Part shown: one piece after another, positions 1 through 36,216 of the stretch
How the letters are laid out: each line of letters opens with the position of its first letter
How positions within the stretch are numbered: the stretch's first letter is position 1
NCBI GenBank assembly: GCA_046881895.1
Contig: JBKSMR010000031.1
Span: 1-36,216, forward strand
Origin: Alphaproteobacteria bacterium
GTDB taxonomy: Bacteria; Pseudomonadota; Alphaproteobacteria; Rs-D84
Reading direction: 5' to 3'
DNA: 36,216 nt
Notes under the pieces: model-generated
What the model was told of the DNA's origin: nothing
Databases searched by the model: none
What the model saw: only the letters and a program-made list of their open reading frames with translations
Made by a program: the position numbers and the translations under genes

Positions 1-394
1 AAATAGATGTTGCACCAGATATTTTCGATTCCATTAGCATCAATCTAAATAATAAATTTTGTTGGTTTGATAATAATAAATATGTTGATACAGAAAACAG
101 TAAAAACATTAGCAATACTTGAGCTGTGTGTATTGTAATAAATGATGGTGTATCCATTTTTATTTTTGGAGCTTTTCTGATTGCAAAATAAATGCTTGCT
201 AGAATGCTTGCCGCAATCAGTGCAAATAATGAGTCAATTGGGAGTGTTTGTGATTCAGGATGGAAAAATTTGCCGATAAATGGATATAAAAACGACAATA
301 GCAATATCAGTGCAAGAGATATAATTGCGAATTTAAATGGCAGTTTTAATAACCATGTTGTTAGTGTTGTCTGTTTCATTTTGATTTTCTCCAT
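1..394 (-). CDS. Multi-pass membrane protein, C-terminus cut by the window edge (absent from the ORF track because no stop is reached)
   Basis: The reverse-strand frame is open from ATG 394 to position 2 with no stop. A second ATG at 379 is preceded by GGAGA. My translation reads MEKIKMKQTTLTTWLLKLPFKFAIISLALILLLSFLYPFIGKFF...LIAASILASIYFAI...VLLMFLLFSVSTYLLL and shows at least 3 hydrophobic helices. The gene starts 13 nt after the sufC stop on the same strand. Confidence 0.5.
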   Translation of the reverse strand, partial: MEKIKMKQTTLTTWLLKLPFKFAIISLALILLLSFLYPFIGKFFHPESQTLPIDSLFALIAASILASIYFAIRKAPKIKMDTPSFITIHTAQVLLMFLLFSVSTYLLLSNQQNLLFRLMLMESKISGATSI

Positions 395-406
395 GTTTAT
401 ATGGTG

Positions 407-1090
407 TTATTTTATCATAATTTTTCCATCAGATAAAGTTATTGTGTTTGTTGGTTGCACCATGTCTGTAAAAGCTTGTTGGTGACTGATAAATATAAAT
501 GTAGTGTTCGGCATAGACTTTATCGTATTTGCAATTGTTTGTTGCGTTTGTGTATCCGCACCAGAATCAGGTTCGTCCAATATCGCTAGCTTTGGTTGTG
601 TCAGAACTAATTGTAGCAACATAATCTTTTTTCGTTCTCCGCCAGAAAAACCAACATTTACGCTGCGGTTTAACCATTCACGTGGAATTTTTAGTTGGTC
701 TGTAGCGGTATTTAATTTTTCCAAAAATTCTGCCATAGATAAATCAAGGCCTGTATTGAAGTGTGTGTGGGCTGCACAAGAATGTTTTAAGAAACTTAAT
801 ACAGTTAGACCAGGGATTTCTGGCACATGTTGTGAGCCTAAGAAAATACCCATCAGAGCACGCGTTGTCGCATTTTCTTTTGTAATGTCAGATTTGTTAA
901 AAATAATTGTGCCTGAATCGGTTGTATACGATGGATTTCCTGCGATTGCGTTTGCAAGTGTGGATTTGCCAGAACCATTGTATCCTGCCAATAATACGCG
1001 TTCACCGGCGTTTATTTTTATGTTTATGTCGTGCAGTAGTGTCTTTTTAGATTCTGATAATGATACATTTAAATTTTTTATTTCTAGCAT
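407..1090 (-). CDS. sufC: Fe-S cluster assembly ATPase SufC
   Basis: 227 aa. Walker A is GYNGSGKST, the ABC signature is FSGGERKK and Walker B is LAILDEPDSG. SufC-typical segments are NPSYTTDSGTIIF and IFLGSQHVPEIPG. It sits 2 nt downstream of sufB. Confidence 0.9.
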   Translation of the reverse strand: MLEIKNLNVSLSESKKTLLHDINIKINAGERVLLAGYNGSGKSTLANAIAGNPSYTTDSGTIIFNKSDITKENATTRALMGIFLGSQHVPEIPGLTVLSFLKHSCAAHTHFNTGLDLSMAEFLEKLNTATDQLKIPREWLNRSVNVGFSGGERKKIMLLQLVLTQPKLAILDEPDSGADTQTQQTIANTIKSMPNTTFIFISHQQAFTDMVQPTNTITLSDGKIMIK

Positions 1091-1092
1091 GT

Positions 1093-2421
1093 TTAATCCT
1101 TTGACAAAGCCATTTGGATAAGTTGTTTTGATTCAACTAAAAATTCCATCGGCAGGCGTGATAATACAGGTGTTGCTGTTGCACCGATAATAAGTGCAAT
1201 TGCAGCATCGGTTTCGATACCTGCCATATTCAAGTAATTTAATGTTGTTGCGTCAATTGTGCCTGTGGTCGCTTCGTGTGATTGCTGATTGTTTATGCCA
1301 TTGTGTATAATGCGTGGCAGGGTGTTCACAACAGCTGTATTGTCAATTAAACGACTGTCGCATTTTGATGCGTTTTTACAATCGTTCCCAGAAAAAGAAA
1401 CAAGACTTCTGAATGTTTGTTCTGATACGTCACTCGCAACACCATATGATACAATATTTGAGGTTGTGTTGTTGCCTATATGTATCATTTTTGTCCCTGT
1501 GTCTGCCATTTGTGCACCACGTGTAAGTGATAGTGAGAAAAAGTCGCTATACGCATTGTTTCCGCGTAAAATTGTTGAAGGATATTTCCATGTAAGGGCA
1601 GAACCGACTTCGACTTGGGTCCATAATAATTTGGCGTTATTATCGCATCTGCCACGTTTAGTTACAAAGTTTAATATGCCACCAGTATTCTTTTTACCAT
1701 CAAATTCACCTGCGAACCAGTTTTGCACAGTTGAATATTTTACAGTTGCGTCATCGTGGACTATAATTTCAACGACACCACTGTGTAATTGGTGACGTGT
1801 TCTGCGTGGTGCACTGCAGCCCTCCATGTATGTTAATTCGGCACCAGTGTCGGCAATGATAAGCGTGCGTTCAAATTGACCAATTTTTGCGGTTTCTATC
1901 CTGAAAAAACTGGCCAAGTCAATAGGGCATTTTGTGTGTGGTGGAACATATACAAAAGTGCCATCAGAAAACACACATGCATTTAATGCTGCAAAAAAAT
2001 TGTCTGATTGAGGAACAACTGTACCAAGGTACTTTTTGACTAAATCTGGGTGTTGTATTACCGCATCAGAAAAAGGCATAAATATTATACCGTGTTTTTG
2101 TAATTCTGCGGTGAAAGAGGTGTGTACAGAACGACTGTCAATAACAGTGTCTGTTGCCATCCCCATTAGTGCTTTTTTTTCGTTTTCAGGTAAACCCATT
2201 TTGTCATAGATTTTACCAAGGTCAGAATTGTCGATGTCTTTTGCTTCGTTATAATAATCTAGGTTATCATAATCTATTGGCGAATACTGTACTTTTCCCC
2301 AGTGTGGTTCGGACATATTTTTCCATGTGTTATATGCGTCCAGTCGCCATTGTAATAACCAGTCTGGCTCGTTGCGTTTAGCTGAGATTTCTCGTATAAG
2401 ATTATCAGACAGTTTTGCCAT
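1093..2421 (-). CDS. sufB: Fe-S cluster assembly scaffold SufB
   Basis: 442 aa. It carries the SufB core GQFERTLIIADTGAELTYMEGCSAPRRTRHQLHSGVVEIIVHDDATVKYSTVQNWF and the C-terminal ATTGTIDATTLNYLNMAGIETDAAIALII. Confidence 0.9.
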   Translation of the reverse strand: MAKLSDNLIREISAKRNEPDWLLQWRLDAYNTWKNMSEPHWGKVQYSPIDYDNLDYYNEAKDIDNSDLGKIYDKMGLPENEKKALMGMATDTVIDSRSVHTSFTAELQKHGIIFMPFSDAVIQHPDLVKKYLGTVVPQSDNFFAALNACVFSDGTFVYVPPHTKCPIDLASFFRIETAKIGQFERTLIIADTGAELTYMEGCSAPRRTRHQLHSGVVEIIVHDDATVKYSTVQNWFAGEFDGKKNTGGILNFVTKRGRCDNNAKLLWTQVEVGSALTWKYPSTILRGNNAYSDFFSLSLTRGAQMADTGTKMIHIGNNTTSNIVSYGVASDVSEQTFRSLVSFSGNDCKNASKCDSRLIDNTAVVNTLPRIIHNGINNQQSHEATTGTIDATTLNYLNMAGIETDAAIALIIGATATPVLSRLPMEFLVESKQLIQMALSKD

Positions 2422-2427
2422 TTATTA

Positions 2428-2970
2428 TTAGTTTGATTGTGTTGCCAGTTGTTTTGCTTGGGCAAAGAATGTTAATGATTGTCCCAATAGGCCATCTGTA
2501 AATGTATTTGCAAGTAAACCGTCTGGTTCGGTTGTTGTTAGATGATGCAGAAAGTTATCTGCACGACGCATATAATTGTCGATGTTGCGAGCGATTTCAG
2601 AATCTAGCTTTATGCTGCGGCGTAATTTTTCCAGTGCAAATGGATTTTTTGCATATTCGTCCATAATTCCGCCCAATGCACGCCATAGTGGATGTTCGGG
2701 TGTGTTGCGTGGCATGATGTCAATTGCGGCCATGACGGGAATCAGGTTTTGTAATAAATCTTGATAAATCATTTCTGCGTTTTCAGCAATTGCGTTTGTT
2801 GCATATTTGTTTTTTAGGATGGATTGCATTTTTACAATCAAGTTATATTGGTGTTCCAAAGTTTTTGTAATATTGGTCATGCGTGTGTTCATTTTGTAAA
2901 TGTAAAAGCCAATACTTGCAATTGTTGCAAATGTTAAGCCAAAAATTATGTAAATAATAATGTTTTGCAT
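2428..2970 (-). CDS. Hypothetical N-terminally membrane-anchored protein, first gene of the suf transcription unit
   Basis: The track ORF is 2428..3003. I prefer ATG 2970 (MQNIIIYIIFGLTFATIASIGFYIY) because AAGGA lies 7 nt upstream. There is one TM helix followed by a helical soluble domain. I recognise no family. Its stop is 6 nt before the sufB start. Confidence 0.55.
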   Translation of the reverse strand: MQNIIIYIIFGLTFATIASIGFYIYKMNTRMTNITKTLEHQYNLIVKMQSILKNKYATNAIAENAEMIYQDLLQNLIPVMAAIDIMPRNTPEHPLWRALGGIMDEYAKNPFALEKLRRSIKLDSEIARNIDNYMRRADNFLHHLTTTEPDGLLANTFTDGLLGQSLTFFAQAKQLATQSN

Positions 2971-3073
2971 GTTTTTTTCCTTGTTAAATTTTGTTTGTTG
3001 CAATCAGTATAACATCTTTTTGCGATTCGTGCGATTTTATCTTGCAATAATTTTGTTTAGGCGTTTTTAGGCC

Positions 3074-3102
3074 TTGCACAGATTCGGTCAAATTGTTATA
3101 AT
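3074..3102 (+). promoter_or_regulatory. Sigma70-type promoter (TTGCAC-N17-TATAAT) for the TcpQ-like/secretin operon
   Basis: cTTGCAC at 3074-3079, a 17-nt spacer and TATAAT at 3097-3102, 44 nt upstream of ATG 3146. The same CTTGCA(C) -35 recurs before dnaN, tolB and ftsE. Confidence 0.45.
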
Positions 3103-3145
3103 ATATTAAAATAAGTAACATGTTTTAGGGAAAGGAAGTCTTGAT

Positions 3146-4060
3146 ATGTTTCGTAAAATACTGATTTTTGCAATGTTTGCAACTGCTGCAGGCTATTGTT
3201 TTGCTGCAGATTTTTTGCCTCAGGTTGTCACATCAGAGGTTTTTTATGAACAGGAAAAAGATGTGGTCGAGGATAAATGGACAACTGTCGATACGACAGC
3301 GTACGATGTTGTTGATGTTGTCGAAACATATCGCGAGATTCCAGCGTGGCCAATTGCAGGATCAGAAGCAGATGTTGAGGTTTCTTGTGAAATGGGTGCG
3401 TGTTCTAAAAAGAAACAAAGTGATAATATCCGTATCGTTTCAAAAATAGGAACTGATTTGGTTGTTGAAAATGATTTTAATTTGGGTGTGCGTGGTACTG
3501 AATGGTCTGGTGGTGCGAATATGTTGCATGGTACACAAATTCCTGTTGGTTTTGATGACGAATGTAATTCTAATTCTGAAATGCCGTTACTGCATCGTGA
3601 GGTTTTAGAAGACGATGGTGGTAATGTTTTGACAGTATCTCGTAGTGGACGTAAGAATTGTGGCAGATATGCAGATAATTATGAAGCATTCGCAGTGAAG
3701 ATGAACATGAATCCGGAAAACAAGGATGTAGAAATTGTAGAGCAAGAAACAGAAATAGAGGTCGCGGAATCTGCTGATGCCCAGGCCCCAGCTGTCTTGA
3801 CAGACCAAGTTCGTTCATGGGTCGTTGCAAATGGTCAGACTTTGCGTGAAGTGTTGCAAAACTGGTGCAATAAAGAAGGATGGGATTTGGTATGGGCAAC
3901 GGCACGTGAATATCCAATAGAGGCAAGTGCAGTCTTCAAAGGTCGTTTCGTTGATGTTGCTTCTGCTTTGGTTCGTAACTTTGGACGTGCAACACCAATT
4001 CCATATGCAAAATTCTATAAAGGTAATAGAGTGTTGCTGATTTCTACAAGTGAAGAATAA
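3146..4060 (+). CDS. Secreted protein with a C-terminal TcpQ/PilL-like domain (putative secretin partner/pilotin)
   Basis: Signal peptide MFRKILIFAMFATAAGYCFA. The C-terminus WVVANGQTLREVLQNWCNKEGWDLVWATAREYPIEASAVFKGRFVDVASALVRNF...YKGNRVLLIST matches my memory of the TcpQ (toxin co-regulated pilus Q)/PilL domain pattern. It lies directly upstream of a lipoprotein secretin. Confidence 0.6.
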   Translation: MFRKILIFAMFATAAGYCFAADFLPQVVTSEVFYEQEKDVVEDKWTTVDTTAYDVVDVVETYREIPAWPIAGSEADVEVSCEMGACSKKKQSDNIRIVSKIGTDLVVENDFNLGVRGTEWSGGANMLHGTQIPVGFDDECNSNSEMPLLHREVLEDDGGNVLTVSRSGRKNCGRYADNYEAFAVKMNMNPENKDVEIVEQETEIEVAESADAQAPAVLTDQVRSWVVANGQTLREVLQNWCNKEGWDLVWATAREYPIEASAVFKGRFVDVASALVRNFGRATPIPYAKFYKGNRVLLISTSEE

Positions 4061-4093
4061 AACGCGTTTTATACATCGTAGGAGAATGTAAAT

Positions 4094-5722
4094 ATGATAA
4101 ATTTATTTAAAAAAGTTGTGATTTGTTTCTTGGGTGTTTTTGTGTTGGTTGGTTGTGCAACCAAAGATTCTGCCAAAGTTGCAGCATCTGTAGACAAAGA
4201 TTTTGTAAACGCGTATGAGGCTTTTGAAATGGCAAAAAATCCACGTGCCAAGGTTGCCAGCGGTGATACAGTTTCGATGTCCGAAGGTGTGTGGCTTGGG
4301 AATAAGTCTGTTGTATTGGAACATCGTAATAATTTGCCTTCTCAATTTGAAACAGATACAGGCGTAACAATTTTATTAAATGAACCTGTCTCTTTACAGG
4401 TTTTGGCCAATGATATTTATTCTGCAACGGGTATTCCTGTTAAAATAGATGGTCAAATTTCGACAGAAAAACTAAAAAAGATGGTAAATGTTGCATATAC
4501 AGGAAAATTGTCCGGTTTGCTGTCTCAGGTCGCAACCGATTTAGATTTGTTGTGGTATTATGATAAAAATGCAATTGTTTTTTATGAGACAGAAACAAAA
4601 ACGTTTACATTATATGCACTGGGAACCGAAGTTGCATATCAAACAGCCGTATCGACAGATGATTCAAATGAAGTATCTTTGGAATCGACTTTGAAAGAGT
4701 GGGATGAAGTAGAACAGGCGATTTCTTCTATTATAGGTAAAAGTGATAATGCAGACTTTACGGTTTCTCGCAGTCTAGGAACAATTACTGTGACTGCATC
4801 GCCATCAGTCTTGGCGCGTGTTGGTGAATATATTGAGCGTCAAAATAAACGCTTGTCACAGCTGATTACAATCGATGTTAAAGTTTTGCAGGTTACAATT
4901 TCTAATGATTCTGCATTTGGTTTGAATTTGGCCGCTGCTATAAATTCTACGTCAGGCTTGAATATTGTTGCAAATCCAAAGAATAATTTGGCATCAACAG
5001 AGGCAAGTTCAATGAATATTGCAGTCTTGTCAAATGCTGTGTCTGCATTGACTGGTGCTACCCATACAGAAGGTAATACTACTGTTGGTGGTGCATACTC
5101 ACAAGATGATATTATGAACGGTTCTTTGTCTGGTGTCGCTGGATCTAATGCTTTGATAGAAGCGTTGGCAAAGCAGGGCAAGGTATCATTGGTTACAAAT
5201 GTAGGCGTAACAACACGTAGCAATCGTGTCGCACCAGTAAGTAATACACGTAGTACAGGTTATATCAAACGTTTCGAATCTAGAAACTTTACAACGGTTG
5301 AATCAAGTACTGTCGATCAAGATGATTTGGAAACTGGTTTCACAATGCAGTTGTTGCCAAATGTGTTAGAAAACGGCAAGATTTTATTGTTGTTCCGTAT
5401 GTCTGTTCGTGAATTGTTGCGTATGTCAACCCAGACAATTGGTGAAGTAACATTGCAGTTGCCAGAGGTTGAAGAACGTAGCTTTATGCAAGAAGTAATT
5501 ATGGAATCTGGTCAGATGTTGGTTGTTTCAGGCTTTGAAAAACAGACCAGTCAAGATACTCGCTATGGTTTGGGAGATCCTGACTTTATGGCATTGTCTG
5601 GTTCACGTGAAACATCTGCAACTCGTGAAGTATTGGTTGTTATCTTGACACCACAAGTATTGGTCAGCCCAATGGATACGGAAAGAACGATACAGCAGCA
5701 TTGGGGTGCACCTCTAAATTAA
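4094..5722 (+). CDS. Lipoprotein secretin (type IVb pilus TcpC/BfpB/PilN-like outer-membrane channel)
   Basis: The lipobox is FVLVGC followed by ATKDS. The C-terminal secretin domain reads GKVSLVTNVGVTTRSNRVAPVSNTRSTGYI...GFTMQLLPNVLENGKILLLFRMSV...GQMLVVSGFEKQTSQDTRYGLGDP...REVLVVILTPQVL. The RBS is AGGAG. Confidence 0.8.
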   Translation: MINLFKKVVICFLGVFVLVGCATKDSAKVAASVDKDFVNAYEAFEMAKNPRAKVASGDTVSMSEGVWLGNKSVVLEHRNNLPSQFETDTGVTILLNEPVSLQVLANDIYSATGIPVKIDGQISTEKLKKMVNVAYTGKLSGLLSQVATDLDLLWYYDKNAIVFYETETKTFTLYALGTEVAYQTAVSTDDSNEVSLESTLKEWDEVEQAISSIIGKSDNADFTVSRSLGTITVTASPSVLARVGEYIERQNKRLSQLITIDVKVLQVTISNDSAFGLNLAAAINSTSGLNIVANPKNNLASTEASSMNIAVLSNAVSALTGATHTEGNTTVGGAYSQDDIMNGSLSGVAGSNALIEALAKQGKVSLVTNVGVTTRSNRVAPVSNTRSTGYIKRFESRNFTTVESSTVDQDDLETGFTMQLLPNVLENGKILLLFRMSVRELLRMSTQTIGEVTLQLPEVEERSFMQEVIMESGQMLVVSGFEKQTSQDTRYGLGDPDFMALSGSRETSATREVLVVILTPQVLVSPMDTERTIQQHWGAPLN

Positions 5723-5827
5723 AATAAATTATAATAATTCATCTGTGGACGGTCCCGATGGTTCATGTAGCGTCTGTACACTACACCATCAGGACCGTTC
5801 CACATTTAAATCATTCTAATTGATTTT
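5721..5827. repeat. Palindromic intergenic element, copy 1 (conserved flanks, variable 18/19-nt stem, conserved 22-nt core)
   Basis: The left flank AAAATAAATTATAATAATTCATCT (5721-5744) is identical to 22785-22808. The arms are 5745-5762 GTGGACGGTCCCGATGGT and 5785-5803 ACCATCAGGACCGTTCCAC. The core is 5763-5784 TCATGTAGCGTCTGTACACTAC. The right flank is ATTTAAATCATTCTAATTGATTTT. Confidence 0.75.
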
Positions 5828-5845
5828 GCTTATGGATTATTTTGT

Positions 5846-5877
5846 AAAAAAAAATTCCCCAATTGGGGAATTTTTTT
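5846..5877. terminator. Bidirectional rho-independent terminator (secretin operon / rpsT)
   Basis: AAAAAAAAATTCCCCAATTGGGGAATTTTTTT. It is a perfect palindrome with an A-tract and a T-tract, lying between convergent genes. Confidence 0.85.
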
Positions 5878-5891
5878 GTTCTGATTTTTTA

Positions 5892-6152
5892 TTAAGCAAT
5901 TTTTGATAATTTTTTTGCCAAACGAGAAATCTTACGTGCAGCACGTTTTTTTGGCATAATTTTGCCAGCAGATTTCATAATTTTGCTTTCTGCGTTACGT
6001 GTAGCAGTAGTTGCAGCAGCTTTGTCGCCAGATTCAATAGCGACCAACGCTTTTTTTGTTGCTGTTTTAACTGCACTACGACGTGCTGTATTGATTGCGT
6101 TCTTTTTGGCTGTTACCAAAATTCTTTTTTCAGATGACTTATGATTTGCCAC
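5892..6152 (-). CDS. rpsT: 30S ribosomal protein S20
   Basis: 86 aa, MANHKSSEKRILVTAKKNAINTARRSAVKT... This is the typical basic S20 sequence. Confidence 0.95.
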   Translation of the reverse strand: MANHKSSEKRILVTAKKNAINTARRSAVKTATKKALVAIESGDKAAATTATRNAESKIMKSAGKIMPKKRAARKISRLAKKLSKIA

Positions 6153-6225
6153 GTTATTTTCCTTTTATTTTCTATAAGTTTCTGATATTTTATAAAAAAC
6201 AAACATAAAATCAAGGAAAAATGAC

Positions 6226-6813
6226 ATGATTTATATTTTTACACTTATTATATCCTATTTGTTGGGGTCTATTCCTATGGGAATATTATTGACAAGAATG
6301 GCGGGCAAGGGCGATTTACGTCAGGTTGGCAGTGGTAACATCGGTGCAACAAATGTTATGCGTGTCGGTGGTTTGCGTATGGCAGGGCTGGTTTGGATTT
6401 TAGATATGTTAAAGGCAATTGTTGCTGTTTTTATCGGTAAATATGTCGCAGGTGATGCGTTTGGTGCCTGGTGCGGTTTTGTTGCAATTGTTGGTCATTG
6501 TTATCCAATTTGGTTAAAGTTCAAGGGTGGCAAGGGTATTTCTTCTTTGTTTGGTACATTGTTGGCGGTCAGTCCATTGTCCTTTGTTGTCTGTGGTGTT
6601 GAGTGGTTGTTGGTTGCATTGACTAGTGGGGTTTCTTCATTGGGTGCAACAGTTGTTTTTTGTTTAATTCCTGTATTGGGGTTTGCAATCAGTATAGATG
6701 TTGGTTTTGCGTTTTTGGCGATTGGGCTGCTGTGTATGTGGCGACATCGCGGAAATATAATTCGTTTGATTACTGGCAGTGAATCTAAGATAGAATGGAA
6801 ATGGAAAAAATAA
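6226..6813 (+). CDS. plsY: Glycerol-3-phosphate acyltransferase PlsY
   Basis: 195 aa with multiple TM helices. The PlsY motifs are LLGSIPMGILL, GSGNIGATNVMRVGG and FKGGKGISS. Confidence 0.92.
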   Translation: MIYIFTLIISYLLGSIPMGILLTRMAGKGDLRQVGSGNIGATNVMRVGGLRMAGLVWILDMLKAIVAVFIGKYVAGDAFGAWCGFVAIVGHCYPIWLKFKGGKGISSLFGTLLAVSPLSFVVCGVEWLLVALTSGVSSLGATVVFCLIPVLGFAISIDVGFAFLAIGLLCMWRHRGNIIRLITGSESKIEWKWKK

Positions 6814-6815
6814 AT

Positions 6816-6845
6816 AAAATCGGGTTTTATATGCCCGATTTTTTA
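6816..6845 (+). terminator. Rho-independent terminator after plsY
   Basis: AAAATCGGGttttatatgCCCGATTTTTT. Confidence 0.7.
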
Positions 6846-6912
6846 TTTGTTCTTTATTTTTTTGTCATTTTGTGGTATAATACAAAAGTATATTTATAAT
6901 GGATGGAGAGTT

Positions 6913-7749
6913 ATGAAAAAACTTCTGTTCTTGGGAATTATGTGTTTGTTGACGTCTAATTCAGTGGCTGCAACTGCGGCTCGTGGTCGTGTGTCTATGG
7001 CAGATCAGATGATGGCGACACCACGTGCGACTGTATCCAAGGCTCAGATTTCTGCAATGGCGGCAGCAAATGCTGTAAATACATCTGGTGGAATGACTGC
7101 AAGTTTGGCGGTTACGCCAGAATATATGTTGCCTGCAATTGATGCTGATCCACGCAAGGCTGAACGAGATGCCTGTGTGGCTAATAATATCGGAATTGGT
7201 AATACCTTTGTGTGGGCATCAAGATATAGTGATTTAAATGATTATTCTTCTATGGTCGAAGATATGGAAAATCCCGATAATAATGTTTGTTTTGTCAAGG
7301 TATCATTAAAATCAGATGACGATAGAATTGACCTTAGTGATGTAAGTGGAAAATATTTTCAGATAGGACAAAATATAGTTTGTGGTTCTTGGGTTGATAG
7401 GGCTGATATGGAAAAGCGTATCTTGGATGCTAAAAAGACTGCACGTGTTTTGGGAACGGTCGGTGCTGTGGTTGGCGGGGCTGGAATTGGTGTTGGTGCA
7501 ATGGAATTGTTTGGTAACGAACTAATCGGTGGCAAGGTAGAGGGCCAAAAGTCGATGAGTAATACTGCGTTCTGGCGTTCTAAAATATTGGAATTGAAAG
7601 AAACAGATAATGCAGAATACACAAAGATAATTAACACGTTGAGAGATTTTAAAACAGTCTGTGAAAGAGTTAGATACGATACAACAACAGAAATGTTAAT
7701 AAGCCAAAAGTGTAACGAGTTTGATGATTTATTTGATCTAGCAAAATAA
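6913..7749 (+). CDS. Hypothetical secreted/membrane protein with an internal glycine-zipper hydrophobic segment
   Basis: The track ORF starts at 6847. I prefer ATG 6913 (MKKLLFLGIMCLLTSNSVAATA, a signal peptide) after GGATGGAGAG. The later segment VLGTVGAVVGGAGIGVGAMELFG is glycine-rich and hydrophobic. I recognise no family. Confidence 0.6.
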   Translation: MKKLLFLGIMCLLTSNSVAATAARGRVSMADQMMATPRATVSKAQISAMAAANAVNTSGGMTASLAVTPEYMLPAIDADPRKAERDACVANNIGIGNTFVWASRYSDLNDYSSMVEDMENPDNNVCFVKVSLKSDDDRIDLSDVSGKYFQIGQNIVCGSWVDRADMEKRILDAKKTARVLGTVGAVVGGAGIGVGAMELFGNELIGGKVEGQKSMSNTAFWRSKILELKETDNAEYTKIINTLRDFKTVCERVRYDTTTEMLISQKCNEFDDLFDLAK

Positions 7750-7772
7750 AATCCGCATTTGCGGATTTTTTT
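7750..7772 (+). terminator. Rho-independent terminator
   Basis: AATCCGCatttGCGGATTTTTTT immediately after the stop codon. Confidence 0.75.
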
Positions 7773-7810
7773 ATTGGTTTTTAATCATATGAATATCGTA
7801 TAGTATAGTT

Positions 7811-8833
7811 ATGTCAGATTTTTTTAAAAAGTTAATGATTATTCGTACACCAAAAATTGGGCCTGTTCGCTATGCAGAACTGATACGTAAATTTGGCTCA
7901 GTGGATGCTGTTGTTGATTTTTTAAATCCTGATTCGGAATTTCGTGACAGTGTTTTACGTGAAATGGATAATGCACAAAAGATGAATATTCACTATCTGT
8001 CTGATGATAGTCCTTTTTATCCGTTTGCATTACGTAATATAAAAAATCATCCACCAATAATTACTGTACGTGGAAATTTGGAAGCTTTGGCGAAACCGGC
8101 AGTATCTATTGTTGGTACGCGTCATGCGACAGCCAGTGGGATGAAATTTGTGGCAGATGTGGCGGATGGTTTCGCAGAACGTGGTTTTTCTGTTGTGTCT
8201 GGTATGGCGGTTGGTACTGATACTGCTGCACATCGTGGGGCGTTACGTGCATGCGGAAATTCTAATACGATTGCTGTATTGGCAGGGGGTGTTGATTATA
8301 TATGGCCGCTGGAAAACGAATCGTTATATTGGGAAATTGTTGAACGTGGTGCCATTATCAGCGAAATGCCAGTTGGTTTTGTGCCAGTGGCAACAAATTT
8401 TGTACAACGAAATCGTTGGGTTGCAGGAATGTCTGATAAATTGATTCTTAGCGAGGCTGATATGAAATCCGGTTCAATGACAACTGCACGATTCGCAATC
8501 GATTTTGGTCGTGATGTTTGGGCAATACCGTCGCATCCGTCTGATTCCCGCGGTGCAGGGCCAAATTCACTGATTCGGAATGGGTGTGCAAAATTGTGTA
8601 TGGGTGTTCAAGATTTCTTTAAAGAAACCAGAAAAGAAAAAATGGAAATAAAAAATCAGAAAAAATTCGATTCGGAAAATTCTGTATTTGATAAAATTGG
8701 TTCGGTTCCTGTGTCAGAATCTGTATTGGCAGAACTTGTCAAAAAATCGGTTTCGGAAATCAAGACAGAATTAGTTGTCTTGGAATTGCAAGGCTTGATA
8801 CGAAAGGTTGATGGTGGGTATGTTCGTGTATGA
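7811..8833 (+). CDS. dprA: DNA processing protein DprA (Smf)
   Basis: 340 aa. Motifs are IGPVRYAELIRKFGS, VSIVGTRHATASGMKF, GMAVGTDTAAHRGAL and AVLAGGVDYIWP, plus a C-terminal winged-helix-like tail. Confidence 0.88.
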   Translation: MSDFFKKLMIIRTPKIGPVRYAELIRKFGSVDAVVDFLNPDSEFRDSVLREMDNAQKMNIHYLSDDSPFYPFALRNIKNHPPIITVRGNLEALAKPAVSIVGTRHATASGMKFVADVADGFAERGFSVVSGMAVGTDTAAHRGALRACGNSNTIAVLAGGVDYIWPLENESLYWEIVERGAIISEMPVGFVPVATNFVQRNRWVAGMSDKLILSEADMKSGSMTTARFAIDFGRDVWAIPSHPSDSRGAGPNSLIRNGCAKLCMGVQDFFKETRKEKMEIKNQKKFDSENSVFDKIGSVPVSESVLAELVKKSVSEIKTELVVLELQGLIRKVDGGYVRV

Positions 8834-8842
8834 TTCTTTTCA

Positions 8843-8863
8843 TGTATATACAGTGTATATACA
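8843..8863. repeat. Two adjacent copies of the perfect palindrome TGTATATACA
   Basis: TGTATATACA at 8843-8852 and again at 8854-8863, separated by a single G. They lie 10 nt after the dprA stop, at the start of the 471-bp non-coding region before dnaA. Confidence 0.6.
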
Positions 8864-9304
8864 AACGGCAGAAAACAGGCAAAAAAACGAATCGTTGTCA
8901 AAAAGTAAATGTTCAAAAAATGTTTAATATTTGGTTGTAAACTGAAAATTATCTTATAAATTATTTGACGTATCCAAAACAAGATTGAGAGAAAAAATCA
9001 ATCGAGAAGGCGGGGATAAAACCTTGTGAATTGGAACGTCAGATTTAGAAAAAATAAATCAGAGGTTCCGAAAATTAAATGCTGATATAAATTGGCATTT
9101 GATGGGTGCGAAAACGGGTGGTTGTTCTTGTGTCCCAAGAATAAACAACATTGGTTTTCGGTCACTGTGTGAGGGGGATGAAAAAGTAGGGCAGATAAAA
9201 GGCCAATAATAGAAAGGATATTGGCATTTTATGTGGATGGCTTTTGCAAACCAAAGCACAATAAGGGCAGGAAACTCTTTTAGGGAAGGAAAGGAGAAAA
9301 CGAT

Positions 9305-10588
9305 ATGCAGACAATGGCAAATGTAACAATGACTAACTTGGAAAATATCAAGGGGGCCATTGCCGCAAAAATTGATTCTGCAGGCTTTACTTCTTGGATC
9401 GCACCATTAAATTTTGACATTATAAATAATACTTTGGTTTTGGGTGCACAGAATCAATTCTCGGCTGACTTTATCAACAGTGTTTATGGTAACTTGATTT
9501 TGTCTGTTGCAAACGAATTTGGTTTGGGTGCAAAAATTATTGTTCGTTCTAATACTGCACCTGTCGCAAAGGCTTCTGTTGCAAATGATAATAAGACACA
9601 GAACTTTGCACCTGTGACAGCTGTGGTATCTGCCAAGCTTTCATTTGATTCTTTTGTATGCAGTGATGATAATTTGTTTGTATTGTCTGCATGTAAAAAA
9701 GTAGCAGCGGGTACAGTTTCTTTTTCACCGCTGTTTATTTATGGTGCATCCGGATGTGGTAAGACATTATTGACTGATTGTATCGCAGGTGCATCCCAAG
9801 GTCGTGTTGTTAAAATGACTGCATCGCAATTTGTTTCTGATTTTTCACGTTCATTAAAAGAATATAATGTTTTTGGTTTCAAAGATTTCTGTCGTAATTG
9901 TGATGTCTTTATTTTAGATGATGTTCAAGGTTTGTCTGGTAAAAAGGCATCAACCGAAGAATTTTTGCAATTGGTTGTTGATTTGCGTAATGCCGGCAAG
10001 AATGTTGTTTTGACAGCAAATGCGGCACCGAATAATCTGACAGGTTTAGACAGACGTGTTCAGTCATTATTGGCATCAGGTTTGACTGCCGAAGTTGTTG
10101 CACCGAATGCACATGTGAAAAATATCATGCTTCAACGTGCAGGTGTTGCATCTGATGTTGCAAGTGCATTATCTGCACGCATTGCAAACGACGGTCATTT
10201 GATTGCTGGTATTGCAACAAAAATCAAAACGTATGCAGATTTGATGGGGACTTCTGTTGATATGGATGTTGCACAACGCTTGTTAGCTGACACATTGCAA
10301 AAGACAAAAACACCATCCGCGATGGTTCGTGAAATGTGTGAAAAGTTAGCTGTATCATATGATGCGGTATGTGGTAATGGTCGCAGTCGTTCTTTGGTAT
10401 TGGCACGTCAGATGATGATGGTTGTATTAAAGAATGTGACAGGTTTGTCTTTGTCTGAAATTGGTAATTTTGTTGGCGGTCGCGATCATGCAACAGTTTT
10501 GTATGCGATTCGTCAAATTGAAAAACAACAGGCGACAGATTTGGTATTATCTGCCCAGATTCAACAGTTAATCAAAGAATATAAATAA
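9305..10588 (+). CDS. dnaA: Chromosomal replication initiator DnaA (short, divergent)
   Basis: 427 aa. The AAA+ core reads PLFIYGASGCGKTLL, VFILDDVQGLSGKKASTEEF and GKNVVLTANAAP. Domain IV reads RSLVLARQMMMVVLKNVTGLSLSEIGNFVGGRDHATVLYAIRQIEK. The RBS is AAGGAG. Confidence 0.85.
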   Translation: MQTMANVTMTNLENIKGAIAAKIDSAGFTSWIAPLNFDIINNTLVLGAQNQFSADFINSVYGNLILSVANEFGLGAKIIVRSNTAPVAKASVANDNKTQNFAPVTAVVSAKLSFDSFVCSDDNLFVLSACKKVAAGTVSFSPLFIYGASGCGKTLLTDCIAGASQGRVVKMTASQFVSDFSRSLKEYNVFGFKDFCRNCDVFILDDVQGLSGKKASTEEFLQLVVDLRNAGKNVVLTANAAPNNLTGLDRRVQSLLASGLTAEVVAPNAHVKNIMLQRAGVASDVASALSARIANDGHLIAGIATKIKTYADLMGTSVDMDVAQRLLADTLQKTKTPSAMVREMCEKLAVSYDAVCGNGRSRSLVLARQMMMVVLKNVTGLSLSEIGNFVGGRDHATVLYAIRQIEKQQATDLVLSAQIQQLIKEYK

Positions 10589-10593
10589 AATCT

Positions 10594-10613
10594 GCCCAAA
10601 TGGGCTTTTTTTT
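10594..10613 (+). terminator. Rho-independent terminator after dnaA
   Basis: GCCCAaaTGGGCTTTTTTTT. Confidence 0.65.
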
Positions 10614-10673
10614 ATCTGTTTGTATCAGGTGTATGTTTATGATATAATTTTGGCAAGAGTAAAAGGGTATGTA

Positions 10674-11279
10674 ATGCTAAAAAAAGATTTTGAAGCACGT
10701 CATGGACGTATTCCAACCAGAAATGCCATTATTGATTATTTACCAGATACACTAATAAAGTACAATTTGCAATCGGATTATCAACCGGCACATATCTGGC
10801 ACATTGTACAAAATATGCCTGGTTCTCATTTTTCAATATTGGATTTAGAGGGGTTGCGTACGATATTTGAAAATTTGAGACATGAACAACGTAAACCTGT
10901 TCGTGATTATTATTTAGAGGTTTTAGATCGTCGTTTCTTTTCTAGTGGTTGGGGATGGTTTTCACGTGGTGGGCGTGGATTGTCTACTTTTACACGTGAA
11001 ATAAAAGATATTCCAGCAGAAGAGCGTGCACTTGCACTGAAAGTATTGCGTACATTAAGAAATGGTTTTGATAATAATAGATATAAACCAAAATATGGAA
11101 CAAAAAAACTTATAAATTATTATATTTCTGCGTATGGTGGGACTGTGAATAGTTCGAAAAAATCATATGAAGATGCACAAGTAAAAATGATACTCGCAGA
11201 TAAATTGCCAAGAAAAAAGAAAAAGGAAATTAAAAAAATGGGGCTGTGGTCAATGTTTAAACAGTCTAAATTGAGATAA
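10674..11279 (+). CDS. Hypothetical basic protein
   Basis: The track ORF starts at 10620. I prefer ATG 10674 (MLKKDFEARHGRIP...) after AAAAGGG. It has a Lys-rich C-terminus (LPRKKKKEIKKMGLW). I recognise no family. Confidence 0.55.
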   Translation: MLKKDFEARHGRIPTRNAIIDYLPDTLIKYNLQSDYQPAHIWHIVQNMPGSHFSILDLEGLRTIFENLRHEQRKPVRDYYLEVLDRRFFSSGWGWFSRGGRGLSTFTREIKDIPAEERALALKVLRTLRNGFDNNRYKPKYGTKKLINYYISAYGGTVNSSKKSYEDAQVKMILADKLPRKKKKEIKKMGLWSMFKQSKLR

Positions 11280-11306
11280 AAAAACCGGAATATTTCCGGT
11301 TTTTTT
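11279..11306. terminator. Bidirectional rho-independent terminator
   Basis: AAAAAACCGGAAtatTTCCGGTTTTTTT between convergent genes. The parE stop overlaps the T-tract. Confidence 0.8.
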
Positions 11307-13284
11307 ATACGAATAGGTCTTTGACGAATTGGGCATGTTCGGTTATGAATTTAAATCTAAATTCAGGTTTTTTGCCCATCAGTTCAGAAACAATCGTTCG
11401 TGTTTTTTCTGTGTCTTCGGCACCTTCTTCGGTACGAGGTGGCAGTTCAACACGAATCAAACGGCGTGTTTTTGGTGACATCGTTGTTTCTTTTAGCTGG
11501 TTTGGCATCATTTCGCCCAAACCTTTGAATCGAGAAATTTCAACCTTTTTATTTTTGTACTTGGTTGCTTTTAGATTTTCCAGTTCTTCGTCGCTGTCAA
11601 CATAGATTGATTCTGTGCCGCAGGTCAATTTATATAATGGGGGACAAGATAGATACAAATGACCGCCATATATCAACTGTGGCATATATTGATAGAAAAA
11701 CGCCATAAGCAATGATGCAATATGACTGCCGTCAACGTCAGCATCGGTCATGACGATAATCTTTTCATAACGCAGTTTATCTTCGTTCCAATCTTTGGCA
11801 GTGCCAGCACCGATAATATCAATCAGTTCGTTTAATTCTTTGTTTGCACCAAAGCGTTCGTCTGAATTTGATATAACATTTAAAACCTTGCCACGTAATG
11901 GCATAATTGCCTGGGTCGCACGATCACGTGCCTGTTTCGCAGTACCACCAGCTGATTCACCCTCTACAATAAATAATTCTGTGCCGGCAATTCCGTGTTT
12001 TGAACAATCTGCCAGTTTCGCGGGCATGCGAATACGTTTAGTTGGGGTTTTGCGTGCAACGTCTTTGACTTGTTTGGTTTTGATACGTGCATTTGCTAAG
12101 TTGATTACAAAATCCAGTAATGCGTTTGCAGTCTTTGGATCAGATGCCAAGAACATCTCCCACGGGTCGCGTAGGGCATTTTCTGTATAGCGTGCAATTT
12201 CTGGATTTGATAATTTTTCCTTGGTTTGACCCAAGAATTGCGGTGTCTTGTAGAATACAGATACAATCGCAGCAACAGAATCAAATACGTCTTCACCAAT
12301 AATTGTCGCTGCAGATTTATTGTTTACTTTTTCCCCGTATGCTTTTATTCCCTTGGTAATTGCGGATTTAAAGCCGGTTTCGTGTGTGCCACCGTCAATT
12401 GTTGCGATTGTGTTACAGTATGATGAAAAGAATCCGTCGTCCGATGCGGCACCATTTTCATCTGTTAAAAATGTCAATGCCCATTCAACGCGTCCACTGT
12501 CATCTGGGAAATCAACACTTCCACTAAATATTCGTGGTAAAATGCGTGGTTTTGAATCTGTTTTTTCAGCCAAGAAATCTGCAACACCGTTTGGATAATA
12601 AAATGTTTTTGTTGCAGGAATATTCATATCTTCGGTCAACAATTCTGGATTGCAATGCCAATCTATCTTTATGCCGCGAGACAAGAATGCCTTGGCACGT
12701 GCCATGCGATATATTTTGACCGGTTTAAATACTGCGTTCGCACCGAAAATTTCATCGTCAAGTGTAAATCGGATTTTTGTGCCATGATTTTTTGTTGCAT
12801 CCATACGCTGCATAGAGCAGGTCGGAATACCACGTGAAAAAGTCTGATGCCAGTTATACCCATCACGTGCAATATCAACAATCATTTCTGATGATAGGGC
12901 ATTTACAACCGCAGAACCAACCCCGTGTAAGCCACCACTGGTCTTGTAGACGTTATTGTTAAACTTACCGCCAGAATGCAGCGTTGTTAAAATAACTTCT
13001 AGTGCAGATTTGCCTGGATATTTTGGGTGTTCGTCCACAGGGATTCCGCGACCATCGTCTGCGATTTCAATTGTTTTAGAATCGATTAAGTTTACAGTTA
13101 TTTTTTTTGCAAAACCAGCCACCGCTTCGTCAATGGAATTATCCATGATTTCAACTGGCAAGTGATGCCATGCCTTTTCATCTGTACCACCAATATACAT
13201 GCCTGGACGCAGGCGAACCGGTTCCAAGCCTTCAAGAACTTGTATATCTGATGCATCATATGTGTGTGTATTTTTCTCTGTCAT
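11305..13284 (-). CDS. parE: Type IIA topoisomerase B subunit, most likely topoisomerase IV subunit B
   Basis: 659 aa. The GHKL ATPase region reads LEGLEPVRLRPGMYIGGT, EIMDNSIDEA, DDGRGIP and GLHGVGSAVVNALS. The Toprim region reads ELFIVEGESAGGTAKQARDR, PLRGKVLNV and MTDADVDGSHI. Its length lacks the roughly 170-aa insertion of proteobacterial GyrB, so I prefer ParE. GyrB is not fully excluded. Confidence 0.78.
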   Translation of the reverse strand: MTEKNTHTYDASDIQVLEGLEPVRLRPGMYIGGTDEKAWHHLPVEIMDNSIDEAVAGFAKKITVNLIDSKTIEIADDGRGIPVDEHPKYPGKSALEVILTTLHSGGKFNNNVYKTSGGLHGVGSAVVNALSSEMIVDIARDGYNWHQTFSRGIPTCSMQRMDATKNHGTKIRFTLDDEIFGANAVFKPVKIYRMARAKAFLSRGIKIDWHCNPELLTEDMNIPATKTFYYPNGVADFLAEKTDSKPRILPRIFSGSVDFPDDSGRVEWALTFLTDENGAASDDGFFSSYCNTIATIDGGTHETGFKSAITKGIKAYGEKVNNKSAATIIGEDVFDSVAAIVSVFYKTPQFLGQTKEKLSNPEIARYTENALRDPWEMFLASDPKTANALLDFVINLANARIKTKQVKDVARKTPTKRIRMPAKLADCSKHGIAGTELFIVEGESAGGTAKQARDRATQAIMPLRGKVLNVISNSDERFGANKELNELIDIIGAGTAKDWNEDKLRYEKIIVMTDADVDGSHIASLLMAFFYQYMPQLIYGGHLYLSCPPLYKLTCGTESIYVDSDEELENLKATKYKNKKVEISRFKGLGEMMPNQLKETTMSPKTRRLIRVELPPRTEEGAEDTEKTRTIVSELMGKKPEFRFKFITEHAQFVKDLFV

Positions 13285-13357
13285 AGTGATATTATTATTA
13301 GAACATTTTTAAATTTTTCGCAAGCCCAAAGAATTTAAGCCTATTTATATTTATGGA

Positions 13358-13387
13358 CTTGATTTTTTTATTGGCTGTCTTATATAT
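13358..13387 (+). promoter_or_regulatory. Possible RpoH (sigma32)-type heat-shock promoter upstream of dnaJ
   Basis: CTTG at 13358-13361, a 17-nt spacer, then CTTATATAT at 13379-13387. This resembles the alphaproteobacterial sigma32 consensus CTTG-N17-CYTATNT. However, CTTG -35 boxes are also used by the presumed housekeeping promoters here. Confidence 0.3.
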
Positions 13388-13421
13388 TTTGTAACAATGA
13401 AAAATACCATGGAATTGTAAA

Positions 13422-14552
13422 ATGAATAAAAATCCGTATGAAGTCTTGGGTGTTGCACGTGATGCAACAGATGCCGATATAAAAAAAGCATATCATAAAC
13501 TGGTGATGAAATATCATCCAGACAGAAATCCTGATAACAAAGATGCCGAAGAAAAATTTAAAGAAGTAAATAATGCTTTTGATATTCTGAAAGACCCACA
13601 AAAACGTGCTGCTTATGATCGTTTTGGCGATGCTGCATTTGCTGGTGGTAATGCATCTGGTGCAGGGTTTGGTGGCAATCCATTTGGCAATGGTGCGTTC
13701 CACTTTGATATGGGTGGTGGTGCCGGCATGGAAGATATTTTACGCGAAGCAATGCGCGGATTTGGCTTCGGTGGTGGCTTTGGTGGTGGACCACAACGTG
13801 GTGCACCACAGCGTGGCGGTCGTGATTTGTTGGACGAAGTGGTTATAGATTTAAAAGATGCATACTTTGGTAAAACACATACAGTAAAATTTTCAAGTAA
13901 TGTAACGTGTGAAAAATGCCATGGAAATGGAACTGATAATGGTGAACCAGCACCTGTTTGTTCGCGTTGTGGTGGCAGTGGTTTTGTTCAAACACGCCAA
14001 GGGTTTTTTGTAACCGAATCGCCATGCCCAGAATGTAATGGTCTGGGACGCAAGATTAGTAAAAAGTGTTCTGAATGTGATGGAACAGGGACTCAACATA
14101 AACAACGTACACTAGATGTCAAAATACCTGCTGGTGTTGAAGATGGCACCAGATTGCGTTTGGCAGGACAGGGTGAAGCAGGTGCAAATGGTGGGCCGTC
14201 TGGTGATTTTTATTTGGATATACGTGTGCGTCCTGACAAGCGATTCGATCGTGTTGGAAATGATTTGATTATGCGTGTGGATGTACCTTTTACAACGTTG
14301 GCGTTGGGTGGCGAAATTGAAATTGAAACCATAGATGATAAAAAACTTGCAGTCAAGGTTCCCGCAGGTACACAGGTTGGTGAAAAACTTCGTGTGCGTG
14401 GGCATGGTATGCCTAATCCACGTCGCAGTGGTGTGTTTGGTGATTTGTATGTTGATATCGCAATAAAAATCCCAACAAAATTATCTGACAAGCAAAAGAA
14501 ATTGTTGTCTGAATTCGCAGATTTAAAATCAGATAAAAAAGGCTGGTTTTAA
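13422..14552 (+). CDS. dnaJ: Molecular chaperone DnaJ
   Basis: 376 aa. It has a J domain ([32 protein letters not shown]), a G/F-rich linker and four CxxCxGxG zinc-finger repeats ([32 protein letters not shown]). Confidence 0.95.
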
Positions 14553-14570
14553 ATAAAAAAAATGAAATGT

Positions 14571-14595
14571 AAAAACCGCCGTATACGGCGGTTTT
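14571..14595. terminator. Bidirectional rho-independent terminator (dnaJ / pgsA)
   Basis: AAAAACCGCCGtataCGGCGGTTTT. Confidence 0.8.
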
Positions 14596-14615
14596 ATTGC
14601 ATATATAAGTTTTCT

Positions 14616-15215
14616 TTAATTTAATTTTTTTAGGTGGCCTACAAATGTAATTGTGTATTGTGTTGCAGACCAAATAGACGAAATTAAAGATAACCATAAT
14701 CCACAAATGGCAACCTGTGGTAAAGCGTAAATTAAATACATTATGAAACGGCTGTCTGTTTCAGGTGTGATTAGTGTGCCGATTGCAAAGATTAGTAAAA
14801 ATGCACAGATTGAAATCATTTGAAATGTTGTTTTAATTTTTCCCATGGAAAAACGTGCCTTTGGTACAGGCATTTCTATTTTTTGTGTGCCCAAGAATTC
14901 ACGTAGGCCAGAGATATACAGCTCGCGACAAATCATAATAATAATCGGAACAATGACAAACCATACTGGCATCATAATAGCTAACATAATGAATGTGTTC
15001 ACGACCAGTAATTTATCGCCAATATGATCTAATACACCACCAATTTTTGTGCAAGCATTGTATTTTCGTGCCAAGAAACCATCAAACCAGTCAGATATTG
15101 CACCCAGTGTAAAAAGTATAAATGTTGTCCAATACATCCCGAATAGTAATGTTGGAATTATCGCAAATGCGGTTGCGATGCGAAATGATGATAAGAAATT
15201 TACAAAGAATTTCAT
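14616..15215 (-). CDS. pgsA: CDP-diacylglycerol--glycerol-3-phosphate 3-phosphatidyltransferase
   Basis: 199 aa, multi-TM. The CDP-alcohol phosphatidyltransferase motif is DWFDGFLARKYNACTKIGGVLDHIGDK. The RBS is AAAGGAGAA. Confidence 0.85.
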   Translation of the reverse strand: MKFFVNFLSSFRIATAFAIIPTLLFGMYWTTFILFTLGAISDWFDGFLARKYNACTKIGGVLDHIGDKLLVVNTFIMLAIMMPVWFVIVPIIIMICRELYISGLREFLGTQKIEMPVPKARFSMGKIKTTFQMISICAFLLIFAIGTLITPETDSRFIMYLIYALPQVAICGLWLSLISSIWSATQYTITFVGHLKKLN

Positions 15216-15245
15216 GAGTTTTCTCCTTTTTGTTTCTAAGGTGTA

Positions 15246-16673
15246 TTATATCACTTCTGTATGAAAATGGGCATATATTTTTTTTGCCGCATTTTTTCCA
15301 AGGCCGGGGACTTTTTTTAGTGCGTTTATATCTGCGTCCATAATCGCATGTACGGTTCCAAAATGTTGCAATAATGTACGTTTTCGTGTTGGTCCAATAC
15401 CGTCTATCTCATCCAGTACAGATGCTGTCATTTGTTTTGCACGTGTGTTGCGGTGATATGTAATTACAAATCTGTGAGCTTCATCACGTACAGCACGTAA
15501 CATTAAAAATAAAGGACTGTCTTTTGGCATGTCAAAGTATTCATTGCCGTCTGGCATAATAAAGTGTTCGTCGCCATCACGAACAACGCCTTTGGTTACG
15601 CCAATAACAGGAATGCCATTTGCACGTTTGTTCGCAATATTCCATTGTGCAGGGCCACCGTCAACAATGATTAAATCAAGTTTTGGACCGTGACTGACAG
15701 CACGTTCAATAAATTCTGACATCATTGCAATATCATTCCCAGCACGTGTTTTGTCGTGTAATTTAAAATGTCTATAACCCGATTTTTCAAAGCCGTTATG
15801 CCCGAATGTTACCATTGCACCAACAGGGTTTTTTCCAAATAAATGAGAGTTGTCAAATACGCCTGCAAAGTTGATTTTTAGATTTAACCATTTTTCCAGT
15901 TCTGATACTGTTTTGTCCCAATCTAAATTTGGTGTGTACGACGGATTTTGCCGTATACCGCGTGTTGCAGTATGTGTTAATGCGGCGATTTTGTCGCGTG
16001 TAATTGCAGCGGATTCATAATCCATGTTTGCAGAATACTCTTTCATTTGTTGTGTTAAGTTTGCAATTATTGGTGTGCTGTCGCCAGTCAGTATTTTTCG
16101 TGCTGTACGCACGTTTTCTGTGTATTTTTGTTTGTCTGGATAGCAACATGGACCGCTGCAACGACCGATTTGATATAGCAGACATGGACGCGATCGGTTG
16201 TTCATCTGTATGTCGGTGCATGTGCGTAATTGGCAAACTTTTTGAATCGTTTTTATTGTTTCGTTTAGTGCTGATACAGATGGGTATGGGCCGTATACGT
16301 CGCGACGTTGTGATGTTTTGCCGCGAAATTTTAATAGACGTGGAAATTCACTGTTCGTCAGTGCTAACATAGGATACATTTTACCATCTGTCAGCATAAT
16401 GTTGTATTTGGGTTTTTGTGTTTTTATCAGTTCTTGTTCACGTACAAGGGCGTCCGATTCTGTTGGAACGGTTTCCCAGTCAACGCGTGTAACAAGTGTA
16501 CGCATGACCTGTTTATGTAATTCTAGTTTTGAAATATCTGTATATTGGTGCAAGCGGTTATATAGATTTTTAGCTTTGCCCACGTATAACAGATTGCCGT
16601 CCGCGTCATACATCTTGTATACGCCTGGTGCGGCGGGTGCGTTTTCTATTAAATCAGAAAATTGAATATTCAT
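15246..16673 (-). CDS. uvrC: Excinuclease ABC subunit C (short form, about 475 aa)
   Basis: The track ORF extends to 16733. I prefer ATG 16673 (MNIQFSDLIENAPAAPGVYKMYDADGNLLYVGKAKNLYNRL, a GIY-YIG domain). Other motifs are the Cys cluster CQLRTC...RPCLLYQIGRCSGPCC, the UVR motif YESAAITRDKIAAL and a C-terminal (HhH)2, GIGPTRKRTLLQHFGT...VPGLGKNAAKKIY. Confidence 0.85.
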   Translation of the reverse strand: MNIQFSDLIENAPAAPGVYKMYDADGNLLYVGKAKNLYNRLHQYTDISKLELHKQVMRTLVTRVDWETVPTESDALVREQELIKTQKPKYNIMLTDGKMYPMLALTNSEFPRLLKFRGKTSQRRDVYGPYPSVSALNETIKTIQKVCQLRTCTDIQMNNRSRPCLLYQIGRCSGPCCYPDKQKYTENVRTARKILTGDSTPIIANLTQQMKEYSANMDYESAAITRDKIAALTHTATRGIRQNPSYTPNLDWDKTVSELEKWLNLKINFAGVFDNSHLFGKNPVGAMVTFGHNGFEKSGYRHFKLHDKTRAGNDIAMMSEFIERAVSHGPKLDLIIVDGGPAQWNIANKRANGIPVIGVTKGVVRDGDEHFIMPDGNEYFDMPKDSPLFLMLRAVRDEAHRFVITYHRNTRAKQMTASVLDEIDGIGPTRKRTLLQHFGTVHAIMDADINALKKVPGLGKNAAKKIYAHFHTEVI

Positions 16674-16724
16674 AACTTTTATGATAGAATATAAAAGTAT
16701 AAATAGCAAATAAGAGGTTTTTCT

Positions 16725-17189
16725 ATGAATCAAGAATCTGGACGTTCAATGATTGAAATGTTGGGTGTGTTGGCAATTATGGGTGTTATTACTGTTGGTG
16801 CAATTGGTATGATTTCAACAGCAATGCGTACTCAAAAGTTGACTGCTGTAAATGATGAAATTGTACAAATGGTCACGATGGTTCGTAATATTCACGCGGA
16901 ATATGATGATTTTTCCAATATGAACGGTGCAACTATTTTCAGTGTAATTGGTATGTCTGATAAAAATCCATATGGTGGTTCGTATTCTTTATCTGTTGAT
17001 CCGTCTAATGCACGTCAGTTTGTCGTAACGGTCGATGGTTTAGGTCAATCAGAATGTAAATCGTTGGTTGCAAAAGCGTGGTCCGATTCGGTTGGATATA
17101 AGATGTCCGATGGTAAAGTAGGTGGTGCTTCTGGTTCTTGTGATGCAGAAAACGGTAAAAATAGTGTTCAAATCGTCTTTGGTGAATAG
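16725..17189 (+). CDS. Type IV (IVb-like) prepilin
   Basis: 154 aa. The class III signal is MNQESG followed by RSMIEMLGVLAIMGVITVGAIG, with Glu at +5 and a hydrophobic alpha1-N helix. Two C-terminal Cys residues (SECKSL...GSCDAE) are consistent with a D-region disulfide. The RBS is AAGAGG and the stop codon is TAG. Confidence 0.7.
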   Translation: MNQESGRSMIEMLGVLAIMGVITVGAIGMISTAMRTQKLTAVNDEIVQMVTMVRNIHAEYDDFSNMNGATIFSVIGMSDKNPYGGSYSLSVDPSNARQFVVTVDGLGQSECKSLVAKAWSDSVGYKMSDGKVGGASGSCDAENGKNSVQIVFGE

Positions 17190-17207
17190 TTCAAAAAAGG
17201 CGTCTAT

Positions 17208-18179
17208 ATGGCGGATTTTATAGAGATTTCAAAAGTAGAAGATGGAACGCGTTTGTTGCGTTGGTTTTTGCGACAGTTTCCTTCTATGCCACAGCGTGAA
17301 TTTTATAAGTTGTGTCGTGGTGGACAAATTCGTGTAAATTCAAAACGTGTCAAAGGTCAAGAAATCTTGCGTACAGGCGATGCTGTGCGTGTGCCTCCAA
17401 CAGTTATGTCATATGCGGGTGCACGTGTGAAAAAAACAGAAAGTGGGGAACGTTTTTCGCTGGAAGATTTAGAGAAATTGCGTCAATGTATTATTCATAA
17501 TGATGATGATATTGTTGTGTTTAATAAGCCTGCAGGATTGGCTGTACAAGGTGGAACTGGTATCAGAAAATCGGTTGATAAAATGGCTGCCGCATTGTTC
17601 CCATATGATAAGATTTCATTGGTGCATCGTTTGGATAAAGAGACAAGCGGTGTCTTGGTTGTTGCAAAAAATCAACATGCAGCACAATTCTTGGCGGATG
17701 CGTTTCAAAGCAAAAAAGCACACAAAGAGTATTTAGCATTGCTAAATGGAGATGTAAATCCAAAATATGGGACCATAGATAATTTCATGCTAAAAGGCCA
17801 GGTGTTCGATACGCCTGTCAGATTAAATAATGGCACCGGCCCACGACCACAACGTGCAATTACAGATTACAAGGTTTTGTCGAACGCAACATCTGCGTTG
17901 TCGTGGGTGCAGTTTTCGCCAAAAACCGGCCGTACACATCAGTTGCGTTTGCACAGTGCGATTACGTTAAATGCACCGATTGTTGGCGATTCTTTGTATG
18001 GCAGACGTCAAAATGTAGACAGTGTGTTACAGTCTATGTTGTCTACAAATAATTTGTTCTTGTTCGCATACAAGATTACATTTCAGCATCCTAGTACAGG
18101 TCGTATGATGACATTGCGTGCACCAGTGCCTGAATTTATGTTGCCAATAATGAAGTTTTTGGAATTTAAAATGCCATGA
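17208..18179 (+). CDS. rluC: RluA-family 23S rRNA pseudouridine synthase (RluC-like, with an N-terminal S4 domain)
   Basis: 323 aa. The S4-like region reads CRGGQIRVNSKRVKGQEILRTGDAVRVPP. The catalytic motif is HRLDKETSGVLVVAKN. HQLRLH is also present. Confidence 0.82.
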   Translation: MADFIEISKVEDGTRLLRWFLRQFPSMPQREFYKLCRGGQIRVNSKRVKGQEILRTGDAVRVPPTVMSYAGARVKKTESGERFSLEDLEKLRQCIIHNDDDIVVFNKPAGLAVQGGTGIRKSVDKMAAALFPYDKISLVHRLDKETSGVLVVAKNQHAAQFLADAFQSKKAHKEYLALLNGDVNPKYGTIDNFMLKGQVFDTPVRLNNGTGPRPQRAITDYKVLSNATSALSWVQFSPKTGRTHQLRLHSAITLNAPIVGDSLYGRRQNVDSVLQSMLSTNNLFLFAYKITFQHPSTGRMMTLRAPVPEFMLPIMKFLEFKMP

Positions 18180-20269
18180 TTGTACGCAAAAGTTTGTTTT
18201 TTTCGATTGTAAGAATGGTTGCTTTAAGCTTTGTTGGTTTGGCAGTTGCATTGGTTGTGGCGTTAAGTCAGGTCAATTTGGATACGTTACGAGGTAGTAT
18301 TGTTGCAGTACTGCAAGATGCAATAGGAATGCCTGTTCAGGTTGATGGCGATGTGTCTTGGAAATTATCTTTGCGACCAAAAATAGAATTGAATGATGTT
18401 CGTATTGCAAATGCAGATTGGGCGAAAAGTAAATATGCATACAGTGCAGATAAGATAGATGTAAGATTGAATTTGGTGTCGTTGTTTCAGGACAGACCTA
18501 CAATCCAAAATATCAGAATGTATGATGTAAATATCAATGTTGAGAAAAATGAAGCAGGGCAATATTCTATCCCAAAATTTAAGACGAATGTTTCTGATAC
18601 GACAGAAAAAAAATCTCCGGAAAAATATCCAATAAAAGTTTCTGGACTGGGTGGTGTCGAAATTAGAAAGTTAAAAGCCGATGTTTTTGGAAAAAAATAT
18701 AAATTATCTGGATTGAATGTTCGTTTGCTTCACAAAGGCGATAAACGTGAATATTCTGGGTGGATAAAATTTGATGAGGATGTTTCTTCTTTTATCATTT
18801 CTATGTCTGAATATAATCCAGAGCGTAAAATTTATCCGGTGCAGGTTGCTATATCTACGGGCGGAGAGGCCTTGATTGGAAATATTGCCTTGGAAGGCAC
18901 CAGTAAAATGCCGATAGATTTTATTGTAAAAGGTGAGTTGCCGAATGTGTCAAATATTGGAAAGTTTTTCGGGAAAAAAATTTCAAACATAAATAATGTA
19001 AAAGTAAATTTAGCAGGTGGTTTAGATAGAAAAAAAATTACTTTGCGAAAATCGGACGTGAATATAAATGGTACAGAATTTACTGTGTCTGGTATATATG
19101 ATTGGGGAAAAAATATTCCGATAATAGATGTGTATGTTTATTCGCATAAATTTGATTTAACAAAAATATTCCCAAGTAATGGGTTGAAAAAATATGTGCG
19201 TCCTAATCGAGAATTGAATGTGTTCAAAGATATCCCTTTGTTCGGTGAATTGTTTTGGAACAGGGCAGTAGATATAAATGTAGAAATAGATGACTTTATT
19301 ATGTATCGCAACTTGAATATTCAAAACCTGGATTTGGTATTAAAGGCACGAGATAATCGTATCAGGGTTGATTCTGAATTGTCTATTGCTGATGGTAATG
19401 TTGAGTTTGCAATTGATGGCGATGTAGATGGCGACGGTGTTTTGACTGCGGATGTCGGTTTCATGGCTAAAGATGTTTATGTAGGAGAAATTTTAAAAGA
19501 AATAAATAGCTCTGATTTTATATCAGAATTGCCAGTGAATATTGATTTGTATGTTAAAACGCATGGTAAAAATTTATCAGAGGTCATGCAGAATTTGACC
19601 GGACCTGTAAGTGTTTATTCTGTGGGGGCTGGGTATGCACATTCTGAACTTGTTGCCTATATGTATGGTGCGGATTTTTTAACAACGTTGCGACACGGTA
19701 TTCAAGATTTATTTAATTCTGAAAAAAAGTATAACCAAATAAAGATTTCTTGTTTGGCATTGAATGCAAAATTGCGTGATGGCGTTTTTGAAACACAAAA
19801 TGGATTCGCAATCGAGACTAATGCGATAAATGTTCGTTTGGCTGGCAGGTTAGACTTAGGTGGCGAAAAAATGAATTTGTCTTTGACGACGGTTCCTGTG
19901 CGTGGGTTGAAATTGTCGTTGACGGGTAAAGTTGTGAATTCTATCGCTTTGACAGGTAATTTGGCCGAACCTGATATTAAAATAAGTGGTGCTGCTGTTG
20001 CGGGCAAGGTTGCGTCTGCAACGGGAATTGGTTTGCTGCTGGCACCATTGACGGGTGGTTTAAGTTTGGTTGCTGGTGCAGGTATTGGATTGGTTGCCGG
20101 TGATTTGTTGGAAAACTGGTTGGCCGACAGTCATCCATGTAAAACTGCTTTGGAACAAGGTGCTCCGTTGCATCGTGATGACCCTGAATGGTTGGCGGTG
20201 CCTGTGTCGGAACTGTTGGGTAATATAATTCATAAGAATAATCAAGAAAACGGCATTCTTGCGGAATAA
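18176..20269 (+). CDS. AsmA-family outer-membrane biogenesis protein
   Basis: 697 aa. It has an N-terminal TM anchor and an AsmA-like N-domain (LDTLRGSIVAVLQDAIGMPVQVDGDVSWKLSLRPKIELNDVRIAN), followed by a long predicted beta-rich body. An ATGA start/stop overlap with rluC implies translational coupling. Confidence 0.78.
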   Translation: MIVRKSLFFSIVRMVALSFVGLAVALVVALSQVNLDTLRGSIVAVLQDAIGMPVQVDGDVSWKLSLRPKIELNDVRIANADWAKSKYAYSADKIDVRLNLVSLFQDRPTIQNIRMYDVNINVEKNEAGQYSIPKFKTNVSDTTEKKSPEKYPIKVSGLGGVEIRKLKADVFGKKYKLSGLNVRLLHKGDKREYSGWIKFDEDVSSFIISMSEYNPERKIYPVQVAISTGGEALIGNIALEGTSKMPIDFIVKGELPNVSNIGKFFGKKISNINNVKVNLAGGLDRKKITLRKSDVNINGTEFTVSGIYDWGKNIPIIDVYVYSHKFDLTKIFPSNGLKKYVRPNRELNVFKDIPLFGELFWNRAVDINVEIDDFIMYRNLNIQNLDLVLKARDNRIRVDSELSIADGNVEFAIDGDVDGDGVLTADVGFMAKDVYVGEILKEINSSDFISELPVNIDLYVKTHGKNLSEVMQNLTGPVSVYSVGAGYAHSELVAYMYGADFLTTLRHGIQDLFNSEKKYNQIKISCLALNAKLRDGVFETQNGFAIETNAINVRLAGRLDLGGEKMNLSLTTVPVRGLKLSLTGKVVNSIALTGNLAEPDIKISGAAVAGKVASATGIGLLLAPLTGGLSLVAGAGIGLVAGDLLENWLADSHPCKTALEQGAPLHRDDPEWLAVPVSELLGNIIHKNNQENGILAE

Positions 20270-20303
20270 AACCTAATATCTTGTTTTTTACGTTCTTTTG
20301 GTC

Positions 20304-20333
20304 TTGCACCGAATCGGTGTTTTTTGTTACACT
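20304..20333 (+). promoter_or_regulatory. dnaN promoter (TTGCAC-N18-TACACT) with a 13-bp palindrome overlapping the -35
   Basis: cTTGCAC at 20304-20309 and TACACT at 20328-20333. CACCGAATCGGTG (20307-20319) is a perfect inverted repeat around one central base. Confidence 0.4.
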
Positions 20334-20389
20334 AAACACAACGAATGTGGGAAAACACATATATAAGTAAAAGGAAACAGGAGCGTATA

Positions 20390-21508
20390 ATGGAATTTTC
20401 AGTATTTCGTCAGGTTTTGATACGTGCGCTGGGACATATGCAGTCTATTGTTGAAAAGCGTGCAACACTGCCGATATTGATGAATGTAAAATTAGAAGTT
20501 GCAGATGATTTGATTTTATCCGCAACAAATGTTGATTTAGAATTGGTTGAACATGTAGCAGCGGATATCACATTGGGTGGTAAAACAACTGTTCCTGTAC
20601 AGATGTTGTACGATATTGTTCGTAAATTGCCGGATGATGCAGAAATATCATTTAAACAATCTGGTGATCAGTTGGTTGTATCCAGTGGTCGTGCGGTGTT
20701 CCGCTTGCCAACGTTGCCTGCTGAAAACTTCCCTGCAATGGCGGGTAGTAATTTGACTACTAAATTCCAAATGACAACGGGCGATTTAGCACATCTGATA
20801 AATCAGACCAAGTTTGCAATCCCAACAGACGATGTTCGTTATCATTTGGGTGGTATTTATTTCCATATTTCTGATGATAGCGGTGAAACAAAATTGACTG
20901 CTGTTGCAACAGACGCACAGCGTATGGCGTTATGTGCGATGCCTGCACCAACAGGTAGTGCAGAAATGCCATCTGTTATTTTGCCACGTCGTGTAATTGG
21001 TGAATTGTCTAAATTGTTAGAAGATGCCAATGTTGATGATGTAACTGTAGAGTTGTCTGATACCAAGGCTCGCTTTACAGTTGGATCTGCTATTTTAACA
21101 AGTAAGTTAGTTGATGCACAATATCCAAACTATCGCGTTGTTATTCCAAAGGGTAATGACAAGATTGCAATCTTGGATAGAAAGCAGTTTATAAATGCGG
21201 TTGACTTGGTTTCTGTCGCCAGCGTTGATAAAACAAAGTCTGTTCAATTGACTTTCAGTATGAATAAATTGGTTATAAATGCGTCTAGTCCGGATGCTGG
21301 TACTGCGACCCAAGAATTAGATATTGAATATAATGGTGATGCATCGTTTACTGTTGTGTTTAATGTAAAATTCTTGTTAGATGTTGCAGGTCAGGTTCAA
21401 GGTGAAAAATTCCAAATGGAGATGCAGGATCCATTGGCACCAACAAAAATAAACTCTACGGATAAAGATACAGATGCATTATATGTACTGATGCCGATGA
21501 GAATGTAA
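20390..21508 (+). CDS. dnaN: DNA polymerase III beta sliding clamp
   Basis: The track ORF starts at 20345. I prefer ATG 20390 (MEFSVFRQVLIRALGHMQSIVEKRATLPILMNVKLE) after AGGAAACAGGAG. Its length (372 aa) is typical and it ends with the clamp C-terminus YVLMPMRM. Confidence 0.9.
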   Translation: MEFSVFRQVLIRALGHMQSIVEKRATLPILMNVKLEVADDLILSATNVDLELVEHVAADITLGGKTTVPVQMLYDIVRKLPDDAEISFKQSGDQLVVSSGRAVFRLPTLPAENFPAMAGSNLTTKFQMTTGDLAHLINQTKFAIPTDDVRYHLGGIYFHISDDSGETKLTAVATDAQRMALCAMPAPTGSAEMPSVILPRRVIGELSKLLEDANVDDVTVELSDTKARFTVGSAILTSKLVDAQYPNYRVVIPKGNDKIAILDRKQFINAVDLVSVASVDKTKSVQLTFSMNKLVINASSPDAGTATQELDIEYNGDASFTVVFNVKFLLDVAGQVQGEKFQMEMQDPLAPTKINSTDKDTDALYVLMPMRM

Positions 21509-21519
21509 AACAAAAAAAT

Positions 21520-21544
21520 AAAAGCCGTCAAATGACGGTTTTTA
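21520..21544 (+). terminator. Rho-independent terminator after dnaN
   Basis: AAAAGCCGTCAaaTGACGGTTTTT. Confidence 0.75.
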
Positions 21545-21611
21545 TTTTGGCAATAAATTGCAAATTGAAATTTTTATGGTACCCTTGTGACTACAAACAA
21601 AAGAGGAAATT

Positions 21612-22154
21612 ATGATATTAGATGAAATTGCACCAGGTTCAATGCCACCAAAAAAGATGAATGCGATTATAGAGGTTGCCGAAGGTGGATATGTTAAATA
21701 TGAAATTAATAAAGAAACAGGTTTGTTAAAAGCAGATAGAATTTTACATACGCCAATGGCGTATCCTGCAAATTACGGTTATTTCCCTGGTACATTGGGG
21801 GATGATGGCGATCCGTTGGATTGTGTTGTTGTTTGTAATGCACCACTGCGTCCAGGTATTTTAATTGAGGTGCGTCCAATTGGTGCTTTGTTGATGGAAG
21901 ATCAGGCAGGTGGGGACGAGAAAATTATTTGCGTTCCACGCGACAAGGTTGATCCATTTTATACAGATACAGAATTTATTGAACAGTTGCCTGCGATTTT
22001 GCGGTCCAAGATAAAGTATTTCTTTCAGCATTATAAAGATCTGCAGCCGCATGCATGGTCCAAGGTTATTGGTTGGGCAGATAGAGAGGCTGCAGACAAA
22101 CTGATTATGGATAGTATCGACAGATATTGGGCAAATAAACGAAATTCGCAATAA
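21612..22154 (+). CDS. ppa: Inorganic pyrophosphatase (family I)
   Basis: 180 aa. Motifs are IIEVAEGGYVKYEI, YPANYGYFPGTLGDDGDPLDCVVV and DEKIICVP. Confidence 0.93.
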   Translation: MILDEIAPGSMPPKKMNAIIEVAEGGYVKYEINKETGLLKADRILHTPMAYPANYGYFPGTLGDDGDPLDCVVVCNAPLRPGILIEVRPIGALLMEDQAGGDEKIICVPRDKVDPFYTDTEFIEQLPAILRSKIKYFFQHYKDLQPHAWSKVIGWADREAADKLIMDSIDRYWANKRNSQ

Positions 22155-22161
22155 AAAGTTC

Positions 22162-22189
22162 TTGCGTTGAATTTGTTCGTTCGTATAAT
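22162..22189 (+). promoter_or_regulatory. efp promoter (TTGCGT-N16-TATAAT)
   Basis: cTTGCGT at 22162-22167 and TATAAT at 22184-22189, 33 nt before ATG 22222. Confidence 0.4.
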
Positions 22190-22221
22190 CAAACAGTTAA
22201 ATTAAACAAGGGGTATTTATT

Positions 22222-22791
22222 ATGGCGTCTTATATTGCAAATGATATGCGTGTTGGTTGGGTGATTTCACATAATGGTAAACGTTATTCTGTTACATCTA
22301 TTACCAAGGTTAAACCAGGCAAGGGTGGTGCGTTTGTTCAGGCAGACTTGCGTGACATTGACTCTGGTAACAAAGGTGGCGACCGCTGGCGTGCAGAGGA
22401 CAAGGTTGAAAAACTGATGGTTGAAGATTTTGACTGTCAATATCTGTATGCAGACGGTACAGATGCATTCTTTATGAACTTGTCTGATTATGAACAGTTT
22501 ACAATGCCTGTTGATTCATTGGGCGAATCTATGAAATTCTTGGCACCAGAAATGATTGTAAAGGCAAACTTTGTCGAAGGTCAGCCGGTGTCTATTTCTT
22601 TGCCAAAAACAGTTATTGCAATCGTTGAAGAAACAGAGCCTGCATTAAAGGGTCAGACTGTTTCGTCCAGTGGCGGCAAACCTGCGATTTTGGATAACGG
22701 TGTTCGTGTTCAGGTTCCTTTGTTTATCGAACAAGGTGAAAAGATTGTAGTAAATACTGAAACCCTGGAATACGTCGAACGTGCAAAATAA
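22222..22791 (+). CDS. efp: Translation elongation factor P
   Basis: 189 aa. It carries VKPGKGGAFVQADLRD (the KPGKG loop) and a typical three-domain length. Its last codon and stop lie inside repeat-element copy 2. Confidence 0.95.
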   Translation: MASYIANDMRVGWVISHNGKRYSVTSITKVKPGKGGAFVQADLRDIDSGNKGGDRWRAEDKVEKLMVEDFDCQYLYADGTDAFFMNLSDYEQFTMPVDSLGESMKFLAPEMIVKANFVEGQPVSISLPKTVIAIVEETEPALKGQTVSSSGGKPAILDNGVRVQVPLFIEQGEKIVVNTETLEYVERAK

Positions 22792-22902
22792 ATTATAATA
22801 ATTCATCTAAAAACAAATCGGGAATCTCATGTAGCGTTTGTACACTACGATTCCCGATTTGTTTTTATCTAAATCATTCTAATTTATTTTTACCGCTAAT
22901 CG
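22785..22902. repeat. Palindromic intergenic element, copy 2
   Basis: The left flank at 22785-22808 is identical to 5721-5744. A perfect 18-bp stem is formed by AAAAACAAATCGGGAATC (22809-22826) and GATTCCCGATTTGTTTTT (22849-22866). The core is TCATGTAGCGTTTGTACACTAC (22827-22848). The right flank is ATCTAAATCATTCTAATTTATTTTTACCGCTAATCG. Confidence 0.8.
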
Positions 22903-23000
22903 TGAATGGTGTTGGTGGAAATCTCATGTAACGTTATGTACACTACGCCATTACCAACCCGTTTATCTATACCATTATCTTTTATTTTTTACGCTAATCA
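22903..23000. repeat. Palindromic intergenic element, copy 3 (degenerate, in tandem with copy 2)
   Basis: The core is TCATGTAACGTTATGTACACTAC (22924-22946). The arms TGAATGGTGTTGGTGG and TTACCAACCCGTTTA pair only with G-T wobbles and one bulge. The right flank is ATCTATACCATTATCTTTTATTTTTTACGCTAATCA. Confidence 0.6.
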
Positions 23001-23077
23001 CGGACAGGGGATGGCTCTTATAAATTTTGAATAATATCTATCTATCTTTAATAACACAACATAACAAAAATTTTGCC

Positions 23078-23135
23078 ACCACTAACCACCAACCACTAAC
23101 CACTAATCACCAACCACTAACCACTAATCACTAAT
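23078..23135. repeat. 7-nt tandem repeat tract, about 8 units of (T/C)AA(C/T)CAC
   Basis: CCACCAC TAACCAC CAACCAC TAACCAC TAATCAC CAACCAC TAACCAC TAATCAC TAA. It lies between the efp and fba 3' ends. Confidence 0.8.
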
Positions 23136-23146
23136 TTATTTTTTCG

Positions 23147-24088
23147 CTAATATTTGTTTTCGCTGCCCATGATGTTTTTTATTTCGTCGATACATGTTTG
23201 CGTTATTGCAATTTGTGCCTCTCTTAAATAATCGCGTGGGTTAAAGTTGTTTGGATTTTGTGCCAATGATTTGCGAATGCCAGCTGTGAAGGCTAAACGC
23301 AAATCGCTGTCTACATTTATTTTGCAAATATTCAATTTTGTTGCACGACGCAGTTGGATTTCGTCGATTCCAAGGGCGTTCGATATTTTTCCGCCAAATT
23401 CATTTATTGTTATGATTAGTTTTTGTGGAATGTTTGATGCACCATGTAATACCAAGGGAAATCCGGGTAGTTGTGTAGCGATATCTGCTAAAATGTCGAA
23501 TCGCAATTCTTCGGATGCGGTTTTGCGTTTATAGGCGCCATGACTGGTTCCGATGGCGACGGCCAATGAGTCAATATTTGTTTCTTTTACAAATTTTTCA
23601 ACATCTGCTGGATTGGTATATCCGATTGTGCCAAATGTATTTTCGTCTTCGATTCCGCCCAGTGTTCCAAGTTCGGCTTCGACAGACACGTTGTGTTTGT
23701 GTGCAAGTTCAACGACAACTTTTGAAGTTTTTATGTTTTCGTCAAAGGGCAATTTGCTGGCGTCAATCATGACGGATGAAAATCCAAGTTCGATTGCTTT
23801 TTTACAGGTGTCTATGCTTGAACCGTGGTCCAAGTGCAGGGCGATTTGTTCGTGTGGTTGAATGTTTGCACCGCGTATCATCCCAATTAACATATCGCTG
23901 CCCATATATTTTAGTGCGGATTCGGATACGGCCAGTATTATAGGACTATGTGTTTCGCGTGCAGCAGCAAGTATTGCATTCAATGTTTCCATGTTATAAA
24001 AGTTAAATGCAGGTATTGCATAGTTGCCAGCGATTGCGTCGTGAAACATTTGTTTGGTGTTTACCAGTCCCAGTTCTGTATACTTCAT
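23147..24088 (-). CDS. fba: Class II fructose-bisphosphate aldolase
   Basis: The track ORF extends to 24187. I prefer ATG 24088 (MKYTELGLVNTKQMFHDAIAGNYAIPAFNFYNMETLNAIL) after AGAGGA. Motifs are HLDHGSS, GTSHGAYK and PLVLHGAS. The stop codon is TAG. Confidence 0.88.
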   Translation of the reverse strand: MKYTELGLVNTKQMFHDAIAGNYAIPAFNFYNMETLNAILAAARETHSPIILAVSESALKYMGSDMLIGMIRGANIQPHEQIALHLDHGSSIDTCKKAIELGFSSVMIDASKLPFDENIKTSKVVVELAHKHNVSVEAELGTLGGIEDENTFGTIGYTNPADVEKFVKETNIDSLAVAIGTSHGAYKRKTASEELRFDILADIATQLPGFPLVLHGASNIPQKLIITINEFGGKISNALGIDEIQLRRATKLNICKINVDSDLRLAFTAGIRKSLAQNPNNFNPRDYLREAQIAITQTCIDEIKNIMGSENKY

Positions 24089-24243
24089 AAAAATCCTCTT
24101 TGTTGATTGGATTATAGCATATTTTGTGCATTTGTGTGTTAGTTTTTTTAGTGGCTTTCCTTGACAACTGATTAAATTTTGCAACAATTACTACGAATCG
24201 GGGGCCGGACAGAGAAAACGGTAATTTTACAAAGGGTAAAAAA

Positions 24244-24591
24244 ATGAAAAAGACTTTGTTTGTATTGTTTGGTTTGGTTGTTCTGGCCGGTTGTTCATCT
24301 TATGATTATTACAGGGGTGATGTTCGCTATGTTCAAGATGGCGAAGATTGTATCTTTATGTCAACAGAAGCGGGCCGTCGCTATTCAAGCGATATTCGTG
24401 AATTGGACACAGATAAAGAAATTGTATATCGCAACACAATGTGCCGTGATTTGTATTTGAATGACATTGCGGGTCAAATTCAACGCACAGAACGTCAGGT
24501 TTTGACAACTGTTGCACCAAAGGCTGCGGTTAAATCAGATTGCGGTTGCTGTCAAAAAAAGACAACAAAAAAGTATGTTTTTGTAAAATAA
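24244..24591 (+). CDS. Hypothetical lipoprotein
   Basis: 115 aa. The lipobox is VVLAGC followed by SSYDYY. It is Cys-rich (6 Cys after the lipobox). I recognise no family. Confidence 0.6.
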   Translation: MKKTLFVLFGLVVLAGCSSYDYYRGDVRYVQDGEDCIFMSTEAGRRYSSDIRELDTDKEIVYRNTMCRDLYLNDIAGQIQRTERQVLTTVAPKAAVKSDCGCCQKKTTKKYVFVK

Positions 24592-24596
24592 TAAAC

Positions 24597-24620
24597 GAAC
24601 CGCCAATTGGCGGTTTTTTT
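24597..24620 (+). terminator. Rho-independent terminator
   Basis: GAACCGCCaattGGCGGTTTTTTT. Confidence 0.8.
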
Positions 24621-24689
24621 ATTTGTGATTATTATTTGAAATAGGTTGTTTTTTGTGATAGAATAAAAGAAAAGGACAAGAGGTTTATT

Positions 24690-25058
24690 ATGAAAAAACT
24701 TATAAACAAGGTAAATTTTGCAATTGTTGGTTTGATGGCGTCTGCGGTGCCTGCAATGGCGGCATCGTCGTCGACAGATGTTGATTCGGGTATCTGCAAA
24801 CTGGTCGGAAGCTTGGGCGGTTTGTTGGGCACATTGCGTACACTGGCGTTTATTGGTGCTGGGTTCTTGATTGCACAGTGGGCATGGGAATTCATTACAA
24901 AACCGGGCGAAGTTAAACTGGAAAAGTTTAAAGAAAAAGGCGTTGGTATGTTGGTTGGTTTTGTGTTGCTGTTTGGTATCGGTACAGTCATTAGCTTTTT
25001 GATGAGTGCTGCAGGTAAAGCAGGTTGTATCCCAGAATTTGCGACATGGAATGGTTAA
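24690..25058 (+). CDS. Small two-TM secreted membrane protein with VirB2/TrbC (type IV secretion pilin)-like architecture
   Basis: 122 aa. The signal peptide ends in AMA followed by ASSS. The mature part has two hydrophobic helices separated by a charged loop (ICKLVGSLGGLLGTLRTLAFIGAGFLIAQWAW ... GVGMLVGFVLLFGIGTVISFLM), resembling A. tumefaciens VirB2 as I recall it. This call rests on architecture and memory only. Confidence 0.4.
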   Translation: MKKLINKVNFAIVGLMASAVPAMAASSSTDVDSGICKLVGSLGGLLGTLRTLAFIGAGFLIAQWAWEFITKPGEVKLEKFKEKGVGMLVGFVLLFGIGTVISFLMSAAGKAGCIPEFATWNG

Positions 25059-25084
25059 AAAAATCCGGCGATGCCGGATTTTTT
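25057..25084. terminator. Bidirectional rho-independent terminator
   Basis: AAAAAAATCCGGCgatGCCGGATTTTTT between convergent genes. Confidence 0.8.
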
Positions 25085-26033
25085 ATTGCTTTATTTTTTG
25101 ATTTGCGTATTTTTGCATAAATATGATTTCTTTTTCTTTTTTATGTTTTTGTATATAATCAATGCTGAATTTGATTATTTGTTTTTCTGGTACAAAGCCG
25201 GTTGCTTTATAAGTTTCGTTTCTGGCGTTTCGTAATTCTTCGCACAATATATCATGTAATTTGTTCAGTGTATGATTATATGTGGGTTGTGCATTAAATC
25301 GGTTGATTGTTTTTGTAATCGCCTTACTTTTAGCGTTCAATAGCGGTGCACTCATATAGTTCAGCAATGGGTCGTTGTTTTTATGTGGTATATCGTACAT
25401 GTCTTTGATTTCGTCCGCAGTATGGCCAAGGAATAATGCAGGTGTTGATGTGTGGTAAAATAAACCGTGGGCACCGCCCAAATGTTTTATAATGCCGCCA
25501 AGCTGTCGTTCTTTTTCAGATATGTTATGGCGTGCGTTTATTCGTTCATATTGTGCTGTTATGTTTGTTATTTCTTTAAATGATGCGTTTGACCAGCAAG
25601 CAGGTATCATAAAATATATGTATGCATACAGTGCGTCTGGATTATCTTTTACAAAAGACCAACATGCATATCTGGTGACTTTGTGGTCGACATTGTTGCC
25701 AAATGGCAGCGAATTTAGTTTTATTTTGCGTTCTATGTGTTTGGAGTGTGATTTTTGGAAATCGTGTGTTTGTTCGATTGTTAATTTTGGAAATCTTTTT
25801 TTGTTTATGTCATAGGGGACGATTATCTTGCTGCAAATTTGATTTCCAAAAACCAGTTCTGTTGGTATTATGGATGGGCCTAATATATTGTGTAAATCAG
25901 ATAGGTACCAGAATTCATCGTCTGGTTTATTATCGTGTTGTATATTGTATTCTGCGAATATATCAAGCTGTTGGTTGTCTCTGTTGATGTGTCGTGTGGA
26001 ATCTAGTAAATTAAATAGTTCTTTTTGTTGCAT
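25083..26033 (-). CDS. DinD (DNA-damage-inducible protein D)-like protein
   Basis: 316 aa. Against my memory of E. coli DinD, EFWYLSDLHNILG matches EQWSARQLGKLLG and VTRYACWSFVKDNPD matches LSRYACYLVVQNGDP. The C-terminal part LFLGHTADEIKDMYDI...LLNYMSAPLLNAKSKAITKT...VPEK follows the pattern GLYGG...K.L...D.M...ELAAN.F..TQT...PE. The RBS is AGAGG. Confidence 0.6.
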   Translation of the reverse strand: MQQKELFNLLDSTRHINRDNQQLDIFAEYNIQHDNKPDDEFWYLSDLHNILGPSIIPTELVFGNQICSKIIVPYDINKKRFPKLTIEQTHDFQKSHSKHIERKIKLNSLPFGNNVDHKVTRYACWSFVKDNPDALYAYIYFMIPACWSNASFKEITNITAQYERINARHNISEKERQLGGIIKHLGGAHGLFYHTSTPALFLGHTADEIKDMYDIPHKNNDPLLNYMSAPLLNAKSKAITKTINRFNAQPTYNHTLNKLHDILCEELRNARNETYKATGFVPEKQIIKFSIDYIQKHKKEKEIIFMQKYANQKIKQ

Positions 26034-26065
26034 TTGTGACCTCTGTTTTTGTGGTGTGACAGTGG

Positions 26066-26290
26066 TTATTTTTTATCTTCAATATTCGCCAGCGAGAATA
26101 ATACGGACGATATCAGGGACTGGTATGGGACGTGTTGTGCGTCGGCCAGTTCTTTTATCTTATTCAGGACAGGGCGGGGAATGCGCATATTTATAACACA
26201 ATCAGACTTGTTAAATGCCTTGTATGCGGCATATTCGCGCAGTAATGATTCAATATTCATTACAAATAATTGTTGCATAACGTTTGGCAT
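26066..26290 (-). CDS. BrnA-like ribbon-helix-helix antitoxin/DNA-binding protein
   Basis: 74 aa. INMRIPRPVLNKIKELADAQHVPYQSLISSVL matches the BrnA/CopG-type hallmark (..I.LRLP...L..LK..A....VPYQSLIK..L). The RBS is AGGAG. It lies 32 nt upstream of the DinD-like gene on the same strand. Confidence 0.55.
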   Translation of the reverse strand: MPNVMQQLFVMNIESLLREYAAYKAFNKSDCVINMRIPRPVLNKIKELADAQHVPYQSLISSVLFSLANIEDKK

Positions 26291-26298
26291 ACAAACTC

Positions 26299-26368
26299 CT
26301 ATACTTTGTACAATACTATAGTCTTTACAAGGAACTATACCATTGTATTTACAATTGTCAATACAAAT
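26299..26368. promoter_or_regulatory. Repeat-rich putative operator/promoter of the RHH/DinD-like operon
   Basis: There are two roughly 19-nt direct repeats, CTTTGTACAATACTATAG and TCTTTACAAGGAACTATAC. They are followed by the quasi-palindrome ATTGTATTTACAATTGTCAATACAAAT, which contains the perfect palindrome ACAATTGT. All of this lies directly upstream of the RHH start codon. Confidence 0.35.
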
Positions 26369-26423
26369 ATATTTACGGTTGTAATGGCGGCTGTGTTGGT
26401 GTTTGTGTGGATGGTTGTGTAGC

Positions 26424-26452
26424 TTGCAATTTGAAATTTATCTGTTTAAAAT
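26424..26452 (+). promoter_or_regulatory. tolB promoter (TTGCAA-N17-TAAAAT)
   Basis: cTTGCAA at 26424-26429 and TAAAAT at 26447-26452, 32 nt before ATG 26484. Confidence 0.4.
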
Positions 26453-26483
26453 TGCATAAGAATAAACAAGGAAAGGGTTTATA

Positions 26484-27803
26484 ATGCTTAGAAAATTATT
26501 ATCTTTTGTTGTTGCGTGTGCGTTGTTTATGTTGCCTGCACACGCTGTATTAAAGGTTGATATTGTTGCTGGTGGCGTGTCGCCAATTAGTGTGGCTGTA
26601 TTGAAATTTGAAACCACAGATGGGGTGAAAACCGCTGATGCTGCCATGATACGCGAAGTGGTTGAGGCCGATTTAAAACGTACAGGTTTGTTTCATATTG
26701 TGTCGCATGATGCAATGCCAGAGTATGTAAAGATGGGTGAAATGCCGAACTTTAAATCTTGGCAGGCGATAAAAGCACAGGTCTTGGTTCAGGCAAAATT
26801 ATCTGCCCAGTCCAAGAAAGATTATAAGCTGGAATTCTTTGTTTGGGATGTAAATGGTAAAGAACAGATAGAAGCGCAATCCTTGGTTTCTTCGCGTAAG
26901 TCTGCACGCCGTTTGGCACATATTATGGCGGATGCTATTTATGAAAGACTGACAGGCGAGGTTGGTTATTTTGATACTCAGATTGTGTTTATTGCAGAAA
27001 CAGGACCAATTGGTAATCGTATTAAACGTATGGCGATTATGGACCAAGATGGCTATGGTATGCGTTATATGTCTGATAAAGATAGCTTTGTTATGTCGCC
27101 ACACTTTTCGCCAAATATGGGAACAATTGTATTTTTGTCTTATTATAATGATGACCCCAGTGTTTGGACGTTAGATTTAGAAACAGGTGAACAAAGAAAA
27201 CTGGGGCAGTTTGGTGGTATGAACTTTGCACCACGTTTTTCGCCAGACGGTAAAAAGATTGCATTGTCTTTGGTAAAAAAAGGTATTACACATATATATG
27301 AATATGATATTGAAACAAAAAAGTTGCGTCAGTTGACATTTGGTAATTCTATAAATACCAGTCCGTCTTATTCGCCAGACGGCAAGAAAATGGCGTTTAA
27401 TTCTGACAGAACAGGGCGTCAGCAAATCCATGTGCTGGATTTAGAAACTGGCGAAGAAAAACGTATTACATATGGAAATGGTAAATATGCGACCCCTGCG
27501 TGGAGTCCCGATGGCCAATTTATTGCGTTTACAAAAATGGCAGATGACACTTTCTATATTGGTATTATGAATCCACAGGGCAGGAATGAAAAAATATTGG
27601 CAGGCGGCTGGTTTATGGAGGCACCATCATGGGCACCAGGCTCACGCCGTTTGGTTTATTATGAAACAGAGCGTCATTCAGATGATATTGAACGCATCAG
27701 TCATATTCGCAGTATTGATATTACGGGTCAAAATGTTTATGATATTGAACTGGATGACGATATAAATGGTCTGGAACCAACATGGTCGCCAAGACTGCCA
27801 TAA
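26484..27803 (+). CDS. tolB: Tol-Pal system beta-propeller protein TolB
   Basis: 439 aa with a signal peptide. It has a TolB N-domain and repeated propeller blades (FSPDGKKIAL, YSPDGKKMAF, WSPDGQFIAF, WAPGSRRLVY). Confidence 0.9.
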   Translation: MLRKLLSFVVACALFMLPAHAVLKVDIVAGGVSPISVAVLKFETTDGVKTADAAMIREVVEADLKRTGLFHIVSHDAMPEYVKMGEMPNFKSWQAIKAQVLVQAKLSAQSKKDYKLEFFVWDVNGKEQIEAQSLVSSRKSARRLAHIMADAIYERLTGEVGYFDTQIVFIAETGPIGNRIKRMAIMDQDGYGMRYMSDKDSFVMSPHFSPNMGTIVFLSYYNDDPSVWTLDLETGEQRKLGQFGGMNFAPRFSPDGKKIALSLVKKGITHIYEYDIETKKLRQLTFGNSINTSPSYSPDGKKMAFNSDRTGRQQIHVLDLETGEEKRITYGNGKYATPAWSPDGQFIAFTKMADDTFYIGIMNPQGRNEKILAGGWFMEAPSWAPGSRRLVYYETERHSDDIERISHIRSIDITGQNVYDIELDDDINGLEPTWSPRLP

Positions 27804-27825
27804 ATTTTATAAAAACTACAAAATA

Positions 27826-27854
27826 AAAAGACACAGGAATTGTGTCTTTTTTTT
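27826..27854 (+). terminator. Rho-independent terminator after tolB
   Basis: AAAAGACACAggaaTTGTGTCTTTTTTTT. Confidence 0.8.
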
Positions 27855-27996
27855 AATCTTTAATTTTGATACAATCAGTATATAAGAAAAAAGAGAAAAA
27901 TCAAGCACAAAAAATTTAATTTCGTCAATTTTTTGTGTTGAAATAAGTTATTGAAATCAGTATATATTGGCCGGTAACTTAAAATAAGGGGGTCTT

Positions 27997-29796
27997 ATGT
28001 TCAGAAAAGTGCACAGAAAACAAAACGACAAGGTGTTCGATTCGTACAACTTTCCAAAAACATTGTTTGGATTTTATTGGCTGGTGATAAAAAAGTTCCC
28101 GTGGTTCTTTGGGGTGTTGTTTGTATGTGGAACGCTAACCCATGTTCTGCAAATGGTTTTTGGACCATTGACTTCAAAGTGGATGATAGAAATTTTTGAA
28201 AGTACGGCTAATACAAATTGGGATCATGTTATTGGGATATTTTTGTTGTTGGCAGGGATGTATTTCTTTGAGATATTTTTGTATTTTTTTGCAGATTTTG
28301 TCCGTGGAAAATATCAGCAGTATGTGCATAGATATAAATTATATTTGCTGTATAAACGTGTTTATGATAATGATATTTCTTTCTTTGTCGATAATCCAAG
28401 CGGACAAATAACTTCGTAGACTCAAGAAGTATCAGCGCGTTTGAATTTCTTGGCTGAAGAATTCTGGGTATCAATGGTCGGAACGATTATCGGCTTTGTG
28501 CTTGTTGTTGGCGCGATGTTTACAATGAATGTTTGGTTTGTGGTCATTTTAACGGTCTATGGCACAATCAAGGTTGCGTGGGAATGGTTTATGAATAAAA
28601 AATTGAAAGTGAATAATGAACTGTTAATGGATGAAAGCGCCAAGTATTCTGGTATGCGTAGCGATAGCTTGAATAATGCATTGAATGTCAAATATTTTGC
28701 AAATATAGAACACGAGAATCGATATATATATAATGGTCGTTCCAAATTGATTAAGTTAATCAGATATGATCGTTTTTTGGCTAGATGTCAGTGGATGCCA
28801 ACCGCGGTATTGTGGAATGTTGTACAACTGGGTATGTTGGTATTGTGTTTCTTGTTTATCAAGGATGACGTGTTGGCAATATCGGATGCGGTGTTTGTTA
28901 TGTCGTCGGCTTTGGTTATAAACAACTCGTTTGACAAATTGAACAGATTGATACGTCGTTATTCTGTACAACAAGCCAGGGCAAAAAAGGCTTATGATAT
29001 TGTTGTTGCTGATAAGTCAGTAATAGATAAAGACAATGCAAAAAAACTGAAAATAAAAGATGCCGAAGTTGTCTTTGATAATGTTGGTTTTGGCTATGGC
29101 GACAAAGCTGTATTTAAAAAATTTGACTTAAGTGTTAAAAATGGTGAAAAAGTCGGTGTTGTCGGACTGTCTGGCGCTGGCAAAACTACATTGTGTAATT
29201 TGTTGCTGCGTATGTACGATGTGGATAATGGGGCGATAAAAATAAACAGTATTGATATCCGTGATGTAACACAGGATTCTTTGCGAAAGAATATATCGTT
29301 TGTTCCTCAGGAATCGACTTTGTTTAATCGCAGTATTTTAGAGAATATACGATATGCACGTCCTGGTGCATCAAAGGCAGATGTTATTCGTGCTGCCAAA
29401 AAAGCACATATTCATGAATTTATTGCATCGCAGCCAAATGGTTATGATACATTGGTCGGTAATAACGGTATTAAATTATCTGGTGGTCAGCGTCAACGTG
29501 TGTCAATTGCGCGTGCGTTGTTGAAAAATGCGCCGATATTGATGCTGGACGAGGCGACTTCTGCGTTGGATTCTGAAAATGAAATGTTGATTCAAAAATC
29601 GTTGCAAAATGCGATGAAAGGAAAAACTACGTTGGTTATTGCGCATCGGTTATCAACATTACGAAATATGGACAGAATAGTTGTTATTAAAAACGGTAAA
29701 ATTATCGAAAGCGGTTCGCATAAACAACTGTTGCGTTCAGGTGGTGCGTATCGTAAACTGTGGGATATGCAAACAGGGGGCGTTGTTGGTGAATAA
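27997..29796 (+). pseudogene. ABC exporter (fused permease-ATPase, MsbA-like) interrupted by a single in-frame TAG at 28417-28419
   Basis: Track ORFs 27997..28419 and 28441..29796 are in the same frame. The read-through gives FFVDNPSGQITS*TQEVSARLNFLAEEFW, the conserved FFD..sG.l.sR region of ABC exporters. The C-terminal NBD has Walker A GLSGAGKTT, signature LSGGQRQRVSIARALL and Walker B ILMLDEATSALD. Confidence 0.7.
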
Positions 29797-30199
29797 AATC
29801 TTGGGTGTAATCTTTGGCGTGTCGTTATCTTGTTCTGCGATGGCGGTGCCAGCTGTGGTGGACTATGTTGTGGATGGCGATACGTTTGCTGCAGGTGTTC
29901 AGGTCGCAGACGATATTACAATTACTGTGCGTGTTCGTCTGATAAATGTTGATACGCCCGAATTAAGTGGTGCATGCCAGCGTGAGGTTGCCATGGCAGA
30001 AGCCGCCAAAGATTTTGTTGATGATTTGTTGCCGGCTGGTACCAAGGTTGATTTGCAAAATATCAAAGACGATAAATATCTGGGTCGAATTGATGCAAAT
30101 GTAATATTGCCTGATGGACGTGACTTGGGTAATGTTTTGATAAAACAAAAACTGGCACGTTCATATAGTGGTGGTCGGCGTCTTGGATGGTGTGATTAA
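29789..30199 (+). CDS. Secreted staphylococcal-nuclease (SNase/thermonuclease)-like nuclease
   Basis: The track ORF starts at 29681 inside the ABC gene. I prefer GTG 29789 (or TTG 29786), which gives the signal peptide VNKILGVIFGVSLSCSAMA. SNase-like motifs are VVDGDTFAAGV, VRVRLINVDTPE and DKYLGRIDANVILPDGRDLGNVLIKQKLARSY. The start overlaps the ABC stop by 8 nt. Confidence 0.68.
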   Translation: MNKILGVIFGVSLSCSAMAVPAVVDYVVDGDTFAAGVQVADDITITVRVRLINVDTPELSGACQREVAMAEAAKDFVDDLLPAGTKVDLQNIKDDKYLGRIDANVILPDGRDLGNVLIKQKLARSYSGGRRLGWCD

Positions 30200-30225
30200 A
30201 AAAATCCCCAAATGGGGATTTTTTT
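30198..30225. terminator. Bidirectional rho-independent terminator (nuclease / plsC)
   Basis: AAAAAAATCCCCAaaTGGGGATTTTTTT. The plsC stop overlaps the T-tract. Confidence 0.85.
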
Positions 30226-30931
30226 ATGCACTGTGACGGTTGATTGCATCGCTGATTTCATCTAGTGATGCATTGCATGGCAATAATGGTTCAAACCAAA
30301 TATTTGCGGTTCCAGAATGCATACGACCGTGTTTTGGCCAATACAGGCCTGCATCTGTGCCAATTGGTAAAATTGGCAGTTTTAATGTGTGTGCCAACAG
30401 CAGCAAGCCACGCTTTAAAGGGATTTTTTGCCCAGGTTTTGCGCGTGTGCCTTCGGGGAATATAACCAATGTATATCCATCCAAGACGCGTTTTTCAACG
30501 TCGTCGGCCAATTTTTTCATGTTTGTTTTACCTTTGGCACGATTTACCCCCAGCATACCACAACGCCAAAATGCCCAGCCGTAAATCGGTATCCACAGTA
30601 ATTCACGCTTCATGATAAAGAATGTGTTTGGCATAACTTTTGATATAGCGGCAATTTCCAATATAGACATATGCTTTGCGGCAACAATACATTTGCCGTC
30701 AATTCTTTTGTTTCCGTTTGGCAAGTTTGGAATACCATTTTCTTCGGTTGCAGGATAGTGGACTTTATATTTTATTCCACATATAAGGCGTGCGACCAAT
30801 AATACACCAGCTGCATCTGCAAATACGAATTTGCGTGACAGTTTTTTTGATACCAGTCCAATCAGCAACAATGGCGACCATGCAGTAAAATAAAGCCCCA
30901 GTACGATTTTAAAAATAATAGTTCTGAACAT
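30224..30931 (-). CDS. plsC: 1-acyl-sn-glycerol-3-phosphate acyltransferase
   Basis: The track ORF extends to 31006. I prefer ATG 30931 (MFRTIIFKIVLGLYF) after AGGAAG. The acyltransferase motifs are AAKHMSILE (an HX4E variant of HX4D) and VIFPEGTR. Confidence 0.8.
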   Translation of the reverse strand: MFRTIIFKIVLGLYFTAWSPLLLIGLVSKKLSRKFVFADAAGVLLVARLICGIKYKVHYPATEENGIPNLPNGNKRIDGKCIVAAKHMSILEIAAISKVMPNTFFIMKRELLWIPIYGWAFWRCGMLGVNRAKGKTNMKKLADDVEKRVLDGYTLVIFPEGTRAKPGQKIPLKRGLLLLAHTLKLPILPIGTDAGLYWPKHGRMHSGTANIWFEPLLPCNASLDEISDAINRHSA

Positions 30932-30948
30932 GTGCTTCTTCCTTTTGT

Positions 30949-31464
30949 TTAGCTTTCTTTGATTCCAAGCATCGTTACGATGTATTTTATATATTCTGTT
31001 GTCCATCGTTCAAGTCTTTTTGCAGGCGGCATCCCCATTAGTACGGCCGGACAAGATATAACTTCTGTGTTTGGTAATTCTGATTGAATCAAGTATTTTG
31101 CACGATTTATATGATCTTCGGTTGTGACAATAACTATTCGGTTTAACTCTTTTTCTGTCGCGATTTTTTTTATCGCCAGTGCATTTTGATATGTTGATTT
31201 TGAGCGTGATTCAATAATTGCAGGTCTGTCTAATTTATCAAGGTTTGTTGCACCAGCACCGATTATATACAAATCTATATTCGGGATTTCGCGGATTTTT
31301 TTTATTGCAAATGGAATTCTGCGTTCGTCGCCGGTTAGTACAAAGATGCTGTCGTTATTATGTATTTCGCCACAATGTCTGGGTGCGACAGATTTAAAAT
31401 ACATGCCGCCAATTACAAAGCAACTAAGTAATAAAAAAGATGGTGTAATAATACGTAGTATCAT
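30949..31464 (-). CDS. DUF218 (SanA/YdcF/ElyC-like) protein
   Basis: 171 aa with an N-terminal TM helix. The DUF218-like pattern is IFVLTGDERRIPFAIKKI...YIIGAG...STYQNALAIKKI...IVIVTTEDHINRAKYL. Confidence 0.65.
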   Translation of the reverse strand: MILRIITPSFLLLSCFVIGGMYFKSVAPRHCGEIHNNDSIFVLTGDERRIPFAIKKIREIPNIDLYIIGAGATNLDKLDRPAIIESRSKSTYQNALAIKKIATEKELNRIVIVTTEDHINRAKYLIQSELPNTEVISCPAVLMGMPPAKRLERWTTEYIKYIVTMLGIKES

Positions 31465-31467
31465 TAT

Positions 31468-32304
31468 TTAGCTGTTTTTTAATATGTTGATTGTGGTACG
31501 ACGTGTGATTTGAATTGCAAAGATGACAATCGCAACAGGCAGCAAACACAAAATCAACCAACCAAATCCAGTCAATCCAATTGTAGCCATCAGTCCAACA
31601 CGTGTCCCATGTGCCACAGATATTATAAGCATCAGTATTGGTGTCGCAGCAACAAGGCCGATAAGTGCAGCGACTGCACTAATTTTTGCGACGATAAATT
31701 GCATTTGTCGTGCGACAAAATTATCTGATGCACCAATTTGATTCAGTATTTCTAATTCGCGTTTGTGCAACATTGCAGTATTCTGGGCGATATAAGAAAT
31801 ACAAAAACCAATCGCACCCAGCATCAGTATCAAAATAAACCCAGACATCAGTATCATTTTCCAACCTGCGGATGTTGCTGATTGTAATGCGTTGGCATGT
31901 GTTAAAAAGCGTGCGTAATCTTTGACTTGTGTGCCAAAAGATTTTAAATCAGATTCGGTTTTAAATTTTATTTCCCACATTTTTGGCAGGTATTTTTGTA
32001 TTGCGTTTCCACCAGAAATCCATGGGGACATCAAGTCTTGCATTTGTTGAGTTGTAATTTCATTTACCGATTCGATTTGAGGTGTATTTTTCTTGATTAT
32101 TTTTTGAACGTTTTCAACGTTTTTCTGGTTTGTAACTTGAACGGTTGCGAACAATTCCCACTGGGAATTCCATTTTGTAACGCCTGTACCAATTGCCAAT
32201 GCAACCCCCAGTGTCAGTATGGACAAGAAAGACAGCAGCGACATAATTGCTGTCATAAATCTGGATTGTTCTTTTATTAGTGAAAATACAATTGGTCGTT
32301 TCAT
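31468..32304 (-). CDS. ftsX: Cell division ABC transporter permease FtsX
   Basis: 278 aa. TM1 is followed by a periplasmic loop domain and three C-terminal TM helices. A TAATG start/stop overlap links it to ftsE. Confidence 0.8.
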   Translation of the reverse strand: MKRPIVFSLIKEQSRFMTAIMSLLSFLSILTLGVALAIGTGVTKWNSQWELFATVQVTNQKNVENVQKIIKKNTPQIESVNEITTQQMQDLMSPWISGGNAIQKYLPKMWEIKFKTESDLKSFGTQVKDYARFLTHANALQSATSAGWKMILMSGFILILMLGAIGFCISYIAQNTAMLHKRELEILNQIGASDNFVARQMQFIVAKISAVAALIGLVAATPILMLIISVAHGTRVGLMATIGLTGFGWLILCLLPVAIVIFAIQITRRTTINILKNS

Positions 32305-33095
32305 TATGCGTTTCCGATGTCGTCAAATTGTTTTGATAGTTCTGTGAAATAATTTTGCGGTTTTGGTCCCTTCCATACTTTTTTATCCGAATCGGATTGA
32401 GGTGCAGATTGGTTTGATTTACCGGTAAAACTGACGCGATGGTTTTCGACCTTTATCACAGGGAATTTATAAGTTTCCATCAGCTTTTTATTATGCGTTG
32501 CCAGAATAATAGTTGTGCCGAACATTTTGTTCATTTGTATAAACAGTTCCATTAGGCGTGATGCATTTTCATCGTCCAAGTTTCCTGTTGGTTCATCGGC
32601 CAGCAAGATTGCAGGCTGAACAATAATGGCACGTGCCACAGACACGCGTTGCTGTTGTCCGCCAGATAATGCACGTGGATTTGCGTCTGCGTATTTGCCA
32701 AGGCCGACCCAGTCTAAAACCTTGGCCACCAGTTTTTTTATTTTATCTTCGCCAACGCCGCGTACGCGTAACGGTAATGCGACATTGTCGAACACAGACA
32801 AGTGGGACAGCAGTGAATATTCCTGAAAAACGATTGCCATTTTCTGACGCAGTTCGGTAATTTCATCGCGTGATAATTCGCCAGTATTTTTACCAAATAA
32901 TTTTATTTGACCGCGTTCTGGTTTGTGTAATTGGTATATCAGGCGTAACAATGTTGTTTTGCCAGCACCAGATGCACCAGATAAAAAGTAAAAAGCACCG
33001 GCACCGATATTAAAAGAAACATCAGTCAAGATTTCAGGGCTGCCATCATATTTGGCGGCAACATTTGCGAATGATATGTTTGTCTTTTCTTCCAT
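32304..33095 (-). CDS. ftsE: Cell division ATP-binding protein FtsE, with a C-terminal extension of about 35 aa
   Basis: 263 aa. Walker A is GASGAGKTTLLRLI, the signature is LSGGQQQRVSVARAI and Walker B is LLADEPTGNLD. It carries an extra Ser/Lys/Pro-rich tail after VENHRVSF. Confidence 0.88.
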   Translation of the reverse strand: MEEKTNISFANVAAKYDGSPEILTDVSFNIGAGAFYFLSGASGAGKTTLLRLIYQLHKPERGQIKLFGKNTGELSRDEITELRQKMAIVFQEYSLLSHLSVFDNVALPLRVRGVGEDKIKKLVAKVLDWVGLGKYADANPRALSGGQQQRVSVARAIIVQPAILLADEPTGNLDDENASRLMELFIQMNKMFGTTIILATHNKKLMETYKFPVIKVENHRVSFTGKSNQSAPQSDSDKKVWKGPKPQNYFTELSKQFDDIGNA

Positions 33096-33101
33096 ATTTG
33101 G

Positions 33102-33130
33102 AATATAGTAAAAAATGAATTTGAGTGCAA
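33102..33130 (-). promoter_or_regulatory. ftsE promoter (TTGCAC-N17-TATATT); the -10 ends 6 nt before the ATG
   Basis: On the minus strand, cTTGCAC is the complement of 33125-33130 and TATATT is the complement of 33102-33107. The ATG is at 33095 and no Shine-Dalgarno sequence is visible. Confidence 0.4.
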
Positions 33131-33153
33131 GTGGTTAGTGTAAGTGGTTAGTG
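33129..33153. repeat. Two direct copies of AAGTGGTTAGTG (reverse complement CACTAACCACTT)
   Basis: The copies are at 33129-33140 and 33142-33153. The core CACTAACCAC is the same decamer reiterated in the heptamer tract at 23078-23135. Confidence 0.7.
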
Positions 33154-33181
33154 AATGAATAATTCTTAAATCGTTGACTGC

Positions 33182-33214
33182 AAAAAAAATCCCCAGGTCG
33201 GGGAAATTTTTTTT
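33182..33214 (-). terminator. Rho-independent terminator after pal
   Basis: AAAAAAAATCCCCAggtCGGGGAAATTTTTTTT. The pal stop overlaps the tract. Confidence 0.8.
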
Positions 33215-33608
33215 ATTTTACAACTGTTGTGGCGTTTCTGTTTTTTGCCCAGACTTTTTCGCCTGTACCCTTGTATATTGGGTTTTCTTTGCCATAAGAG
33301 ATTGTTTTGATACGTTTTGGTTCAATGTCATTGCGGATTAAAACGTGTGCTGCATTACCGGCACGCAATGCACCCAATGCCAAGTTATATTCTGTAGAGC
33401 CACGTTCGTCACAGCGACCCTGAATTGTAACATTAACGTCTGGATTGGTTTTTAAATATAATGCCTGAGATTCTAAATCTTCGCGTGCGTCATCAGAAAT
33501 TTTTGCAGAATCAAATGCAAAGAAAACCTGATCGCCATCTATGTTTGATGGAATGTTTGTACATGCAGCCATTGTCAAAGCCAGCACAAATAAAATAAAT
33601 TTTTTCAT
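33213..33608 (-). CDS. pal: Peptidoglycan-associated lipoprotein Pal
   Basis: The track ORF extends to 33644. I prefer ATG 33608 (MKKFILFVLALTMAAC, a lipobox). The OmpA-like domain reads VFFAFDSAKISDDARE...QGRCDERGSTEYNLALGALRAGNAAHVL. Confidence 0.88.
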   Translation of the reverse strand: MKKFILFVLALTMAACTNIPSNIDGDQVFFAFDSAKISDDAREDLESQALYLKTNPDVNVTIQGRCDERGSTEYNLALGALRAGNAAHVLIRNDIEPKRIKTISYGKENPIYKGTGEKVWAKNRNATTVVK

Positions 33609-33752
33609 GGTGTTTTTCCCTTCTATGTATAAAAGCTTATACATATATTAAACAACTTTTTTGTTGCTGTGTCAATAAATCATTTTTTTTATCGCTTGGA
33701 ATAGGGGGTGAAATATGATATACTCTGTACATAAAAGGAAAGGATTTATATC

Positions 33753-34460
33753 ATGAAAAAAATAGTATCTTTGGCCGTATTGGCTGCATTGACAACAACT
33801 GTGGCAGATGCTGCCCCAAGTTATATTAAACGTGACGCCAAGGGCGGTTATGATGTAACATATGATTATACTGACAAGGCTAAAAATGGATGGTATGTTG
33901 GTGGACATGTTGCATTGAATATTGCAAGTTGGGAAAATGAATATGACACAAATGCACCAAAAGTATTTTCAAATGATTCATATACAGAATTCTTGTTTGG
34001 TGGCGATTTATTTGTTGGTAAAACATTTAATTATTTTTGGCGTGCAGAAGTAGAAGGTGGCTTGCTGGGACAGTTTGAAGATGAATATTCTGGCACAACA
34101 TTCAAAATGACAATTCCATATTTGATGGCAAATGGTTATTATGACTTTGCAAATGGTTTGTATGTTGGTGCAGGTGTTGGTATTGCAATGCCAAAGACAG
34201 AATTAACAGGTTTACGCTTTAATGGTGGTGACACATCTGAACAAACAGTTTCTCCAATGGTGGGTATTATGTTGGGTTATACATATGAACTGGATTATAA
34301 TTTAACATTAGATTTGCGTTATCGTTTGTCTGGTTTGATGGGCAATAAATTGGAACGCACGTATGAAGACAAAGACGATATGAATACATATAATATCAGC
34401 AATGATATTGGTTTGATATTGGATAACTCGGTATCTGTCGGTATCAGATATAATTTCTAA
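33753..34460 (+). CDS. Small outer-membrane beta-barrel protein (OmpA-like/Omp25-type barrel family)
   Basis: 235 aa. The signal peptide is MKKIVSLAVLAALTTTVADA. It has alternating aromatic/Gly-rich strands and the terminal beta-signal VSVGIRYNF. Confidence 0.72.
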   Translation: MKKIVSLAVLAALTTTVADAAPSYIKRDAKGGYDVTYDYTDKAKNGWYVGGHVALNIASWENEYDTNAPKVFSNDSYTEFLFGGDLFVGKTFNYFWRAEVEGGLLGQFEDEYSGTTFKMTIPYLMANGYYDFANGLYVGAGVGIAMPKTELTGLRFNGGDTSEQTVSPMVGIMLGYTYELDYNLTLDLRYRLSGLMGNKLERTYEDKDDMNTYNISNDIGLILDNSVSVGIRYNF

Positions 34461-34538
34461 AAAAAGTTAGGAAAAAATAAAAAAGGGCTTTTTTGGAACA
34501 TGAAAATATGATATAGTGTTACCAAGTGGAGAGAAGAT

Positions 34539-35570
34539 ATGAAAAAAGAATTCAAACTTGTATCAGCGTCAGTTATCGGATTGGTATGTGCATCGTTAAT
34601 GACACCATCGTTCGCTGCGTCATCTGTACGTTCGTTGGGTGGTGCAGGTACTTATACAGGCACAACATCTGCAAGTCAGGCGGCAAGTGCGACCAAGGCA
34701 ACAACTGCAGCACGTGCGGGTTCAATTCGTGTGGATGGTTCTACACGTGTAAATAGTGGTTCGTCATTACGTACACCATCGACACGCTCTGCAACGGCAC
34801 CACGTTTGTCAATTGGTAAATATTTATCTGCAAACAGTTCTGTGGGTACTGGCGGCAAGATAGATGCAGAATTATCAACCAATGTTGGTAATTTGGGCAA
34901 CAGTGTTGGTAAATTGGACGAAACTGTTACAGATATAAAGGGCGATTTGACAATTTTACAAGAACAGGTAAACAATTTTGATATCGATGCTTTAAGGGGT
35001 GATATTCAAAACTTGGTTGATGCAAAGGTTGTTTTATCGTATGACAAAGAAGGTGGAATCTTGACGATTGAACACGAAGGTCATACGGATGAAGTTTCAA
35101 TCTTTGATCAAGAAAAGGCAGATGCGATTATTAACAACTTGATTTCAAGTGAATTGTCCAAGGTTCAAGAAAAGGTTGCAGGCGTCGAAGAAAAAGTTGC
35201 CGGTGTCGAAGGTAAATTCGCAGGCGTCGAAGCGGAAATTGCAGCTGTAAAAAAACAGGTTGGCGATTTGGATATTCCAGAAGTTCCTGAATACACTGCT
35301 GGTAATTTGATTGATATAACAAATAATAAGGTTTCTGCAAAAATAGTTGGTGCATTGACTGGTGCGTTGAATCAAGAAGAAGGCTTGGTAACAGCGACGC
35401 AAGTTGTAAACTATGCAATTCCAAGACCAGGTGCAGGTCAATGTGATACGCCATCTAAAACATGTGTTCTTTCTGTAAAGAACGATGGTCAATTGTATTG
35501 GCTGGAATTGGTTGATACAGAAACGGAAGGCAATTCGGGTAACGGGACAGATGATCCTGTAACCGAATAA
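34539..35570 (+). CDS. Secreted/surface protein with a Ser/Thr/Ala/Arg-rich N-region and a coiled-coil heptad repeat
   Basis: 343 aa. The signal peptide ends in SFAAS. There is a low-complexity region (TSASQAASATKATTAARAGSIRVDGSTR...) and the repeats EKVAGVE-EKVAGVE-GKFAGVE-AEIAAVK. Confidence 0.6.
   Translation: MKKEFKLVSASVIGLVCASLMTPSFAASSVRSLGGAGTYTGTTSASQAASATKATTAARAGSIRVDGSTRVNSGSSLRTPSTRSATAPRLSIGKYLSANSSVGTGGKIDAELSTNVGNLGNSVGKLDETVTDIKGDLTILQEQVNNFDIDALRGDIQNLVDAKVVLSYDKEGGILTIEHEGHTDEVSIFDQEKADAIINNLISSELSKVQEKVAGVEEKVAGVEGKFAGVEAEIAAVKKQVGDLDIPEVPEYTAGNLIDITNNKVSAKIVGALTGALNQEEGLVTATQVVNYAIPRPGAGQCDTPSKTCVLSVKNDGQLYWLELVDTETEGNSGNGTDDPVTE
35169..35252 (+). repeat. Four 21-nt in-frame tandem repeats encoding xKxAGVE heptads
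   Basis: GAAAAGGTTGCAGGCGTCGAA / GAAAAAGTTGCCGGTGTCGAA / GGTAAATTCGCAGGCGTCGAA / GCGGAAATTGCAGCTGTAAAA. Confidence 0.8.
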
Positions 35571-35621
35571 GATTCAAAAGATACGGACAGGATTAAATAT
35601 TGTCTGTAAAGGGTGAATAAA

Positions 35622-35648
35622 ACAACAAAAACAACAAAAACAACAAAA
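35622..35648 (+). repeat. Perfect 9-nt tandem repeat (ACAACAAAA) x3 in the leader of the last gene
   Basis: ACAACAAAAACAACAAAAACAACAAAA, ending 19 nt upstream of ATG 35668. Confidence 0.85.
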
Positions 35649-35667
35649 CGAAAGAAAGGAAAAAACA

Positions 35668-36216
35668 ATGAAAAAACTTACAGCAGGCATTTTTGCTACA
35701 ATCTTGGGCGTAACAGCAATGGGTGCAGCAGACGCTGCGATTCCATCCAAAGGCTATGTTGATACAGCAGTTAAAGGCGTTGCAGACAGCGTATCAACAT
35801 TGGGCACAACAGTATCAAATACTTATGCAACAAAAGCAGAATTGACAAGTGAAGCAAATGCACGTTCAGGAGCAGATACAACATTGCAGCAAAATATTAA
35901 TACGTTGGCAGGAAGTGTTTATAAGAAAACAGAAACATATTCTCAGGCTGAAGTTGATGCTTTGGTTGAAGGTGTTGACGGTGCAACCGCGATCCAAGGT
36001 ATAAACAATGAAATTACTTTGATTAAGCAAGAACAAGAAACACAAAATACAAATATTACTAATTTGCAGAATGATAAAGTTAGTACAACAACATTGAATA
36101 CAACATTGGCTGACTATGCAAAAACAACAGCGTTGGAGCCATATGCAAAAACAGCAGATGTAAATGCCGAATTGGCATTGAAAGCAACAAAAACTGAATT
36201 GGCAGATTATGCAAAA
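35668..36216 (+). CDS. Surface repeat/coiled-coil protein, C-terminus cut by the window edge (absent from the ORF track)
   Basis: ATG 35668 follows AAAGGAAAAAAC. My translation reads MKKLTAGIFATILGVTAMGAADAAIPSKGYVDTAVKGVADSVSTLGTTVSNTYATKAELTSEANARSGADTTLQQNINTL...ADYAKTTALEPYAKTADVNAELALKATKTELADYAK. The frame is open to the window end. It has a signal peptide and reiterated YAKT/ATK.EL motifs typical of fibrous adhesin or tail-fibre-like proteins. Confidence 0.6.
   Translation, partial: MKKLTAGIFATILGVTAMGAADAAIPSKGYVDTAVKGVADSVSTLGTTVSNTYATKAELTSEANARSGADTTLQQNINTLAGSVYKKTETYSQAEVDALVEGVDGATAIQGINNEITLIKQEQETQNTNITNLQNDKVSTTTLNTTLADYAKTTALEPYAKTADVNAELALKATKTELADYAK

Follow-up and report, generated by a model that had tools for sequence, protein, structure and literature searches.

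The hairpins described here form an undescribed family of palindromic repeats of ~110 bases in Candidatus Enterousia, for which neither Rfam nor literature searches rendered a match, as a first-pass annotation of this DNA had supposed. The combination of features is unusual, since the repeats abut stop codons, can stand in for a terminator, lie on one replication strand only and exchange their stems between copies. We favour, with a probability of roughly one half, the interpretation that they are a lineage-specific, REP/BIME-like palindromic mosaic repeat that acts as a 3'-end hairpin, whose stems diverge by compensation and are exchanged, and which is under a single-stranded-DNA or replication constraint. 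Rfam gave 0 matches at gathering thresholds, and in E-value mode only generic long-hairpin matches, such as plant miRNA precursors, which scored 31 bits where the threshold is 211.

Repeat units in the window

The window (the whole stretch of 36,216 nucleotides that was analysed) holds two full units and one half unit, all on the + strand. The full, or A-type, units were recognised by sequence reading and by the covariance model R1 at 5717-5831 (copy 1; 101.5 bits, E 1.3e-21) and 22781-22894 (copy 2; 109.7 bits, E 1.3e-23), the latter being the longest inverted repeat of the window (I1). Copy 1 is composed of a left flank (5721-5744), a left arm (5745-5762), a core (5763-5784), a right arm (5785-5803) and a right flank (5804-5827), and copy 2 of the same parts at 22785-22808, 22809-22826, 22827-22848, 22849-22866 and 22867-22890. 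The left flank is AAAATAAATTATAATAATTCATCT in both copies, and the core is TCATGTAGCGT(C/T)TGTACACTAC, found twice in the window versus 0 expected from 100 shuffles. The arms are GTGGACGGTCCCGATGGT and ACCATCAGGACCGTTCCAC in copy 1, with one bulge and one C.A mismatch, versus AAAAACAAATCGGGAATC and GATTCCCGATTTGTTTTT in copy 2, with 18/18 positions paired. Direct reading of the sequence thus bore out every block of flank, core and arm listed in the first-pass annotation. Both full units fold as rods of ~45 bp, far better than shuffles, with RNA fold z-scores of -6.7 (copy 1) and -10.4 (copy 2) for the + strand and of -10.6 and -12.3, respectively, for the - strand.

The left flank of copy 1 adjoins the TAA stop codon (5720-5722, + strand) of a secretin gene (4094-5722; ORF list, Pfam Secretin match and sequence). 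A plain bidirectional intrinsic terminator (5848-5877, unstranded; called by the terminator scan and a member of repeat family D1) is located 20 nt downstream of copy 1, between it and the convergent rpsT gene (5892-6152, - strand; Pfam). In copy 2, the TAA stop codon of efp (22789-22791, + strand; gene assigned by Pfam) lies inside the left flank, and the unit is directly followed by the half, or B-type, unit (22895-22992, + strand), which was identified as a core-pattern match, scores 21.5 bits with R1 and shows only a marginal fold. It consists of the linker CCGCTAATCGTGA, a G/T-rich pseudo-arm extending to 22923, a core of 23 nt (22924-22946), which is the third core found by the core-pattern search of the window, a right arm (22947-22964) and a right flank (22965-22988). 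A second linker, TTACGCTAATCACGGACAGGGG (22989-23011, + strand), resembles in sequence the beginning of another half unit, one that stops before any core, and its motif ACGCTAATCACGAAC also recurs in arrays of other genomes. Further downstream, a degenerate right-half remnant (23078-23146, + strand; repeat family D7) can be read as C/A-rich 7-nt repeats (CCACTAA/CCACCAA) with TAATTTATTTTTT and CGCTAAT behind them, and runs up to the stop codon of fba (23147-24187, - strand; Pfam). The terminator scan found no plain terminator in the efp-fba spacer, and promoter scans around both window loci found none. The adjacency to stop codons, the half-unit arrays and the strict replication-strand polarity had been missed by the first-pass annotation.

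Family size and host

A scan with the exact core rendered at least 115 loci, nearly all from sequences titled Candidatus Enterousia or uncultured Alphaproteobacteria MAGs, and 185 units were counted in 59 species-level MAGs. The copies of the window are therefore not three isolated occurrences, and the family with constant core and flanks, and stems that differ yet remain paired, is real. Since loci were collected by the exact-core pattern, conservation of the core is partly a matter of ascertainment; units found independently by the covariance model keep at least 18 of the 22 core bases. The host, Candidatus Enterousia (order Rs-D84), comprises uncultured gut bacteria with genomes of 0.75-1.0 Mb, and the element is present at low copy number, roughly tens per genome. 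Genomes of less than 1 Mb that are about 90% coding, as those of the host (PMC12306168), are expected to shed repeats; the element has nonetheless persisted in dozens of species, and at the same gene ends. No copies of the element, or matches to it, were found in viral contigs.

Unit architecture and covariation

A full unit has ~110 nt, and its single strand folds to a rod of three stacked helices, namely an outer helix formed by A/T tracts, a short middle helix and an inner helix of 18 bp (the arms), with two conserved ATCT/ATCT internal loops between them and the conserved 22-nt motif as a cap, so that the unit amounts to 42 rod pairs plus the cap. Constant across the family are the 22-nt apical core, the two internal loops and the A/T-tract ends. 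Covariation and fold statistics were computed on 85 full units. Compensatory changes, with both sides altered, were found in 35 of the 42 rod pairs, and 86.4% of the cells were paired versus 69.1% in shuffles. The covariation score was 0.449, versus 0.143 in shuffles (0/500 reached 0.449) and at most 0.106 in slid controls, so that covariation is strong, in support of this part of the first-pass interpretation. The loops are constrained in sequence, the helices only in their pairing. GTAG is present only inside the apical core, where it pairs with CTAC in one register, and it is lost in diverged cores, e.g. GTAT...CATC.

Among the 85 full units, 67 distinct left arms were found, which single-linkage clustering joins into a continuum and not into a few subfamilies with fixed stems, and the arms of copies in one genome differ at 44% of positions. 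The stems of the two window copies had been described as unrelated. They do differ while staying paired; the arm columns of the family, however, show position-specific base preferences (one pair, for example, is G-C in 73/85 units), and intermediate stem sequences link the two window stems.

Arrays are arranged head-to-tail, with one full unit and up to four right halves, and no locus carries units on both strands. In the family, the left arm of a half unit shows no specific complementarity to the right arm of the same unit. Half units were also considered as G.U-paired RNA hairpins, but true left/right pairs, at -13.4 kcal/mol, were no better than permuted ones, at -12.1, and half units are therefore right halves located after generic G/T-rich sequence.

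Exchange of stems between copies

At orthologous sites whose upstream genes are 0.85-0.95 identical, flanks are 0.8-1.0 identical and arms either 0.9-1.0 or 0.2-0.5. In close relatives, the arms at orthologous sites are thus either inherited or replaced wholesale. The comparison of the window with locus L112, for example, gives gene 0.89, flank 0.94 and arms 0.17, and the proposal made from the window copies, a swap of the stem alone, holds for such sites as well. Arm types recur at many unrelated sites, with 2-6 arm types per site, and chimeric units exist. Nested insertion of an inner hairpin into a flank-only hairpin at ATCT was also considered and rejected, as no flank-only 'empty' sites were found.

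The first-pass annotation had proposed a programmable or guide helix, or a dedicated templated mechanism that writes both arms, and preserved pairing in differing stems and whole-stem replacement between close relatives would fit such a proposal, but it is already largely refuted and we regard it as barely credible, given the positional base preferences in the arm columns, the intermediate stems, the lack of viral matches, the sharing of arm types between species and between sites, which inheritance and exchange of variants would produce, and the fact that compensatory divergence together with arm-core-arm exchange accounts for the data. A search of 157 arms against 0.86 Mb of loci with the elements masked rendered 21 distinct places at ≤1 mismatch, all of which either belonged to further copies of the element, whose cores are diverged or truncated, or were low-complexity sequence; with shuffled arms there were 0.

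Position at gene ends and relation to terminators

For about 85 units, the stop codon of a co-oriented ORF is located 34-46 nt before the core, so that the unit starts at, or a few bases from, the stop. A co-oriented gene directly precedes 97 of 106 arrays, 54 of the arrays being located between convergent and 43 between tandem genes. The upstream genes are housekeeping genes (efp, dnaN, rpoA and others), and about 25 orthologous gene ends carry elements recurrently across species. Some species have the element instead of the plain terminator downstream of dnaN and dnaA. After dnaN, a plain terminator is present in the window and in L036, L072, L088, L105 and L115, and the element without a plain terminator in L028, L041, L090 and L094; L010 also has the element at this site, in a contig that ends inside the unit. 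At some sites the plain terminator is retained alongside the element. Weak covariance-model matches in the window include most of its plain bidirectional terminators.

There is no U-tract directly after the hairpin, and the units escape the terminator scan. The T-tract lies 24 nt past the G+C-rich helix and is paired with the A-tract, an arrangement also seen in the plain bidirectional terminators of the genome. Some units are located within the rpsM-rpsK-rpoA operon and therefore cannot be strong terminators. Counting plain terminators overall in the presence and absence of the element gave no usable information, since the ORF calls were crude and the search windows differed in size.

Because a unit starts at or near the stop codon of a leading-strand gene, it would be transcribed as the 3' UTR or intercistronic spacer of that gene. 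As a 3'-end hairpin, it could act in termination or attenuation and as an exonuclease barrier, and its constant apical loop and internal loops may be read by a putative host factor. Since helices need only pair, they drift by compensatory change, and the arm-core-arm segment is also replaced wholesale via exchange with other copies, possibly by gene conversion anchored in the conserved flanks or by copy-and-paste on single-stranded DNA. Compensatory drift and wholesale segment exchange explain why copies in the same genome have common flanks and core but different self-complementary stems. No trans-acting factor has been identified, which counts against this 3'-end hairpin reading.

Replication-strand polarity

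The core-sense strand is the G-rich (leading) strand, with positive GC skew, in 98/98 loci, a new finding, and only 65% of the genes lie on that strand. Contigs contributing two or three loci carry the element on the same strand throughout in 11/11 cases. Locus L066 was considered as a natural experiment separating core from flank orientation and was discarded, the GC skew of its genome being too weak for a replication-strand assignment. That lagging-strand genes lack the element would not be expected if the function were confined to RNA, and this counts against the 3'-end hairpin reading. The strict orientation relative to replication implies that a DNA-level constraint or mechanism also acts, the candidates being that hairpins form on the lagging-strand template or that the element spreads through it.

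It can also be the case that the element is a replication-polar, structure-defined hairpin cassette of a new class. Its conserved apical motif and mismatched C residues would then be recognised on the lagging-strand template by an enzyme or by the replication machinery, which would in turn move the arm-core-arm module among the 3' ends of leading-strand genes by copying or exchange. We advance this only tentatively; if true, the cassette would serve these genomes, from which ordinary mobile elements have been lost, as a terminator module that is mobile or renews itself.

Of similarly limited probability is a non-autonomous single-stranded-DNA transposon, derived from IS200/IS605 or of the RAYT/REP type, for which a Y1/HUH-like enzyme would excise the hairpin from the lagging-strand template and paste it beside terminator-like A/T tracts, the RNA hairpin being a by-product. 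Insertion of IS200/IS605 members is oriented to match the lagging-strand template (PMC5027513), in agreement with the polarity of the 98 loci, and the presence of the same arm types at unrelated sites, the presence/absence differences and swaps between close relatives, the ATCT that directly flanks the inner hairpin on both sides, and the conserved mismatched bases on the exposed strand, which resemble extrahelical bases of other single-stranded-DNA hairpin substrates, would all be consistent with it. However, no homologue of RayT (phmmer with E. coli RayT, E up to 10) and no HUH/YxxNP motif were found in the 0.86 Mb of element-bearing loci, a weak negative as these are loci and not whole genomes. 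In addition, upstream proteins of unknown function gave no recombinase-like matches in Pfam and NCBIfam, no gene is flanked by inverted units, and neither a conserved target tetranucleotide at the left boundary nor flank-only empty sites were found. The within-genome copies are old, as judged from their arms, the sites are conserved across many species, and the genomes are small and densely coding.

An unlikely alternative is a DNA element of replication on the lagging-strand template, either a priming or pausing hairpin resembling a single-strand origin or a polar site for protein binding, comparable to KOPS or Chi. The polarity of all 98 loci and the strand asymmetry of the imperfect palindrome would fit, and the apical loop of the exposed strand has TAGCGT, identical to the CS-6 loop motif of the ssoA origins of rolling-circle plasmids (PMC4598088). 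This 6-mer match can be due to chance, however, and diverged cores lose it (TAACTT, TATCAT); an RSB-like motif is not visible in those units read, the weaker hairpin is the one on the exposed strand, and the close association with the stops of co-oriented genes is not predicted.

The - strand folds more stably in 85/85 units (mean -55.5 versus -44.7 kcal/mol as RNA, and also as DNA), and the flank mismatches are C.A and C.U on the + strand, corresponding to G.U and G.A on the - strand. This is the usual signature of a - strand structure and counts against the 3'-end hairpin reading. It would be expected for an independent structured small RNA transcribed from the - strand, antisense to the 3' UTR, with a rod stabilised by G.U and tandem G.A pairs. 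In line with this, wobble positions in the flanks favour the - strand (126 versus 26), and flank pair 22-101, which on the + strand is G-C (35), A.C (41) or A-U (8), follows on the - strand a path from C-G through U.G to U-A. Arm mismatches, on the other hand, show no strand preference (44 versus 45), scans of the window loci found no promoter-like site downstream, and the half units and the linker motif GCAAGGGG are intelligible on the + strand only. Moreover, 43 arrays are located between co-directional genes, some inside a ribosomal-protein operon, a setting in which transcription of the antisense strand is unlikely. We consider such an RNA very improbable.

If the conserved loop is a recognition site for a protein or enzyme, as the favoured 3'-end hairpin reading supposes, it would offer a handle on transcript ending or processing in Enterousia or, alternatively, on hairpin-based DNA exchange without a recognisable transposase. 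The covariation-supported motif could be used in RNA and repeat libraries, and as a clade marker in metagenomes.

Comparison with known systems

The arrays differ from CRISPR arrays in that the sequences between cores are conserved flanks, and arms that pair across the core, instead of unique spacers, and no cas genes were found among the annotated neighbouring genes. The Correia/NEMIS elements of Neisseria and the enterobacterial ERIC sequences are imperfect palindromes of 100-150 bp near gene ends, co-transcribed as long hairpins that may undergo processing and affect mRNA stability; their stems are conserved and their copies near-identical within a genome. In contrast to these MITEs, the stems of the Enterousia element vary, only its loops and ends are constant, and it is strictly polar; its ends are inverted A/T tracts with no flanking target-site duplication, and its within-genome arm distance is 0.44.

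Integron attC sites (PMC5371416, PMC3458562) resemble the element in their location immediately 3' of a gene, their fixed orientation, a structure that is kept while sequence varies, the different folding of the two strands and the relevance of orientation relative to replication. The element, however, lacks the R''(RYYYAAC)/R'(GTTRRRY) consensus, its right flanks, with 1.5% G, being unable to carry GTTRRRY; there is no integrase or cassette array, the neighbouring genes are housekeeping genes, and the apical part, variable in attC, is constant. With IS200/IS605 and their miniature derivatives, which are hairpin elements oriented by the lagging-strand template (PMC5027513), the element shares this orientation in 98/98 loci, but it is one long palindrome and not separate left-end and right-end hairpins, its loci carry no TnpA-like ORF, the columns upstream of the left flank are variable, without a target tetranucleotide, and its copies are old and diverged.

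REP/BIME are small (20-40 bp) extragenic palindromes, mostly found downstream of ORFs, between unidirectional or convergent genes (PMC3733652), a placement that agrees with the 54 convergent and 43 tandem contexts of our 106 arrays. They are also similar to the element in being probably transcribed, in forming mosaic arrays with linker motifs, and in that families are defined by a small conserved tag and structure while stem sequence types vary (PMC3733652). On the other hand, the element has ~110 nt and three helices, its conserved motif is apical, with no unpaired GTAG/CGTC foot tag, and its arrays are head-to-tail, a full unit plus right halves, instead of alternating. It is also of low copy number and of strictly single orientation relative to replication and gene, and no RAYT, whose gene is usually flanked by REPs, was found in 0.86 Mb of loci.

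Finally, the plain bidirectional intrinsic terminators of the same genomes start, as the element does, at the stop codon, have A-tract/T-tract ends and are interchangeable with it at orthologous sites. The element differs from them in ~70 extra nt of conserved architecture, in a U-tract that is not adjacent to the G+C-rich helix, and in being located also inside operons and only after leading-strand genes.

Structure of the repeat

Direct reading of the window confirmed all the blocks described in the first-pass annotation. In the two full units (copy 1, 5717-5831; copy 2, 22781-22894), the 24-nt left flanks (5721-5744 and 22785-22808) are identical, the right flanks near-identical, and the 22-nt cores (5763-5784 and 22827-22848) differ at one base, all on the + strand, defined as the core-sense strand; the core pattern matched twice in the window, with no match expected from shuffled sequences. 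The 18-19-nt arms are unlike between the two copies, yet paired inside each of them, and both copies fold far better than shuffles on both strands. A third core, one base longer, lies at 22924-22946 (+), in a half unit (copy 3, 22895-22992). A covariance model of the repeat identified these three, and no further units, in the window, with 109.7, 101.5 and 21.5 bits.

Across 85 aligned full units, which are phylogenetically non-independent, the constant parts are the core, the ends (an A-tract and a T-tract), and an ATCT tetranucleotide that borders the arms on both sides in direct orientation and, in one flank type, the middle helix as well. All sequence between these parts is covarying helix. 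Compensatory changes, proposed earlier as a check of the structure, were found in 17 of 21 pairs predicted by RNAalifold, and both-sided changes in 35 of 42 rod pairs. When all 48 pairs of the structure are considered, paired cells make up 86.4% (shuffles, 69.1%), and the covariation score is 0.449, compared with 0.143 for shuffles (none of 500 reached 0.449) and at most 0.106 for slid controls.

The left arms comprise 67 distinct sequences in the 85 units and are joined gradually by single-linkage clustering, so that the stems form a continuum and not a small set of fixed subfamilies. They had been described as unrelated; they do differ between copies while remaining paired, but the arm columns show base preferences (one pair is G-C in 73 of the 85 units), which identifies them as diverged homologues rather than arbitrary inserts. 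Among units found by the covariance model instead of the exact pattern, the truly invariant core bases are TGTA...GTACAC, and the GTAG/CTAC pairing and TAGCGT are sometimes lost. TAGCGT (5768-5773 and 22832-22837) is identical to the CS-6 loop motif of the ssoA single-strand origins of rolling-circle plasmids, and the core also has an ATG with TAG directly after it (TAA in copy 3); both features may be coincidental, since they are missing from some diverged cores.

Half units start with a linker, ACGCTAATCACGAAC or GCAAGGGG, continue with a 'left arm' of generic G/T-rich sequence (39% G), and retain the 3' portion of the core together with the right arm and right flank. The 'left arm' shows no greater complementarity to the right arm of its own unit than to those of other units. 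At 23078-23142, just ahead of the fba stop codon, a series of C/A-rich 7-nt repeats (CCACTAA/CCACCAA; TTAGTGG on the - strand) leads into a tail similar to the right flank, and then CGCTAAT; the series resembles a right half of the element that has expanded and has no core. In another genome (locus L017, 2640-2700), arms of the common type (AAAAACGGGAATC / GATTCCCG...TTTTT) form a hairpin that has an unrelated 23-nt loop in place of the core, and that is either a core-less relative of the element or a terminator ancestral to that arm type. A diverged sub-lineage (L093, 6134-6797; L027, 2665-2777; L008, 7182-7294; L098, 5722-5826), with other flanks and arms like GCTTGTTGTTGGCTCG, is located around rpsM and rpsK in the ribosomal-protein/rpoA operon, and its arms are kept across species, unlike those at the secretin and efp sites. 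A separate repeat at 35167-35269, in which a 21-nt unit (AAGAAAAGGTTGCAGGCGTCG and variants) occurs four times head to tail, lies inside ORF 34539-35570 and implies a 7-residue protein repeat.

Distribution and exchange of segments

A scan for exact matches to the core, which covered a single genome of each bacterial species and makes core conservation look higher than it is, gave at least 115 loci, nearly all from Candidatus Enterousia or uncultured alphaproteobacterial MAGs from animal guts. The listed loci represent 59 species-level genomes. The hosts, members of the order Rs-D84, have 0.75-1.0 Mb genomes with about 90% coding sequence (PMC12306168). The family extends well beyond the three copies of the window: under a looser definition, the listed loci hold 185 units (97 full, 65 half and 23 intermediates). 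Arrays are all head-to-tail, with 1 to 5 units (51 singles, 24 doubles, 12 triples, three with four units and one with five); MAG assemblies may collapse repeats. The fetched blocks contain roughly one further array every 58 kb, from which a genome would carry some tens of units. No matching family was found in Rfam, no copy in viral contigs, and no description in literature searches.

Over 697 orthologous pairs, arm identity declines more rapidly than gene identity, down to background. Where genes are 0.85-0.95 identical, arm identity is either almost complete or no higher than background (0.2-0.5), with flanks at 0.8-1.0; examples are the window versus L112 (gene 0.89, flank 0.94, arms 0.17) and L059 versus L099 (0.91, 1.00 and 0.44). 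One arm type is found at many different sites, and one site holds 2-6 arm types; arm distance is slightly lower within than between genomes (0.44 vs 0.54, p = 0.0005). There are also chimeric units, with left and right arms of different types, and arrays that grow and shrink between relatives, as in L088, 90% identical to the window around efp, which has one unit versus the window's array, with breakpoints at repeated CGCTAAT motifs. Together, these observations show that arm-core-arm segments are exchanged among copies.

Location at stop codons and relation to terminators

In about 85 units, the stop codon of a co-oriented ORF, as called by simple ORF heuristics, lies 34-46 nt before the core, at or inside the left flank. 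Arrays directly follow a co-oriented gene in 97 of 106 cases, the next gene being convergent in 54 and co-directional in 43. In the window, the upstream genes are the secretin gene and efp, and the downstream ones rpsT and fba; family-wide, upstream genes are ordinary (ftsK, rpsM, rpsK, rpoA, clpB-like, leuS, yebC, secB, mltG, cdaA, dnaN, dnaA), and about 25 orthologous sites recur across species.

The same genomes carry plain bidirectional terminators, made of an A-tract, a 5-7-bp G+C stem, a 3-4-nt loop and a T-tract, which start right at stop codons (in the window, 5847-5877, 7743-7773, 10584-10614, 11278-11308, 21517-21547, 24592-24622, 25057-25092, 30196-30226 and 33182-33212). Most of them are among the weak covariance-model matches in the window, because the A-tract/T-tract frame is common to both. 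Such a terminator follows dnaN in the window and five other genomes; in four genomes elements are present there and the plain terminator is absent, and in L010 an element follows dnaN with the contig end inside the unit. The efp-fba spacer of the window has no plain terminator; copy 1 is followed by one downstream. The element is not a strong terminator, since units are found on both sides of rpsK.

Strand asymmetry and replication polarity

The - strand folds better in all 85 full units (mean -55.5 vs -44.7 kcal/mol on the + strand, as RNA), and also as DNA. This is due to the flanks, whose C residues lie in C.A or C.U mismatches on the + strand, the - strand counterparts being G.U or G.A. 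In the flanks, the count of wobble-type differences is 126 to 26 in favour of the - strand; in the arms there is no such preference (44 vs 45). The + strand flanks are nearly G-free (right flank, 1.5% G and 15% C). The right flanks (5804-5827, 22867-22890 and family-wide) are G-poor despite their location on the globally G-rich strand, and such a G-poor, C-containing, U-rich tail behind a strong hairpin may be akin to Rho-binding RNA.

All 98 loci with a length of 6 kb or more have positive GC skew when it is measured on the core-sense strand (mean +0.184), and none matched the skew expected for an element on the C-rich strand. The skew amounts to +0.243 for co-oriented genes (minimum +0.115) and +0.081 for anti-oriented ones (minimum -0.096), implying contributions of about +0.16 from replication and about 0.08 from coding. 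The G-rich strand carries only 65% of the genes in the loci, and with some 25-38 independent sites counted, a model of gene orientation only would produce this polarity with a probability of at most about 2e-5. A further observation, which does not depend on skew, is that units lie on the same strand in each of the 11 contigs that gave two or three loci. The G-rich strand is the lagging-strand template, exposed as single-stranded DNA in replication. The replication polarity of the element is a new observation. In a more distant genome (46-50% G+C), the unit L066 5709-5822 has its core inverted relative to the flank asymmetry, and its 'left-type' flank adjoins a convergent - strand gene at the stop codon; in this genome the replication strand could not be assigned from the weak GC skew.

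In the window, skew is very strong and positive throughout (about +0.2 to +0.3 over + genes, 0.01-0.10 over - genes), and since its sign is constant despite the presence of dnaA (9305-10588) and dnaN (20345-21508), the replication origin is outside the window. These two genes, together with parS-like sites, suggest an origin-proximal region. The best site, TGGTTCACGTGAAACA (5599-5614), has one mismatch to TGTTNCACGTGAAACA and lies inside the secretin gene, in its 3' end and some 105 nt before copy 1; weaker ones are found at 10988, 13451, 7951 and 23951, and at up to three mismatches there are 10 matches versus 3.0 expected.

Nature of the element

The reading that we prefer, at a probability of roughly one half, is that of a co-transcribed 3'-end hairpin with constant parts read by a host factor, subject in addition to a constraint or copying at the DNA level on the lagging-strand template. 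The hairpin would be able to replace a plain terminator, a putative host factor would recognize its constant parts, and the DNA-level constraint or copying step would act on the exposed template.

The main rival, about half as probable, is a transposon-like element moving as single-stranded DNA, which would account for the replication polarity, IS200/IS605 elements having the same kind of orientation bias (PMC5027513), and for the site-hopping. It is weakened by several findings: the copies are old and diverged, their sites are conserved, and neither a transposase in the sampled loci nor a target motif or empty sites were found. Minor weight is given to an sso-like or polar DNA site, and to an sRNA on the - strand. 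The proposal of a guide or programmable helix fails, since in the sampled loci the arms have no targets beyond other copies of the element.

The description of the element is secure: it is a palindromic mosaic repeat, similar in kind to REP/BIME repeats but distinct from them in architecture, in which loops and ends are constant and helices covary, and which lies at stop codons with a strict polarity with respect to both genes and replication.

Follow-up and report, generated by a model that had tools for sequence, protein, structure and literature searches.

In Candidatus Enterousia, a gut bacterium of the order Rs-D84 with a tiny genome (~0.9 Mb), the convergent genes efp and fba are separated by 355 bases holding several members of a repeat family that overlaps the stop codons of both genes, which raises the question of what kind of element this is and whether it inserts at, or reshapes, the 3′ ends of genes. 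We analyzed the repeats in the window (the whole 36,216-nucleotide stretch containing this locus) and across 151 genomes of the order, 103 of which carry the family.

Composition of the efp–fba spacer

The features of the spacer and its borders, together with a further copy of the repeat located after the secretin gene, are as follows:

22222–22791, + strand: efp (EF-P, 189 aa), from the ORF list; C-terminus identical in 80 orthologues
22785–22890, − strand: unit 2, an intact 106-nt hairpin, identified as an inverted repeat and scoring 106.8 bits with the family model on the − strand
22891–22924, + strand: linker B, TACCGCTAATCGTGAATGGTGTTGGTGGAAATCT, which carries a pseudo-left arm rich in G together with the junction motif; it joins units likewise in contig C1 of genome G000 and in L021
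22925–22990, + strand: unit 3, a recombinant with core CATGTAACGTTATGTACACTAC, right arm GCCATTACCAACCCGTTT, and a type II right flank
22991–23016, + strand: linker A, ACGCTAATCACGGACAGGGGATGGCT, the coreless start of a truncated fourth unit, from comparison with L021
23017–23077, no strand assigned: AT-rich spacer including ATCTATCTATCTTTA, with no match to the family model
23078–23134, + strand: heptamer tract (CAC[TC]AA[CT]), 8 copies found with TRF, from a separate dispersed repeat family
23131–23151, + strand: right-flank end remnant and junction motif, CTAATTTATTTTTTCGCTAAT, holding the fba stop
23147–24187, − strand: fba (class II fructose-bisphosphate aldolase), a lagging-strand gene, from the ORF list; C-terminus ...IMGSENKY, compared across species
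5720–5826, − strand: unit 1, which forms an intact hairpin and begins on the secretin TAA; secretin C-terminus invariant

Unit 2 runs from the left flank AAAATAAATTATAATAATTCATCT through an arm (AAAAACAAATCGGGAATCT), the core (CATGTAGCGTTTGTACACTAC), and the complementary arm to the right flank ATCTAAATCATTCTAATTTATTTT, forming an inverted repeat with 42-nt arms that are 88% complementary. The last codon of efp (AAA) and its TAA (22786–22791) provide the first paired bases of the unit and, as originally predicted, lie inside the left flank, as does the secretin TAA (5720–5722) in unit 1; this flank carries TAA in two frames. Equally, the fba TAG (CTA on the + strand, 23147–23149) falls within CGCTAAT, and the junction CTAATTTATTTTT(A/T)C(C)GCTAAT occurs both at 22880–22900 and at 23131–23151.

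The proposed head-to-tail arrangement of units 2 and 3 is recovered by TRF (period 98, 1.8 copies), and the suspected decayed fourth unit is present as ACGCTAATCAC plus the G-rich GGACAGGGGATGGCT (22991–23016) directly after unit 3; it has no core, and a close relative, L021, continues from the same linker into a core, right arm, and flank, revealing a truncation. Unit 3 itself, previously counted as a copy, is not a hairpin, because it has no left arm that would pair with its right arm, GCCATTACCAACCCGTTT being the arm type of a different subfamily. The stretch 22785–23016 thus holds one intact, one recombinant, and one truncated unit. The claim that the spacer is built almost entirely from the family was too strong: ~240 of its 355 bases (about two thirds; 22792–23016 plus 23131–23146) are family-derived, and the rest are not. 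The CACTAAC heptamer repeat, which occurs at 8 loci in the genome, is unrelated to the hairpin family, and in a fold of the whole spacer its tract can pair over a long range with the pseudo-arm at 22903–22919.

A hairpin family and its folding strand

The units form a repeat family far beyond chance, as the core matches at least 17 sites in the genome and a reversed-pattern control none, and covariation as high as that observed arose in 0 of 500 shuffles. Each unit is a hairpin of 105–108 nt with terminal inverted repeats (AAAATAAATTA...TAATTTATTTT or variants), comprising an AT-rich outer stem, a conserved ATCT/ATCT bubble, a GC-rich stem of 17–20 bp, and a conserved apex, TGTA-N7-TACA with an asymmetric internal loop. 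Apex and flanks are conserved, whereas the stems are hypervariable yet covarying, the GC-rich stem differing freely among copies with its pairing kept: compensatory changes were found in 27 of 34 pairs and changes on both sides in 31 of 40, with 93.4% of cells paired. No similarity to plasmids or phages was found, and the family is undescribed in the literature that we searched.

The two strands of the hairpin are not equivalent. The consensus folds with an energy of −56.7 kcal/mol on the bottom strand versus −37.8 kcal/mol on the top strand, and the intact units of the window behave likewise (unit 1, −50.7 kcal/mol on the − strand versus −35.8 on the + strand; unit 2, −49.4 on the −, C-rich strand versus −36.4 on the + strand). 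Wobble pairs that work on one strand only number 133 for the bottom and 49 for the top strand. A sense-strand excess of wobbles in the variable arms alone (76 versus 47) is within what mutational skew could give, and the decisive strand signal lies only in the conserved outer and apical stems, where ~100 wobbles are bottom-only and 3 top-only, and where G.U, G-C, and A-U alternate at the same positions. This distribution of wobble pairs shows that selection for pairing acts on the C-rich strand, which serves as the leading-strand template and runs antisense to the anchored gene. The assignment of the replication strands follows from the location of gidA and parB at the minus-to-plus switch in GC skew, which identifies the G-rich strand as the leading strand.

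One reading of this signal is that the C-rich strand acts as a structured RNA, which would be a small antisense RNA or else serve a convergent lagging-strand gene as its 3′ UTR or terminator, with a protein binding the apex and a tandem G.A bubble, or RNase III cutting the long stem. The near confinement of G.U pairs and of G.U/G-C alternation to the C-rich strand would fit, as would the conversion, on that strand, of ATCT/ATCT into tandem G.A/A.G, a common stable RNA motif, and the conservation of the apex sequence alone among varying stems, which resembles protein-bound RNA hairpins. However, about half of the loci (6 of 13 in genome G006) lie between co-directional leading-strand genes, where the C-rich strand has no gene to drive its transcription, and neither reading the sequence nor scanning it revealed a convincing promoter upstream on that strand. 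The window contains no Rfam match at the gathering score, E-value thresholds yielding chance miRNA-like hairpins only. Moreover, G.T wobble and G.A pairs stabilize folded single-stranded DNA (ssDNA) too, so that the strand signal is no proof of RNA, and we consider a structured RNA unlikely.

Gene ends, terminators, and replication polarity

The predicted tie to gene 3′ ends is borne out. Of the 42 first or solo units in three genomes, 38 are associated with a same-strand ORF (≥80 codons) that ends inside the left flank, with the stop 8–26 nt before the inner ATCT, and 37 of these 38 stops are TAA, compared with 78–81% TAA genome-wide. The stop of efp carries a unit in 55 of 80 species, in a single orientation throughout. 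The further suggestion that the element reshapes gene ends does not hold for the anchored genes. EF-P ends in ...TETLEYVERAK at the same position in 80 of 80 species, with the element present or absent, secretin ends in ...IQQHWGAPLN in 30 of 30 genomes, and for 24 of 33 anchored genes the end is exactly that of the orthologue in the element-free genome G065. The anchored protein is unaltered because the TAA of the flank coincides with the gene's own TAA.

Reshaping does occur at the other end of the locus in several relatives, where the free right end of the element can overrun the last codons and stop of the convergent gene. In element-free spacers, fba ends in ...MGSxNKx, whereas in several element-bearing species (L022, L033, L034–36, L058, L062, L065, and L088) it is longer by 1–7 residues, its stop lying within the right flank or within the motif that follows. 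The fba of the window is of ancestral length (ENKY) but has its TAG in the junction motif. Overall, the element alters neighboring protein ends only rarely.

At element-free orthologous sites, the stop codon is followed straight away by a hairpin and T-run; the first unit thus occupies the very position that, in species lacking the element, is held by an ordinary bidirectional intrinsic terminator. The 87–98-nt efp–fba spacers of L022, L033, L034, and L035 contain nothing but the unit. A consensus scan of this spacer in the window for promoters and terminators gave little information; the spacer appears to contain no other terminator-like site. A classical terminator is located at ~5850–5885, downstream of unit 1. 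Like bidirectional intrinsic (Rho-independent) terminators, with which it alternates at orthologous sites, the element abuts both convergent stops and has A-rich sequence 5′ and T-rich sequence 3′ of a GC-rich stem. In contrast to them, it is 4–5 times longer, conserved in sequence at the apex and bubble, repeated, tandemly arrayed, and polar relative to replication. A terminator needs neither a conserved apex nor an ATCT bubble, and their order-wide conservation points to a specific binding partner.

The polarity is strict. Orientation matches the sign of GC skew in 9 of 9 contigs of genome G000, and each of the 13 loci of G006 comes after a leading-strand gene, even though the lagging strand carries 41% of the genes. 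The copies are also unevenly distributed: the 17 or 18 loci of G083 are all confined to C2:14–221 kb and C3, beside gidA/parB, with the other ~650 kb empty, and 16 of the ~22 copies of G000 are on contigs syntenic to this copy-rich arm. Such concentration in one chromosome arm of ~250 kb is not predicted by a simple model in which any terminator slot will do.

This clustering near gidA/parB, with most G000 copies syntenic to the same arm, would suit a polar site of chromosome organisation or linked to replication, at which a DNA-binding protein recognizes the apex within one origin-proximal domain. The candidate protein has four helix-turn-helix domains (4xHTH; encoded at C58:9683–10294 in G000), and 14 of 14 genomes with a strong match to it have at least 15 copies of the element. 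However, it is absent from nine other high-copy genomes, other genera carry the element without it, and its carriers are the nearest relatives of G000, so that the link to high copy number may reflect shared ancestry. Known domain markers, in addition, are short duplex sites rather than 105-nt hairpins on stop codons, and we give this reading hardly any credence. In a broader version, the hairpins are sites read as the folded ssDNA of the leading-strand template or as antisense RNA by a dedicated host factor (candidate: the 4xHTH protein, there regarded as transposase-derived), marking one origin-proximal arm as a polar, structure-based signal co-opted as terminators; this, too, appears very improbable.

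Spread of the element and its relation to known repeats

At each locus, the first unit begins on a leading-strand gene's TAA, and the additional units behind it form head-to-tail arrays (period 91–105 nt) and recombine at the conserved core, which yields non-hairpin chimeras such as unit 3. Whole composites have been copied to other gene ends: the efp doublet (units 2 and 3) is identical at 201 of 216 bases to a doublet after clpB on contig C1 of G000. Unit order differs in L021, and totally different matched arm pairs occupy one orthologous site.

An ordinary miniature inverted-repeat transposable element (MITE), with outer AT-rich inverted repeats recognized by a transposase missing from the metagenome-assembled genomes, would account for the terminal inverted repeats, the many near-identical copies, their presence or absence at orthologous sites, and the breaking of contigs at copies. 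It is nevertheless highly unlikely. The units have no target-site duplication, the bases flanking them differing between ends and between copies; strictly uniform orientation and stop-codon anchoring are unexpected of a cut-and-paste DDE transposase; and the element occurs order-wide in ~0.9 Mb genomes, several of them assembled in 1–8 contigs. The Y1 transposase (PF01797, RAYT) was detected in 1 of 41 Enterousia genomes, with control genomes matched, and in none of the element-rich G000, G006, and G083, and the sole transposase-like protein found is HTH-only, with no catalytic domain.

Other searches found no resident transposase partner. Contrasting gene content between element-rich and element-free genomes (present in G000 and G083, absent from G065 and part of G070) left 26 proteins. 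A small GIY-YIG nuclease was rejected, having no link to the element across the 151 genomes: it is missing in the element-rich G004, G062, and G094 and present in the element-free G061, G116, and G161. Likewise, an extra tyrosine recombinase shows no correlation with the element, genomes with at least 16–23 copies (G094, G107, G110, G137, and G155) having just two, presumably XerC and XerD.

A recombination site acting as folded ssDNA, attC-like or Xer-dependent, with the hairpin as substrate of a host recombinase, would explain the stem swapping, the arrays, the anchoring at a fixed sequence, and the totally different matched arm pairs at one orthologous site. Integron attC sites likewise immediately follow the stop codon of the upstream gene, with which they often overlap, and are imperfect palindromes (57–141 nt) in which structure rather than stem sequence is conserved; their folding strand is antisense to the gene and on the leading-strand template (PMC5371416). 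The element shares this strand placement. However, its flanks contain no R''/R' boxes (RYYYAAC/GTTRRRY) and no L boxes, there is no integrase signal beyond the two tyrosine recombinases of the high-copy genomes, the preceding genes are housekeeping genes, and the long efp–fba spacers hold ordinary genes instead of unit-flanked cassettes. In attC, moreover, the apex is variable and the base conserved, whereas here both are conserved. Membership among attC sites is rejected, and a recombination site in the wider sense appears quite unlikely.

Nor does the element belong to other described families. With REP/BIME/REPIN sequences it shares the form of extragenic palindromes at gene 3′ ends, clustered and numbering tens per genome, with subfamilies of different stems and a proposed role in termination or mRNA stability. 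REPs, however, are ~35 nt long (20–40), with a conserved stem sequence, a 5′ GTAG, inverted pairs, and dependence on a Y1 RAYT, whereas the element is ~105 nt long, with a free stem, conserved apex and flanks, head-to-tail arrays, strict TAA anchoring, and uniform polarity. Both the near absence of the RAYT gene and the lack of short, conserved-stem, inverted pairs set it apart from the REPIN–RAYT system. Derivation from IS200/IS605 as a MITE (PATE) is rejected on the lack of Y1 and on the better-folding strand being the leading-strand, not the lagging-strand, template. Correia elements (NEMIS/CREE, Neisseria) and ERIC/IRU of enterobacteria are similarly intergenic palindromes, of 100–150 bp, that are co-transcribed with their neighbors, may serve in termination or processing, and can alter the ends of genes. 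Correia elements, though, have a TA duplication, 26-nt terminal inverted repeats, and either orientation, and conserve the inverted repeats and not the apex; the units described here are not flanked by TA...TA and have a single orientation. Rickettsia palindromic elements also are palindromic repeats of reduced alphaproteobacterial genomes that can join coding sequence, but they insert in frame inside genes, whereas the Enterousia units begin on the stop codon, and the C-terminus of the anchored protein stays intact (EF-P in 80 species, secretin in 30 genomes, 24 of 33 anchored genes). The likeness to Rickettsia and Correia elements drawn in the original prediction therefore fails as membership, with neither in-gene insertion nor TA duplication.

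The explanation we favor, to which we assign about an even chance, is that the repeats are a family of DNA palindromes, duplicative and restricted to the Enterousia lineage (order Rs-D84), whose members come to occupy the position of the terminator. Such a palindrome would persist by its hairpin and T-rich tail doing the job of the replaced terminator in both directions, and would multiply as DNA, via recombination or some enzyme. Its uniform polarity could represent a survival filter, in which copies with the more stable strand on the single-stranded lagging-strand template are lost, as for attC. At −36 kcal/mol, however, the hairpin of the top strand retains high stability, and a replication filter acting on a gap of 13 kcal/mol is not obviously strong enough.

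Reduced genomes of ~0.9 Mb are expected to lose repeats; the Enterousia lineage keeps tens of long palindromes on stop codons. The family combines three traits unseen together in known repeat families, namely a conserved apex with free, paired stems, TAA anchoring, and a strict polarity relative to replication that places the folding strand on the leading-strand template. It provides a natural test case for the survival of long palindromes through replication, for the replacement of terminators, and for the occasional rewriting of a neighbor's last codons by a repeat. For annotation, the family accounts for broken contigs and unusual gene ends in metagenome-assembled genomes of Enterousia.

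Composition of the efp-fba spacer and architecture of the repeat unit

The ORF list places the end of efp at 22791 and that of fba (minus strand) at 23147. The sequence of 22785-23151 matched the original prediction, with the junction motif present at both predicted places and the fba stop lying within CGCTAAT; the secretin TAA (5720-5722) likewise begins a left flank identical to that at efp. The claim that the spacer is built almost entirely from the ~105-nt hairpin repeat was too strong, because one stretch is unassigned and another is a separate heptamer repeat, but approximately 240 of its 355 bases are indeed family-derived. The features are as follows:

22785-22890, unit 2, an inverted repeat with 42-nt arms
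23017-23077, unassigned stretch of the spacer
23078-23134, heptamer tract (CACTAAC-like), one of 8 genomic loci of a separate dispersed repeat family

Units 2 and 3 constitute a 98-nt tandem repeat. Several heptamer-family loci are preceded by a common AT-rich leader, ATAAATAATAAAAATTATTCATT, and the heptamer tract of the window, read in the plus direction, is G-poor and C-rich and may be likened to a Rho loading site.

The anatomy of the element was defined from 101 distinct units extracted from the source genome and its relatives. Each unit opens with an AT-rich left flank, of which there are two main types, and closes with a right flank that is base-paired to it. Inside the flanks stand two ATCT motifs, which enclose, in order, a G-rich arm (17-20 nt), a conserved 21-22-nt core (CATGTAGCGTYTGTACACTAC and variants, in every case TGTA-N6-9-TACAC), and the arm complementary to the first. 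Complementarity of the arms is kept even where their sequences are wholly different, whether copies are compared or the same site in different species; 27 of the 34 predicted pairs have changes on both sides. In the reverse-strand alignment, 93.4% of cells are paired and 31 of 40 pairs contain double changes; none of 500 shuffles or slid structures came near the observed value.

The minus strand folds more stably than the plus strand in unit 1 (-50.7 versus -35.8 kcal/mol) and in unit 2 (-49.4 versus -36.4 kcal/mol), and the consensus of 46 diverse units favors the C-rich strand (-56.7 versus -37.8). Among the same physical pairs, 133 wobble pairs are usable only on the C-rich strand and 49 only on the other. 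In the outer and apical stems, where G.U, G-C, and A-U interchange at identical positions, strand-specific wobble pairs number ~100 on the C-rich strand versus 3. Read on this strand, the two ATCT motifs give a tandem G.A/A.G bubble.

Polarity and distribution of the element

The minus-to-plus skew switch coincides with gidA and parB in three genomes; thus, the leading strand is the G-rich one, and the strand that folds serves as its template. Orientation follows the sign of contig GC skew for every copy in the source genome (9 of 9 contigs). In 280 kb of the element-rich relative G006, all 13 loci (seven convergent and six tandem) lie downstream of leading-strand genes, even though the lagging strand carries 41% of genes. 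In three genomes taken together, 38 of the 42 first units begin on the stop codon of a gene on the same strand, and 37 of these 38 anchored stops are TAA, compared with 78-81% genome-wide.

The source MAG, of which the window is contig C31, comprises 872,604 bp in 68 contigs with 39% G+C. A study of reduced genomes from farm-animal guts that includes an Enterousia MAG (order Rs-D84, Alphaproteobacteria) does not mention repeats (PMC12306168), and no description of such repeats was found in the literature searched. In a pattern search, 16 of the 37 genomes of the genus contained the exact core, and the other genera sampled yielded no match. The covariance model, whose copy counts per genome are lower bounds, detected the repeat family in 103 of the 151 Rs-D84 genomes. 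Among these are members of seven other genera of the same taxonomic family and of two genera placed in different families of the order; seventeen Enterousia genomes had no copy.

In the whole genome of a second element-rich relative, G083, all loci fall within C2:14-221 kb and C3, adjoining the origin markers, and the remainder of the genome holds none; contigs syntenic to this element-bearing arm hold most copies of the source genome. Replication-type GC skew is essentially absent from approximately half of the G083 chromosome (C1:200-489 kb and C2:240-370 kb) and amounts to 0.15-0.29 in the other half. Source-genome contigs syntenic to the flat half are weakly skewed too, and the element-free genomes G065 and G070 have ordinary two-armed skew.

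Effect of the element on gene ends

The original prediction that the element reshapes gene 3' ends did not hold for the anchored (left, gene-stop) side. EF-P ends in ...TETLEYVERAK at the same position in 80 of 80 species; in 55 of these, a unit begins on the last Lys codon plus TAA, in a single orientation, and the unit-free species have a classical hairpin and T-run instead. The secretin ends in ...IQQHWGAPLN in 30 of 30 genomes, with the same alternation of unit and terminator, and 24 of 33 anchored genes have the same end as their orthologues in the element-free genome G065, so the anchored side is not reshaped. The remaining genes are two loci that differ by -1, one family 9 residues shorter, and some low-identity matches. 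A gene anchored at C39 ~12570 in the source genome and at C2 ~188700 in G083 ends in ...YAQKNQK, 9 residues short of its G065 orthologue, and is the only clear candidate for anchored-side C-terminus shortening.

The free (right) side can be reshaped, as seen for fba in relatives. Where the spacer is element-free (24-56 nt), fba ends in ...MGSxNKx; species that carry the element frequently have an fba 1-7 residues longer, whose stop codon falls in the right flank or in the motif that follows. The window fba has kept the ancestral length, its stop being the TAG in the junction motif.

Copying, recombination, and candidate partners

The left segment of unit 3 does not pair with its own right arm, and further chimeras of this type occur on C20 and C43 and at L001 and L026; recombination between neighboring units at the conserved core would give such products. 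The unit 2-linker-unit 3 doublet recurs 3' of clpB on contig C1 (201 of 216 bases identical), so composites are copied from one gene end to another. In the closest relatives (L021 and L022; efp DNA identity 93-94%), the unit types and linkers are the same but their order or number differs. At the efp stop of another species (L063:3064-3169), the apex is reverse-complemented and the flanks and arms are otherwise normal, an inversion of the hairpin tip.

A search for a partner found Y1 transposases essentially absent from 41 Enterousia genomes; the sole Y1 (IS200/IS605-type) gene, L116 (G028 C6:33971-34330), is in a bin with 3% estimated contamination. Tyrosine recombinase number did not track with the element. 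Gene-content contrast yielded 26 candidate proteins; a GIY-YIG nuclease was rejected as a partner, its distribution across genomes not fitting. A 204-aa protein of the source genome (contig C58:9683-10294) has four tandem transposase-type HTH repeats (HTH_Tnp_1/HTH_28) and stands alone, without a catalytic domain or a neighboring transposase gene, in a gene neighborhood that differs between the source genome and G083. Its high-score homologues are confined to genomes with 15 or more copies, but it is missing from nine other high-copy genomes, and the genomes that carry it are closely related to the source genome; we regard it as a lead rather than a finding.

Other repeat and mobile DNA was also encountered. 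A second repeat family (...GAACAAAAGAATAACTGTCTGCGACGCATTGGATTCCCGCCTGCGCGGGAATGACG) lies at L010:1580-1720 (source contig C3), just after the hairpin unit there, and likewise after the unit at C39:19418; it contains ATTCCC-N8-GGGAAT, a pattern known from the dRS3 repeats of Neisseria. Both C56:902-3752 in the source genome and C1:332263-335099 in G083 hold a Fic-like gene and a gene for an AlpA-like excisionase. Because their proteins are 98-99% identical, against ~70% for core proteins of the two species, the pair indicates a recently exchanged mobile island.

On the best-supported reading, the element is a duplicative DNA palindrome that takes the place of the terminator at TAA stops. We infer a terminator activity for it, together with a mobilizing activity; its spread and stem exchange would take place at the DNA level, and its polarity would reflect replication.
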